DNA of 64,000 bases, from positions 115,609 through 179,608 of IMG/VR virus record IMGVR_UViG_3300020183_000007; one strand, given 5' to 3'. The notes below the pieces were generated by a model. That model was given only the letters and a program-made list of their open reading frames with translations, did no database searches and was not told where the DNA came from. Shown piece by piece: positions 1 to 64,000 of this stretch (position 1 is the stretch's first letter; each line of letters begins with the position of its first letter). The position numbers and the translations under genes were made by a program. This DNA is from a virus.

Positions 1-8844: not shown

Positions 8845-8977
8845 TTATTTTTGCAATAGACAAACGGCCCGCTCAAAATTGTTGAAATTCTCTTTAGTTC
8901 AATCAAAGTTTTAAAACAAATTCATTTGAATTGCTTTCTCAAAACGAAATAATTATTCAAAAACGAAAGGAAAATTT

Positions 8978-9328
8978 ATGAATATTTCTCTTAATCGAGA
9001 TTGGATATCTTTTTTAAATTCTTCTTCCTATGATCTTTCTACTCATAATTATTTTACCACTTTACAAAATGACTTTTGTGATGTGATTATTCCAGAGAAA
9101 AAAACTCTTATTTATAAGTTTGGCAAAGTTTCTCGTAAATTTATTTCTTTTTTTCAAAAATCAGAAACTAAAGCAACAGCACTGCTTACTTACTGGGCAC
9201 TTGAAACCGTTTTGTTTGGGGCTATTATGATTGCAGCCGCAAACATTTATTCATTTCTTGCTGCTCTATTTCTTTATTCTTACGGTACTTATGCTATTTT
9301 TAGTGCCATTAATACATTTGCGAAATAA
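8978..9328 (+). CDS. hypothetical membrane protein
   Basis: C-terminal hydrophobic helices; RBS AAGGA. Confidence 0.5.
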   Translation: MNISLNRDWISFLNSSSYDLSTHNYFTTLQNDFCDVIIPEKKTLIYKFGKVSRKFISFFQKSETKATALLTYWALETVLFGAIMIAAANIYSFLAALFLYSYGTYAIFSAINTFAK

Positions 9329-9333
9329 TTAAT

Positions 9334-9930
9334 ATGGCTTATGATCTAACTAAAATTAAAGAAGAATGTTTTATCATTGATGAAGAAATTAATATTATTC
9401 AAAATGTATTGATGGAAACTTCATCACGTGGAGCAAAATATCATCCAACAATAACCTTTTTTCAAGACGGTAAAACTCGTCAAGTAGCTGTTACGATACT
9501 ATCTCAACCTACTTTTAGTGAAACACTAATTCGTATTGCTGAAACGTTACATCTTTATCCATGTTTACGTTCTAGTTGTGCTGTCGTTTCTCTTGATTCT
9601 ACTATTCAAAATACTGATAATCAGTCTTTTGATTGTCTGCAAATTTTTCTAATTTCTGAATATCAAGGTTATATTATACAGCTTCCTTATACTAAGAATC
9701 AAGATAATACTATTCTTTGGCATACTGATCAATTTCAAACTGAAAATCTTTTATCCACAAATTTTGATGGTTTGACCAAAGATATGATTAATCTTTTTTT
9801 TACGTTTACCCATCTAAACGCTCCCACCTATACGGCCCACGAATGTTTATCTTATCTTAGTTATTCTGGGGCAGGTATAGCAGTTTTTGATTCCTTGAAA
9901 ATTGCATATTACGATGCAGTTTATCAATAA
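9334..9930 (+). CDS. hypothetical protein
   Basis: 198-aa ORF directly after the previous gene. Confidence 0.55.
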   Translation: MAYDLTKIKEECFIIDEEINIIQNVLMETSSRGAKYHPTITFFQDGKTRQVAVTILSQPTFSETLIRIAETLHLYPCLRSSCAVVSLDSTIQNTDNQSFDCLQIFLISEYQGYIIQLPYTKNQDNTILWHTDQFQTENLLSTNFDGLTKDMINLFFTFTHLNAPTYTAHECLSYLSYSGAGIAVFDSLKIAYYDAVYQ

Positions 9931-9954
9931 TATAAACAAATAATATATAAGAAC

Positions 9955-10002
9955 AATTAGTAACATCCTTAGGGAATGAATCAAAAAAGACGATTACTAA
10001 CG
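9955..10002 (+). repeat. orphan TIGR-type unit
   Basis: AATTAGTAACA-tccttagg-GAATGAATCA-aaaaagac-GATTACTAACG: same repeats and 8-nt spacing as the main array. Confidence 0.85.
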
Positions 10003-10201
10003 ATGCAGTAAGTGCTATGGAAAATAAAAATATTAAATATATTGCTGCCAAAAAGTGCAGTGCAACAAAATATCAAATTCCTCATATAATAAAATCATAT
10101 GTTATTATAGATCAGGAATTTGAAAATCGGATTAAAGATCTAATGGAATCCGAATATTATTTAACGGAATTAGAATTTAGTTGAACTGTAGGAAAAACAA
10201 T

Positions 10202-11875
10202 ATGTTGCAACTTAGACCATATCAGCAAGAAGCATTGAATTCTATTGTTTCTTTTGCTGATAAAGGAATAGTTCGTCAGCTTGTTGTTCTTCCTACTGGT
10301 TCAGGTAAAACTGTTATCTTTTCCCATCTTCCGCAGTTCAAACAAAAAAGCCTCCCTATGCTTGTTTTGGCCCATAGAGAAGAGCTTCTTCACCAAGCTA
10401 AAGATAAAATAGCCTGGTCCAATCCTGATATTTCTATTGAAATTGAACAAGGTGATAATCATGCGGGATACTCCGATGTCGTTATAGCTAGTGTGCCTAC
10501 TCTTGGTAGATCTCAGTCTACGCGCATAGAAAAATATTCTAGAGATTATTTTAAATCTATAATTATTGATGAAGCTCATCACGCTGCAGCTCCATCGTAT
10601 AGACGTATTATAGATTATTTTTCTCCAGAATTTATTCTTGGTGTAACTGCTACGCCTCAGCGTAGTGACAATGTTAGGCTTACCGATATTTTTCATGAAA
10701 TAGTTTATTATAAAACTATTCAAGATTTAATTGAAGACGGATACCTATCTCCTTTGATAGGATATAGAGTCCAAACCCAAACAGATATTTCAGGAGTAGA
10801 AACAAATGACGGAGACTACGTTCAATCCCAACTTCAAGATGTTATTGATAATCCTAATCGTAATGCTACCATTGTTGCTGCTTATAATGATTTGGTTCCT
10901 AATGCGAAAGCCATTGTTTTCGCTGCCGGCATTCAGCACGCAAACAACCTGGCCTTATCCTTTGGGCAAGCGAAAATAGCTACAGAGGTAATCTTAGGTG
11001 ATACTGACTCAGATGCTCGTAGAGATATTTTGGCGCGTTTTGCTAGCGGTCAAACACGTGTTCTCATCAATGTCGGCGTACTTACGGAAGGATTCGACGA
11101 ACCTTCCGTAGAAGCAATTTTACTTGCTAGACCTACCCGCTCTACATTGTTGTATACTCAAATTGTAGGCAGAGGTACTAGAATTTATGAAGGAAAACCA
11201 CATTGTGCAATTTTAGATTTCGCTGATACCACGAGGGGCAAAAAACCAATTGGTTTACCTTCCCTCCTCGGTCTTCCACCAGATTTTGATCTACAAGGTC
11301 AATCTCTTACAGATGTTGCAACTAAATATAAAGAGCTTGAAGATTATTGCCCTGGTGAAGCTGTACGTGTTTTATATCCTAATGATATAGAACTTGCGTA
11401 TAAACGCATTGATCTTTTTATGCCACCTCCTCCCAATGAGTTTGTTCAACAATATTCTAAATTTGTTTGGGCTGAAGTAGCAGAAAATGATTATCATCTT
11501 GGTGTAGATAATTATAATTCTCTCAGAATTTATATTGATACATTAGGTAGGTGGACTGTTGAGCATAGACTTCGTAATTCTCATGAATTGAAAGTAACTC
11601 TTCTCGGTCACCCAGAAGATATGCGAGACGCTTTTGTTCGTAGTGACAAATGGATTATGAAAAGATTTGATACTAAACTCATTAATTCTGATGCAGCCTG
11701 GAGATCTGATGGCCCAACTGATGCGCAAAGAAAACTTCTTAAGCGCATTGGTGTACCTATTACCTCAGATATGACTAAAGGCACAGCTTCTCAAATTATT
11801 AGTAAATATTATGAATCCAATCCTCGCCCTGCGTGGCTGAATAATAAAATCAAATATTCACGATCTAAGTGGTAA
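10202..11875 (+). CDS. superfamily 2 (DEAD/DEAH, ResIII-like) helicase
   Basis: LRPYQ, PTGSGKT, DEAHH, TATP, LTEGFDEP, QIVGRGTR motifs. Confidence 0.92.
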   Translation: MLQLRPYQQEALNSIVSFADKGIVRQLVVLPTGSGKTVIFSHLPQFKQKSLPMLVLAHREELLHQAKDKIAWSNPDISIEIEQGDNHAGYSDVVIASVPTLGRSQSTRIEKYSRDYFKSIIIDEAHHAAAPSYRRIIDYFSPEFILGVTATPQRSDNVRLTDIFHEIVYYKTIQDLIEDGYLSPLIGYRVQTQTDISGVETNDGDYVQSQLQDVIDNPNRNATIVAAYNDLVPNAKAIVFAAGIQHANNLALSFGQAKIATEVILGDTDSDARRDILARFASGQTRVLINVGVLTEGFDEPSVEAILLARPTRSTLLYTQIVGRGTRIYEGKPHCAILDFADTTRGKKPIGLPSLLGLPPDFDLQGQSLTDVATKYKELEDYCPGEAVRVLYPNDIELAYKRIDLFMPPPPNEFVQQYSKFVWAEVAENDYHLGVDNYNSLRIYIDTLGRWTVEHRLRNSHELKVTLLGHPEDMRDAFVRSDKWIMKRFDTKLINSDAAWRSDGPTDAQRKLLKRIGVPITSDMTKGTASQIISKYYESNPRPAWLNNKIKYSRSKW

Positions 11876-11884
11876 TCTGATATA

Positions 11885-12367
11885 ATGGAACCCATGTCAA
11901 AATCTGTAAATTATTATTCTCGTCAAGTAAAAAACCCTTATACTGATTATCATTTTATTGATGATACTCTCAGTAACAATGATATTTCTTTTTTATCTGC
12001 TACTACTAAGATTGCTACAACGTCCCAATATCGTTTCCGCATTGCTGCTATGATTGTCAAATCCGGTAGAGTATTGGGCGCTGATGTTAATGTTCCTAAA
12101 ATATCACCAAGTACACCCCCTAACAGAGTGAGCACTCATGCGGAAATTCGCGTTCTCAAAAACACACGTAACGTACGAGGAGCGACTTTGTATGTTGCTC
12201 GTTTACGTTCAGAGAATATTCCTGCTTTAGCAAGACCATGTTCTTGGTGCATGCAACAAATTGCTAAAGCAGGAATATCGCGAGTTGTTTTTACAACCAA
12301 TGATGGCGTAGGTTCTTCCTTTTATACCGATATGATTACTTGGAAGAATCTTTCTTATGATTCTTAA
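11885..12367 (+). CDS. cytidine/dCMP deaminase-like zinc enzyme
   Basis: HAE ... PCxxC (HAEIRVL, RPCSWC). Confidence 0.85.
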   Translation: MEPMSKSVNYYSRQVKNPYTDYHFIDDTLSNNDISFLSATTKIATTSQYRFRIAAMIVKSGRVLGADVNVPKISPSTPPNRVSTHAEIRVLKNTRNVRGATLYVARLRSENIPALARPCSWCMQQIAKAGISRVVFTTNDGVGSSFYTDMITWKNLSYDS

Positions 12368-12803
12368 TCAACCTCATATTATGATTTCACCAGAATTTTA
12401 TGATAATTCTGGTAAGGTGAAATCTTTACATATATCTCCGTTGATTAATCAAACTCCTTCTATCATGTATGATACATACGACAACGCTATATCGTATGTA
12501 TTCTCTTCTAGTAAAGTACAAATCTTACATCCACATCCGGATTTTTTAATCTGTTTTGATCCTCTTTTGCAATATTCTTTTCGTTATTCCAATTATGTTG
12601 CCACTCAATTGTTAAGATATTCTTTTTCTACATATTTTGGAGCGACTGTCAACGATGCTGTATACGGTGATATACTTATTTTTGGTTCTTTTAATTATAA
12701 AACACAGTTTCATGATAATTATTTTCATTCTGTCCCGTATCATATAGTTGAACAGGTCACAAGAATATATGAAAATTCCGCAAAATATTCCACGCACATC
12801 TAA
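12357..12803 (+). CDS. hypothetical protein
   Basis: 148-aa ORF overlapping the deaminase stop. Confidence 0.5.
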   Translation: MILNQPHIMISPEFYDNSGKVKSLHISPLINQTPSIMYDTYDNAISYVFSSSKVQILHPHPDFLICFDPLLQYSFRYSNYVATQLLRYSFSTYFGATVNDAVYGDILIFGSFNYKTQFHDNYFHSVPYHIVEQVTRIYENSAKYSTHI

Positions 12804-13009
12804 CAAAACTAAGCAATGTGTTGATTGTTCTGTAAAAGGTAAAGAAGTTTATTTTTCTAACAGATTTAAGAAAAATCTTTGTTTAAATTGTTTAACTAAA
12901 AATCTTCTTATTCAAATACGCCAAACTAAAAAGATTGATTAGTACAATCAAAAACAAGGGAGGGGGTTGTAGCAAATAATATAATATATATAATGTAAAG
13001 GGAAATAAT

Positions 13010-13234
13010 ATGTCACTTGCAGTAATCATTGGCTCAGAAATCGAAGATATTAATAATATCGAAAATACTATTGAGCTTTTAAAATTTACAAAGAACATTG
13101 TTTCTGACAGTGTTCTGTCCATGCCTAACAATAATAATATTGATTCAGAAAAGTTGGATAGCATTATTACTTGGTATACTGGTATCCATAATCTTCTTAC
13201 AGACCCTAGTTCATTTCCTACACACGAAGAATAA
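13010..13234 (+). CDS. hypothetical protein
   Basis: 74-aa ORF with RBS. Confidence 0.5.
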   Translation: MSLAVIIGSEIEDINNIENTIELLKFTKNIVSDSVLSMPNNNNIDSEKLDSIITWYTGIHNLLTDPSSFPTHEE

Positions 13235-13255
13235 AATAAGGGTTTCAAGGGTCTT

Positions 13256-13328
13256 GGGCCTGTAGCCCAACGGCAGAGGCAGAGGACTTAAAATCCTTCC
13301 AGTGTGGGTTCGAAACCCACCAGGCCCA
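13256..13328 (+). tRNA. tRNA-Leu(UAA), short variable arm
   Basis: GGGCCTG/CAGGCCC acceptor; GAGGA-CT TAA AA-TCCTT anticodon arm; GTGGG-TTCGAAA-CCCAC T arm. Confidence 0.93.
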
Positions 13329-13330
13329 CA

Positions 13331-13368
13331 GGATGGCAGGTTTCTACTCCTTCGGAAACCTGTCATCC
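13331..13368 (+). other. 14-bp hairpin between two tRNAs
   Basis: GGATGGCAGGTTTC-loop-GAAACCTGTCATCC. Confidence 0.6.
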
Positions 13369-13372
13369 GCCT

Positions 13373-13445
13373 GCCTCTTTAGCTCAGTTGGTAGAGCAGT
13401 GGACTTTTAATCCATTGGTCGCAGGTTCAAATCCTGCAGGAGGCA
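13373..13445 (+). tRNA. tRNA-Lys(UUU)
   Basis: Canonical cloverleaf, anticodon loop CT TTT AA. Confidence 0.95.
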
Positions 13446-13447
13446 CT

Positions 13448-13627
13448 ATGAAACCTAAACAATTTATTGATTTACCAGAAAATAAACAAAAAATGCTAAT
13501 TAAAAAAGCTTTTGATTATTTATGTCAAGAAGGTCTTGTCCCTTATGGTGTACAAACCGGTGATGATTGTACTTGGGACACTTATGATCCAGCTGTTGAA
13601 TTAGCAGCAGAATGGTATGAAGAATAG
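13448..13627 (+). CDS. small hypothetical protein
   Basis: ATG at 13448 directly after tRNA-Lys. Confidence 0.45.
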   Translation: MKPKQFIDLPENKQKMLIKKAFDYLCQEGLVPYGVQTGDDCTWDTYDPAVELAAEWYEE

Positions 13628-13638
13628 GAGTTATTCTT

Positions 13639-13842
13639 ATGAAAGTTAAAGTTAATTTAGATCTTGTTATGCATATTCCTGGTGAATTCCAAGATGATGA
13701 TTTAGCTGTCAAGCTTATTGATAGAGTTCTTCGTGACCAACTTTATGTTGGAGTAGAGTTTGATGATAATGATATGGACGATGTTCTTCCTGTTGAAGAA
13801 CTTCACATTAGAATGTATAAACCATTAGCAGGGAAACTTTAA
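13639..13842 (+). CDS. small acidic hypothetical protein
   Basis: AGGAG RBS. Confidence 0.55.
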   Translation: MKVKVNLDLVMHIPGEFQDDDLAVKLIDRVLRDQLYVGVEFDDNDMDDVLPVEELHIRMYKPLAGKL

Positions 13843-13872
13843 TTACATACAGAGACATGGAAATCGTATATT

Positions 13873-13946
13873 GGGGCGGTAGCTCAGTTGGTTAGAGCAG
13901 GGGACTCATAATCCCTGGGTCGCGGGTTCAATTCCTGCCCGCCCCA
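13873..13946 (+). tRNA. tRNA with CAU anticodon (elongator Met or lysidine-Ile2)
   Basis: GGGGCGG/CCGCCCC acceptor (G1-C72, so not initiator); loop CT CAT AA. Confidence 0.92.
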
Positions 13947-14439
13947 CTGAATGCTGTCGCAATTAAACATAAACTTGATATAGATTAATTTCATACCGAG
14001 ATACGAAATCTATTATCATGCGCAATCAATTTCATAACGCGTTGCTTAAATTGTAACAGAATTTATAATTTTGGAAACATAATCAATCATGAGTTGACTG
14101 GTACTGTTGCATACAATAGTACCAACAAATGAAATTAATAGTTCATTAGATAACTCAAAGTGAATCTATTATTCAATAGGTCAAACTAGGGTATTGTATT
14201 ATATTTCCTGGCTATTACACAATACGTAAAATTTTTTATAGACACGAAAGGCACCGTGGGTGAAGTAGTGTCTATAAAAACCTGTAGTGTTTGTTGTAAT
14301 AGTCAAAAACTAGGAGATAAAATGTCACTTGCTAAATTTAGAAAAGTATTTAAAGGTCATAAAAAACCTGATCCTCCTTCAACTAAGGTTTTTCCTGAAA
14401 ATACTGATCAAAAAAAACAAGGTGACAAATAGTCTCCTA

Positions 14440-14514
14440 GCCGAATTAGCTCAGTGGTAGAGCAACCGCCTTGTAAGCGGTAGGTCCTCAGTTCAATCCT
14501 GAGATTCGGCTCCA
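14440..14514 (+). tRNA. tRNA-Thr(UGU), CCA encoded
   Basis: GCCGAAT/ATTCGGC acceptor; loop CT TGT AA; 3' TCCA. Confidence 0.95.
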
Positions 14515-14631
14515 TGACAGTAGCCAATTTGCCTCAGTTCCCATAACTGGGGGGACGTGAAATCGTGTATAATGTTGGTGGACCCATATCTCCTCACGAC
14601 TACTGTCACCTTATTTTGAAAGGTTAATAAA

Positions 14632-15054
14632 ATGAAGAAAATTATTTTTTTTACTCTTCTTTTAGTTTCTTGTATTTTTACTGCTTCTTGCGGTGCTAAC
14701 AAATCTACAGATGAAACAATGCCACCTCTCACTACTGATCTGGATCGTGCATCTGATCAAACTGTCCTAATAACACAACCAATTATAACTTCTCCGTGGA
14801 CTCATCGCAATGAAGCTTATTTAGATTATGTTTGGCAAAACGCCGATGTTCCTATCAGTGTTCTTGACTTTAATCTTATGAGCTATGCAGAAATATGGTG
14901 CGATTTTATGCGTCGTGGAATGTCAAAAACTAATCTTCTTAATTGGATAAATGAAATGGCAACAGATCAAGAAGAAATTGATCTATGGCTTGTTACTGCT
15001 GAAGCTTCATCAATATTTGTTTGTTCTGATCAAGGATACAAATGGAATCCTTAA
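14632..15054 (+). CDS. putative lipoprotein
   Basis: MKK + hydrophobic stretch + FTASC lipobox-like motif. Confidence 0.6.
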   Translation: MKKIIFFTLLLVSCIFTASCGANKSTDETMPPLTTDLDRASDQTVLITQPIITSPWTHRNEAYLDYVWQNADVPISVLDFNLMSYAEIWCDFMRRGMSKTNLLNWINEMATDQEEIDLWLVTAEASSIFVCSDQGYKWNP

Positions 15055-15508
15055 TCGAATCAACCCGCTATAAACGAACCATTTCTTGGTTAGCTAACTA
15101 TATCAAAACTAATCCTAACGCTGATATGCATTTTCGTACTATTTGTTCTGTTCTCAGACAAGAAAAAAATTATTATATTAAGTGTGTATTGTTAGACAAT
15201 AAATATTTATACGGTTCATTTTTGGCTGCAGCTAGGGAAAGTATTAAAGAATGATTATTGTTACGGACAATCCAAATCACGCTGCAATCCTTTCTCATCG
15301 TAAGCCTGGTTATTTAGTTATGAAAGATAATTCTGTTATTAAATTTGACGAACTTTTATATTTTAATGACAATACAGAATGGATTGACCAGCAACCACCT
15401 TTTTATTATTATTGGAATAAAGCTGAAAATTTTCGTTCTGGAGTTTCTGTTTCCAATGTTCGATATATCTACTTTAAAGATGATCGAATATCCGAGGCTA
15501 GCATATAA
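15042..15508 (+). CDS. two small overlapping hypothetical proteins (15042-15254, 15251-15508)
   Basis: Consecutive + strand ORFs with overlapping stop/start codons. Confidence 0.45.
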
Positions 15509-15519
15509 ATTATTTGCTA

Positions 15520-15591
15520 GCCCTCGTCGTCTACTGGTTAAGACCCGACTCTTATAAAGTCGTTAAGGTGGTTCAATTCCACCCGGGGGTA
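15520..15591 (+). tRNA. tRNA-Ile(UAU)
   Basis: GCCCTCG/CGGGGGT acceptor; CGACT-CT TAT AA-AGTCG anticodon arm; GGTGG-TTCAATT-CCACC T arm. Confidence 0.85.
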
Positions 15592-15593
15592 CA

Positions 15594-15857
15594 ATGAATC
15601 CTTTACAATATTTTGATGAAGAATATTCTTCATTTGAAAAATCTATTAATACTGTTCTTTCTATTTTGATGCAATCTCATGACATATACGCAAAGATACA
15701 GACCATACAAAAAAGAATAAAAGCTGTTGATGAAAATAGCAAGCTTTCATTTCATGAAATGTCTTGTTTTTTAGATGATTTATCTCTTTTATCATCTTTG
15801 TCTTCCGAACTTTTATCTTCTATAGAAAAAATTAAATCTTCAATAGTTTTTAGATAG
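15594..15857 (+). CDS. hypothetical coiled-coil protein
   Basis: 87-aa ORF. Confidence 0.5.
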   Translation: MNPLQYFDEEYSSFEKSINTVLSILMQSHDIYAKIQTIQKRIKAVDENSKLSFHEMSCFLDDLSLLSSLSSELLSSIEKIKSSIVFR

Positions 15858-15864
15858 GAATTTA

Positions 15865-16314
15865 ATGAATTCTAATCCTGTTTCCCGTAGAAGTTTGCCT
15901 AAAAATATTGCTGACATTTACGATTCTTTTACCGATTTAACTTCTAAATGGAGAGAAAATGCTTTATGTAAAAATAGCGTTCTTTCTATGGAAGATTTCT
16001 TTTCTATCAATAGTGATAAAAAATCTGTCTATTCAGCTTCAAAAGCTATATCAATGTGTAATTCTTGTCCCGTTCAAGTTGAATGCCTACATGAATCTAT
16101 GAAATATAATTACGATGGCGTTTGGGGTGGGACACTATATCGTCAACGTATATATTTCATTAGAAACTATCTCAATAATGATCTTGCTAATCTGACTATG
16201 GAAAAAGCTAAAGAGTTCGTTCAAATGGCCAAAATCCAAAATCTTACACTTTTTAAAATTAAACGTAAATATCGCAGAAAGGCTGTACAGAAAGATGACT
16301 TACTTTCGCAATGA
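15865..16314 (+). CDS. whiB: WhiB-family Fe-S transcription factor
   Basis: WRENALC...FF...MCNSCPVQVECL...GVWGGT...QR. Confidence 0.88.
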   Translation: MNSNPVSRRSLPKNIADIYDSFTDLTSKWRENALCKNSVLSMEDFFSINSDKKSVYSASKAISMCNSCPVQVECLHESMKYNYDGVWGGTLYRQRIYFIRNYLNNDLANLTMEKAKEFVQMAKIQNLTLFKIKRKYRRKAVQKDDLLSQ

Positions 16315-17071
16315 CGATGATCTCTTTGATTATGACCCAGAGACAGATACCGATACAGAAGAAAGTGTTTCTGATTCACCTCAATCAGAACAACACTTTT
16401 CATCATCCTCGAACAAAAACAAAACTTTAGAAGATTTCATTTCTTCTGCTAAAGAATTCATAAATGAAATATCTTCAACTGAAATTTCTGCAATTGATGA
16501 GCGAAAGGTAAAACTTGCTACTAGTTTCCATGATGCTACTGCATTATATCATGAAAAAGTTCAAACTCCTGCTTACACTAAATCAGTAAGTATTGTTCTA
16601 AATACTTTGACTAATGGAGACTTTACTAAAATTCTAATGTTCAATCATAAAGAAGCTCTTATTCTTCAAAGACTTCGTTATTTATCTATGATGAATAAAA
16701 TTTTTTCTCAGTCAAATTTAGATCAAAGCGTTATTAAGGAACTCTTTGAATTTATGAATGTAGAATATTCCGTTGAACATGTGCAAATATTTTATTCTTC
16801 TTCTGTCAATATTTCTCGTTTTTGTTTAAATCTTGATAGACTTATATACAAATATTTGGGTGAAAAACTTAATCTTCCCATTAAACAAGAATTGCTTGAT
16901 GACACTTATATAAACGAACCAGATAAGTTTTTTGCTCAGCTTAATACTTCTGTTGTTGACGATTATGCATCTCAATCATATGGTTCTCTTTATGCTGAAA
17001 TGGCAAATGATGGTATTTTGCAAGGTCTTTCTAATATTTATAATATACCATTCAATTATAAGGCTAATTGA
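16295..17071 (+). CDS. hypothetical protein, acidic N-terminus
   Basis: 258-aa ORF. Confidence 0.6.
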   Translation: MTYFRNDDDLFDYDPETDTDTEESVSDSPQSEQHFSSSSNKNKTLEDFISSAKEFINEISSTEISAIDERKVKLATSFHDATALYHEKVQTPAYTKSVSIVLNTLTNGDFTKILMFNHKEALILQRLRYLSMMNKIFSQSNLDQSVIKELFEFMNVEYSVEHVQIFYSSSVNISRFCLNLDRLIYKYLGEKLNLPIKQELLDDTYINEPDKFFAQLNTSVVDDYASQSYGSLYAEMANDGILQGLSNIYNIPFNYKAN

Positions 17072-17532
17072 TGAAAAAAATAAAGCTTATTTTTCGTAAA
17101 GTTCCTAAAATTACATGGACTATATTTACTGCTTCCGCAGTGGCAGCAGTTAATTATTCTATAATTCACAGTTCATTTGTATTTTTCGCCATGCTTGTTT
17201 TATTTACTCATGAAATAGCTCATTATTTTATGGCCAAAAAGCTTGGTTCCAACCCATCTTTTCCTCTTTTTATACCACTGCCATTATTTGCTATAGCCTT
17301 TACTAGGGTTCCAGGTTTATCCAATGAGTCACAAATAAAAGTAGCCCTTTCGGGTCCTCTTGTAGGATTTTTAACTGCTTTTGTTTTATTTCTTTTAAAT
17401 ATTATTTTTAACTTCACTACTACAATAGGTCTCGCTGTATTAGCTATCGGTGAACTCTTTTTCAATTTTATGGGAACTGATGGCGCAAAATACCGAACCG
17501 CAAAAAGGAATATTGCATTATGCATCTCTTAA
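17071..17532 (+). CDS. peptidase M50 (site-2 protease)-like membrane protein, short form
   Basis: HEIAH (HExxH) in a TM helix and VALSGP motif. Confidence 0.7.
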   Translation: MKKIKLIFRKVPKITWTIFTASAVAAVNYSIIHSSFVFFAMLVLFTHEIAHYFMAKKLGSNPSFPLFIPLPLFAIAFTRVPGLSNESQIKVALSGPLVGFLTAFVLFLLNIIFNFTTTIGLAVLAIGELFFNFMGTDGAKYRTAKRNIALCIS

Positions 17533-18319
17533 TACTTCCCTTTATTTTAGCTGGTGTAAGTGCTAAGGTCATTAATAATAGACTGAAAAACAAAACCCCA
17601 GAAAAACAAATTGATATTATATTGGCTAGTTTCTTTACCACAGTAACACCACAACACTTTGGGGAATTCAATGAAAATATCCAAAATTCAAATAAAACAT
17701 CAAGAAGAAAGAGACAAAATACGCACTAAAATATCTAACTTTTTGGAAAATTCTTATTTTGACATACAGAGTCTCACTCCGGGAGCTGCAATAGACGAAC
17801 AGTATTTGGCTAGGGTACTTACAAAGTTAGCGATAGGATCTGCCACTGTATGGTGGTCTATACTAGAAATCAAAGATTTTATTGTTCTTCGTAAACTCAC
17901 TAAAGGAGTTAAACGTGACATATCCCAATAATCTTCCGCCATCTTCTAAAATCGCTATGGACAATTTCAACTTTTCTTTCTCAATGGCTAATAAAGCTAG
18001 TGTTGAAATACAAAAATCTTATGATGCCATTTCAGAAAGAATTCAAGCTATCGTAGAATCTGAAAAGTTTTATGTTTCTGGCATTCCTGTTCTCAAAAAT
18101 ATTCTTATGCTTGGCGGCACTAAGAATGATCTTAAAAAACTAGCCAAAGCTTTATCTCGTTTGGCGGATCTTGTTGATGTCCATGAAACTCTTGAAGGCA
18201 AAATGAGTCTTGTTAAAGTTATTAATGATGATCCTCATTGGTTTGCTTGGGCTTTTGGTGATTTTTCCAAAGACGTTGATGTGGGCATTGACAAGATTTT
18301 TAAAGAATTAGACAATTAA
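17520..18319 (+). CDS. three small hypothetical proteins (17520-17729, ~17680-17931, ~17927-18319)
   Basis: Overlapping + strand ORFs leading into the ubiquitin-like cassette. Confidence 0.4.
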
Positions 18320-18339
18320 ATTTATTTAAGGATTAAACA

Positions 18340-19773
18340 ATGAGCAATGTACAATATTCTTTTGTTTCAACAGAAGAAGGGCATCTTACTTTTCGTTCTT
18401 CTGTTAATTCTTTTGGTCTAGACCATGTTACTGATAAGGACATGGTTTCTTTTTATACATCTTTCTCTAATTATGCCTACATTGATACTGGATTGATGCC
18501 TGTTGATGGTTCAGGTTTATTAGCTCTTCGTTCCGCTGGCAATCATACCCAAATTGTTTATCAACATAAACCAGGTATGTATTATATTAACTGGGGTTCG
18601 CATGAGGGTGACAAGGATGCTGTTAAGTATTATGTTGCTCAACCTTATCGCATTGTTATTGCCGACCTTGTAGATGGAAACATTTACGGTGCAAGAACAT
18701 TCTATACACCAATTCCTGTCACTTATCCTGATATACCACTCTATCACGTTAATCTTCCAAATATTAATTGCAAAGGGTATCGTGGCAATGCAGTAGGCTG
18801 GATTTGTTTGTACCATACTGAAGATATAACAAATTATCCTTTTGGAGAAAAGCTTGCCAAAGTTCTTGATCGTTGTTCTGGTACTGAAGCTTACAACGAT
18901 ATTAATATGAATGAAACTGATGGTCCTCGTTTCTATTCCGAAAACGAAAAACCAAGTTTTCTTCATGATCCTTTTGAATGGCAAGAATATTCTCATAAGT
19001 ATGGATATGAATGGACTCTTGATCCCGACCTATGGATCCCTGTTTTAGTTAAAAATCGCGACGATCAAGGCAAACACGATTATAGTGGTCAGCCATTAAC
19101 TTTGGCTGATGCTATTACTGGTAATTATTCTGTTTATTATTCCGATACTGTCATACCCAAACCTGTTAATCAAATACTTCGCTCTGACTATTCTCTTCCT
19201 TCTTCTAAAGTTTTTGCTTGGTTTAAACAAGCTTACAATTCTTCTACCACTCAATCTCCTGTTATTAATGTCATTGAAAAATCTCAAACTATTAAAGTAG
19301 ATCAAAGCAATGCCCAACCAGTATTTGTACCAGAAGAAGATGTATCAGAAGAAGATGTATGGTACTGTGACAACTGTCAAGAAACCTTTTCAGTTCATGA
19401 TTGTACTCCAAATACCACATATCATTCTGCCTTTATTTGCGCTCATTGCTTTGAAGATAAATACGTTTATGCTTTAAATACTAACGATTATCATCATGCC
19501 GAATCTGAAAATATGTTGTGGTTAGCTATTTCGGATGCTTGGATCTATCTTCCCAAGGCATCTCCTGAAACCTACAAATATTGTAGCGATTGTGATACTG
19601 GTATCTATATAACTCACCAAAAATTTGATGAATTCCATATGGCTCCCAAAGAAGCAGATTTACCTGAAACTTGTCTTTCTTGTTATGAACAATTTCAAGC
19701 TCAACAACATAACTATGAAAATTCTTTAATAGCTTTAGATGAAACGCCAGAAGAAAATACAACGCCTTTTTGA
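18340..19773 (+). CDS. prokaryotic E2-like (Prok-E2 family D / PRTRC protein B-like) protein with Cys-rich C-terminus
   Basis: QPYRIVI...PLYHVNLPNIN...GWICL (putative catalytic Cys); C-terminal CxxC pairs; adjacent to JAB, E1 and Ubl. Confidence 0.6.
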   Translation: MSNVQYSFVSTEEGHLTFRSSVNSFGLDHVTDKDMVSFYTSFSNYAYIDTGLMPVDGSGLLALRSAGNHTQIVYQHKPGMYYINWGSHEGDKDAVKYYVAQPYRIVIADLVDGNIYGARTFYTPIPVTYPDIPLYHVNLPNINCKGYRGNAVGWICLYHTEDITNYPFGEKLAKVLDRCSGTEAYNDINMNETDGPRFYSENEKPSFLHDPFEWQEYSHKYGYEWTLDPDLWIPVLVKNRDDQGKHDYSGQPLTLADAITGNYSVYYSDTVIPKPVNQILRSDYSLPSSKVFAWFKQAYNSSTTQSPVINVIEKSQTIKVDQSNAQPVFVPEEDVSEEDVWYCDNCQETFSVHDCTPNTTYHSAFICAHCFEDKYVYALNTNDYHHAESENMLWLAISDAWIYLPKASPETYKYCSDCDTGIYITHQKFDEFHMAPKEADLPETCLSCYEQFQAQQHNYENSLIALDETPEENTTPF

Positions 19774-19826
19774 TATGACAAACATAAATATACAAATAAT
19801 TAAAATATTAATATTTAGGAGAAATA

Positions 19827-21530
19827 ATGTCTGAACAACTAGCTCTTCCTCTTGAGCAAAACGAAGAAGAATATCTTACATTGGAAGATCTTAATCCTCT
19901 TTGGATTACTCCTGATGGTCTTCCAACTTTTATGGCAGATAGATCTGACATTTGTGAATGTATTGAGTCTTTTGGTTTTAGCATTTATTATATTATTGCT
20001 AACGAAGCAAAAGAAATTAAGCCTACAAATACTTCTTCTCACTACACTGGTACTGTTACATACAATAATACCAATAAAACAGCTGCCATAACTCCTGTTC
20101 CTGTTATCGTTAGGTCTTCTCAAATCTATCGTGTTGTTAACAATTTTGTTGGTCGTTCTGTTGCGGCTGTTCGCCCAGAACTTACAAGCGATTTTGTTGA
20201 TATGGAAGAGGAGGCTATTTACAACATGCCTCCAATTCCTTATATTCTCATTGAAAAGCTTGATCAATTCTTTAGACTTGTTGAAGCTCAACATGGTACA
20301 GAATCTATCGTGATGCTTACATTTGACCAAGACAAACAGGAATCTGACGGCTGGGGCATACTTGTTCCCGATCAGTCCAATACTTCTGTTCACTGCAATT
20401 ACGATCCAGACAGTATCGCTCAGATTAAACCCGACAATGTCCTCATCGTTGGCTCTGCGCATAGTCATCCTGGAATGAGCGCTTATGCTTCTGGGACTGA
20501 TCATGCAGATCAAGCTGATTTTGATGGTATTCACATTACTTTTGGCTGGCAAAAATCTGTAAACAACGGTGCAACTCAATATTATATTGAAATGCAAATG
20601 GCTGGAAAAGCTTACAAGCTTGATCCAGAAGATGTTTTTGAAGGTTACAATATTGATAGGGCCCCAGATCCTGAAGTTGTAGGATGGACTGATAAAGTAA
20701 AAAAAGTCAACCCCCCCAGTACGGGGGGTACAGTAACGGCAGTTCCTGGGCAACCTCTGCCCCAACCCCAGGCTCCTATTCAGGCTACTACGGTGGGTGG
20801 ACCCAGTAGTAAAAAGCTTACTGGTTATATCAATTATTCCTCTCATATGTTAAATATTATAGATGAGACTATAAGTTATGAACACAAAGCTATTCTTGTT
20901 TGCGAAGTAACTCCTGCAAATGATAAAACTAAGTTTCATTGTCCATCTTGCTTTTCTTATCTTCCTATCAGTTCTATAACTCGTGATTATTGTTGTTCTT
21001 TTTGTGACGTTCCCTTGTGTCTTCCGGACACTTCAATAGATCAAATAGTTTATGATATATCTAAATATTGTGAAGAAAGAAATATTTCTCAAGACGCTGT
21101 TTTATATATGCTCACTAAAGATATTCAAAATGAATACATGATTTTGAGACTTACTCCAGAGCTAATTACTGATTATCTTGATTATCAATGGCCAAAAAAT
21201 AATTCTCCTATTAATGATGAACAGCTTACTCTTTGTTGTTCTCAAACTAAAGATCAATGTTTTTGTGAAGTTCAAATTCTAACTATGGATACTTTTGATT
21301 TTGATAATTTTATGGGGAATTCTGATGTTTATTCACAACATTCTGATTGCTGGAAGTGTGAGCATTATTACACAGCTCACTGCCCTAGATACATAGATCT
21401 TGTAACCACTTTTATGTCTTCTCCTGACAAGAAAGAACCAAAGCAATATTCTGAAACTATTGTTTCAGACGGTTGTGCATATTATAAAGACATATATGCA
21501 TATGAAAGAGATACATATGAACCCCACTGA
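19827..21530 (+). CDS. JAB/MPN+ metalloprotease (deubiquitinase-like) with Cys-rich C-terminal extension
   Basis: GTES ... VGSAHSHPGMSAYASGTDHADQ (E...HxHx7Sx2D). Confidence 0.85.
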   Translation: MSEQLALPLEQNEEEYLTLEDLNPLWITPDGLPTFMADRSDICECIESFGFSIYYIIANEAKEIKPTNTSSHYTGTVTYNNTNKTAAITPVPVIVRSSQIYRVVNNFVGRSVAAVRPELTSDFVDMEEEAIYNMPPIPYILIEKLDQFFRLVEAQHGTESIVMLTFDQDKQESDGWGILVPDQSNTSVHCNYDPDSIAQIKPDNVLIVGSAHSHPGMSAYASGTDHADQADFDGIHITFGWQKSVNNGATQYYIEMQMAGKAYKLDPEDVFEGYNIDRAPDPEVVGWTDKVKKVNPPSTGGTVTAVPGQPLPQPQAPIQATTVGGPSSKKLTGYINYSSHMLNIIDETISYEHKAILVCEVTPANDKTKFHCPSCFSYLPISSITRDYCCSFCDVPLCLPDTSIDQIVYDISKYCEERNISQDAVLYMLTKDIQNEYMILRLTPELITDYLDYQWPKNNSPINDEQLTLCCSQTKDQCFCEVQILTMDTFDFDNFMGNSDVYSQHSDCWKCEHYYTAHCPRYIDLVTTFMSSPDKKEPKQYSETIVSDGCAYYKDIYAYERDTYEPH

Positions 21531-22281
21531 TTCCAAACGTTTCATTCTTGTTGGCGCTGGAGGAATCGGCACTTGGCTTGCCGCTGGTCTTGTTCGCCTT
21601 CTTGAATGGAAGTTTCCCAATTCTGCTCTTATCATTGTAGATGGCGATACTTACGAAGAAAAAAACAAAGAGCGTCAAGATTTTACTAAGCTCGGCAATA
21701 AAGCCGTTGTCAAAGCTACAGAATTAGTTCCACAATTTCCCAAAACTACAATTATCCCCGTTGCTAAATGGGTTGTTGATGATAATTTTTCTGGAATTGC
21801 GGACGAACAAAGTCCTAAAATTAAAGCTAGTGATCTTATCAGAGAAAACGATGTTATTTTTGCTGTAGTTGACAATTTTGCTGCAAGAAAAATACTTTTT
21901 GATGCCGCAACAAAACTTAATAACGTTGACGTTTTTACAGGCGGAAATGACGATGCTTTATTTGGTTCTATTTATCATTATCAGAAACGCGATGGCGTAG
22001 AGATTACTGTTCATCCAGCTGAATTTCATCCAGAATATCATAATCCTCCAGATAAAAATCCTGGTGAACTCAGCTGCCAACAGCGTTCTCAAATTGAAGG
22101 CGGAACACAGCTTCTTGCTACTAATATGGCGGTTGCATCTTTTATTCTGGGTAGGGTTCAGAAAATTATAGTGTCCAATCAGAGTCCGGAAGAAACAGAA
22201 ATTTTCTTCGATCTGGGCATAGGCAAATCTGAGCCGTACAACAGAATGCATTCATCCCTGAATGAAACAATTACAGTATAA
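21517..22281 (+). CDS. ThiF/E1-like activating enzyme
   Basis: LVGAGGIG, IVDGDTYEEKNKERQ, VVDNFAARK, ELSC catalytic-Cys region, QLLATNMAVA. Confidence 0.9.
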   Translation: MNPTDSKRFILVGAGGIGTWLAAGLVRLLEWKFPNSALIIVDGDTYEEKNKERQDFTKLGNKAVVKATELVPQFPKTTIIPVAKWVVDDNFSGIADEQSPKIKASDLIRENDVIFAVVDNFAARKILFDAATKLNNVDVFTGGNDDALFGSIYHYQKRDGVEITVHPAEFHPEYHNPPDKNPGELSCQQRSQIEGGTQLLATNMAVASFILGRVQKIIVSNQSPEETEIFFDLGIGKSEPYNRMHSSLNETITV

Positions 22282-22302
22282 TATAAAATAGGAGATATTA
22301 CA

Positions 22303-22557
22303 ATGGAAACCTCAAGTAGCAGTGAAGGACAGCCAAGCCGTTCTTCCGGTATGGCCAATATTCGTTATGGCGTTTACAATCAGCCTAGCAATATTGCCGG
22401 TAAGTCAATCAAGGAAGTTCGTGAGCAATTCAGCAAGATTTGGGGAATCCCCAATGATGCTGTCGCATACTGTGGCAAAGATAAGCTTGACGAGAACGCA
22501 GTAATTCAACCTGGTCAGAACGTCGAATTTCACCGTCGTGCTGGCGAGAAGGGCTGA
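22303..22557 (+). CDS. ubiquitin-like (beta-grasp) protein with C-terminal Gly
   Basis: 84 aa, follows E1; GKSIKEVR...IP...VIQPGQNVEF beta-grasp pattern ending RRAGEKG. Confidence 0.7.
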   Translation: METSSSSEGQPSRSSGMANIRYGVYNQPSNIAGKSIKEVREQFSKIWGIPNDAVAYCGKDKLDENAVIQPGQNVEFHRRAGEKG

Positions 22558-22568
22558 TTACTCATATA

Positions 22569-22630
22569 CGAACAGTTGTTTCTAACACTGTTCGGTAGGG
22601 GGAGGATACTCTTTATGGGTATCCTCCCCC
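22569..22630 (+). terminator. tandem hairpins (terminator/processing site) after the Ubl gene
   Basis: CGAACAGT...ACTGTTCG and GGGGGAGGATAC...GTATCCTCCCCC. Confidence 0.6.
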
Positions 22631-22685
22631 TCTCATTTACTTCATTATTTAAAAATCCTACAACTAATATTACGGTGATAAGATA

Positions 22686-24290
22686 ATGTTTGACAAAATT
22701 AAACTGGGATGTCCCAATCTTTGGCTTCAGTCTTCTGATTTTTCAAGGGTTACTGACATTATTACATCTACTATTTCTCGCAATTTTTACACTATGGATT
22801 TTGTCAATGGATTTTCTAAGTTTGTTGATGGACAATGGAAACAAATTCTTGTACCTAATCCTGCTTACCCTGAAATGGCCACTGATTCACATATAATCAC
22901 TTTTGATCCTCAAGTCGCTCTACATTATCTTACTACAGACAAAACTATTACTCGTTCTACATATATTATTAATGTACCTTCATCTCCGGCTGATTCCATT
23001 ACACCTTATTCTTCTATTCTTTACCATTTCAAATCTCTTTATCGCACAGCCTTTTGGGCAGACGATATAGCAGCAATGCCTTTGCAGTTTATTTTTATTT
23101 CTGCTCTCGAATGCCCAGAAGATTTTGTTCATTTGTTTACTGTTCTAGAAGATTCTTATCCAACTCCGCAAGAACTTTCTACAATCGTTACTCATATTAA
23201 TGAATCAGCTCATGACCGTCTTATTACTGGCACTACAGTAAAAGAGATTGTTAACGCTGGTATCGGCCTTTCCGAATCCCAGTTTATTGATCTGTGCCTA
23301 ATGTCCGTTGTCAATAATTCTAAAATTGATCCCAAGTATATTTATGATGTCAAAATGGCTAATATAAAGAAGAATGGTATTCTTGAAATACTTAAGCCTA
23401 CCATATCTTTTTCTGATATTGGCGGTCTTGATAATATTAAGGATATCATTCGTCGTACTGCTGTTTTGCGTAAAGATCAACATCGTGCAATTTCTTTTGA
23501 TGTAGTGCCAATCAGAAGACTTCTTATGGTTGGTGTTCCTGGTACTGGCAAATCTGCTATTTGTCAAGCTACTGCTAAAGAACTCAATCTTGATCTTGCA
23601 CGCACTGGCATTAGCCAAGTTATGAATTCTTTCATTGGCCAATCAGAGGCCAATATGCGTGCAGTCTTTAAGCAGATCAGAGCCATGTCTCCTTTGTGCG
23701 TATGGATTGACGAGTTTGGTCGCGATCTTTCAGGTGGCACAAGTTCTTCTCATGTCGACGGTGGCACAACTGATCGTGTTCACGGTGAGTTTTTGACTGG
23801 TCTCCAAGAACTTCCTGAAGACACATTTTTGTTGTGTGCTGCGAACTCTCTTGATTCTCTGAAACCAGAAATGCTTCGTGCTGACCGATTTGACAAAATT
23901 ATGTTTGTTGGTTTACCTTCTTTTAGTGAACGCAAACATATTTTTCAAATTCATCTTTCTAAAATTGATACAGATCATTCTTTTGATTATGATGCTATCG
24001 CTGATGCAACTCAGTACATGACTGGTGCTGAGATAGTCTCTTTGATTAAAGAAACTAAATTTTATGTTGTTTCTGAATCTTTGAGACCTATCGAAACAAA
24101 TGATATTCTTACTTATGCTTCTAAAATTAAAAATATTATTTGGATGAAACATCATGAAACGGTTGTCTCAATGTACAAATATGCGTTGGAACAGTGGGAT
24201 TGGGCATCCACAGAACAAATGAACGATGCTACAATAATACTATCCAAAACTTCAACGCAAAAACAATCAACATCCGTAACATGGAAATAA
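22686..24290 (+). CDS. AAA+ ATPase (Ycf46/CDC48-like)
   Basis: IGGLDNIK, GVPGTGKS Walker A, VWIDE Walker B, AAN...EMLRADRFD. Confidence 0.88.
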   Translation: MFDKIKLGCPNLWLQSSDFSRVTDIITSTISRNFYTMDFVNGFSKFVDGQWKQILVPNPAYPEMATDSHIITFDPQVALHYLTTDKTITRSTYIINVPSSPADSITPYSSILYHFKSLYRTAFWADDIAAMPLQFIFISALECPEDFVHLFTVLEDSYPTPQELSTIVTHINESAHDRLITGTTVKEIVNAGIGLSESQFIDLCLMSVVNNSKIDPKYIYDVKMANIKKNGILEILKPTISFSDIGGLDNIKDIIRRTAVLRKDQHRAISFDVVPIRRLLMVGVPGTGKSAICQATAKELNLDLARTGISQVMNSFIGQSEANMRAVFKQIRAMSPLCVWIDEFGRDLSGGTSSSHVDGGTTDRVHGEFLTGLQELPEDTFLLCAANSLDSLKPEMLRADRFDKIMFVGLPSFSERKHIFQIHLSKIDTDHSFDYDAIADATQYMTGAEIVSLIKETKFYVVSESLRPIETNDILTYASKIKNIIWMKHHETVVSMYKYALEQWDWASTEQMNDATIILSKTSTQKQSTSVTWK

Positions 24291-24302
24291 AAAGGGGAAA
24301 CA

Positions 24303-27153
24303 GTGACTAACAATGCTTATGATAATGTGGAAGATTTTTTATCTTCTATAGACGATGATGGTTCTCCTATTGAAACTATGAAGAATTCTGATAACAAAGA
24401 ATTTCATCAGGAGCTTTATAAGAAATGGTTTAGATCTAAAACTCAATCTGGCTTCTTAGCTATTCGCCCTTGGCATCAAGCTTTGAAGATGAAAATCGAT
24501 ATTGGTAAAACATCTCCGGAAGGCAAACTTGTTAGTAGTACCGCTGTTTTTGTTGATTCTATTGACTTTTCTGCTTATCTTAAATCCATTACTACGGAAA
24601 ATGCTGTAAACAATTATCCTAAAAACGACAAAATGGGCATTCCTACTGACGAAGGTTTTGTTTCTTATGGTGGCGCCGTCATTGATGGTAAGCCTATATC
24701 TAGAATATTTAAAGCCCATTATTGGCAGTTTGCAGAAACATATGACGCTACTGCTTTTGTTTGGAAGTGTGGCCACTTTGCTGCACGCAAATCTGATAGT
24801 GGTGCCTTTATTCCCGATATGAAATCACCTTTATCTGTAGATCAAATTAAGGTAACTCGTCAAGATATCTGTTCTATCTCTTATCTTATGAATTTATCTT
24901 TAATTTCTTATGTTGCAAATACTCAAGATTGGTATGAAATATGACGGATAGTAGCGAATATCTTGACAAAACCACTGCAGATTTTCTTACAAAATTTTTT
25001 CAAGATATTATAAACGGTTTAGCAGTTCAGATTGAAGATCGTCTTAAAACTGTAGAAACAGCTATTGAAGGCATTGAAAAGCAAGTTGCTACACTTGTTC
25101 TTAGTTATGGGGAACAGGCAGTTTTTACCGAAGCTTTAGTTGGTCAGATTGCTTTTGCCACCGACGAAGCACGTAAAGCCTTTCATGAAACTTTGCAGCA
25201 ATCGCGCAAACAAATGCTAGAGGTAATGCAAAATGCATCAAAAGGAATCTTGGCTGACGAAAATCCTAGAGTTGCCTCAGCCGTTAACAACTTGGCTACA
25301 GAAAAGTTATTTGATACAAACTCCTGATTTTTCTTGCGTTTTATTCGTAGATAATTATTCTGAAGTTTTATTGAAGAATTTAACTTATCTTAGTCAAATA
25401 TATCCTTTAGCTAAATCTTTGTATCCAACAATTACGTCTTTGCACGTAGCTTCAACTACTCTTCAAGAGTTTATAAAAACTGGTAAAATTGAAATATATT
25501 CCATAGAGGTGAATTTATGACTGTGGTGCAACGCTTTGAAAATACAACACATTTATATAATTATTTTGTGTCTTCTCTTTCGTCTAATAATTTTGTAAAA
25601 CTAAATCAAGACAATGTGCAACTTTTCGCTGAGACATATTCTCTTCATTCTTCTATTATTAATGAAGTTTCCCAGTCTCCTTATAATTTCTATCTTTATA
25701 CTTCTTCTAAAACTTCTTATCGTAAGAATGTTCATCCATATTTACCTAACGTTCTTTACAAAAGATTTTTTAATAGTCTAAAGATATTCAATATTATACG
25801 TGAAGCTTCTTCTTCAATGGTTCTTATTCACATGTTGCCTTTTAGTGAAGAACTATTTGATTCCATCAACAATTCTTCTAATTTAGATAATATCAAAGTG
25901 CTTAATCAGATTATTGACAATTTTTCTAATGTATCTGCTGATAATCAGTATTACATTGATTATATTAAAACTTTAGAAGCAAAATGTTTAGAACTTCAAA
26001 ATTTAAACTCTAATCTTTTGGATCAAATTCAAAATTTTAAACTGACTACTTGGTACTGAATATTATGTCTGATGATTCTTTTACTTTTGATAGTTTTTCA
26101 TTTGTAAATAATTTTAATAATTTTAACGATATTATTTTTAAACAAGATTCTAATTTAAGTTTAGAAGAATTTTTTGCCGATTTCAAAAAAACAGTTTCTA
26201 AACTTACAAAAGAAAGTTTGATAGAAAAGGTAAATACTGACATGTCCAATTACCCAATTGTTCCTGTTTCCTCGGATCAATACAAGGCAGTTATATACCC
26301 ACATATGTCACCTGAAGGTAAACCCTTACATTTCAATTTATATATTAATCATGATCCTTCATTACCTTCTGATATTGTTGTTATAGACTACTTAAATTCT
26401 GGTGAATTGTTTTGTAATCTTTCTCAAATTAATCTTCAAAACACTCGTCCTTTACTTCAAAATCTATATGCCAGATATTTAAGTTCACCTGAATTTGTTA
26501 ATGACACCCATCCAATAGGATACACATCTACTATGATACCTTCCGCTGTAACATGTGTTTCTCCTGTAAATTCTGATTCTATAGCTTGGTCTTTTCCTCT
26601 GGCTAAACTTTTTGATTATACTCATGTTTCAAAGGATATTCCGGTTTGCCAGTATTACACTCATCAATCATTGGACGATTCTGTTCCAGTTATTATTTCT
26701 TCTAAATATAAATACGCTAATGTAATTCCCGGCAATCATATGTGTTCTCATCCATCTGTGTCTCAGAATCCTTATAGTTGTTCATTTTTTACTTTTTTCT
26801 CAAATTGTTCTATGTATTCTCCGTCCCAACAAGAAATATTATTTAAAACTGTGACATCACCTAATTCTTCGTCCACTCTTGATTTTGTGTTAACTTACTC
26901 TCTTACTTCTTCGGGTAACCATATGTTCGTTTTAACGAATCAAACTATTGGTGAAGACGTTAATGTATTAGTTTATCCTCAAACTTATTCTTATGATAAA
27001 TGTTTAGAAGAAGCCACTTCAATATATAATCAATATATTGAACCGTATTCTTCTACTCTTTGCGTTATTTCTGAAAACCAAAAAATTAGTTCTTCTGATT
27101 CAACAAAATATGTAGAAAAAGAAAGTTATATTACATCTCTCTTGGTAGGTTGA
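24303..27153 (+). CDS. five hypothetical proteins (24303-24944, 24941-25327, ~25233-25520, 25517-26059, 26050-27153)
   Basis: Tightly overlapping + strand ORFs; no recognisable motifs. Confidence 0.55.
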
Positions 27154-27154
27154 A

Positions 27155-28792
27155 ATGTATTTAGATAATCAACATTTTACTAGTGAACAATCTTTTCTGA
27201 ATTCAGATTCTTTTATTACTTATTCAATAAATTATTCTAATTCTAACATTGATCCTTTATTGGAATATTCTCGTTATGCACTAATTCTTTCAAGAAAAAA
27301 TTTTATTCATCCTAGCACTTTAGATCTTTTTAAAGAAAAATATACTGCTTGCGATCCTGTTGTTCTTAACAATATAGATGAAATATTTTCTAAAGCTTTA
27401 GATCCTCACAAATATAATGATAATTATAATGACGATACAGGCTATCATTATTCTCCTCCGTATGTATTTTCTTCTGAAGCTTCTATTCTTTCCTCTATAT
27501 CTATTGAAAACCTTGCGAATATTCATGCTAAATCTTTACAATCTTCTGTTCCTACCTCAACTTACCCCGTAGCAACAAGGTATGTTTCCTCTAATGGAAC
27601 GCTGTTTATTGAGCGTCCGCCATTTCAGGCTACCATAGATTACAAACCTGGTAATGCTTCAACTAAAAAGGCAAAGTTGCCTTCCAAAACCGTATGGATA
27701 CCTTGGACTATTTATGTATTTAATCCAAATTATCCAGGTGGATCTCAACACATGTATTTTTCCTATAAATCTTTGACTTCTATGTCAGATAGTTATTATC
27801 CTACTTATCTTCCAAATACTCATACTGATGGAAGAATATGCTATTCTAATAGTTTATCTACTCTTCCTATTCTCAGTTCTGATATTACTCCTGATTCTAT
27901 GTATTCTTACATGATCAATGAGTTTTTTGCTGGTTCTTGGAATTCTGATCTTGTGAATCCCTGGTACTATATGTTTTATGAAAGACTTAGAAATCATATA
28001 AAATATTATGAGTATTCTGATCTGGATAAAGAAGAATTTTCATATCGTATGCCTCTTTTGTTCAAATTATTTCATCCTTCTCCTGAAATAATGCAACAAG
28101 CTGAACTTAACAAGATTCAGAAAATTTGGCAATATTATAATGAAAATATTCCTTCTAGGTTCTTTTATGATTTGCCGTCAGATTTATTTCACTATTCTCT
28201 TTTGTCTTTATTATCTACTTTTTCTCTTAAAGAAATTCTTTCTGTTCAAGAAGAAGTACATTTGATCTACCAAGACGTAGAACTTAAAGGTACAAATTCT
28301 ATTTTTAATAATTTTCATAATTATCTTAATTTTAAACCTAAATCTTTTGAAGAGATATCTACGCTAAATACACATTTGCGTACAACAACACTTGTGTCTT
28401 CCCATGTTCGTGAGATTGTCAACTTAGCGTGTGCTGAAAATTCTCTTTTTTCTGAATTTGATTATAACAAACTTGACAGACAAATTATTGCTGTTAATGT
28501 TCCTCCTTCAAACACTCCATTCAATCATCTTTCATATCATGCAAGAAATACAGTTTATTTTAATTCAATTAATGAACTTCCATTTGCTCCATCTTTTGTT
28601 ATACCTATATATAATGTTGACAATTCGCAATCTTATTACCTAATTCCTTCTTCTGATATCTCTGTTGAACAACTTTATCTAGAAATGCTTAAAGTATATA
28701 TAGATAATAGTCATTATTTTCCTTGTCAATCTACTCCTTTTTATGAAATCTTTCCTTTAAGAAGTGACATTTTATCTCTTAGTCAAGGATGA
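27155..28792 (+). CDS. second Prok-E2-like domain protein
   Basis: ERPP...WIPWTIYV...MYFSYKSL...YYPTYLPNTHTDGRICY. Confidence 0.5.
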   Translation: MYLDNQHFTSEQSFLNSDSFITYSINYSNSNIDPLLEYSRYALILSRKNFIHPSTLDLFKEKYTACDPVVLNNIDEIFSKALDPHKYNDNYNDDTGYHYSPPYVFSSEASILSSISIENLANIHAKSLQSSVPTSTYPVATRYVSSNGTLFIERPPFQATIDYKPGNASTKKAKLPSKTVWIPWTIYVFNPNYPGGSQHMYFSYKSLTSMSDSYYPTYLPNTHTDGRICYSNSLSTLPILSSDITPDSMYSYMINEFFAGSWNSDLVNPWYYMFYERLRNHIKYYEYSDLDKEEFSYRMPLLFKLFHPSPEIMQQAELNKIQKIWQYYNENIPSRFFYDLPSDLFHYSLLSLLSTFSLKEILSVQEEVHLIYQDVELKGTNSIFNNFHNYLNFKPKSFEEISTLNTHLRTTTLVSSHVREIVNLACAENSLFSEFDYNKLDRQIIAVNVPPSNTPFNHLSYHARNTVYFNSINELPFAPSFVIPIYNVDNSQSYYLIPSSDISVEQLYLEMLKVYIDNSHYFPCQSTPFYEIFPLRSDILSLSQG

Positions 28793-29946
28793 GTATGCAA
28801 AATTTTAATTATCTTTCATTTACCCCTTATGGTTGCCTTATCAGACATCCTCTATATGATGATGAAATATTTGTTTCTAATTCAAACAATTATCTTACCG
28901 TTAACGGATCTCAAACTGAAATTCCTGAACGTATAGTTAATCCTATTATTAATTATTTTAATTCTCTTTCTAGTAAATCTACTATTCAAGCTGACACCGG
29001 TATACTCCCACCCGGATTAATTCATGTGGATAATCAATATGTTATTTTTGAACGTCCACCGACTTATCAAAATATACAGTTAATTCCAGCAACACTAGAA
29101 CACATTGACGAAAAATCCTATAAAAAGTATATATTTAGACTTCCAATTCCCTGGACCGTATATTTCGTTTCATATTCCATTTACAATGGTGCCTATTACC
29201 CGTATCGTATAGCCATGTACTTCATGGCTAATTCTTTACAAGGATCAGCTTTAGATTCTCATCGGTTATATTTGCCACCTTTAGTTAATTTTTATAACAA
29301 TTCTACTTTATGTAATCCTATGTTTGATAGCATGGATGAAGTAACTCGTTATGAAAATAATGTTTCTGGCGTTATCAACGCTGCTTATAATTGGATTTGG
29401 AACACTGGATCAAACCTTGATTTGACCACCAATATTGTTGAGTGTATTATTCAAGGTAATCAAAATTCTTATTTTCCATCTTCTCATCCCTTTCATATTA
29501 ATAATATTGGTTTGTCAAATTACGCTATTTCTTCACATTCTTATTATATTGAATTCCCTTATATAGCTCGTGCTTTTCAAAATTGGGAAAAAATATCTAT
29601 AGATCAAATATCTTCAATTTCCTGGCCTAATCCTTGCACTTGTGAGCAGGTTCACCATCACATACATAATATAGGTACTTCAATGCTTCTTGATTATTTT
29701 CGAGATCATGATATAGATCCTCTTTCGGTTGCTCTTTCCCCAGAAGAGTCTGAAGAAACTGGTAATCTGTATCATTATAATGAGTTCGCTTATTATAATT
29801 ATCTTCGCAAATTACAATCTCCTCCACTTTATTTTAATCAAGCAGCTGAAACATTTGCATCCAATACTCAAGTCACTTTTCAGGATGCTCTTTCTCTTGA
29901 CAAAATCATTTCAAATGTTTTTTTAACTCTTTCTTCTCTTCTATGA
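28789..29946 (+). CDS. third Prok-E2-like domain protein
   Basis: TGILPPG...FERPP...LPIPWTVYFV...LYLPPLVNFYNNSTLC. Confidence 0.5.
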   Translation: MSMQNFNYLSFTPYGCLIRHPLYDDEIFVSNSNNYLTVNGSQTEIPERIVNPIINYFNSLSSKSTIQADTGILPPGLIHVDNQYVIFERPPTYQNIQLIPATLEHIDEKSYKKYIFRLPIPWTVYFVSYSIYNGAYYPYRIAMYFMANSLQGSALDSHRLYLPPLVNFYNNSTLCNPMFDSMDEVTRYENNVSGVINAAYNWIWNTGSNLDLTTNIVECIIQGNQNSYFPSSHPFHINNIGLSNYAISSHSYYIEFPYIARAFQNWEKISIDQISSISWPNPCTCEQVHHHIHNIGTSMLLDYFRDHDIDPLSVALSPEESEETGNLYHYNEFAYYNYLRKLQSPPLYFNQAAETFASNTQVTFQDALSLDKIISNVFLTLSSLL

Positions 29947-30010
29947 CTTGAATTATTCCTTATTTTTTGCTACTATATATTTGTATAAACATAAATAAAG
30001 GTAGAAAAAA

Positions 30011-30307
30011 TTGACTAAAATAAATACTTCAGAACCAATTTTTACGAGATCTGATGTTGCTCAAATTCTTAATGTTACAACTCTTACTGTTTCCAATAGA
30101 GAAAGAAGCAAAAAGTATCCTCTTCCTCGTAGAGATTTAAATAATTATAGAATATACACTTTAAATGATGTGTTTAATCTTCAACTAATTACATACAACC
30201 ACATCGACCCTAAGCCCATTATATCTATACTGTATGATAAGGGCTATAGTGACATAAAAGTGCTCGGTCAAATGATTGACACTGCCCTCTCGAAAAGAGT
30301 CAAATAA
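30011..30307 (+). CDS. MerR-type HTH DNA-binding protein
   Basis: FTRSDVAQILNVTTLTVSNRER...PRRDLNNYRIYTLNDV. Confidence 0.75.
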   Translation: MTKINTSEPIFTRSDVAQILNVTTLTVSNRERSKKYPLPRRDLNNYRIYTLNDVFNLQLITYNHIDPKPIISILYDKGYSDIKVLGQMIDTALSKRVK

Positions 30308-30543
30308 TGCAAGAAAATGATAATTCTAATTATTCACTCATAGATGAAAAGTCTGATTATGTCCCTACTGATATAATTATGGATCTAAAGTCTGGTATTT
30401 ACAATTTATTTGTGTCTATGGTTAATCATAATATTATGAACCATGGTCCAGAAAAAGCTGTACCAATATCAGTTAATTATCTCAAAGCAATTATACATCA
30501 CTTTGAGGAAGCTATACAAACCAATGAACAGGAGCAATTATGA
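30307..30543 (+). CDS. hypothetical protein
   Basis: Overlapping ORF between the MerR-like and SSB genes. Confidence 0.5.
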   Translation: MQENDNSNYSLIDEKSDYVPTDIIMDLKSGIYNLFVSMVNHNIMNHGPEKAVPISVNYLKAIIHHFEEAIQTNEQEQL

Positions 30544-30965
30544 TAGACCCCAATAACCTTATTAACATTACTGGAGGACTGGTCGCTGACCCAGAACTCG
30601 TTAACGGAAAAATACTTAAGATCAGAATAGGAGTTGATTATTCAGGTTCTGATAAGGATACTGAAAACAATTCAGGTTATTTTGACGTAGTTTATTATCT
30701 CAAAGATGCTTCTGGATTTGTTAGCAAAAATGCCAATTTTGTTGCTAGCCAACTTGATCAAGCAAAGCTAAAAAAGGGTTCTACAATTTCTATTGTAGGA
30801 CGTCTTGTGCAAGAACGTTGGAAGCAAGACGATCAATCTCGTTCAAGAATAGTTATAGTTGCTGAACATCTTACTTACTCTGGCAGAGCCCCCAAGACCT
30901 CTTCAGATGCAGCACCCAAAGCTTCAGCTCCTCAAAGTAGTACGTCAGTTCCCTCGAGCTTCTAA
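30540..30965 (+). CDS. ssb: single-stranded DNA-binding protein
   Basis: NLINITGGLVADPE...LKKGSTISIVGRLVQERWKQDDQSRSRIVIVAE; C-terminal ...SF. Confidence 0.85.
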   Translation: MIDPNNLINITGGLVADPELVNGKILKIRIGVDYSGSDKDTENNSGYFDVVYYLKDASGFVSKNANFVASQLDQAKLKKGSTISIVGRLVQERWKQDDQSRSRIVIVAEHLTYSGRAPKTSSDAAPKASAPQSSTSVPSSF

Positions 30966-31699
30966 TGGAAGATTTCGATGAGCTAGATCTTCAAAAGCTT
31001 ATCGAAAGTGCATTAGCCCAAAATCCAAATCAACATCCATTTGGGGGCTCGGAAACGTATCTCGGACTTGCTGAAACAGATATTTTATCTACGATTTATT
31101 CTCGTTTAGAAAATAAATTGACAATATCTGAAATAACTCAATTATTTCATAATATTCGTGTAGATATTTTGTCTAGAAAAATTTCTACAAATATTAGAGA
31201 TCTTCATACAGTTACTAAAAATTGTAGAAGATGCAATATTGATTCTGCCCCTGAGCTTCCAAAATGGAATGTTGAAAATCCAGATGTCGCTATAGTTATA
31301 GATTCTCCATCTATTTCTTCTGAAGCAGTTACTTTAATGATTAATGCCTTCAAAGATTCTGGATTTTCTTCAAATCAATTATGTTTAACATATGTCAACA
31401 GATGTCCTCTCAAAAGAAAGTATGATGAACAAGAAATTATTAATTGTTCTCCATATCTTCATTTAGAACTTCAACTGTTAAATCCTAAGTTGATTTTGTG
31501 TCTTGGTGCTACGCCCGCTTCTATTCTTTTTGGTTCTCCAATAAAAATCAAAGAGTTAAGAGGAAAAATTAACTGGTTAGGTTACTGGCCAATACTTGTA
31601 ACGTATTCTCCAATGTATATACTAAAGTCTGGTGGGACTACACCGGAACATTTTTCTATTGACATAAAACAAGCTTATGATTTTATTCATAAGCGGTAA
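30965..31699 (+). CDS. uracil-DNA glycosylase family 4-like protein
   Basis: CRRC...VNRCP...CSPYLHLELQLLNPKLILCLGATPA...LRG...TYSP. Confidence 0.8.
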   Translation: MEDFDELDLQKLIESALAQNPNQHPFGGSETYLGLAETDILSTIYSRLENKLTISEITQLFHNIRVDILSRKISTNIRDLHTVTKNCRRCNIDSAPELPKWNVENPDVAIVIDSPSISSEAVTLMINAFKDSGFSSNQLCLTYVNRCPLKRKYDEQEIINCSPYLHLELQLLNPKLILCLGATPASILFGSPIKIKELRGKINWLGYWPILVTYSPMYILKSGGTTPEHFSIDIKQAYDFIHKR

Positions 31700-31707
31700 G
31701 GCAAACA

Positions 31708-32551
31708 ATGACTGACATATGGAGTACCTCACCGATATCTGAATTGACCGATGATGATCTTAAATCTTTTCAAGAAATAGTTTTGCGTCATGTCAAAAAC
31801 AAACCTTGTACTTCTGAAGAAAAAACTATACTTTTCAATAATCTTGATTTATGGCTTTTTTGTCTTCGCAATCTTCGTAAAGAATTAGAACTTCAGCTAA
31901 CTCAATTCAAAGTTAATACTAAAGCTGAAATTAAAATTATGCGAAATAATTATGCTTCTCAAGATCAAATTGAAGAATATATTATTGAAGAAAGTCAATG
32001 GAGAAATAATGCTATAAAGTTTCTTACAGCTATTGAGCGTAAAACTTTATATGTAAAACTTATGATTTCTTCAGAGTAAAATAATGATAGATCCTTTAAT
32101 AAAGACACTACATACAGTTCATCTCGTTGAATCTGATATAGATGAAGAGGATTCTCATGCACATCTTCAGTATAATTATTTAAACAATTATTTGTATTAT
32201 AAATATAGTGCTCCAGATGTATATACTTTTGATGAAATTGATAAAATGTCTTCTGAATTTTGTTTATTTTTTGGCAAAGTTAAAGACAAAAATAACCAAT
32301 ACATTCATTCTCCTATACCTCTTTTTACCTTTCGTTATCTGATGTTGGAAGATGGATCTTATTCTTCATACTATGCTGTTAAGAAAAAAGAGGGTTATGT
32401 TGTTGAAGGTTTTTCTTGGTCAAATGGTTTAACATATCAAGTTCGTCAAGATGTTAAAACTATTAATGGTGAATATGTTACTCCTTTTGAAATATATCAA
32501 AGAATTTTGTATGTTGATCATATAACTAAAACTCTTCACAACTACCCTTAG
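31708..32551 (+). CDS. two hypothetical proteins (31708-32079, 32084-32551)
   Basis: Consecutive ORFs. Confidence 0.55.
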
Positions 32552-32559
32552 GATTTTTC

Positions 32560-32856
32560 ATGGCTATTTATACACAACAATCTAAAGACAGTTCTTTTAT
32601 AAAATCAGTTGCCTGGAATTCTAAATCCATGATTTTAATTGTAAATTTTAAAAGTGGTTCTGTTTGGGCTTATTACAGAGTCCCTAAGAAAGTTTATCAA
32701 TCTTTAATATCTTCTTCATCTATGGGTAATTATTTTAATATATCTATAAGAGACATTTATTCTTGTGAAAGACTATCTTTTGCATCTGAAAATTCAGGGT
32801 CGGTGAGCATTGGGCAAAAAGCGGAGCAAAAAGAGGAAATTGAATTACAAGAATAA
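32560..32856 (+). CDS. KTSC-domain protein
   Basis: SSFIKSVAW...LIVNFKSGSVWAYYRVP...SMGNYFN. Confidence 0.85.
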   Translation: MAIYTQQSKDSSFIKSVAWNSKSMILIVNFKSGSVWAYYRVPKKVYQSLISSSSMGNYFNISIRDIYSCERLSFASENSGSVSIGQKAEQKEEIELQE

Positions 32857-33017
32857 TTGTTCTATTTCTTTAAATTTCAGTACTTCTCATGAAATTCATG
32901 ATATAGCAGTACTTGTTTTTGGCACAACTCATTATATAAATTATGATTCTTTGACAAAAACTCGCTAGTTTAATGGTATAATATATTTTTACAGCTATAT
33001 TAACCCAGGAGATCAAT

Positions 33018-33771
33018 ATGTCAAAGAAAATTGAAACATCCCAATTTTCTGCTCAAATACCGCCTACTCTTGATAAGTCAAAACAAAAAAAAGTTAAATC
33101 TCTTGTTAAAAAAGAAAAATTAAAACCATTAATAAAAAATGCTCCTGTTTATCATATTGTTTGGAGAGATGCTTTTTCCGAAACTGATGAGTGGCATGAT
33201 TGTTCCTCAATAGAATCAGGAGATTATATTTGTCATACGATTGGATATCTTATTTCTGATAATTCAAAACCTAATTATTATACTATAGCTTCTACTGTTA
33301 CTATAGATGATCATTTTTGTATGGTGATTAATATACCTAAAGCTATGATAATATCAAAGGAAAAAATATCTTTTCCTCGTTAATTAAAGGATCTTTATGG
33401 AGGAAGAACTTATTTGCAAGTCTTGCTCTTCTACCTGGAAAAGAACAAGACTTCGTGGGAGAAAGCCGTTATTATGCCCTGCATGCTCCTCTCTTCAATC
33501 TCATCAGCTGATTGCCAATCAATCTGTTAAATCTTTTATTTCTCAGTCTTCTGTTACATCGTCTGACTTATCTGTGTCCAAAATACACGCTCAACTTCAC
33601 CCTAAACCAGCAAATTATCAAGAGTTACAACAATCTACTAAGAATGGTTCTACTTGGAAATGTCCTGGTTGTGGTTATGTTCTTAAAATGTTTATTTCAT
33701 TGATTGCGCCTCCAACGCATCGTTGCACTCCAGATACTGTTACTCTTAAGGTTATGCAAAGAATTGATTAA
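33018..33771 (+). CDS. two hypothetical proteins (33018-33383; Zn-finger 33397-33771)
   Basis: RBS present; second has CxxC...CxxC motifs. Confidence 0.55.
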
Positions 33772-33945
33772 ACAAATTAAAGGACGAACATGCCACAAAA
33801 TTTTTTATCAAAGATTAAATTGTTTTTGAAAAAATTAGTGAGAGCTATCAAAGAATTTCAACAAATTCTTAAACTTTTTGAAATGATAATTTCTTTAATA
33901 TTATTTTATATTACTAAAAAAAAACTTACTTTTTCTTAAATTTAT

Positions 33946-34018
33946 TCCGAGATAGCTCAGTTGGCAGAGCAGCTGACTGTTAATCAGCGGGTCGCAGGTT
34001 CGAGCCCTGCTCTCGGAG
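33946..34018 (+). tRNA. tRNA-Asn(GUU)
   Basis: TCCGAGA/TCTCGGA acceptor; GCTGA-CT GTT AA-TCAGC anticodon arm. Confidence 0.95.
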
Positions 34019-34041
34019 CATTTACTGTAGGAGAAATAATT

Positions 34042-35409
34042 ATGGGTATGGATGTTTATGGTAAGAAACCTAAGAAAAAACAGGGAGAATATTTTCGTAA
34101 TAATGTTTGGTATTGGCACCCTTTATGGGATTACTGCTGTTTTGTAGACGATTCTCTTATAGAAAAAGTTCCATATGCTCACAGTAATAGTGGCGATGGT
34201 TTGGGTGCAGTACAATCTCGTAAATTGGGTTTTAAGTTATTACAAACAATTAGAGATGGTTCGGCAGAACTATATGTAAAAAATTATTATGATCATGTGC
34301 AATCTTTGGAAAAAGAGCCTTGCTTTTGCACTAAAATTCAATATATTTCTACCGATCTTCATGATCCAAATGAATCTAATCCTCCTAATAAAGACTGTAA
34401 AATTTGCCAGGGATCTGGATTAGTAGATAATTTTCTTAATCATTATCATATAACAGTAGATAACATAAAACTATTTGCAGAATTTCTTCTTGATTGCGGA
34501 GGATTCTCAATATGTTGAATCCGCCAATATGTCCGCGTTGTCTAGGTTATATTCCAAGTAATGCTTTTGCCGGTGAATATCCAGGAGCTATATCTCGCAT
34601 AGATAATAAAACTGAGATATGTTCAGACTGCGGTACAGAAGAATCAATATTAGCTTTAATTGAACGCAAACAATGGCCTATTATTATTTACGAACATCCT
34701 GCGACAATTGATGCTAAAGAACGAGTTAAAACAAGACTCATGATGGAGGTCAATGCTTGTGGCTAAAAACGCTGATAAATTTTATTTATTTGTATTTTTG
34801 ACATCCATAGCTTTGTTATTGTCTATAATTGGTGTCCGTATAACTACTGCAATTAGGGAGTATTAATGGACTATTTAGCCATGAAACAAGCAATCATAAA
34901 CGCGTTGACACATAAGGTTTCTGTCTTAGAAAAGAATAATGAACACTATTTTGTTCAAATAGAAGATTCTAATTTGATTATGAATGCCCTAGCAAGTGCT
35001 CTCCAGTTAGCGCTTGATTCTTACGAAAATGGTCATCTTTTAACTGATGACGATATTGCCTATTCTCGCGAGGTACTTAAGATATATTCACGATATCATA
35101 ATGATCTTCCTACAGTAGATAAAGTTACCGATCTTCATAATCAAATAGTTAAATTAGTTAGCAGATACAATGACTGATGACATCATAGCTCGACTGCGAG
35201 ATGCTGCCTGCATTAGTTGCTACGAGTGCACTTGTGGTTATTGTGAGATTCTAGCCGAAGCTGTTGACGAAATTAAGCGACTACGAACCGACCTTGACAA
35301 GTGGAAGTGTATTTCTGATAACTTATACGATTGGACAACAGATGTCCTCCGTTTATACATTAACGCACCATCAATCAAAGCATACCGACGAGAAGTGCAT
35401 GATAACTAA
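34042..35409 (+). CDS. four small hypothetical phage proteins (34042-34518, ~34512-34766, 34866-35177, 35170-35409)
   Basis: RBS or overlapping starts; several CxxC motifs. Confidence 0.5.
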
Positions 35410-36241
35410 CCTAATCAAATTCCATATGTTTATATTAATTTTTTTTATTAGTTTATTTTTCTATTTTTTTTTCACATCAAACGTTTTGGCTTATAATTTT
35501 ACTTTAAATAATTCTCAAAAAGTATGTGTTACTTCTGGATCAAATACACCACCTTCTCAAGGAACTCTTTATTGGGTTAATTATTCTAATCCTCCTGCAA
35601 ATCCAGCTTACACATATATTTCTTTAGATTCTTGGGATTCTTTATCAATTGATCAAAAGTTTTATATCAAACCTTCTTGGACTTTTATTTTTTCTGGAAA
35701 TTGTAGTTCTTTAAATGTTACTTATGTATTTTCGGATAACAGTCCTTCTACTACTATTTTTCAATCTATCCCTTCTACTACTGTCATTCCCTTTATTCCT
35801 TCTACTACTATTTTTCAATCTATTCCTCCTTTTACTACCATCCCTAATCTTACTCCTACTACAGAAATTTTGTTGCCTCCAGTTTCTAGTGTAGAACCTT
35901 CTATTCCAACTACTGATACAATTGTTGACAACGAAAAACAAAAGTCTGTCCCTGTTGCCAATACTTTACCTAATTATAATAAAGTTACTACTACCATTTT
36001 TGAATCTACAACTACATTAGCTTATCATTCTGATACGACTCTTACTGATCAAAAAGATCAATCAAAAATTTTACCTCTTGATGATCAACCTAGTCAATAT
36101 GATCCAAAATATGTTGCTCTATACGCACTTATAGCTTTTCTTGTATTTCTTTTACTTAATAATTTTATTAAATATACCCAAATTTATAAGTATGGCCATG
36201 AAACTTGGCCTCAAAGAATATGGAGGGTTTTTTTCAAGTGA
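35399..36241 (+). CDS. membrane protein with Ser/Thr/Pro-rich 9-aa repeats
   Basis: N- and C-terminal TM helices; [27 protein letters not shown] repeats (26-nt direct repeat at 35744 and 35798). Confidence 0.6.
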
Positions 36242-37398
36242 AAAAAATTTATAAGATACCTTTATTATTTATAGTAATTTTTTTGTTCGTTTCAATATCT
36301 TATGTTAAAGCTTCTAATACAAATTCAACGCCAACTTCTGTTTTTATACCTATTGCTCCAACAAGAATATTAGACACTCGTTCTTCTTACAAAGTTGGTT
36401 CTCTTGACGGTTCTTCTAGTCCATATATTCTTCAGGTTTCTGGATCAATATCTATTCCTCAATCTAATGTTCAAACTATCGTTCCGTTAAATAGTTATGC
36501 AGTTTCCTTAAATTTAACGGCTACTCAAACTCAAGCTAATAATTTTGGTGGATACATTACAGTATATCCTTGCGGCGAAAGACCCGATGTTTCTAATATA
36601 AATTTTATTAACGATCAAACAATAGCCAACTCTGTTTCGGTCCCACTATCTGAATCTGGGAGTATTTGCATATATGTTTATGGAAGATCTCACATACTTA
36701 TAGACATTGCTGGATATTATCAAGTTATATCTTTTACTGGAGGTCAACTTGTTAGGGGTCCAGCGGGTCCATCAGGTCCACAAGGTCCAGCAGGTGCTAC
36801 GGGAGCTACTGGTGCAACTGGTGCAACTGGTCCTACTGGCCCAACAGGGGCTACAGGTGCAACCGGACCGACTGGCCCGACAGGAGCAACGGGAGCAACA
36901 GGGGCGCAAGGACTTCAGGGCCCAACTGGACCACAAGGTTTACAGGGTTTACCCGGCCCTCAAGGTCCCGCTGGAAATAGTTATACAGTAATGCCTATTT
37001 TAGCTCAAACGTACAGTAATTCTTATTATGACATATTAACTTTTAATGCTTCCTCCGATCAAATAATTCTTGGAGTTAAGTGTCAAAAAGATCTTGGTAG
37101 TGATATCGTAAGACATTATGTCAGAACATCTACACCAACTAATTCAATTATACAAGGCTATTATTTATCCAATCGATTTACATATAACAATTCTTCTGCA
37201 TCGGGCTCTGTTCTCCACGGTATAAACGCTTTTCCTGGTTCAAATAAAGAAATAGCTATTTGGAACGGTGGAGAGACATCTTACGATGGTCACTATGAAA
37301 TTCATATTATGACTCAAACTAATTTTATAGAAATACAATTATTTGTTCAAATTACTTCAAATAATTGTAAATATTCTGTTGCTTATACAGTTTCTTAA
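36238..37398 (+). CDS. exported protein: actinobacterial surface-type domain plus collagen-like (Gly-X-Y) segment
   Basis: Signal peptide; PTRILDTR...SLNLTAT...[16 protein letters not shown]...IANSV...HILIDIAGY; ~24 GXY triplets. Confidence 0.7.
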
Positions 37399-37441
37399 TG
37401 TTAATTAATTATACTAAACTTATAAATTTATAGTCCATACA

Positions 37442-39346
37442 ATGATTGAGGATGTTACCATGACCAACAGAGACACTTATGATATTGAGCAATATCAAAA
37501 AGAGCAAGCTCTTACAGGAACCAATATACAAATTGCCACGCTAGTCCAGGCAATGATGGAAGCTGAGCCATGTCTTTTCTATAATAAAGAAGAAAACCTT
37601 ATGGCAAATCGCCTTGCCGAAACCCGCGGTGTCGGAGAACAGATAGACATAACCCAGCAATATAACAATCTTTATGCATTTCGTGGAGCTCACCCTGAGT
37701 ATCCATCTACACAGAAGTGAGAAAAATTTAATGAAATCTAGAAAGACACTTTTTATTACAACGCTTCTTGCCGCCGCAGTCAGCCTTGGAGTCAGTGTCG
37801 GTTTGTATTTTTCAAACAACGCATCAGAAACCGACAGACTCAACGGCATTTTTGTCGGCGTATGGGTCCCGTCTATTCTTGCTCTCGGTAGCTTTGTTAT
37901 CAACGCATCTTCGTCAGAAGGCAAGAAGTAAATGTCGCAAGTTTCGTTGTTTATTTTTGGCTCGATAATCTTCTTTATCGCCGTATACGGAGCATTTGTT
38001 TACTTGGTTCAACAAGCCAAGGAATGGGGCCAACGGGACTCCTACGAAAATTCTCAAAGTTCTTTCTATTATGCTGATTCTAAAGGAACTATTTCTAAAT
38101 CTACCCATAATGAGCCGTTGAAGCATTACTGATCAATACAAATCTAAATAAATTTTTTCTAGGAGAAATAATGTTTCGTGAACCTATTGAAGAACCAGAG
38201 TATATTGCTCCCACAAAGGATAAGTTTGACGAGCATGATTTGCTAGACGATGTTTCTCGTAAGTGGGGTCCGTATGGCGCTCATGCTGATTTAGTTAAAT
38301 TTATGATTAGCGAAATTTATTTTCTTAGAGAAAAAATTAAAGACCTAGAATCTGAAAAAGAATCTTGGCAAAGATTGTATGCATCAAAATGAAAAATAAT
38401 AATAAAAATAGGAGATATTTATGAGCTTTTTTGCCGGATTCTTTTTCGGTACAACTATAGTACTTGTTAATATTTTTCTTATTAAGTACTTTTTAAACAA
38501 AGATATTTTTACATCTGGTAAAAAATGAAAGTATACAAAGATCCTGCAGAAGAAGCCGCTGCTAAAGCAAATGAACAAATAAAACAAGAACGAATTGCTT
38601 ATCACTACACAATGGCTCCCCTTCAAGATATCAATGATACTCTTAAAGATATCAAATTGTTGTTAAACGATATTCTGGTACTTTTAAAAAAACGAGTTTA
38701 ATTTATTATTACAACTATAAAACAACATAATTCATTAAGGAGAAAATAATGGCTATGCGCCCAAGCGTTGAGACTCAGATAGAAACAAACCCACGCAAGT
38801 TTGCCATAACTGAGCCAACTAAATTACTCACCCGTATTAACGGTGAGCCACCCATTGGTAGCGGCAAAGGTCGCCGTCGTAATCCAATAATTACAAACAT
38901 TTACAATGAGTTGATAACTAATCGTAATGTTTGGTTCCATGTTAATATACCAATTACCTCAAAGCAGCAGCTTGCTTCAATACGTATGTCGCTTTATTTT
39001 CGTGCTAAGAAAGATAATTTGACTTTGTCAACATCTTCTCTTTACAATGAAAAGATTAAGATGTTTGATCTGTGGGTTCTTTTGGCCTAATTCATTACTA
39101 TTTTCTTTGAATTTCTAAATTCAGGGAAGATAAATGACTAAATATTTAGTTAGCGTTACAAGGACACTCGCTATAGAAGCTCAAACACTTAAAGAGGCTA
39201 CAACGATGTCCTTGTACGCTACCTATTATCCAGAATATCTTAATGGTATTGAAAATTTATACTGTGACGTAAAGGTATTGTCAAATGAAAATCAATCCAT
39301 TTCAAACTTTTCAAATTGGCCAGAGAATAAAAGCAATACAGATTAA
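37442..39346 (+). CDS. cluster of small hypothetical, partly membrane, proteins (37442-37720, 37731-37931, 37932-38132, 38171-38392, 38749-39090, 39134-39346)
   Basis: RBS-led short ORFs; 37731 has a GIFVGVWVPSIL TM motif. Confidence 0.5.
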
Positions 39347-39506
39347 TGATCCGTACACCAAAATTCAATCTGGAGAACACGGAACAATTAATTTTATTGA
39401 TGATTTTAATACTATACATGTTAATTGGGATTCTGGGTCAACATTGGGAGTTATTCCAGAAATTGATGAATTTGAAATCATAGCTCATCAAACTCAAACA
39501 TTATGA
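39285..39506 (+). CDS. DUF4314-like protein
   Basis: GQRIKAIQINDPY..IQSGEHGTINFIDD..TIHVNWDSGSTLGVIPEID. Confidence 0.75.
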   Translation: MKINPFQTFQIGQRIKAIQINDPYTKIQSGEHGTINFIDDFNTIHVNWDSGSTLGVIPEIDEFEIIAHQTQTL

Positions 39507-39859
39507 TATAATATTATTATCTTTATATAAAGGATTATATTATGATAGCGCAGCAATCACCAACTATATTTAGTATTGTTTTTACTTTTGTTGCTATTCT
39601 TGTTACTTCCGGTGTTGTAATAAAAGTATTATCCCTTTTCTTTAGAGAGGATATTGATGATGATTGATCTTATTATTGGTATGGGAATTGCTTCTTTTGT
39701 TATATTAATTGTCCAATTTGTTAAAATAACATAATATATTTTTAAAAAATAGACCTTAGATCGGGGCCCCACGATATATACTAATTAATATGGTGATATT
39801 CACTTTTTTGGTACACTAAGTTACTATAAATGACAGTTTACTGTTTTTAAAGGACTTTT

Positions 39860-40186
39860 ATGCCCGGTTTTGGACAAAGCTACCTATCGAGAGCTGGTAT
39901 GAGAATGGTGGCTGCATTCCAGGACACGTTGTCCCCTGGGGGCCAAGGCGGGAGAGCCATTCATCAGTTTTTGGATCAAACAACCGGACAATCTCGGAAA
40001 ATGCCAAGAAGCTCTATAAGCCCCAATACTATGATGACAAGGACTCCACGTGGTCGCGGAGGCATGTTCGGCTCTACAACCACTTATGATAACCCTAACT
40101 TCCTAAAGACAGACATAAATAGGGGCCTTTTTGGAATGGGTGGTCGCAGCAGTTCTCTGCAAATTCGCAGACCCCCTATGGACTAA
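39860..40186 (+). CDS. Gly/Arg-rich hypothetical protein
   Basis: AAGGA RBS; last + gene before the strand switch. Confidence 0.55.
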   Translation: MPGFGQSYLSRAGMRMVAAFQDTLSPGGQGGRAIHQFLDQTTGQSRKMPRSSISPNTMMTRTPRGRGGMFGSTTTYDNPNFLKTDINRGLFGMGGRSSSLQIRRPPMD

Positions 40187-40237
40187 ATCTCTATATAGGG
40201 TAAAATTAGAAAAAAATTTTGAGGCCTATTTTCATTT

Positions 40238-41023
40238 TTAGAAAATGTTTAAATCCTTGAATCGTTGATCAATCTGATCCGAGTATTGAGTAGAGATCTC
40301 TACCACGTAATGCTGTATGAGATGATTCTTTTGTCTCTGCGCTGTAGAAGGATTAATGTGCTGTTTATACAATAACTTTTTAATATGATAAAATTTTGTA
40401 TCTAAAAATGTTCTGACAACTAGCTCGTAGTCATCAGCGATTTCATATTTAGCATTGTGCCCGCCTAGTTTATGATAGACATTTGATCTCCATGCTCTAA
40501 CATGATTTGGAGCAGAAACAATATGTTTCATAGTTGTAGGATTTATTTCCGGCGAAGACATAACCCATACTTCATATTCTTGCGACCAATATTCCGAACC
40601 ATATCCAAATGCCCAACCCTTAGGATATACGCCTGACTGTCCATCGGGTAAAATCTCGCACCAATCTGAGTAGACGAAACCTACCTCAGGATTGTCTCGG
40701 AATGCCCCGTTAATCTCTTCCAGAGCGTCTGCAGTAAGCTCATCGTCATGATCTAGCTCAACAAGTATATCTCCCTCTGCAAGCATAAATCCACGTCTCT
40801 TATTGCGACCTATGTTGCCTGAATGAACATGACTTTTATACATCTGAATTTTATATCTTTCATCTGCACAAAAGCCATAGACTTGATGCCATACATTGTC
40901 ATTGGTTGAATCATCTATTATGATCCATTCCCAATCTTTAAATGTTTGAGCTTTTAGAGAAGCCCATGTACGAGAAAATACATTCTTATCTGTATTATAC
41001 GTAGGTGTTATTATTGAAATCAT
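40238..41023 (-). CDS. glycosyltransferase family 2
   Basis: ISIITPTYN, IIDDS, ELDHDD, DDYEL. Confidence 0.9.
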   Translation of the reverse strand: MISIITPTYNTDKNVFSRTWASLKAQTFKDWEWIIIDDSTNDNVWHQVYGFCADERYKIQMYKSHVHSGNIGRNKRRGFMLAEGDILVELDHDDELTADALEEINGAFRDNPEVGFVYSDWCEILPDGQSGVYPKGWAFGYGSEYWSQEYEVWVMSSPEINPTTMKHIVSAPNHVRAWRSNVYHKLGGHNAKYEIADDYELVVRTFLDTKFYHIKKLLYKQHINPSTAQRQKNHLIQHYVVEISTQYSDQIDQRFKDLNIF

Positions 41024-41316
41024 ACGAAATGCTTAATTATTGCTGCGCTTGCTAGAAAAACCCATAGAACATTAAATAATATAATTGTTGGCAGTGTTTT
41101 TTTAGTAGAAGACCATATTAAACTTAGGCTTGACGCAATAGCAAAAATATATAACCACCACCATTGTTTGCCAAATAAAAGTCCTGGAAATATAATAGCT
41201 ATCTTTGTTGCAAAACCCCAAGCTTCAACTGAATTTGGTTTAGTCCAATAAGATTTATTTGACATTTGTTTTATGGCATCTATGACTTTATAGAAAAATA
41301 TTTTAATTTGATTCAT
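41020..41316 (-). CDS. hypothetical membrane protein
   Basis: Three hydrophobic segments. Confidence 0.55.
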   Translation of the reverse strand: MNQIKIFFYKVIDAIKQMSNKSYWTKPNSVEAWGFATKIAIIFPGLLFGKQWWWLYIFAIASSLSLIWSSTKKTLPTIILFNVLWVFLASAAIIKHFV

Positions 41317-41322
41317 ATCTTT

Positions 41323-41976
41323 TTACTGTTCTCTATATGTTTTCGATAAGTATTTGTATATTTTTCCTTGATGTTGTTTGCGATCATTAACTATTATATC
41401 TTGATACTCTACACCTTTAGTGAAATACCAGTGATCTGGTTCGGCAAAATGAAAAAATATCATTTCAACTTCGTTATTTGCTGGATCAGGAAATTTATTT
41501 CGCCAATGATATTGATCTTCTCCGTAATAACATACAGCTTGATTTGGTTCCAGAATAAATTCTTTATTATTTATATAGATTGGCCAATTTGTTTTGTATG
41601 ATATGCACAAATCAATTGTATAAGTACAGGCATTATCATCGACATGATAAGGTAGATTAGCTCTTGTTCCATGATACATTGAGTACACACAGTATGTAGG
41701 AACTAAACTATTAGAATTAAATATACTTTTAGCCATGTTGGTAAGAAGCAATTGTTCTTCTGAGAGGAACTCCTCATCAGGAATACTATATCTTCCTAAA
41801 CCTGAATTGTATTCTAATAATGAATTATTTTTTTTATAAATAATTCTATTTTTTAATTCAAGAAATTTTTCCTCTGAAAAGACATTGTTTAAAATAAATG
41901 GTTCGGGTCTTACGGTCAGCATTCTATTTGTATAATAATCATAAACTTTATTTGTCATTACATTTCTTTTTTTCAC
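41323..41976 (-). CDS. 2OG-Fe(II) oxygenase-like protein
   Basis: LPYHVDDNAC (HxD), EDQYHWR, IFFHF. Confidence 0.75.
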   Translation of the reverse strand: MKKRNVMTNKVYDYYTNRMLTVRPEPFILNNVFSEEKFLELKNRIIYKKNNSLLEYNSGLGRYSIPDEEFLSEEQLLLTNMAKSIFNSNSLVPTYCVYSMYHGTRANLPYHVDDNACTYTIDLCISYKTNWPIYINNKEFILEPNQAVCYYGEDQYHWRNKFPDPANNEVEMIFFHFAEPDHWYFTKGVEYQDIIVNDRKQHQGKIYKYLSKTYREQ

Positions 41977-42661
41977 TAACCTGAGTTTCAGTTTCTATTA
42001 TTTGATTATCGAATTGGTTATTATTATCTTTTATAGTTTGTATAAAAGTTGATATAATCCATTTGTCGCCCGATATTGGCACGCAACCCTGATGTGGATA
42101 GGTCCAATGTGTGGGGAATAAACATATTGAACCAGCTTTTGCTGGAACTTTCAACTCATGTTCCCTAAAGTATGTTTCCCCGCCCATTTCAACATCGTTT
42201 AAATAAATGATTGCAGCCAACACTCTGTCTTTTGTGGTGGGAGTATGATCCATACCACCATCAATATGCTCTCGATAATATCCAACTCCCTTTTTGTATT
42301 CCTGTACTCTAAATCCAGTATCTTGAATATTAACCCAGTCCCATAACCATCTAAACTCTTCTCTATATTTTGCTATAGATAAAAATAATTTTTCAACTAT
42401 TGCGTTTTCGCAAGTATCTAACTTATCTGTTGGTAAATTATACTCAACAAGTGTATGGTGAGACCAATTTATATCCATGCTATTTTTAATAGAAGTTAAG
42501 ACACCACTAATAGTAGGACCAGGAGAAGCCATTATGTTGTAATACTTTTTTAACTCACTTAATGTTAAGTTACATATTTCTTTATCTATAGCATTTTCTG
42601 CAACCATTATTGCGGCAGATCTACCAGCTGGCCAATGAAAACTTATATTACTCATTATCAT
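41948..42661 (-). CDS. prolyl-4-hydroxylase-like 2OG-Fe(II) oxygenase
   Basis: YREHID, IIYLNDVEMGGET, FPTHWTYPHQG, KWII. Confidence 0.88.
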   Translation of the reverse strand: MIMSNISFHWPAGRSAAIMVAENAIDKEICNLTLSELKKYYNIMASPGPTISGVLTSIKNSMDINWSHHTLVEYNLPTDKLDTCENAIVEKLFLSIAKYREEFRWLWDWVNIQDTGFRVQEYKKGVGYYREHIDGGMDHTPTTKDRVLAAIIYLNDVEMGGETYFREHELKVPAKAGSICLFPTHWTYPHQGCVPISGDKWIISTFIQTIKDNNNQFDNQIIETETQVSEKKKCNDK

Positions 42662-42670
42662 CCTTTTGGT

Positions 42671-43741
42671 TTAACTATTTAAAAGTTTTTCGTAAGCGTT
42701 TAATACTTGTTTTAATCTTTTTTCAACAATAGTTTTCCAAGAATCGCCTAAAGCTTCGTTGCCAGAAAAAGTTGGTTGCCAAGTAAATTTGCCATCAACT
42801 ACCTCTAATGATTCTGGATCTATGCCAACCATTATAGCAGCTGAATATATTTCTAGCTCCAACTTTTTACGAGCACTTGACCTTAGTGCTGCTTTCTCAT
42901 TGCTGGATAATATGAAGTCCATCTTTTACTCCTAGTTTCTATTAAAAATTTTATTTAAAAAAGTTTTCTTTTCATTATCAATAGATTCATCAAGTTGTCT
43001 TTGAAGTTTTTTGTATTTACTTTTCTGTCTTTTTGGCATAAAAGGGCCACCAAAACCTCTATACTGCAATAGGTTATAGGCTATACTATCCCCCCATAAT
43101 ATGTCTAAAGACTTTTGTCTCTTAAAGGGAATGACGTGCCACATAGGTGTTCCCATTTCTATTTCAAATGGTTGATCTGTTAGAATATTCATAACAATAT
43201 GTGCGTTATGATAATAGTCAGTATTAACTACGGCTGGTAACATAGTATAATTTGGGTTGGGATTCCATAATGGTGGAAGAAATAGCGAAGACCATCCTGG
43301 AGCTGTTTTTGTTAACCATGGATTAATTACTTTGACATAATTAGCTTTTTCAATTTTTCTAACTTTTGTAACTGGACATTCTCCAGTTTGTCCATAGCTA
43401 AACTTTTCTATTCCAAAATTGCCCATATCTGTTGAAAGATCAAATTGACCCTCCCAAAATTTATGGTCAACTGATGGCCTAAACATTAATTTAGCCCAGA
43501 GTGGAATAGTGAATCCAGTTGCAATATAATCAGAAGTTCCAGAACAACGTTTTAGGCTACCCTCTTCTCCACTAAGTTGTTTCCACCAATCTGGCCAATT
43601 ACCAAGATTTTGGTATGGCCTACATTCATCGTCCATTAATTGTGGGACATGAGGCGTCAATAATACTTGGCCTTCTTTAATTTTTGGAATATCATTAAAT
43701 ACTTTTGGACTAACTATTTGCAATTTTTCTGAGTTCTTCAC
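42671..43741 (-). CDS. two hypothetical proteins (42671-42922; 42932-43741, of a type seen in phage oxygenase clusters)
   Basis: KRCSGTSD..ATGFTIPLW...KVINPW...PGWSSLF...GTPMWHVIPFKR. Confidence 0.55.
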
Positions 43742-45185
43742 CGTGATCTACCAACTTTTGACTAAGTAGTTGTTTTGCTATATTGTTTATATCTTTAATT
43801 CCCGGATATCTGGCACTATAAGCATCTAATTGAATTGATGCTATTTCTGGGTTAAGAACACCTTGACCCTGAGCTACGTGCCATAAATGTCCTGCCGCAA
43901 AAAGCTCATATCCAGTAGATGGAACATCATGTACTTCTGGACACCTAATATTCCAAAGTTGCAAAAGATGTTCAAGAAGTTCTGGTTTTTCTGCTGATTG
44001 TTGCGCCAACCACATATCAGTATCTTTTCTATCAGAGATATAATGTAATGATATCATACATAATATGTTATTCATAATGGAATCCATTATTCTATGATAT
44101 TCTTTTATGCCATATGTTCTATCCTCGGAAAATGTCGGCAAATACGAGCACAAAAGCCTAGCCTGTTGAATTGTTGTTGATATAGAAGTGGCTTCCAGCG
44201 GCTCAACAAAACTTGCAGCCAGTCCAACAGCAATACAATTATTCTTCCATGTTTCTTTAAAATATCCAGAAGTAAAATCAATTACTTTAGATGGTTCAAC
44301 TTCAAAACCATGTATTATAGAGGCTTCCCGTATAGCTTGTAGGGATGAACAGTAATCAGAAGAAAACACATATCCATTACCTCTACGATTTAACGTGGGT
44401 ATTTCCCACATCCAACCATTACTTAACGCCCGTGCTCTTGTATACGGTTTAATTTTTCCAGATGGATCTGATTGAGTTGGGAAGGCAATTGCCTTATCAC
44501 AAGGCAAATATTTTCTATATGGAATAAATGTTTGATCAGCAATTTTGCTAAGAATTTTTCTATGGAATCCTGTAGCATCTATGAAAAAATCACCCACAAT
44601 ATTTTTCTGAGATGCTTTTAACAAAACACTTTCTATATATCCATTCTCCGAAACGGATACATCGCTTACTTCATCGTCAATAAAAGTTATTCCTTTTTCT
44701 TGAGATATTTGCGTAAGATACTGATTTAATTTAAATGTATCAAAATGGTATTGGTTAGACCCATAATGTGTTTTTTCACCAAGATCAATAATCTTATCTT
44801 CTATTATTCCGCGCCAAGAATAAGTGTTTGTTAATAGCCTATTGTTTTCTAAGGCCGTTGCGTATCCAGCCCAAAAACTTCCAAATTGAACACCAGTTCC
44901 ACCAACACTATGGAAATAATCAGGAGTATGATTCGTCCAATTTTCATATCTAATTCCATATTTATGGGTAATGTCTACATTTTTAATCATATCATGAGGA
45001 TGAATGCCGACTAGATCTTGAAATATGCGCCAATGCTCAGTAGAGCCTTCTCCTACGCCTATGATTCCTATTTTATTTGATGATATATTTATAATATTAT
45101 ATTTTTTAAAATAAGATTTCAATATTAAGCCAGTAACCAATCCGGCCGTTCCAGATCCTACAATTATTATTTTTTTTTCATTCAT
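43710..45185 (-). CDS. tryptophan halogenase-like flavoprotein
   Basis: GSGTAG, IGVGEGS, FIDATGF, GWMWEIP, AVGLAASFVEPLEATSI. Confidence 0.9.
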   Translation of the reverse strand: MNEKKIIIVGSGTAGLVTGLILKSYFKKYNIINISSNKIGIIGVGEGSTEHWRIFQDLVGIHPHDMIKNVDITHKYGIRYENWTNHTPDYFHSVGGTGVQFGSFWAGYATALENNRLLTNTYSWRGIIEDKIIDLGEKTHYGSNQYHFDTFKLNQYLTQISQEKGITFIDDEVSDVSVSENGYIESVLLKASQKNIVGDFFIDATGFHRKILSKIADQTFIPYRKYLPCDKAIAFPTQSDPSGKIKPYTRARALSNGWMWEIPTLNRRGNGYVFSSDYCSSLQAIREASIIHGFEVEPSKVIDFTSGYFKETWKNNCIAVGLAASFVEPLEATSISTTIQQARLLCSYLPTFSEDRTYGIKEYHRIMDSIMNNILCMISLHYISDRKDTDMWLAQQSAEKPELLEHLLQLWNIRCPEVHDVPSTGYELFAAGHLWHVAQGQGVLNPEIASIQLDAYSARYPGIKDINNIAKQLLSQKLVDHGEELRKIANS

Positions 45186-46124
45186 TTTTTCAATACCAAT
45201 GTAAATCCTGTTAGGATAGGAATGTGAAAAGTGTACATGTCCTCACGCTCAGTTAGTGACATTAGGTACTGAGTCCAAGTATGCCCGGTGCCTCTTTGGT
45301 AGACTTTGTGAAAATCATTAACATTCCATAAACACATTAAGCCATTTGGGGCTATTTTTGCCCAAAGATTGTCAACTAAAGATAGATCATGGCTAAATAT
45401 TTCAAAGTCTATAAAGATTAAATCATAAAACTTATTTAATGAAGAAGTTTCAATGTCTTGCATTAGGACGATATTGCTGCTGTCAATAGACTGATTTAAA
45501 TACTTTTCTAAGTAATCCAAATGAATTGTATTTACATAATCAATATTTGGAACAATATTTTTTATTTCAGCCATAACCAAATGGCATATAGTTCCACATA
45601 AAGCAGTGTTTGGATTCTTAAGTCTAGTTACAAACTCAGCCAAAGAGCGAACAAATAGTTCTGCGTCTAATCCAGAGCTATTATCATGACACAGGTTACC
45701 AAGAACAGCCGAATGCCAGTTTAGTTGTTGCGACATACCTCTTGCTTCATTACTTCTGTCGACACCAGTTTGGATTTCACTATTTAAAACAGTATTAAAT
45801 GAGTCCCGCAAAGATTGGTGTGATAATTCACAACTTTTAGTTTTTGAATAAATATTAGATACTTCTGGATTAGCATAGTTTTCAGACATTTTCTAATCTC
45901 CATTTTAATACAGTATATATATACCAGAGTCTTCTAAGGCTTTGCTGCAAATTAAGAAGTTCAGCGTCGTTGTAGTTATTCTGACCATAAACATTTACCG
46001 ACATACTTAATAAGTCAGTAATGGTATATTCATTTAAGTTTTCCGTTTGACCACCAATAAGTATTATTGATTCACATAATTTAGTATAAATATATTCAAA
46101 ATCTTTTTGTAAATTATATCCCAT
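45182..46124 (-). CDS. methyltransferase-like hypothetical protein (45182-45889) and small hypothetical protein (45882-46124)
   Basis: YDLIFID...IAPNGLMCL resembles a class I MTase C-terminal part. Confidence 0.4.
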
Positions 46125-46137
46125 TATACAGCCTCAA

Positions 46138-46737
46138 TTATCTAAACCATGTGACTAGCGAATATTTAACTGTACTATCGTTTTCTCCAACAGGTTCTGC
46201 AATGTGAGCGTATGGAAAATTGGATGGAAAAATAATAACATTTCCAGCTTTTGGTTTAATTGAAACATTAAATTTAGGGAAAACAAGATTTCCACCACTA
46301 AAACCATCATTAAGAAAAGCAACTAAACTTAAAGTCCTAGAATTTACTGATGCATGGTCGTGATGAGCTTCGTATTCAGCTCCCCCGGAATATTTTAGAA
46401 CCCTATAACCCTCGTCCGCCTCTAGTTCAATTTCAAAATAATTTCTATAATCCCAGACCAATGGATCTATTTTTGACCATATAGATTTCCATTCTTCAGC
46501 CAATGGTTTTACTCTTTCTATTTTAATATCTTCTGTAGAAAGAGGTTCCAATTCACATCCAACAGATGTTCTAACATCTGATATCTGAGCATTGCCGACC
46601 CTAGATCTCTGCCAAGATAAATATCCCCATGGTTCGTTGCATTCTTTTTCCAAGAGTTCAATAAAATTATTGGCGTTAAAAATATTTTCATACTCAACTA
46701 TACATGTTGCATGCTGTACAAATTTCATATTAGCCAA
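46138..46737 (-). CDS. prolyl-4-hydroxylase-like 2OG-Fe(II) oxygenase
   Basis: YEAHHD, SLVAFLNDGFSGGNL, FPSNFPYAH, KYSLVTW. Confidence 0.9.
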   Translation of the reverse strand: MANMKFVQHATCIVEYENIFNANNFIELLEKECNEPWGYLSWQRSRVGNAQISDVRTSVGCELEPLSTEDIKIERVKPLAEEWKSIWSKIDPLVWDYRNYFEIELEADEGYRVLKYSGGAEYEAHHDHASVNSRTLSLVAFLNDGFSGGNLVFPKFNVSIKPKAGNVIIFPSNFPYAHIAEPVGENDSTVKYSLVTWFR

Positions 46738-46978
46738 TTAATCCTGACTTTATTTCTTCCATCTTTTCAATAACTGACATTATATTGGTATATTGTTCTC
46801 TTAGATAAGAGAATTTTTCTATAATATCTACATTTGGATCAAAATTATTTACATCGATATTTTCTGGCACTAAATCAGCATCGATTAGTATTGTCCATAA
46901 CTGCTCTTTTAGTGAACCAATTCTTGATTCAACAATTTGCAGTTTTCTTTCTGAACTAATTGAGTTAAAAAAAGACAT
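46730..46978 (-). CDS. small hypothetical protein
   Basis: AAGGAG RBS. Confidence 0.55.
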   Translation of the reverse strand: MSFFNSISSERKLQIVESRIGSLKEQLWTILIDADLVPENIDVNNFDPNVDIIEKFSYLREQYTNIMSVIEKMEEIKSGLIG

Positions 46979-47021
46979 TTCTTCTCCTTAATATTTGTAT
47001 TCAATTATATCATAATTATTT

Positions 47022-48764
47022 TTATATATCAATCACTTTGGAATAGTTCGAGTGACCAAATTGATTAGCTGCATTAAAATTACTTGAATTTCTAGTAACT
47101 AATATTATACCACCAGTGCTTCCAGTTGCGCCTGTGTCCCCTGGATTTGCGGTACCGCCTGTTCCTCCAGTATAGTTGGCATTTGTGGCGTTGTGAGTCG
47201 GAACGCCGCCTCTATTGCTTGTAACGGCTCCACTTGAATGATTTACTGTGGCTGCGGTGTGCGGATGTGAACCGGAATTATGGCCAGATGGATGAGGGTT
47301 TCCTGCTCCTGGATTGGGTCCCGTGCTCCCTGCCGGATGATGATGATGGCCACCATGATGATGGTGATTACCATGATGCCCATGTGAGGTATGGGTTGGA
47401 AAGTTGTGAGTATCTTTTGCGGTATGTGGTAGATTTTTGCCGGAACCACTAGGGTGATTGGCACCAGGATGGTGCGCAAGACCAGTGTGGTAATGTCCAT
47501 CACCAGCACTTGTGTGCATATGACCGCTATGATTTGATGCTGGGTTATTGGGAAAAGCAGCGTGCCCGTGATGGTATGGGTGATGTCCTGCATTATGATT
47601 TCCGGAATGATGACCGTGACCAGGATGATGATGATGATTGCCGTGATTGCAGTCGCATGCGTGATTGCCGTTATGATTGGATAATTGATGGCCAAACAAT
47701 TGTGTATTATTAGTAGTATGAGGTACATGCACAGCGTTAGAATTTCCGTTATGTGTAGAAATTCTATGACCATTTACACCATGAGGGTGAGCACCATTCC
47801 CTGCATTATGGTGATGTGGACCATAGTGGGCTATTATATTTGGAACAAATGGGCCAGTTCTATTGGCGTTTTGATGGGCATTATGGTGAGTGTGACCATG
47901 GTGATTGGATGCCGGATGGTAGCCTTGAGTAATATGAACCACCGCATTGTGTGGGTGAGCGGGAACGTTTCCGTCTGGATGCGGATGTGTTCCAGCATTG
48001 TGGCCAGATGGATGAGGGTTGCCTGCCCCAGGGTTGGGTCCAGTGCTTCCCGCCGGATGGGGAAAATGTCCACCAGTATGATATCCTGTGATATTTGGTG
48101 CAGGATTTCCTTGTGTAGCTGGATTTCCTGCGCTTCCAGCAAATCCATAGCTGACTATAGTCCCATTGCCAGAAATGTTTTTAGCCAAAACAATAACCAG
48201 TCCACCACCAGGACCTCCTGCACCACCAGTTCCAGCCGTAGCTGCATTACCCGTTCCACCAGCAGCGCCGACTGTATTGGAATGACCAGGATAATTACCA
48301 GCAGTTGCCGCCGTAACATTTCCACTTGAACCAGCTACCCCAAGTGAGCCTGCGCCTATTTTTGTTACTGTACCAGCCGAAGTAATAAACCACCCCGATA
48401 CAGCGTCGTCCATATCATGCATATCTGTTGCAGATAAGGCGTCAGTGCTTGTGCCCCACGCTTTTGCTGGGTTTAATGCATTTTGTCTTCCGGCTACTGT
48501 ACCAGAACCATCGGCAACAGTCGCAGCAGAAGCTGTTGGCATTCCAAATGTTCCATCGTTAGTTAACGTTCCGTTAACAAAAACTCTAAAACCATTTGTA
48601 AATAATGTTGCTCCAAAGTTTATTGTTAGATTTGTGTAGTACATATCTTTAGTTAGATATGTGGTGCCACTAGATATGGTTACAGAACCGTCGGTGCCCT
48701 CTCCAAAAATTGAATCGTCACGCTGTGCAATTGTTTTATTTATCCTTTTGATTCTACCAGCCAT
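47022..48764 (-). CDS. Gly-rich virion-type protein with a large His/Asn/Gly/Pro-rich insert
   Basis: N-terminus paralogous to 48767-49543; central ~250 aa very His-rich, bracketed by a duplicated HPAGSTGPNPGAGNPHPSGHN segment. Confidence 0.7.
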   Translation of the reverse strand: MAGRIKRINKTIAQRDDSIFGEGTDGSVTISSGTTYLTKDMYYTNLTINFGATLFTNGFRVFVNGTLTNDGTFGMPTASAATVADGSGTVAGRQNALNPAKAWGTSTDALSATDMHDMDDAVSGWFITSAGTVTKIGAGSLGVAGSSGNVTAATAGNYPGHSNTVGAAGGTGNAATAGTGGAGGPGGGLVIVLAKNISGNGTIVSYGFAGSAGNPATQGNPAPNITGYHTGGHFPHPAGSTGPNPGAGNPHPSGHNAGTHPHPDGNVPAHPHNAVVHITQGYHPASNHHGHTHHNAHQNANRTGPFVPNIIAHYGPHHHNAGNGAHPHGVNGHRISTHNGNSNAVHVPHTTNNTQLFGHQLSNHNGNHACDCNHGNHHHHPGHGHHSGNHNAGHHPYHHGHAAFPNNPASNHSGHMHTSAGDGHYHTGLAHHPGANHPSGSGKNLPHTAKDTHNFPTHTSHGHHGNHHHHGGHHHHPAGSTGPNPGAGNPHPSGHNSGSHPHTAATVNHSSGAVTSNRGGVPTHNATNANYTGGTGGTANPGDTGATGSTGGIILVTRNSSNFNAANQFGHSNYSKVIDI

Positions 48765-48766
48765 AA

Positions 48767-49543
48767 TTATGCCACCTGTGAATAAATAACTGTTCCAGCA
48801 GCGCAGCTAGTTCCGCCGGTAACATCAGTTGACACTCCAGAATTTATTGTTGCTGCGGATGAAATGACAATAATAACACCACCGCCACCGCCGCCCGCAC
48901 CTGTTGTGCCAGGAGCTTTAATGTATCCAGTACCACTAGAAACACCAATAAATCTAGCTGTTAATATTACAACTCCGCCTCCAGCTCCAGCGGTACCTCC
49001 AGCACCGCCTTTTAAAAAAGTTGGCGTTGTCGATGTGCCCGTAATAGAATATCCCTTTACTGATTGGAATGGCTGTTTATAATAATCTGTTCCACCAGTT
49101 GCTGCTGTTGGAGCAGTTGCTGTCTGTGAAGCGCTAGATCCACCAAGACTATGTGTTACAGCGGTCGACGTTGCCCCACCTTGCTGTATGGATCCAGCCG
49201 TAGAAAAACCTGTAGTAAAACCAATGATAGAATCACTGCCGAATGTTAATAAATTCTGTACAAAAATTCTATAACCAGCTGGATTTAAACGCACGTTTGC
49301 CGATAAGGTTAAATTATAACAATATATATCCCTAGTCATTGTATAGACCGAAGAAGATGGAACCATTGATAAAATAGTGCTTGAGCCATCAAATGTTACC
49401 GATCCATCTGCGGCAGACCCATAGATTGAGTCAGGGACATCCACTAAGTTCGCCATAGTAAGTAGGTCAGAATATGTGGACGAAGTACTGCCAACAAAAC
49501 TAATTCCTGTTGTAGTATTATTTGCCCTAATAAACTTCCCCAT
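48767..49543 (-). CDS. Gly-rich virion structural protein
   Basis: SIYGSAADGSVTF...MTRDIY.YNLTL...GYRIFV...GGAGGTAGAGGGVVIL. Confidence 0.6.
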   Translation of the reverse strand: MGKFIRANNTTTGISFVGSTSSTYSDLLTMANLVDVPDSIYGSAADGSVTFDGSSTILSMVPSSSVYTMTRDIYCYNLTLSANVRLNPAGYRIFVQNLLTFGSDSIIGFTTGFSTAGSIQQGGATSTAVTHSLGGSSASQTATAPTAATGGTDYYKQPFQSVKGYSITGTSTTPTFLKGGAGGTAGAGGGVVILTARFIGVSSGTGYIKAPGTTGAGGGGGGVIIVISSAATINSGVSTDVTGGTSCAAGTVIYSQVA

Positions 49544-49548
49544 AGATA

Positions 49549-49923
49549 TCAGTACTCTTCATAGCCATTTATTATATAGTTAACTGTAGTTGCACTTGCT
49601 TTACCGCGAATTTTATCCGAATAGGTATCACCAGCTGTATTATCACTATTTGTTAATACAAGAGATGTTGATAAAGTAACTGTTTCATTTGCCGCTAAGG
49701 CAAGAGCATTTATAAAAACATGATCGGTGGCGACAGCAACATTTTTTGGTTTTAAAAAAAGAGTAACAGTAGCTGCAGACGCTGCTGTATTGCATAATAT
49801 AATTTCTTTAATAACAGTAGTTGTAGTATATCCAGTGTTTCTTGGGACAGTATATAAATCCTCTGCTGTATCAGCTACAGCAAAATTGTCAGGACCAGAT
49901 AAACGCTTTTGCGTTAATGGCAT
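49549..49923 (-). CDS. putative virion structural protein
   Basis: DLYTVP...[10 protein letters not shown]...[10 protein letters not shown] pattern typical of small tail/capsid-decoration beta proteins. Confidence 0.5.
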
Positions 49924-52124
49924 TATAAAACCTCCATAATAAATTTAATCATATTATTTCGTACTTGTTTGGAATTAATCCATACGGATCCATTATACAT
50001 TAAATGGTCACCATTCGCTACAGAAGTTATAGTAACATCAGATAAATCATCTAACGGTCCAGTTGGACCACTTGGTCCCTGTGCTCCTTGTGCACCCTGT
50101 GCGCCCTGTGCTCCAGTTGCTCCAGTAGAACCCTGTGGTCCGGTATTTCCCTGTGGACCCGTTGCGCCTTGTGGACCCGTCGCTCCCTGTGCGCCTGTCG
50201 CACCCTGTGCACCCTGAGGACCAGTTGCCCCAGTCGCACCAGTATCACCCGTGGCTCCCGTGGCTCCCTGTGAGCCAGTTGCCCCTTGCGGACCCTGTGG
50301 CCCTGCTGCTCCCTGAGGACCTGTGGCTCCTTGGGGTCCTGCATCGCCCTGAGCGCCCTGAGGGCCGGTTGAACCCTGGGGTCCTTGCGCACCAGTTGCT
50401 CCCGTCGCACCCTGAGCACCCGTTGATCCCTGTGGTCCCACATCACCCTGTGGTCCTTGTGCACCAGTTGCGCCGGTTGCCCCTTGGGCACCTGTCGCAC
50501 CCTGCGGTCCCTGTGCCCCCGTTGCTCCGGTTGCTCCTTGTGCGCCCGTAGCACCAGCGTCTCCTTGTGGACCTTGAGCACCAGTAGCGCCCTGAGCACC
50601 AGTAGCACCAGTAGCACCTTGAGCACCAGTAGCACCTTGAGCGCCCTGTGCGCCAACATCTCCAGTTCGAGCAAATGTAATGATGACATCATCGTTGTTT
50701 GCGAATGGTGTAGTGCTTGAGCCTGTAACAAACGACGACGAAACGCGGAAGAATCCGGTTTCTTCAGTTATTGAAGAAATGGTGAATAGAGCAAATGCCG
50801 ACGAATCACCTTTTTTAGAAACACGGAAGTGACCCTTAATTGTGCTCGTAGAGTCATCAATTGTCCTTAGGTATGACTGAATGTCCGTTGAGTTGTCATC
50901 AACGTCATCAATAATTAGTTCAGTCGATGTGTCCAGGGGTGAATTATTGAACTTTAGTTTTCCTGCACCGGGATCAGTTTGTGCTGTGTTTGAATTAAAG
51001 GTGTAGTCAAATGTAATTCCACCAAAGTTGCCCTGAGCACCCTGTGGACCCTGCGAGCCTGTTGCTCCCTGTGCTCCGGTTGAGCCTTGTGCTCCGGTGG
51101 CCCCCTGAGGGCCAGCATCTCCCTGAGGACCAGTTGCTCCTTGTGCGCCGGTATTTCCTTGTGGACCGGCTGCCCCCTGAGCGCCAGTTGCGCCCTGGGG
51201 TCCGACGTCGCCTTGCGCGCCCTGAGCCCCAGTTGCTCCCTGTGAACCCTGTGCTCCCGTAGCGCCCTGAGGACCGGTTGCTCCTTGTGCACCCGTAGCG
51301 CCCGTAGGGCCTTGTGGACCAGCATTTCCTTGTGGCCCTGTCGCCCCCTGTGCCCCTTGGGGGCCCTGTGGCCCTGTATCCCCCTGGGGACCAGTCGCTC
51401 CTTGGGGGCCAGTAGAACCTTGAGGGCCCTGAGGGCCCTGGGGACCCTGGGTGCCCTGTGGCCCTGTCGCCCCCTGTGCCCCCTGTGCCCCCTGAGGACC
51501 CTGGGGGCCAGTTGCCCCCTGTGGCCCTGTGTCTCCCTGTGGCCCTGTCGCCCCTTGCGGTCCCTGGGCACCAGTGGCACCAGTTGCGCCTTGTGGCCCT
51601 GTTGCCCCCTGTGCTCCGGTGGCCCCTTGTGCTCCAGTGGCTCCCTGAGGGCCTTGAGCGCCCGTAGCGCCCACATCGCCCTGAGGACCGGTCGCCCCCT
51701 GTGCTCCCTGAGGACCCTGAGAGCCTGTTGCCCCCTGTGGTCCTTGTGCACCAGTTGCTCCGGTTGCGCCTTGGGCGCCTTGTGGGCCAGTTGCGCTACT
51801 TGGGGCAAACTTAGTTCCGTTAAAAACAAGAGCCTGACCGTTTGTTGCACCAGTGCTATCGATCTCAATATTGTCAACAAACAAACTTGAAACATAGACG
51901 GAACTAGGTAAACTTATTGTAAATGAACCAGATGTCTCACTTACTGTTATTTGATTTGTTGTACCAGAAATTCCTGTAATTAATTTTGCGCCAACAATTG
52001 TATTAGATGCATTTTTATAAAAAAGTTTACCATCATTATAATTTATTGCTATTTCGCCATGAGTTAAACTAGAGGGTACAGACGTAGATGTACTTGAATT
52101 TTTAATTAAAAGAGTATTCGCCAT
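49923..52124 (-). CDS. collagen-like tail fibre protein
   Basis: Two long GXY blocks (~50060-50660, ~51030-51800) around a globular domain; N-terminal [16 protein letters not shown]; C-terminal LDDLSDV...[11 protein letters not shown]. Confidence 0.85.
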
Positions 52125-52262
52125 TAAAAACCTCTATAAACACAAATAAAGTAAGCGCTTTATGCAATAATAGTAACATATTTTATTTCCCTTATCCAGT
52201 TATTGTACTTTTTAATTAAAAGCTTCACTCTTACTATTAGGGTAGGGATGGGAGTTTAAATT

Positions 52263-54187
<1,925 letters not shown>

Positions 54188-54188
<1 letters not shown>

Positions 54189-54385
54189 TGCTAAAGAAAA
54201 TAAATAAAATAGTAGAAGAAATTTATAATCAAGCTTGGACAATAGCCGGAACAGTACTGGTATTAATTACGCTGTCTGGCGATGTGCAGGAATGGGGAAT
54301 TAAAATAAGTTTAGCTACTCTTGGTATACACCTACTTGGTGTGGTCGTCAGAAAATCAAATGACGACGAAAAAGAATCTACTTGA
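54188..54385 (+). CDS. small membrane protein
   Basis: Two TM helices; overlaps the upstream stop. Confidence 0.55.
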
Positions 54386-54746
54386 TTAGATTCTCTGGAA
54401 TAATCCACAACTTACAGATTGCGTTTGGCTCTACTTTTCCAGCCACAATTTCACAACCTTGACCACCCATAAAGAATACGCAATTAGCACAAATCATTCC
54501 TTCTTTGATAAAAGGATTTAATTTAGCTGGAGCATAATGTGCTCCATTAGCTTTTGCTGTCTGATCAAATTTACCATGTTTTTCTACACACATTTCGTAA
54601 TGATCGTACATCATTTTTTGACGAGGATTTAGTTTTTCTTCAGGGTCATCTGGATCCTCGTCTTCAGGGGCTTCTTCTGGCATTTCATCTTCTGGCATTT
54701 CTTCATCATCGCCATTAGAATATTCTGATAACCAATAATTACTCAT
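54378..54746 (-). CDS. HiPIP-like Cys-motif protein, paralogue 1
   Basis: CANCVFF...CEIVAGKVEPNAICKLW. Confidence 0.55.
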   Translation of the reverse strand: MSNYWLSEYSNGDDEEMPEDEMPEEAPEDEDPDDPEEKLNPRQKMMYDHYEMCVEKHGKFDQTAKANGAHYAPAKLNPFIKEGMICANCVFFMGGQGCEIVAGKVEPNAICKLWIIPENLIK

Positions 54747-55062
54747 TTTTTGAACCTCCGCTTACTGCACCCTGCCAAATAGCAGCCAGTCTGCAGTAGC
54801 CATTTTCTTCAACGGTCTGAGCAACAATTTTACAGACCCCATTGCCCTCATAAAAGGCGCAGTTTCCACACTTAACTCCTATTGGAAGATTATCATTTTC
54901 AATGCCAGGAACATATCCCACCCAAATACCATTGCCATCATCATTGGCTAACTTTCCATATTTACCAACAATACCAATCATGGCATTGACATACTCGGCT
55001 TCTGCGGGAGCAAGTTTTTTATCCATTTGCTCTAATAGTTCTGCTAACCAATAAATAGACAT
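54739..55062 (-). CDS. HiPIP-like Cys-motif protein, paralogue 2
   Basis: CGNCAFY...CKIVAQTVEENGYCRL; starts MSIYWL, like MSNYWL of paralogue 1. Confidence 0.55.
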   Translation of the reverse strand: MSIYWLAELLEQMDKKLAPAEAEYVNAMIGIVGKYGKLANDDGNGIWVGYVPGIENDNLPIGVKCGNCAFYEGNGVCKIVAQTVEENGYCRLAAIWQGAVSGGSKNE

Positions 55063-55108
55063 TGTTATTCTCCAATCTTTTGCATAAAAATATAGTAACA
55101 ATATATTA

Positions 55109-56713
55109 CTACATTGTTCCCCTTCGTTGCATCTCTAATCTTCTTCTAGCTTCTTCGTCATCTTGAGCTAAACCTCTAGCACGAGACATTCCAAAGCCAG
55201 CTAAACCAAGAGCCCCAGCTATACCTAACATCTTAAGATTTCTAGCGCCGTTTGGACCTTGTGTGACGGCAGCCGATAAATCATCTGCTGCGGCTCTAAG
55301 TCTTCCTGGAACTTTTGCTGGAGCACCACTAGATGGTCTTGGTGGTGTTGGGGCATTGGAATGTATTGTTGCTTGTGGCGGTGGTGTTGCGTTACCAGAT
55401 TTAGTAACCTTTTCTGCTGTTTCTCTTGCCTGAGCTGCTGTAGGTGGTGGCGATGGCGTATTGGCATCGATAACCGGTCTGCCAATTGGTTTCCTGCCTG
55501 GAGTTTCACCGGTAGTCACCGTAGGCTGAGAAGGAACCGAGCCTGGAGTTGGGCCGGTAGTAACCGTAGGCTGAGAAGGAACCGAGCCTGGAGTTGGGCC
55601 GGTAGTAACCGTAGGCTGAGAAGGAACGGAGCCTGGAGTTGGGCCGGTAGTAACCGTAGGCTGATCGAAATATGGACGCCCAGCAGCTCTGGCAGCGTCT
55701 CTGGCAGCGGTTTTAGCTACCCCATCCATAGTTCTGTCATATTTCCCCAATACTCCATTTGCTTGGCGCCATGCTATTTGATCTTCAATTGTTGAATATG
55801 GGGTAGTGTAACCAGGTTTACCACTTAAAAGTTCATCCATTTCTGGAAAATTGTTTTTCACCTGCTCAATTGCCTCTATATCCGTTGCGTCAAGAGTGCC
55901 GGCTATTATCATCCTTTTATTTTGTTCCACTTGTGCTGCAGTGGCGGGAGTTTTTCCTGGTCGATCTTTTACCTCCCCACTATGTGGATCATGCTGTAAA
56001 TCTAAATATGGACGCCCATTATCATCAACGTAATATGGATTAAGATAATCTGTGGTAAATCTACCAGATGTTTTCTGAGAAATGGGGGCATTCTTTTGCT
56101 CAACATTATAATCTACTGTTTTGCGATAATTAGGATCGTATTGATCTTCGAGACGATCAAAAAGATCGCTTCCTTCTACAATGCCAATAATCCTATCTCT
56201 TTCTTCTATAGTTTGAGCATAGAAGGTAAATTGTCTTCCTGGTCTATACGCAGAGCTAGTTTTAAATCCTATATCATTTTCTCCTAGTAGTTCAACTAAT
56301 CTCAAAGTATCATTAGGATCAACAAATTTTTCTGCACCGCGCTCACCAGCTCTTAGCATGAATTTATAGAACCATTTTAAGCGCTCTCTTGAATCCATAC
56401 CCGCAAGGTTAACTCCAAGAGCACTTGTTCTTTTCTGAAAATTTGAGAAAAGTTCTTGATCAATAACATCAGCGCCTCCCATTATCCCTTTTGAGGGATC
56501 CTTGAGTTTTAATCCCATCTTTGCAAAAGCGTCTTCTTGCGTGAGCTCTGCCTTAAGATCTGCGTGTAACTTCCATCCATGGTTAGTATTGACTCCATGT
56601 GCTTGATTTTTTAAATTAACCAAATCATTAGATTCAAATGCATTATTGTCAGCGCGGGGGGGTGAATAGCCCTTTGGAAAACGCGCCTTTACTTCATTTA
56701 AGTCTGCTGTCAT
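55109..56713 (-). CDS. hypothetical protein (possible internal virion protein) with Pro/Thr repeats
   Basis: 534 aa; (QPTVTTGPTPGSVPS)3; C-terminal hydrophobic GIAGALGLAGFG. Confidence 0.6.
   Translation of the reverse strand: MTADLNEVKARFPKGYSPPRADNNAFESNDLVNLKNQAHGVNTNHGWKLHADLKAELTQEDAFAKMGLKLKDPSKGIMGGADVIDQELFSNFQKRTSALGVNLAGMDSRERLKWFYKFMLRAGERGAEKFVDPNDTLRLVELLGENDIGFKTSSAYRPGRQFTFYAQTIEERDRIIGIVEGSDLFDRLEDQYDPNYRKTVDYNVEQKNAPISQKTSGRFTTDYLNPYYVDDNGRPYLDLQHDPHSGEVKDRPGKTPATAAQVEQNKRMIIAGTLDATDIEAIEQVKNNFPEMDELLSGKPGYTTPYSTIEDQIAWRQANGVLGKYDRTMDGVAKTAARDAARAAGRPYFDQPTVTTGPTPGSVPSQPTVTTGPTPGSVPSQPTVTTGPTPGSVPSQPTVTTGETPGRKPIGRPVIDANTPSPPPTAAQARETAEKVTKSGNATPPPQATIHSNAPTPPRPSSGAPAKVPGRLRAAADDLSAAVTQGPNGARNLKMLGIAGALGLAGFGMSRARGLAQDDEEARRRLEMQRRGTM
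55509..55664 (-). repeat. 45-nt tandem repeat, 3.5 copies
   Basis: CCGGTAGTMACCGTAGGCTGAGAAGGAACSGAGCCTGGAGTTGGG units at 55509, 55554, 55599, partial at 55644. Confidence 0.85.
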
Positions 56714-56728
56714 TACATTCTCCGATTA

Positions 56729-56932
56729 TTATTTAATACATTTTCTAGAGCAGAATCTCTGATTATTATGCTCATAAACCATACCTCTAATAAATTCTCT
56801 GCTACAAGATGCACAATGAAATTTAACACCGGATATACCATAAAATAAGACTGGTTTACCCTTCTGCTCGACTTTTTGAACAGCGGTTGAGGTATTTGCA
56901 TAATTCTTTTTTGCTGGTTTTTTACCTGCCAT
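56729..56932 (-). CDS. small Zn-finger protein
   Basis: CASC...FCSRKC. Confidence 0.55.
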   Translation of the reverse strand: MAGKKPAKKNYANTSTAVQKVEQKGKPVLFYGISGVKFHCASCSREFIRGMVYEHNNQRFCSRKCIK

Positions 56933-56976
56933 TACCTACTCCTTATCATAGTAAACACAAGGATATAGTAATTGTT

Positions 56977-57750
56977 TTATCGAAGAATAGTCCAATCTTC
57001 AGGTATTAGATCCTTTGTATCGGCACCTATTTTCGGGCCAAACCAAACTGGTGGGACTATAACGGAGTTATTATTATTCTTATTAAGCCACGCTCCCCAC
57101 CAGCTAAAAGAGCTATTAGCTATAATATTAGAATGACACTGGGTCATTAAATACAAATCAATAAAATGATGGTTATGAGAAAAAACAAACCTATCTGAAT
57201 CCAATAATGACAAAGATTTACACCAATTAATATCATCAGAAAAAACAATACCAAAATCATAGTCATTAAAAAGACTGATAGCAGATTCATAATATTCTTG
57301 GCTTGGCGTAGGATGTGCATCTGGATTATTTAAATAATCAGTTCTTCTAAAGTGAATAGAAAAAACTTTGTGATCACTAAATATTTCAGAATACCTATCT
57401 GCTGCCTCAACTATTTCTGCCTTAAAAGCAAACTCATTCCTAATAATATTTTCTATGTTTTTAAAATATTTTTCAGTTTGAAAGTATCCAAATAAATCTA
57501 TATTATCAGGAAATCCTTTCATAAAATTTTCATCAAAATGAAAATGTGGTTCATTAAAAGTTTGACTAGGAAAATTATTACCTAACCTATTAGAGGCCTC
57601 ATTCATTTCAAAAAGATCAAAAAGTTGATGACGATTTGCGGGAATAATAAAATCATAATTGTTAGAATGCGCAATCCCTCTAAGGGATGCGTATTGGAAC
57701 ATCTGATTTCCAAGACGACCGTTTAGCCCAAGTCTACTATAGGACAGCAT
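56977..57750 (-). CDS. alpha-1,2-fucosyltransferase (GT11)
   Basis: GRLGNQMFQYA, GYFQTEKYF, SIHFRRTDY, FSDDINWC, IIANSSFSWWGAWL. Confidence 0.92.
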   Translation of the reverse strand: MLSYSRLGLNGRLGNQMFQYASLRGIAHSNNYDFIIPANRHQLFDLFEMNEASNRLGNNFPSQTFNEPHFHFDENFMKGFPDNIDLFGYFQTEKYFKNIENIIRNEFAFKAEIVEAADRYSEIFSDHKVFSIHFRRTDYLNNPDAHPTPSQEYYESAISLFNDYDFGIVFSDDINWCKSLSLLDSDRFVFSHNHHFIDLYLMTQCHSNIIANSSFSWWGAWLNKNNNNSVIVPPVWFGPKIGADTKDLIPEDWTILR

Positions 57751-57831
57751 TTCTTTCCCAGTTTTCCCATATAAACGGATATCGCCAAGTTAAATGATGA
57801 GTTTGGGAAAGCTTATCTGCTGGTCTTATTT

Positions 57832-58815
57832 TCATTTCTTCTTCCAGCCCATTGGGTCATCTGTCATACGATTGTAAATCCACTCGTATGTTTTTTCCAT
57901 GCCATCTGTCAATGTAATACTAGGCTCCCACCCAAACGTGCTACGGAATAAAGTATTATCACTATTTCTACCACGCACACCCTGAGGTGCATCAAGATTG
58001 TAATTTCTTTTAACTTTAATTCCAGCAATATCTTCAGCGATAGATACTAGCTGATTGATTGTTACTAACTCTGCGCTACCTATGTTAACCGGCGTATGCA
58101 ATGTTGAGTTAGAAAGCTCCCAGGTTCCACGAACACAATCATCAATATACATAAAAGATCTAGTCTGCTCACCGTCTCCCCAAACCTCAATTTCATGATT
58201 ACCAGAAAGTTTAGCTTCAATGACCTTTCTTATAATAGCTGCTGGAGCTTTTTCTCTTCCACCTTTATAAGTTCCATATGGTCCATAAACATTATGGTAT
58301 CTAGCGACATGGGTTTTAATTCCATAATCCTCCATAAAATGTCTGCACATTCTTTCTGAAAACAATTTTTCCCAACCATAACCATCTTCTGACTGAGCAG
58401 GATAAGCATCCTCTTCCTTTAAGGCTGTAACATCAGCGGACGATTGTTTTCCAGCGTTGTATACGCATGCCGAAGATGTATATAAATAACTTTCTACACC
58501 ATTTTTTCTAGCGGCATCTATCAGATTTGTGTTGATTAATACGGTCATCATACAGTCTGCCTTATTGTTTTCAATAAATCCCATACCACCCATATTGGCT
58601 GAAAGATTATAAACACGATCCATTGTCTTAGTCAGAGCATCGCAATTATTTGCTATAGAAACATCACTAGTTATATTATGGGCATCGTTGTGAAGTTGAT
58701 ACCATTCTATTGAATTCTTCTTATCTACAGCCGTTACAGTGTGCCCCTCTTGCAAAAGCTTTTTCGTTAGGTGTCCACCAATAAATCCACCTGCTCCAGT
58801 AATTAAAATTTTCAT
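57832..58815 (-). CDS. GDP-mannose 3,5-epimerase-like NAD-dependent epimerase
   Basis: TGAGGFIG, LSANMGGMGFI, SSACVY, DAYPAQSEDGYGWEKL, GGREKAPAA, GVRGRNSDN. Confidence 0.88.
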   Translation of the reverse strand: MKILITGAGGFIGGHLTKKLLQEGHTVTAVDKKNSIEWYQLHNDAHNITSDVSIANNCDALTKTMDRVYNLSANMGGMGFIENNKADCMMTVLINTNLIDAARKNGVESYLYTSSACVYNAGKQSSADVTALKEEDAYPAQSEDGYGWEKLFSERMCRHFMEDYGIKTHVARYHNVYGPYGTYKGGREKAPAAIIRKVIEAKLSGNHEIEVWGDGEQTRSFMYIDDCVRGTWELSNSTLHTPVNIGSAELVTINQLVSIAEDIAGIKVKRNYNLDAPQGVRGRNSDNTLFRSTFGWEPSITLTDGMEKTYEWIYNRMTDDPMGWKKK

Positions 58816-59621
58816 TATGATAATCTCCTATTCTCATTATGATCTTCAGTTAAGATTAATTCTTTATGTCTATTATATAATAATTTCATATTTTTATGAT
58901 TAGCCTCATATAGCCAGCTGCCAACGGAACCAGTTTTTCTCGTGCCTCCCCAAGAATAGTCTGAAATATAATCAATCCAGTAAAACCCAGCAACTTTTCC
59001 AAAATATTTAAAAGCTCTGTAACAAAGATCGTGATCATCTAGTTCTTGAGGAGAATAATCCTCATCAAGATAATCTAGTTTACATAAAATATCATGGTCT
59101 ATCATTAGTGGTCCACGATTAACGGAACTTCTAATAGCAAATGTTTCTCTGTTAATACTATTTTTATCAGCGTGGTTAGTATGAACTAATATGTCGCACC
59201 AACAATTATCTAAATTTTCTGTAACATATATGTGCTTTGAATTAGGGTTATATCTCCAGTCGTGAGCAGTTCTAGCAGTCACTGCAAAGACATCAGAAAA
59301 ACCAAAAGGCTTTTCCATTCTAAGATTCCAGTCTTGCTCATTTATAACCATGTCATCTTGGATGATGACAACCTTATCGCCCCGAGCGTGCTTTAATCCA
59401 ATGTTGTTTGCTTTTGTCTCAAAAACATTATCCGCATATAGTATGCTGATATTTTTATTAAACTTTTTAGAAAAAGATACAGCTATTTCTTCAGACTTAT
59501 CATCACATCCATCAAGAACAATAATCAATTCATAATTTCCTGATGTAAATTTTTTGATGTTATTTAATACGGTTTTTAAAAGAAAATCTTTATTGTGTAC
59601 TGTTAATATAAGACTATGCAT
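58815..59621 (-). CDS. glycosyltransferase family 2
   Basis: LILTVHN, VLDGCDD, IIQDD, ELDDHD. Confidence 0.8.
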   Translation of the reverse strand: MHSLILTVHNKDFLLKTVLNNIKKFTSGNYELIIVLDGCDDKSEEIAVSFSKKFNKNISILYADNVFETKANNIGLKHARGDKVVIIQDDMVINEQDWNLRMEKPFGFSDVFAVTARTAHDWRYNPNSKHIYVTENLDNCWCDILVHTNHADKNSINRETFAIRSSVNRGPLMIDHDILCKLDYLDEDYSPQELDDHDLCYRAFKYFGKVAGFYWIDYISDYSWGGTRKTGSVGSWLYEANHKNMKLLYNRHKELILTEDHNENRRLS

Positions 59622-60294
59622 TTGGGAATGTGTACTTTCTAATTTTTCCATTATCGACTTTAAGATTATATTTTACCACAAGATTGGTAAGTATGCTTTG
59701 ATCATGTCTATGATCCTGAAATGAAGGAAGGTTATCTTTGCCAGATACATTTTGTATATCTGTTAATATTCTTTCGTCCAAACAATAATGTAGCCATTCA
59801 TTTAATAAACTAATAGATGACTTTTTATTTTTCCAAAAAGATACTCCAGCCTCCAACTGACTAGCTGACCAGTATTTTTCTGAATCACAATCCATATAAA
59901 CAAAACAATCTCGTTTAGTCCACTTTGCGTTGTTGTTTCCATAAGTGATAAATAATTGATCTACATTATTCATCTGACTTATCAATTCTGATTCAAAAGA
60001 AATATCATCTAGCTGCGAATGAAATACGTCTCCAGAATCAATATAGAAAACAGTATCGTCATCATCAGCAAATGTTTCTAGGGCATGCTTTATAATATAA
60101 GGTTTCCACAACCAATATCCAGCACCACGTGTTTGATCTAAAATTTTTTTATTTGATTTATAAAAATCTGTTCTCTGAAACCAATGCTCTGTATAGGGTG
60201 CTATTTTAAAATTATTTAAAACAGCTTTTTGACATAGGGCAAGCTGCTTGTCAGAAAACTTATCATTTGCGTAAGTTACAAATAGTATAGCCAT
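59614..60294 (-). CDS. glycosyltransferase-like protein
   Basis: RGAGYWLWKPYII, YIDSG, HRHDQSIL. Confidence 0.65.
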   Translation of the reverse strand: MAILFVTYANDKFSDKQLALCQKAVLNNFKIAPYTEHWFQRTDFYKSNKKILDQTRGAGYWLWKPYIIKHALETFADDDDTVFYIDSGDVFHSQLDDISFESELISQMNNVDQLFITYGNNNAKWTKRDCFVYMDCDSEKYWSASQLEAGVSFWKNKKSSISLLNEWLHYCLDERILTDIQNVSGKDNLPSFQDHRHDQSILTNLVVKYNLKVDNGKIRKYTFPNA

Positions 60295-60337
60295 CTTTAA
60301 ATCTCATGTAAGAATCTCTTTGATTCTTCCAATTACA

Positions 60338-61030
60338 TCAATCTGCGTTCTTATGTGCCGATAAATATAGCCAACCCATATCTCTCCAGCTTTTTGGTAG
60401 TACATCTGGCTGAAATTGAGTTTTCCATAAACAGTAAGGGAAACTTACCTGATCCTGATATGACCATGTTAGATTTTGTTGATGCCAAAGCTCTCCAAGT
60501 TCTTTAACTTTTGGATTAGTTAAATCTCTAGCGGACACACCGCATTCATATAAGCCATATTCTGTTGGAAAACCTTCAGCAACATAAGATGCCACCTGTT
60601 CATCAAGTGGCTCTTTTGCGTATTTTGGCGGCCTAATGGTAGCTTCTCCGTAGGCGCAATGTCTACCATCAAAATGAGGTGAAGCAACAAAACCATTTTT
60701 CATATACGACATTATTTCAGAAACAAAATTCATATTGATAACAGCCATTGAGCCATCTATCCATATCATATATTTATAGTTATTCAAGATTGGTATTGAA
60801 TGCGGATTCAGCTTTGGTCTCTTGGATCTACGTCTACTATCCAAATGCTCATCGCCCAAAAGCTCCACCTTCCATGGTTTTGGGGCATCAAAAGAATTTT
60901 TTCCATCAGTAAAATAAACATAATCTACGCCATGTATATGATTCTGAGTAAGACAATGATCATACTCTCCAGTAACAGCAGTAACAATTACTGTCTGCCC
61001 ATACCAATCTTCTACCATGACACTCCTCAA
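60338..61030 (-). CDS. DUF616/glycosyltransferase-like protein
   Basis: TAVTGEYD, YVYFTD, IWIDGS, YQDQVSFPYCLW. Confidence 0.7.
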   Translation of the reverse strand: MRSVMVEDWYGQTVIVTAVTGEYDHCLTQNHIHGVDYVYFTDGKNSFDAPKPWKVELLGDEHLDSRRRSKRPKLNPHSIPILNNYKYMIWIDGSMAVINMNFVSEIMSYMKNGFVASPHFDGRHCAYGEATIRPPKYAKEPLDEQVASYVAEGFPTEYGLYECGVSARDLTNPKVKELGELWHQQNLTWSYQDQVSFPYCLWKTQFQPDVLPKSWRDMGWLYLSAHKNAD

Positions 61031-61698
61031 AAAGCTGTTGTAAACATCTCTATAGCTTCAGGTTGTTCTTCCGCTATTTTTGGATGTATAGTTTCTATAC
61101 TAACAATTGGTTCACGGATAAACCTATCAGATGCAAACCAACCATTTATTTTTGTTTCATTTATTAACTTTTTTGCACCGTTTGGATTTATCGCATAAGC
61201 ATAGGTGCAATTCATGGAATGCACACCAGAAGCTTCACCAGGAGAGAAACCCATTCTAAAAACAGAATTTTCTTGAACAGTGCAGTATTGATCAAAACCA
61301 TTTCGCATTTTTCTACGGCGGATTGATCCCTCCCAATCAAGATGAAGAACGTCACTCCATTCTGGGCTTGACCATTCTCTCAACAATATAGCATCGTGTT
61401 CCAAAATGATGATAGGCTCATTAAATTCTACGCAAATATTCCACAACGCATAATGTGAAGCAAAACATCCCCTAGTACCAGGAACGGAAGTCCATTTATT
61501 GTATAGATCAAAATAAGGAATATTATAGTCCCAAACAGGTTTTATATTATGATCCTCAAACAATGATAGAGAATCGTCTTTGGTATACGCTGCAAAATAA
61601 AAAGCCTCATAACCGAATTGTTTAGCTGACTCAAAAGCTTTAGCCGCTAAACGCTCTGATGAATCCATCCCTTCAATTGTTATAATAAATACTTTCAC
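61027..61698 (-). CDS. glycosyltransferase family 25-like protein
   Basis: GCFASHYALW...EPIIILEHDA...YAYAINPNGAKKL. Confidence 0.75.
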   Translation of the reverse strand: MKVFIITIEGMDSSERLAAKAFESAKQFGYEAFYFAAYTKDDSLSLFEDHNIKPVWDYNIPYFDLYNKWTSVPGTRGCFASHYALWNICVEFNEPIIILEHDAILLREWSSPEWSDVLHLDWEGSIRRRKMRNGFDQYCTVQENSVFRMGFSPGEASGVHSMNCTYAYAINPNGAKKLINETKINGWFASDRFIREPIVSIETIHPKIAEEQPEAIEMFTTAF

Positions 61699-61717
61699 AA
61701 TTATCCTTTAATGCAAC

Positions 61718-61811
61718 TGGCGGAGAAGGTGGGATTTGAACCCACGGACACCTTTTGAGATGTCGACATCTTAGCAGGATGTTCCATTCAACCGAACTCT
61801 GGCACCTCTCC
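61718..61811 (-). tRNA. tRNA-Ser(GCU), CCA encoded
   Basis: Reverse complement GGAGAGG...ACATC-CT GCT AA-GATGT, long variable arm, GTGGG-TTCAAAT-CCCAC, CTTCTCC-GCCA. Confidence 0.93.
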
Positions 61812-61818
61812 AGTACTA

Positions 61819-62577
61819 TTACGGTACAAGCCCTGGACGCTCTACGTCCTCCATTAAACGAGTTCTACTCCATGCCCCGCATGAATTACAATACCATTGC
61901 TGATATGTTCCAGTTTGAGTATATCGTTGACCTCTCTTTTGCAAATCATCAGACCCACAAGTTGGGCAATTACACTCGCCTTCGTACACATTTAAATTAG
62001 GATGGTTATTCATCCAGGGGCGCAACTTCATGTATACATTTCTTAGAAGGTCTACGTCCTGCTTAGCGTACTTCGTCATCAGTTTCCATGATTTTAAATC
62101 GCCACGCATGCATCCAGCCCACGTCTCAAAGCCACCAGTATCAACTTTTCTACCAACACCCAAATGCTGCCCCAAATGATCTAATCTGTTGCTATTAAAC
62201 ATAAAATATTTTCTAGCAACTTTTAATGTATCAACCTGTCTAACTGGTGAAGTTGGACCCATATTATGAGATATAAATCTTGCGTTAGCTTTTCGCATAT
62301 CAAACTTATCGCCATTGTGCGCAATTGCTATATCGGCTTCATCCAATAAATCCCAAAGCTTTTTAACTACATAAAGATCATCTTCTGGATTCTTTTTATA
62401 TTGATCAGGAAAATCTATCAAGGAACAAACATGCGTAGTTTTTTCGTGCTCCCATCTATATGATACACACAACATGTACCATTCGCGCTCATGTTCAATA
62501 ACATTCTGCTCATAGTGGCCCCAGACATAACTAAGGTTTGGAGCGGTTTCTATATCATAATATAAAATTTTTGCCAT
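61819..62577 (-). CDS. DnaQ/RNase H-like 3'-5' exonuclease with C-terminal Zn ribbon
   Basis: YYDIET, AHNGDKFD, YAKQDV, CPTCGS...CNSCG. Confidence 0.85.
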   Translation of the reverse strand: MAKILYYDIETAPNLSYVWGHYEQNVIEHEREWYMLCVSYRWEHEKTTHVCSLIDFPDQYKKNPEDDLYVVKKLWDLLDEADIAIAHNGDKFDMRKANARFISHNMGPTSPVRQVDTLKVARKYFMFNSNRLDHLGQHLGVGRKVDTGGFETWAGCMRGDLKSWKLMTKYAKQDVDLLRNVYMKLRPWMNNHPNLNVYEGECNCPTCGSDDLQKRGQRYTQTGTYQQWYCNSCGAWSRTRLMEDVERPGLVP

Positions 62578-62697
62578 GATAGCACCGTCTTTTCAATCGG
62601 GTAGAATCATTTTGACACTACATAATAATCATACAGTATAACACAAATGGTGACGCAATGCTCACAATGTTACATCACGCCACCATTATATAGGTAA

Positions 62698-62904
62698 TTA
62701 ATTATTTAATATTTTTAATATTAGAAAAAATAATTTCTGAAGCTGATCCTCTATGACTGATAATATTATCTCCTGCCCATCGCCTAGTATTATTTTAATA
62801 ATATGACCATTTACTAAAGAGCCATCTGTAGCTATCATAGAGGTTTGATTTGTTATTTCTATATTTTTTATAGCTGGCATAAAGCCAGAAAACTCTTCAT
62901 CCAT
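62698..62904 (-). CDS. hypothetical protein
   Basis: 68-aa ORF. Confidence 0.45.
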   Translation of the reverse strand: MDEEFSGFMPAIKNIEITNQTSMIATDGSLVNGHIIKIILGDGQEIILSVIEDQLQKLFFLILKILNN

Positions 62905-63182
62905 TATTTTTTCTTTTTCTTTTTAAAGGTAGCAACATTTTTTGGAGCTTGCCCCTTAACACCTTTTGATGGAGTGCCTTGAGCTCTTTTTCTTTGAACT
63001 GCGCTTCTCCGTTGAGAAGATGATAAGGAATTAGCCTTGGCAATAGGTAGGCATTTTGCGTACCCACCGCCCTTACCAGATGTTCCGCAGGGCTGCCACT
63101 TGCCATTCTTTTTAGGGGCACCAATGTTTACCCATTTCTGATTAAACCATTTAGTTAAGCCAACGCCCTTTGGACCAGCCAT
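62904..63182 (-). CDS. small basic phage protein (GLxxWFxxxW...PCG...KCLP type)
   Basis: GLTKWFNQKWVNI, PCG, KCLP, KRAQG. Confidence 0.65.
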   Translation of the reverse strand: MAGPKGVGLTKWFNQKWVNIGAPKKNGKWQPCGTSGKGGGYAKCLPIAKANSLSSSQRRSAVQRKRAQGTPSKGVKGQAPKNVATFKKKKKK

Positions 63183-63188
63183 ATTATA

Positions 63189-63365
63189 TCACTTTTTCTT
63201 TTTGGGTGCAGAGGTTGTTCTCCATGTTCCGCCTTTAGATTTATACCACTTAGCCGCCCATGCGTTAGCATATGCGGAAGGATATACGTCAAATTTTGAT
63301 CTAGCCATAGATTTAGCTTGGCTCCAAAGCTTTGGATTTTTTGCTACGTTTCTTTTTTGTGCCAT
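63189..63365 (-). CDS. small basic phage protein (58 aa, missed by the ORF track)
   Basis: Manual translation MAQKRNVAKNPKLWSQAKSMARSKFDVYPSAYANAWAAKWYKSKGGTW... Confidence 0.7.
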   Translation of the reverse strand: MAQKRNVAKNPKLWSQAKSMARSKFDVYPSAYANAWAAKWYKSKGGTWRTTSAPKKKK

Positions 63366-63673
63366 TATTCTTGATCCTGATCGTAAATGGTATTGCCAGT
63401 GGTAGAAGTTTTTTCTTTATCTTTTAATCCATTTGCTGCCAGAACTCCCGATAGACAACCAGACAAAAATAATACTATAGGAACTAGCAGTGAGTCAATA
63501 AACGCTTTGTCATTGGGCGACTGCTGATCAATTGGTTGCGTTACAAACACCAGGGCATACATAACGCCAGTTACAATTACGGCGAAAGTGAACGCTAAGG
63601 TTGCTCCGACTATTAAAACCATTCTGGCTTTTATTTCACTATTTGTATATCTTTTCTTTTGATAATTATTCAT
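63365..63673 (-). CDS. two-TM membrane protein (holin/spanin-region candidate)
   Basis: Two TM helices, located downstream of a lipoprotein and an endolysin-like gene. Confidence 0.5.
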   Translation of the reverse strand: MNNYQKKRYTNSEIKARMVLIVGATLAFTFAVIVTGVMYALVFVTQPIDQQSPNDKAFIDSLLVPIVLFLSGCLSGVLAANGLKDKEKTSTTGNTIYDQDQE

Positions 63674-63861
63674 TCTGGAACACTCCCATAAATATCTTCT
63701 GGACATGTTCCAGAAGCGCTACAAATTGGTGGTTTACAATCCGCAGTTTCCCAATTGTTTGGATCCTGACACGGATAACGATATGAATCATTGCATCCGC
63801 TTAAAAGACCCATACAAAAGGCTCCCAATATTGATGCTAGTATTAAAATATATTTACGCAT
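63670..63861 (-). CDS. small lipoprotein
   Basis: LLSGC lipobox; Cys/Pro-rich mature part. Confidence 0.65.
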   Translation of the reverse strand: MRKYILILASILGAFCMGLLSGCNDSYRYPCQDPNNWETADCKPPICSASGTCPEDIYGSVPE

Positions 63862-64000
63862 CAGAACATCTTATCCCATGTGACAGGACCGATAATGCCG
63901 TCATCCTTCAGGCCGTTTGCCTTCTGCCATGCCTTGACTTTTGCTTCAGTGCCAGGACCGAAGTCGCCATCAGCCTTAGCACCAACAATTGCCTGAACCA
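63861..64000 (-). CDS. C-terminal peptidoglycan-binding domain of an endolysin-like protein (partial)
   Basis: Manual translation ...ADGDFGPGTEAKVKAWQKANGLKDDGIIGPVTWDKMF* (PG_binding_1 pattern). Confidence 0.8.
   Translation of the reverse strand, partial: VQAIVGAKADGDFGPGTEAKVKAWQKANGLKDDGIIGPVTWDKMF

Follow-up and report, generated by a model that had tools for sequence, protein, structure and literature searches.

The window analysed here (64,000 nucleotides, the final 64 kb of a 179.6-kb phage record in IMG/VR) contains a TIGR array with its tas gene and, 3.4 kb away, a solitary unit of array type that carries two spacers of its own and is termed the orphan below. The orphan is best explained as a recent ectopic copy of approximately 1.3–2 array periods, inserted directly upstream of the start codon of the small conserved gene o10017; the copy would be transcribed in the sense direction and then bound and cut by the phage's own Tas protein, TasA. 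We give this explanation as a whole about an even chance. The features on which the argument draws are listed in table 1.

Table 1. Features of the TIGR-Tas locus and of the orphan region, in window coordinates.
Feature	Coordinates	Strand	Description
tasA	5099–6028	+	309-aa Nop-domain Tas protein; processing dyad Y290/H297
Hairpin and TATAAT box	6045–6104	+	hairpin 3′ of tasA; TATAAT at 6099–6104, directly 5′ of the array
Main dual-repeat TIGR array	6113–6525	+	11 units, period 37; starts with half-edge AATCA, ends with a degenerate edge
o9334	9334–9930	+	198 aa, no known family; syntenic homologues in all relatives; 3′ end holds direct-repeat copy 1
Direct-repeat copy 1	9908–9920	+	ACGATGCAGT at 9911–9920, preceded by ATTAC; ancestral coding sequence
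Inserted block	9945–10016	+	72 nt, this phage lineage only; boundaries uncertain by about 3 nt; ends at the o10017 ATG
Loop-repeat copy 1 (loop 1)	9955–9965	+	perfect match to the array form AATTAGTAACA
Spacer TCCTTAGG	9966–9973	+	spacer-B position (after loop repeat)
Edge repeat GAATGAATCA	9974–9983	+	perfect match; predicted TasA cut between 9978 and 9979
Spacer AAAAAGAC	9984–9991	+	spacer-A position (after edge repeat)
Loop-repeat copy 2 (loop′)	9992–10002	+	two deviations from consensus: C at 9997, G at 10002
Direct-repeat copy 2	10000–10009	+	within the inserted block; overlaps the end of loop′
o10017	10017–10184	+	small conserved gene, 55 aa; followed by the helicase gene (ATG at 10204, end at 11875)

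Dual-repeat TIGR systems are built on arrays in which two short repeats alternate, separated by spacers of 8–12 nt, with a period of about 36 nt (Faure et al. 2025, PMC12045711). The locus at 5099–6525 reads as an ordinary dual-repeat TIGR-TasA locus as defined in that study, combining a Nop-domain Tas protein and its Tyr/His dyad with alternating repeats and half-edge termini. TasA matches the TaTasR structure 9mty at 1e-10 and the SpTasH structures at 1e-9 (phmmer), and the SpTasH coding sequence (the TasH gene of a Salicola phage) at 4e-13 (BLASTP). Its C-terminal motif RPY-x6-H places Y290 and H297, seven residues apart, in alignment with the SpTasH processing residues Y289 and H296 and in a like context; a Pfam search of TasA found no nuclease domain. 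The hairpin that follows tasA has a fold energy of −34.9 kcal/mol (z = −7.7), and the TATAAT box beyond it is presumably the promoter of the array, the leader of which is kept in the related contigs L011, L012 and L013. In the array itself, a 10-nt edge repeat, an 11-nt loop repeat and two 8-nt spacers make up the period of 37. Neither the array nor the orphan is matched by an Rfam family. Across 10 strain-level contigs from different samples the main array has no SNPs or indels, while its flanking DNA has 6 polymorphic sites in 3.3 kb, and spacer turnover has left no sign on the strain-level time scale. The sixth unit of the array (6303–6339) has spacers that are partly reverse-complementary to each other, spacer A ACAAACAT and spacer B TGATGTTT, which share ATGTTT in this way, so that the target would be near-palindromic.

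How the orphan is to be read depends on which of the two repeats is the edge, cut during processing, and which is the loop. The benchmark is SpTasH, for which synthetic mature tigRNAs have the form AGCCA-8 nt-AAGACAACCA-8 nt-AAGCG (Faure et al. 2025, supplement, PMC12045711); because the mature guides run from AGCCA through 8 nt, the loop and another 8 nt to AAGCG, the Sp edge repeat AAGCG/AGCCA must be cut in its middle (at the slash). The Sp array opens with a bare half-edge, AGTCA, and a truncated edge runs into its terminator. In the arrays of the window, L011, L012 and L015, the leader likewise ends in a half-edge, AATCA, placed exactly 8 nt before the first ATTAGTAACA-type repeat, and the arrays terminate in half-edges of the AATG or AGTG type. 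The repeat GAATGAATCA is 10 nt long, has a central G/A step like the Sp edge and allows the same two pairs (A3–U8 and U4–A7). Edge-repeat positions 2–8 and 10 are invariant in 61 units, whereas the loop repeat varies at five positions and in length (11–12 nt). On the strength of the SpTasH benchmark, the array termini, the features of GAATGAATCA and the invariance of one repeat against the variability of the other, GAATG/AATCA is assigned as the edge repeat cut by Tas and RATTAGTAACA as the loop repeat. The preliminary description of this DNA had taken ATTAGTAACA as the flanking (edge) repeat, which would make the orphan a complete unit; that assignment is ruled out by the SpTasH array, the synthetic mature tigRNAs and the array termini in five phages. 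ATTAGTAACA is the loop repeat, and the orphan is centred on an edge repeat.

With an edge repeat at its centre and loop repeats on its flanks, the orphan therefore has the order loop–spacer B–edge–spacer A–loop′ and is shifted by half a period relative to a canonical guide. Its letters at 9955–10002, the array repeats and the 8-nt spacing are exactly as first described, and it is a genuine array-type unit with new spacers. The succession of loop, 8 nt and edge has no mismatch over 20 specified bases, a pattern that otherwise matches only 10 units of the main array and for which about 0.04 matches would be expected by chance at three or fewer mismatches. The succession of edge, 8 nt and loop′ has 2 mismatches, against 0.02 such matches expected by chance, and the orphan core is perfect at 31 of 31 bases in loop 1, the edge and the inner half of loop′. 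Among the loops of the arrays, C stands at loop position 6 in 1 of 54 and G at position 11 in none of 54; bases 9994–10000 of loop′ are the exact reverse complement of bases 9957–9963 of loop 1. The spacers TCCTTAGG and AAAAAGAC are absent from the main array, as had been noted, and do not occur in repeat context in any IMG/VR viral contig; in a search for a donor array among some 90 units of the relatives' arrays, no spacer matched those of the orphan at more than 6 of 8 positions. When the full 179.6-kb record was scanned for further repeat pairs, the orphan proved to be the sole copy outside the main array. Where a canonical guide would have its outer half-edges, the orphan has AATAT (9942–9946) and AAGTG (10010–10014), the latter after a 7-nt spacer and thus one base off register. 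Each matches at only 3 of 5 bases. The suggestion that the orphan is a dispersed single-guide cassette of canonical form is therefore not borne out when it is set against the SpTasH benchmark and the array termini.

Comparison with relatives shows that the orphan lies in a lineage-specific insertion. The conserved gene order among related phages is o2350, (tas and array), o6559, ..., o8978, o9334, o10017 and helicase. Between o9334 and o10017 the window has a gap of 86 nt; the corresponding gap is 14 nt in the L043/L094 phage and in G003, 18 nt in G001 and G002, and 0 nt in L011, and it is similarly short in about 15 more distant contigs, from which the block is absent. The first 14 nt or so after the o9334 stop codon are common to the window, L043 and G003, and the length of the block, 72 nt, is close to two array periods. 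When the relatives are ordered by the identity of their helicase to that of the window (91% for L043/L094, 90% for G003, 86% for G001/G002 and 80% for L011), a single gain of the block on the branch of the window is the parsimonious reading. An empty-site allele, of the kind that the preliminary description had linked to insertion, is thus present in about 20 related phages, including the closest (L043/L094). Some of these relatives have no TIGR system at all: in G003 and the L043/L094 phage, tas and the array are missing and o2350 is directly followed by o6559. In G001, G002 and L011, tas is present and the arrays share the repeats of the window, yet there is no orphan. No further orphan units were found in the phage's own genome or in G001–G007, and since none occurs in the relatives with tas and arrays or in G004–G007, the orphan is an isolated event in a phage possessing the cognate system. 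No transposase or integrase was found near the orphan, and annotated phage records gave no DNA match.

Two further observations concern these relatives. The tas and array cassette as a whole (about 1.5 kb; 4989–6558 in the window) is present or absent at one fixed site, between the terminator of o2350 and o6559: the window, G001, G002 and L011 have it, whereas G003 (L032) and the L043/L094 phage (L094 4331–4422) keep just an intergenic gap of about 90–110 nt. If the stop codon is included, the 18-nt gap of the G001/G002 lineage (L009 6587–6610; also L010, L035, L036, L050 and L053) has a loop-like part (9/10), 4 nt and an edge-like part (8/10). This was considered as a possible eroded remnant, but is more likely an AT-rich coincidence, the loop-like part being a conserved stop-codon context and L043 and G003 being without it; the resemblance could be coincidence, or junction microhomology to array repeats.

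The 10-bp sequence ACGATGCAGT occurs exactly twice in the genome, at the two places named in the preliminary description, 9911–9920 and 10000–10009. A direct repeat of at least 10 nt in comparable geometry is found around 0.3% of random 48-nt windows of the genome (empirical p ~0.003), a geometry chosen post hoc, so that the true significance is perhaps 0.01–0.02. The repeat has a gapped extension, in which ATTAC followed by GATGCAGT (9908–9920) corresponds to ATTAC-TAAC-GATGCAGT (9993–10009) with a 4-nt insertion, and both deviations of loop′ (C9997 and G10002) are the bases of the o9334 copy. In L043, which has no insertion, the identical 10-mer is found once, at the homologous codons of o9334, and G003 matches it at 8 of 10 positions. 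In the empty allele of L043/L094, this single copy precedes the gene tail, the stop codon and the 14-nt gap, and the window has kept these three. Since the empty allele keeps the sequence that follows the repeat, the block entered some 25–35 nt 3′ of copy 1, and the insert includes copy 2. A target-site duplication would not leave the roughly 25 nt that L043/L094 keeps after its single copy. Of the proposal that the orphan is a trace of how units are inserted, the lineage-specific insertion of an ectopically placed unit therefore stands, whereas the repeat does not represent a duplication scar and is put down to junction filler or to chance. Template switching that copied a few nearby bases into the junction would fit both the extended repeat and the deviations of loop′, on the evidence of one junction at which chance could have produced the same. 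The second ACGATGCAGT would then be a short stretch at the right-hand junction that was templated from nearby sequence, and illegitimate, copy-choice or template-switch recombination would be a more likely origin than cut-and-paste mobility, a mechanism suggested by this single junction with no array among those searched found to donate the orphan spacers.

The filled allele is fixed in this phage population. Exact copies of the o10017 and o9334 proteins are encoded on at least 23 contigs, and the block is carried by all 14 distinct contigs retrieved, from 14 samples, which are 99.6–99.97% identical to the window. These have 16 polymorphic sites in 3.85 kb, 3 of them within the 86-nt gap (Poisson p ~0.006). 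Relaxed constraint could explain this excess of SNPs in the gap and would be an argument for neutrality. None of the 14 contigs differs in the three repeat cores or the two central spacers; population diversity is so low that this would be expected anyway, with 0.19 SNPs expected over the 46 nt. The gap SNPs themselves lie at 9951 and 9954, just 5′ of loop 1, and at 9992, the variable first base of loop′. They are linked, within 42 nt, and one contig (L072) has an intermediate haplotype.

The block is sense-oriented in a tightly packed run of plus-strand genes (o8978, o9334, o10017 and helicase), and a scan for sigma-70 promoters and terminators found no promoter- or terminator-like site in 9900–10100. 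The block should for these reasons be transcribed as part of the mRNA of these genes. TasA would be expected to bind and cut this RNA, since a perfect edge lies between loop repeats as in the native array and the Tyr/His dyad is kept. By analogy with AAGCG/AGCCA of SpTasH, the cut would fall at GAAUG/AAUCA (9978/9979), severing the mRNA between o9334 and the o10017–helicase part and yielding non-canonical half-guides. One-unit arrays are processed when their edge repeats are full (Faure et al. 2025, PMC12045711). Against processing by TasA stands the orphan's one full edge, compared with two in the processed minimal arrays of that study, and TasA may bind less tightly on the loop′ side, where a G takes the place of an almost invariant A at the end of box C.

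Two other accounts concern the DNA of the gap. In one, the orphan is a mobile single-unit cassette bracketed by a 10-bp target-site duplication, as the exact direct repeat (p ~0.003, as above) would lead one to expect; it is contradicted by the empty allele of L043, which puts copy 2 inside the insert and the site of insertion about 25–35 nt beyond copy 1. The cassette was not found again in the 180 kb of the phage or in seven related genomes, nor does a transposase or integrase lie nearby, and we regard this account as scarcely credible. The preliminary description also raised a regulatory site upstream of the helicase, that is, a promoter or operator acting at the DNA level on o10017 and helicase. 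The orphan lies 14 nt upstream of the o10017 start codon, and guided TasA-type proteins can repress transcription on DNA, but no sigma-70-like promoter is found in 9900–10020, the spacer pairs of the array have no match here or elsewhere in the genome, and the relatives express the same genes without an orphan. No promoter-like site having come to light, a regulatory role is very unlikely.

More weight attaches to two accounts of the inserted unit itself. The orphan may be an inert scar, a neutral by-product of recombination that TasA leaves unbound or binds without consequence and that has not yet decayed, its 10-bp repeat and 7-bp complementarity being coincidental; we consider this rather improbable. 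It would account for a unit that occurs once, without a counterpart in G001, G002, G003 or G004–G007, and that is out of register with a canonical guide, for relatives that thrive with tas and arrays and no orphan, and for the enrichment of SNPs in the gap, in a population so young (16 SNPs in 3.85 kb) that its state of decay says little. It accords less well with a core perfect at all 31 bases, with fixation in 14 of 14 contigs across many samples and with a perfect edge set between loop repeats, which is the exact substrate type that Tas proteins process. Alternatively, the orphan may be a stand-alone trans guide in split or circularly permuted form, an unlikely reading, and slightly less likely again in its specific version of a natural split or permuted tigRNA embedded in the mRNA. 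TasA would here cut at 9978/9979 and the two fragments would be held together by a 7-bp helix of loop and loop′, made continuous by C9997, to give a two-piece guide with spacer A AAAAAGAC and spacer B UCCUUAGG. Such a guide would mimic a canonical tigRNA, running 5′ AAUCA–AAAAAGAC–opened loop–UCCUUAGG–GAAUG 3′, and its 16-bp target in the published geometry, in which, as in the TaTasR target oligos, spacer A on one strand is joined to the reverse complement of spacer B, would be AAAAAGAC followed by CCTAAGGA. The parts that a split guide would use are intact, namely box C of loop 1, both spacers, the full edge and box D of loop′, and both deviations fall in the dispensable outer part of loop′. 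The change from G to C at 9997, found in 1 of 54 array loops, is the one substitution that turns a near-palindromic loop core into a perfect 7-bp complement, but the gapped repeat shared with the tail of o9334 (ATTAC...G) explains it equally well. Across the 14 strain contigs the flanks vary and neither the repeats nor the two central spacers do, a constancy to be expected over 46 nt at so low a diversity (0.19 SNPs). In other Tas clades stem-loop tigRNAs are found at scattered positions, even within genes, but split or permuted dual-repeat tigRNAs have not been described. The predicted fold of the orphan is no stabler than that of shuffled sequence (z = −0.37). Dual-repeat tigRNAs usually have no intrinsic RNA structure. 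For the split guide, the genomes of the phage itself, G001 and G003 contain no target with at most one mismatch, and matches to its 16-mer in 185,579 species genomes are scattered over unrelated taxa, as by chance. Set against these alternatives, the array-derived insertion that is sense-transcribed and cut by TasA remains our preferred explanation.

Targets were sought more widely for the array and the orphan alike. For the 11 spacer pairs of the array and three possible pairs of the orphan, in both geometries and with gaps of 0–2 nt, the 180 kb of the phage contain no site with one mismatch or fewer, and two-mismatch matches are as frequent as in shuffled sequence. Nor does any spacer pair have such a site in the complete genomes of G001 and G003. 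The scan of the species genomes for host targets, made with the orphan 16-mer, gave at least 120 matches. Two one-mismatch matches of array spacers, at 5686–5703 in the tasA mRNA and at 31533–31550, were set aside because they pair the wrong spacers in a non-target geometry and lie in unrelated genes.

Several other features of the window are recorded here for context. At 7196–8638, 0.7 kb 3′ of the array, lie a ParB-like DUF6551 gene (340 aa) and a 129-aa ORF, which are shared with the tas-less L094 phage and absent from G001, G002, G003 and L011. The ParB-like gene recalls the association of tasA with tasParB (Faure et al. 2025, PMC12045711), but in these phages ParB is also found without tas. 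It is followed, at 8640–8850, by a GC-richer non-coding stretch with a T-arm-like segment, GGTTCGACTCCATC, for which ARAGORN calls no tRNA and Rfam gives no match. Directly 3′ of the helicase, at 11885–12367, is a gene of the dCMP/cytidine deaminase family that is conserved in relatives, and five tRNA genes are encoded on the plus strand at 13256–15592 (Leu-taa, Lys-ttt, Met-cat, Thr-tgt and Ile-tat). A WhiB-family gene is found at 15865–16314, and L094 has both WhiB and DUF732 genes (14941–15390 and 13235–13705). The WhiB and DUF732 genes suggest an actinobacterial host; taken together with lake metagenome sources and a GC content of 38%, they make freshwater Actinobacteria the likely hosts.

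We know of no adaptation machinery for TIGR systems. The locus provides a dated natural example, if a single one, in which array-type units bearing new spacers have appeared ectopically. The origin and growth of TIGR arrays and their gain of spacers are explicitly left as an open question in both Faure et al. (2025, PMC12045711) and Xu et al. (2026, bioRxiv 10.64898/2026.09.09.750476). A fixed filled allele, clean empty alleles, a junction copy of 10–13 nt and no sign of a dedicated insertion mechanism together point to copy-choice recombination as one route by which units may move. If TasA does cut or load the orphan, this would be the first case of a Tas protein acting on the mRNA of its own phage, or the first non-canonical guide architecture, and would be relevant to guide design for compact Tas tools. 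Were the split guide to prove true, cleavage of a replication-operon transcript would be linked to the production of an extra guide, and dual-repeat Tas proteins would accept guides in which the loop repeat is opened into a helix.

A literature search found no paper on orphan TIGR units; the word 'orphan' is absent from Faure et al. (2025) and Xu et al. (2026), and 'solitary' from the latter. The closest known systems are compared here. With the dual-repeat TIGR-TasA systems (Faure et al. 2025, Science, PMC12045711; Xu et al. 2026), the orphan shares two alternating repeats and 8-nt spacers, those of the phage's own array, and the Tas protein of the phage is likewise of the Nop-domain type with a Tyr/His processing loop. 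It differs from them in being solitary, 3.4 kb from tas and the array in an unrelated operon gap, and in being edge-centred with no usable outer half-edges. Engineered minimal TIGR arrays offer a parallel, as a single unit is processed and loaded if its edge repeats are complete (Faure et al. 2025, Fig. 2 and fig. S6); those units run edge–A–loop–B–edge with two full edges, whereas the orphan runs loop–B–edge–A–loop′ with one. Other Tas clades have stem-loop tigRNAs, isolated units whose position is flexible and may even fall within coding sequences (Faure et al. 2025; Xu et al. 2026). In these, paired flanks close a succession of box C, spacer, central element, spacer and box D, and the loop and loop′ of the orphan can pair over 7 bp in the same topology. 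The helix of the orphan is, however, short, AU-rich and not thermodynamically distinctive, as its z-score indicates, and this TasA is of the dual-repeat type. Beyond TIGR systems, solitary CRISPR repeat units, which act as RNA anti-CRISPRs (Racrs), are likewise lone repeat-derived elements in a phage genome, remote from any array, and like the orphan could bind a cognate effector (Camara-Wilpert et al. 2023, Nature, PMC10651486). Racrs mimic the CRISPR repeats of the host and disable host Cas proteins, whereas the orphan has the repeats of the phage's own Tas system and two spacers; it is conceivable that it serves as a decoy against the TasA of co-infecting relatives with the same repeats.

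Follow-up and report, generated by a model that had tools for sequence, protein, structure and literature searches.

The locus described here raises the question of whether a bacterial virus encodes a complete pathway for conjugating a ubiquitin-like (Ubl) protein and, if so, which of its genes belong to that pathway. The source is an IMG/VR virus record of 179,608 bp, rated 85% complete by CheckV, from an uncultured jumbo phage with a genome size of about 180–210 kb. The window that we analyzed is a stretch of 64,000 nucleotides from this record. A sequence-only reading had described five contiguous, co-oriented genes within the window as one E2-JAB-E1-Ubl-AAA ATPase cassette, and five open reading frames (ORFs) are indeed found at these positions, all on the plus strand. 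The motifs quoted in that reading (VGWICLYH, HSHPGMSAYASGTD, GAGGIG, ELSCQ and a C-terminal AGEKG followed by the stop codon) are likewise present. The features relevant to the locus are listed below.

17882–18319, plus strand: conserved 145-aa ORF, 20 nt upstream of the E2-like gene
18340–19773, plus strand: predicted E2-like protein, 477 aa (profile–profile and fold evidence, motif conservation)
19827–21530, plus strand: JAB/JAMM metallopeptidase, 567 aa (Pfam Prok-JAB)
21517–22281, plus strand, ORF open from 21460: ThiF-type E1, about 254 aa, or 273 aa for the longer frame (Pfam ThiF, 3.8e-12)
22303–22557, plus strand: ubiquitin-like protein, 84 aa (predicted beta-grasp fold, orthologue alignment)
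22569–22631, plus strand: two stem-loops, immediately downstream of the Ubl stop codon
22686–24290, plus strand: AAA+ ATPase of the classic clade with a single module, 534 aa (Pfam AAA, 1.2e-23, and AAA_lid_3)
27155–28792, plus strand: E2-like paralogue 2, 545 aa, with invariant N221-x7-C229
28789–29946, plus strand: E2-like paralogue 3, 385 aa, with invariant N167-x7-C175

These ORFs are real genes and not chance ORFs: homologous clusters number more than 426 for the E2-like protein and 87 for the Ubl, and 47 related IMG/VR phage loci share this gene order. The entire 15-kb region is collinear among these phages, and thus synteny by itself is no proof of joint function. Directly upstream of the E2-like gene, the 145-aa ORF is present in all 47 loci but L043, which begins inside that gene. 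Family profile scans gave no significant match for this ORF, with which the transcription unit may begin.

The N-terminal domain of the E2-like protein (residues 1 to about 300) carries N141, N143 and C156, which are invariant in an alignment of 47 sequences, even at 25–40% identity. The cysteine (nt 18805–18807) sits in a GW-x-C motif and, as in HPN-type motifs, follows a conserved asparagine, but the spacer between them is an atypical 12 residues, the canonical spacing being 7. The C-terminal part holds two CxxC...CxxC zinc modules (Cys 343/346/367/370 and 415/418/445/448), and in most orthologues the sequence closes with a conserved acidic-Pro-Phe tail. Models of Pfam, PHROG and NCBIfam give no direct match to the protein, and HMM searches for Prok-E2_D (PF14460) gave no direct match in the protein, in its relatives or in a six-frame search of the genome. 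Its proposed tie to this family instead runs through profile–profile and fold evidence. In hhalign comparisons, the N-terminal domain aligns with the Bacillus-phage proteins gp214/gp196 at a probability of 96.8% (E 2.7e-10, 168 columns) and with a combined Prok-E2_D and Bacillus profile at 91.2% (E 9.7e-7, 205 columns). The nearest ESM Atlas clusters carry PF14460 on 13–15% of their members, and a Foldseek search of BFVD retrieves a 241-aa phage protein (E 1.9e-8). When a model of the full 477 residues was used for structure comparison, VIA-align matched it to UBC9, E2S, UbcH10, CdnG-E2 and RWD domains over 101–129 residues with a Z score of 3.2, which is below the tool's meaningful level, and Foldseek gave no match in the PDB. 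Together, the profile alignments and fold searches suggest that the product of 18340–19773 is E2-like.

The assignments of the next two genes are more direct. The JAB protein matches Pfam Prok-JAB (8.8e-6, 26 bits; cut-off 25), and its JAMM motif, E...HxHx7Sx2D, is intact (E159, H212-x-H214, S222 and D225; about nt 20301–20501), with all of these residues invariant in an alignment of 26 orthologues. The N-terminal part of the protein is variable and the C-terminal part is Cys-rich; in divergent relatives, the latter is a separate ORF. In the E1, the columns G13/G15/G16/G18, D42, D44, N50, R53, Q54, D119, N120 and C187 are invariant in the alignment of all 26 orthologues; these take in the Gly-rich ATP loop and the residues for nucleotide binding and catalysis. 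Cys187 (nt 22075–22077) lies in a loop within the motif PGE-x-SCQ. The nearest solved structures to this protein are UBA5, Uba4, MccB and SAE2, each at about 4e-4.

The small protein encoded next begins with approximately 17 disordered and variable residues, which are followed by the beta-grasp core and an invariant tail, EFHRRAGEKG, with the stop codon directly after the final Gly. An AlphaFold2 model (pLDDT 80) has the topology beta-beta-alpha-beta-beta-beta, and Foldseek aligns it with ubiquitin, SUMO and NEDD8 in the PDB (probability 1.0, rmsd about 2.2 Å over about 70 columns). The beta-grasp fold proposed earlier is therefore upheld at the level of structure prediction. No Pfam model, including Prok_Ub (PF14454), and no PHROG or NCBIfam model matches the protein directly; hhalign relates it to a Bacillus-phage Prok_Ub repeat protein across the whole unit (E 1.2e-3). 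The sequence ends at Gly in 30 of 32 orthologues. The other two end in GEKG+NI and GEKG+LA, and because of this two-residue extension beyond the final Gly they look like precursors requiring trimming. Thus, the co-occurrence in one phage of E2-like, JAB, E1 and Gly-terminated beta-grasp Ubl proteins, as claimed in the sequence-only reading, holds, and their catalytic residues are invariant among relatives.

Related cassettes are found in the culturable Bacillus jumbo phages vB_BceM_WH1 (LC597490.1, gp211–gp216), Edson (PV796108.1) and vB_BauM_KLEB27-3 (OM634661.1, gp199–gp194). In addition to the E2-like protein, whose alignment is given above, their E1 (HMM 7e-22) and JAB (2.3e-12) proteins are homologous to those of the phage studied here, and KLEB27-3 gp196 itself matches Pfam Prok-E2_D (2.7e-4). 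The Bacillus-phage tag protein shares the AG-x-KG tail of the Ubl. However, its gene is polyubiquitin-like, with four to five tandem head-to-tail Prok_Ub units of 57 aa each and then a short tail (five repeats match Pfam Prok_Ub, 3.4e-27). The gene order also differs, being Ubl-X-Y-E2-JAB-E1, and the E2 is short (241–255 aa) and has no zinc fingers.

An E1 of the ThiF/MoeB superfamily beside a small beta-grasp protein could in principle serve sulfur transfer instead of tagging. In such a system, the E1 would adenylate the small protein, which would then be thiocarboxylated in the manner of ThiS, MoaD, Urm1 or TtuB for cofactor synthesis or for thio-modification of tRNA or DNA, and no protein would be tagged. 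Known sulfur carriers likewise have a beta-grasp fold with Gly at the end, and the E1 gives weak matches to MoeB, ThiF and Uba4. Nonetheless, a sulfur relay needs neither an intact JAB nor an E2-like protein whose Cys is invariant, yet the operon encodes both, and in fold the small protein comes out closest to ubiquitin, SUMO and NEDD8 rather than to ThiS or MoaD. Its tail ends in KG, whereas GG is typical of carriers. The E1 lacks a rhodanese domain, and no rhodanese or PP-loop thiolase match is present in the phage record. The poly-Ubl precursor genes of the Bacillus phages also suit a tag better than a carrier. We therefore regard a sulfur-carrier function as highly improbable.

Among known systems, the locus is closest in kind to the PRTRC (ParB-Related, ThiF-Related Cassette) group, which belongs to the class of E1/E2/JAB/Ubl operons described by Iyer, Burroughs and Aravind in 2006 (PMC1779556). 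According to a 2026 paper, the function of PRTRC cassettes has not been studied (PMC13366799). Counterparts of four activities occur in both cassettes. Each has a ThiF-type E1 whose loop carries Ser-Cys, a JAB, and a small Ubl with a ...(A/E)KG terminus; the fourth is a stand-alone E2, of Prok-E2_D type in PRTRC and tied to that family in the phage by the 91.2% profile match. PRTRC proteins B and C match Pfam Prok-E2_D and Prok_Ub, and protein C ends in ...AKG, which aligns in kind with the phage Ubl tail. Using hhalign, the phage E1 was aligned with the PRTRC ThiF of plasmid pPniHBP1_2 (our locus L053) at a probability of 72% (E 3.5e-5), with the Ser-Cys residues in register. The link to PRTRC drawn in the sequence-only reading thus stands, but the relationship is distant. 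Scores against the curated NCBIfam models fall far under their cut-offs, with the JAB reaching only a weak 20.1 bits (3.8e-4) of the 101.8 set for PRTRC_A (TIGR03735), and the E1 reaching 25.3 of the 144.75 set for PRTRC_ThiF (TIGR03736). Gene order is different as well, and the ten neighboring proteins scanned include no match to the PRTRC ParB or to the D, E and F proteins. In addition, zinc-ribbon extensions are attached to the phage E2 and JAB, the E2 has an insertion in its active-site loop, and the phage has three E2 paralogues. Carriage by mobile elements is common to both, although PRTRC cassettes reside on plasmids and integrative elements and the phage cassette lies in the core block of a lytic-type jumbo phage. 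On balance, we consider it likely that the locus is a phage-encoded Ubl conjugation operon with the order E2-JAB-E1-Ubl, perhaps headed by the 145-aa ORF, and that it is related to the PRTRC cassette but has diverged from it very far. Elsewhere in the window, a ParB-like gene at 7616–8638 matches the DGQHR family instead.

Two further E2-like genes at 27155–29946 had been missed in the earlier reading. The corresponding protein families are closely related to each other (hhalign probability 99.6%, E 1.9e-24), and both keep the canonical N-x7-C spacing. Paralogue 3 aligns with the N-terminal domain of the E2-like protein (97.5%, E 8e-12) and with the Prok-E2_D and Bacillus profile (94.0%, E 1.4e-7). 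The corresponding values are lower for paralogue 2, at 86.5% (E 4.6e-6) and 54.6% (E 1.2e-4), respectively.

If the operon does carry out conjugation, then by analogy with E1/E2 chemistry the Ubl would be made with a free C-terminal Gly, and the JAB would trim the two-residue extension of the few relatives that have one. The E1 would adenylate this Gly and then hold the Ubl as a thioester on Cys187, from which the Ubl would move on to Cys156 of the E2-like protein and possibly also to the two paralogues, before being transferred to lysines of target proteins. Because no separate E3 is evident, the task of picking targets would fall to the C-terminal extensions of the E2-like proteins, which vary and include zinc fingers. 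The JAB peptidase would reverse or edit the tags. By extension, one E1 and one Ubl might serve three E2-like E2/E3 hybrids whose appended domains act as substrate selectors, such that a diversified tagging system marks host proteins (defense or housekeeping) or phage proteins. We put this elaboration forward tentatively, as a possibility that we judge less probable than not. Such tagging might contribute to host takeover or to phage assembly; the removal of host defense proteins or the remodeling of phage proteins, as suggested in the earlier reading, is speculation.

The acceptor in such a pathway need not be a lysine. E1/E2-type chemistry also acts on non-protein acceptors, as in the formation of Atg8-PE, and the phage Ubl might be attached to a lipid or to a cell-wall, nucleic-acid or small-molecule amine. 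Alternatively, it could be a JAB-processed, non-covalent assembly chaperone like lambda I and K, given that the Ubl-JAB pairs of phage tail assembly operate with neither an E1 nor an E2 (PMC1779556). However, this locus has an E1, three E2-like paralogues with differing appended domains, and zinc-finger extensions, as would suit the recognition of macromolecular targets. It also lacks the lambda-type TAPI/TAPK arrangement, in which the Ubl lies beside a JAB-NlpC protein and tail protein J. We consider a non-lysine acceptor or a chaperone role to be quite unlikely, and continue to favor conjugation to proteins.

The sequence-only reading also counted the AAA ATPase as a member of the cassette. 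If so, the ATPase could be an integral Cdc48-like segregase or unfoldase for Ubl-tagged proteins, and the five genes would constitute a miniature ubiquitin-segregase pathway. Indeed, in every related locus with a flank of sufficient length, the ATPase gene comes after the Ubl gene. The single AAA module (residues 279–409) is closest to the D2 domain of Cdc48/p97/VAT, its best match in the PDB (1.5e-54), and to PAN; it belongs to the classic AAA clade. Walker A and B motifs, an aromatic-hydrophobic-Gly pore loop (Phe-Ile-Gly), arginine fingers and the AAA lid are all retained. A tag-binding role is conceivable for the N-terminal domain (about 230 aa), to which no function is assigned.

Despite these similarities, a probable operon boundary separates the two genes. 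Of the two stem-loops that follow the Ubl stop codon, the second is built on a GC-rich stem with 15 predicted base pairs. The region has a fold energy of −41.5 kcal/mol (z-score −7.7), and no other among the 22 gene-end hairpins of the 14.6–31.7 kb block comes close in strength. A GC-rich hairpin, usually followed by a U-run, occupies the same place in most relatives with a called intergenic gap, and its position is conserved while the stem sequences differ. The stem-loops are probably an intrinsic terminator or a 3′ mRNA-stabilizing element that closes the operon. Furthermore, in the most divergent relatives (L044, L046, L048 and L049), the AAA gene is set apart from the Ubl gene by about 2 kb of other, unrelated genes.

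The distribution and architecture of the ATPase also argue against membership. At full length, the proteins most closely related to it are phage proteins of phrog_8638 (2.4e-66). They include homologues in the 70-kb Corndogvirus mycobacteriophages (27% identity across 89% of the length), whose annotations show no gene for a Ubl, E1, E2 or JAB nearby. Conversely, no AAA match occurs in the 14 annotated genes (about 11 kb) around the vB_BceM_WH1 cassette. Cdc48/p97 has an N domain followed by tandem D1 and D2 modules, whereas the phage protein has one module, no double ring, an N-terminal domain unrelated in sequence to that of Cdc48, and a score of 114 bits against TIGR01243, for which the cut-off is 803. 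A search of the 179.6-kb record for proteasome-type or ClpP partner proteases found none. Because of the hairpin, the solo occurrence in mycobacteriophages and the lack of an AAA match in the genes scanned around the vB_BceM_WH1 cassette, we regard the ATPase as a neighbor and not as a shown component. It probably lies outside the cassette and most plausibly opens the next unit, and the five-gene arrangement proposed in the earlier reading is unlikely.

The four-gene operon shares the logic of E1, E2, deconjugating peptidase and Ubl with Bil, CBASS Cap2/Cap3 and Bub, which are bacterial Ubl-type anti-phage systems (PMC10557695, PMC10097602, PMC11601596). A JAB peptidase is also used by CBASS Cap3 and by Bil, while Bub is reported to work through oxyesters and a serine protease. 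These systems are host-encoded defenses, whereas the genes described here are encoded by the phage. CBASS employs an E1-E2 fusion that tags a CD-NTase; the phage E1 and E2 are separate genes, and scans of the flanking genes for families gave no match to a CD-NTase-type neighbor. PADLOC reports only weak matches (1e-6 and weaker) between the E1 region and Cap2-type E1-E2 models, and none for the other cassette proteins.

Two overviews of jumbo phages (PMC7824862, PMC13282480) make no mention of such a kit. A complete, conserved and predicted-active conjugation kit in the core of a large jumbo-phage clade would show that bacterial viruses use the same chemistry as anti-phage defenses, a role recently demonstrated for Ubl conjugation in prokaryotes. 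Because related cassettes with a polyubiquitin-like precursor occur in culturable phages of the Bacillus cereus group, the question is directly testable at the bench. If true, diversified phage tagging would be a viral mirror image of Bil and CBASS, with the polyubiquitin-like precursors of the Bacillus phages as part of the same biology, and the phage kit would provide a first experimental way into the function of PRTRC-type cassettes, a group predicted back in 2006.

The window is the final 64 kb of a 179,608-bp virus record in IMG/VR (CheckV completeness 85%) and has a GC content of about 35%. The sequence-only reading had described five contiguous genes for ubiquitin-like conjugation. All five co-oriented open reading frames are located exactly where that reading placed them, and every motif that it quoted is present:

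18340-19773, co-oriented: E2-like protein, 477 aa
19827-21530, co-oriented: JAB protein, 567 aa
21460-22281, co-oriented: ThiF-type E1, about 254 aa, with a likely start at 21517
22303-22557, co-oriented: ubiquitin-like protein (Ubl), 84 aa
22686-24290, co-oriented: AAA ATPase, 534 aa

Of its interpretation, the part that stands is a phage-borne, putative conjugation cassette of E2-like, JAB, E1 and Ubl genes; the inclusion of the AAA ATPase is not supported. Curated models match three of the five proteins, namely JAB, E1 and the AAA ATPase. The 477-aa E2-like protein and the 84-aa Ubl have no direct match in Pfam, PHROGs, NCBIfam or PADLOC, and individual scans of 31 close and 47 divergent members of the family do not change this. 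Queries of a phage collection with DNA and with the E2-like protein matched nothing. One homologue comes from a MAG and bears the label Flavobacterium sp.

The E1 protein matches Pfam ThiF at 3.8e-12. Across 26 orthologues (identity 49-96%; alignment A4), the glycine-rich loop, the Asp-Gly-Asp...Asn..Arg-Gln and Asp-Asn motifs, and Cys187 within PGE-x-SCQ are all invariant. The solved structures nearest to E1 are UBA5, Uba4, MccB and SAE2, each at only about 4e-4. Its profile also aligns with the ThiF protein of the PRTRC (ParB-Related, ThiF-Related Cassette) of plasmid pPniHBP1_2 (probability 72%, E 3.5e-5), with the Ser-Cys pair in register. PADLOC returns weak matches to CBASS-type E1-E2 models in the E1 region and nothing stronger; a CBASS-type system was ruled out, as E1 and E2 are not fused and the flanking genes scanned gave no nucleotidyltransferase match.

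The match of the JAB protein to Pfam Prok-JAB (8.8e-6) is barely above the cut-off, and its JAMM signature is complete and invariant (E159, H212, H214, S222 and D225; alignment A5). In NCBIfam, JAB resembles PRTRC_A and E1 resembles PRTRC_ThiF, both weakly and below threshold. The C-terminal part of JAB is cysteine-rich and variable, and is encoded by its own open reading frame in the most divergent relatives. In these split genes (IMG/VR locus L046:11470-13364; also L044, L047, L048 and L049), one open reading frame specifies about 420 aa comprising JAB and one zinc ribbon, with an end, ...GK(G/A/D/S), that recalls the Ubl tail. A separate cysteine-rich frame of about 190 aa is the counterpart of the C-terminal region in the window's fused protein.

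The claim that the small protein adopts a beta-grasp fold is borne out by modelling. Its AlphaFold2 model (pLDDT 80) has a beta-beta-alpha-beta-beta-beta topology, and the best PDB matches of this predicted structure are ubiquitin, SUMO and NEDD8 (probability 1.0, rmsd about 2.2 A, about 70 columns). There are 87 homologous clusters, all of 82-86 aa and 61-89% identity; the tail EFHRRAGEKG is invariant in the Ubl alignment, and the stop codon follows directly. Among orthologues from related phage contigs, the C-terminal residue is Gly in 30 of 32. The Ubl proteins of loci L050 and L049 (two of the 32) carry two residues beyond the terminal Gly, the precursor layout expected for a modifier that needs an exposed glycine. 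PRTRC protein C from a plasmid of Pseudomonas terminates in a tail of the same kind, ...AKG.

The 477-aa protein belongs to a large, discrete family: clustering at 90% identity gives over 426 clusters, and a search of a representative library with alignment A1 gives 232 representatives at 50% identity. No member carries a Pfam annotation, and no bridge to annotated families is present among the 150 listed of the 232 representatives. Conservation is high over the first 300 residues, and N141, N143, G153, W154 and C156 are among those that are invariant even at 25-40% identity. The C-terminal part contains two to five CxxC...CxxC modules, each modelled as a zinc knuckle with a helix after it; the modules weakly match PHD and LIM domains. 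The closest ESM Atlas clusters are of viral origin, and 13-15% of their members carry PF14460 (Prok-E2_D).

Two further window genes, g27155 and g28789 (named by start coordinate), encode paralogues of this protein. BLASTP among the three is barely informative, and profile comparison was required. The N-domain profile of the 477-aa protein matches the g28789 family with a probability of 97.5% (E 8e-12) and the g27155 family with 86.5%, and the latter two families match each other at 99.6%. Both paralogues have an invariant Asn-x7-Cys, which is the canonical E2 spacing. The same N-domain profile aligns over 168 columns with gp214 and gp196 of Bacillus jumbo phages (96.8%, E 2.7e-10), such that C156 falls on the Cys of these proteins, and gp196 itself matches Pfam Prok-E2_D at 2.7e-4. 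Against a joint profile of gp214, gp196 and eleven Prok-E2_D proteins, the 477-aa, g28789 and g27155 families reach 91%, 94% and 55%, respectively.

Structural searches with the E2-like model gave mixed returns. The second Foldseek match in BFVD is a 241-aa phage protein (E 1.9e-8) equal in length to gp214. VIA-align yields a Z of 3.2 to UBC9, E2S, UbcH10, a CBASS E2 and RWD domains over 100-129 residues, a score that is insufficient alone. Foldseek of the whole model against the PDB gave no significant match, a profile search of the PDB produced zinc-finger noise only, and a six-frame search of the phage record for PF14460 found nothing. Alignment by hhalign to a single PRTRC protein B sequence was also non-significant; this comparison is informative only once the Bacillus-phage E2s and ten further Prok-E2_D sequences are added. 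We consider it likely that the N-terminal domain of the 477-aa protein is E2-like and of the Prok-E2_D branch, with a weak direct structural match and an insertion in the active-site loop.

A tblastn search with E1 recovered the Bacillus phages vB_BceM_WH1 (230 kb) and Edson (234 kb), and use of the WH1 tag protein as query additionally recovered vB_BauM_KLEB27-3 (217 kb). Family HMMs identify WH1 gp216 as E1 (7e-22), gp215 as JAB (2.3e-12) and gp214 as the E2-like protein; a ‘PRTRC_A domain’ in the KLEB27-3 JAB had already been noted by that genome's annotators. Upstream of the E2-like, JAB and E1 genes, both WH1 and KLEB27-3 carry a poly-Ubl gene. In WH1 this is gp211 (L066:1784-2683, the WH1 locus), which comprises five head-to-tail units of 57 aa, each ending in AGTKG, and a 15-residue tail after the last. 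Its KLEB27-3 counterpart, gp199 (L067:6995-7702), has four head-to-tail 57-aa units ending in AGVKG and then a short C-terminal tail. Pfam Prok_Ub matches gp211 in five stretches (3.4e-27), and the Ubl profile aligns over its whole length with one Bacillus-phage Prok_Ub unit (E 1.2e-3). The repeats are only 76% identical as DNA yet nearly identical as protein units, which points to selection on each unit. The layout of gp211 and gp199 is that of a polyubiquitin gene and, by analogy, would imply a processing peptidase, presumably JAB, together with a tag in which the terminal Gly is important. The existing annotation of gp211 is ‘virion structural protein’, the basis of which could not be traced.

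These precursors also bear on a sulfur-carrier role for E1 and the small protein, which is unlikely. In addition to the poly-Ubl precursors of related cassettes, the operon includes an E2-like protein and JAB, the fold matches of the small protein are ubiquitin-type proteins, its tail is KG and not GG, and no rhodanese or PP-loop partner was found in the phage record. That the Ubl acceptor is something other than a protein, or that Ubl acts purely as a chaperone, we regard as improbable.

The conjugation cassette has a conserved genomic setting. We found 47 related IMG/VR loci, mostly contigs of 170-270 kb, and the order g17882 - E2-like - JAB - E1 - Ubl - AAA - g24303 - g24941 ... g27155 - g28789 is present at every locus with sufficient flank, E1 and Ubl being the best-conserved genes of the block. 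Two hairpins (22569-22631) directly follow the Ubl stop codon; in the second, 15 base pairs are predicted to form a GC-rich stem. The pair has a predicted folding energy of -41.5 kcal/mol (z-score -7.7), by far the strongest hairpin signal among the 22 gene ends of the 14.6-31.7 kb strand block. In most relatives with a called intergenic gap, a GC-rich hairpin likewise occupies this position, as a rule with a U-run after it, and its stem differs in sequence. We read this element as a putative intrinsic terminator or 3' stabiliser that would close a four-gene operon (five-gene if g17882 is counted).

Orthologues of several block proteins have conserved extreme C-termini that could be docking peptides: acidic-Pro-Phe in most relatives for the E2-like protein (19762-19770), Trp-Lys(-Ile) for the AAA ATPase (24279-24287) and Asp-Trp-Tyr-Glu-x for g24303 (24927-24941). 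Just upstream of the operon lie genes for a WhiB-like regulator (15865-16314; Pfam Whib, 2.9e-11) and for a small membrane protein (17068-17532) that weakly matches Peptidase_M50 (5e-4). A 340-aa DGQHR-domain protein (7616-8638; TIGR03187 3.9e-9, with weak DpdB/Dnd-associated matches) is not a PRTRC-type ParB. About 6 kb past the last E2-like paralogue, a collagen-like (Gly-X-Y repeat) tail-fibre gene (36205-37398), which matches many PHROG tail-fibre families, marks the start of the structural genes. An isolated GC-rich stretch at 50001-52000 (GC 0.59 versus about 0.35 elsewhere) overlaps a 733-aa open reading frame on the minus strand (49923-52124).

The AAA ATPase is a single-module classic AAA protein (Pfam AAA 1.2e-23, with AAA lid) with an intact pore loop. 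Its ATPase domain is nearest to D2 of Cdc48/p97/VAT (1.5e-54), and PADLOC gives IetA-type matches. Several observations argue against its belonging to the cassette. It is matched by phrog_8638 over its whole length, N-terminal domain included, and also matches ‘AAA ATPase’ proteins of 70-kb Corndogvirus mycobacteriophages, whose neighbours are all hypothetical or ParB-like, with no Ubl, E1, E2 or JAB annotated. In four divergent relatives, other genes totalling about 2 kb lie between Ubl and AAA, no AAA match occurs in the 14 genes scanned around the WH1 cassette, and the phage record contains no proteasome (PF00227) or ClpP family member. We therefore judge it doubtful that the AAA ATPase is part of the conjugation system. 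A phage ubiquitin-proteasome pathway was dropped for this genome, given that PF00227 and ClpP have no match in the record.

The closest known kind of system is PRTRC, found on plasmids and integrative elements. It belongs to the class of E1/E2/JAB/Ubl operons predicted in 2006 by Iyer, Burroughs and Aravind (PMC1779556), and canonical PRTRC cassettes have been noted in temperate phages, their function unstudied, in a 2026 Burkholderia prophage paper (PMC13366799). Ubiquitin-like conjugation genes are absent from the text of a 2021 comparative jumbo-phage overview and of a 2026 jumbo-phage review (PMC7824862, PMC13282480). The window's system falls below the curated PRTRC thresholds, and among the ten neighbouring proteins scanned none matches PRTRC ParB or protein D, E or F; thus, we file it as a diverged relative and not as a member. 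It probably works like PRTRC. The cassette is a strongly diverged, new version of a known type of system whose function is predicted. A sizeable clade of uncultured jumbo phages has it as a core feature, and culturable Bacillus phages carry testable cousins of it.
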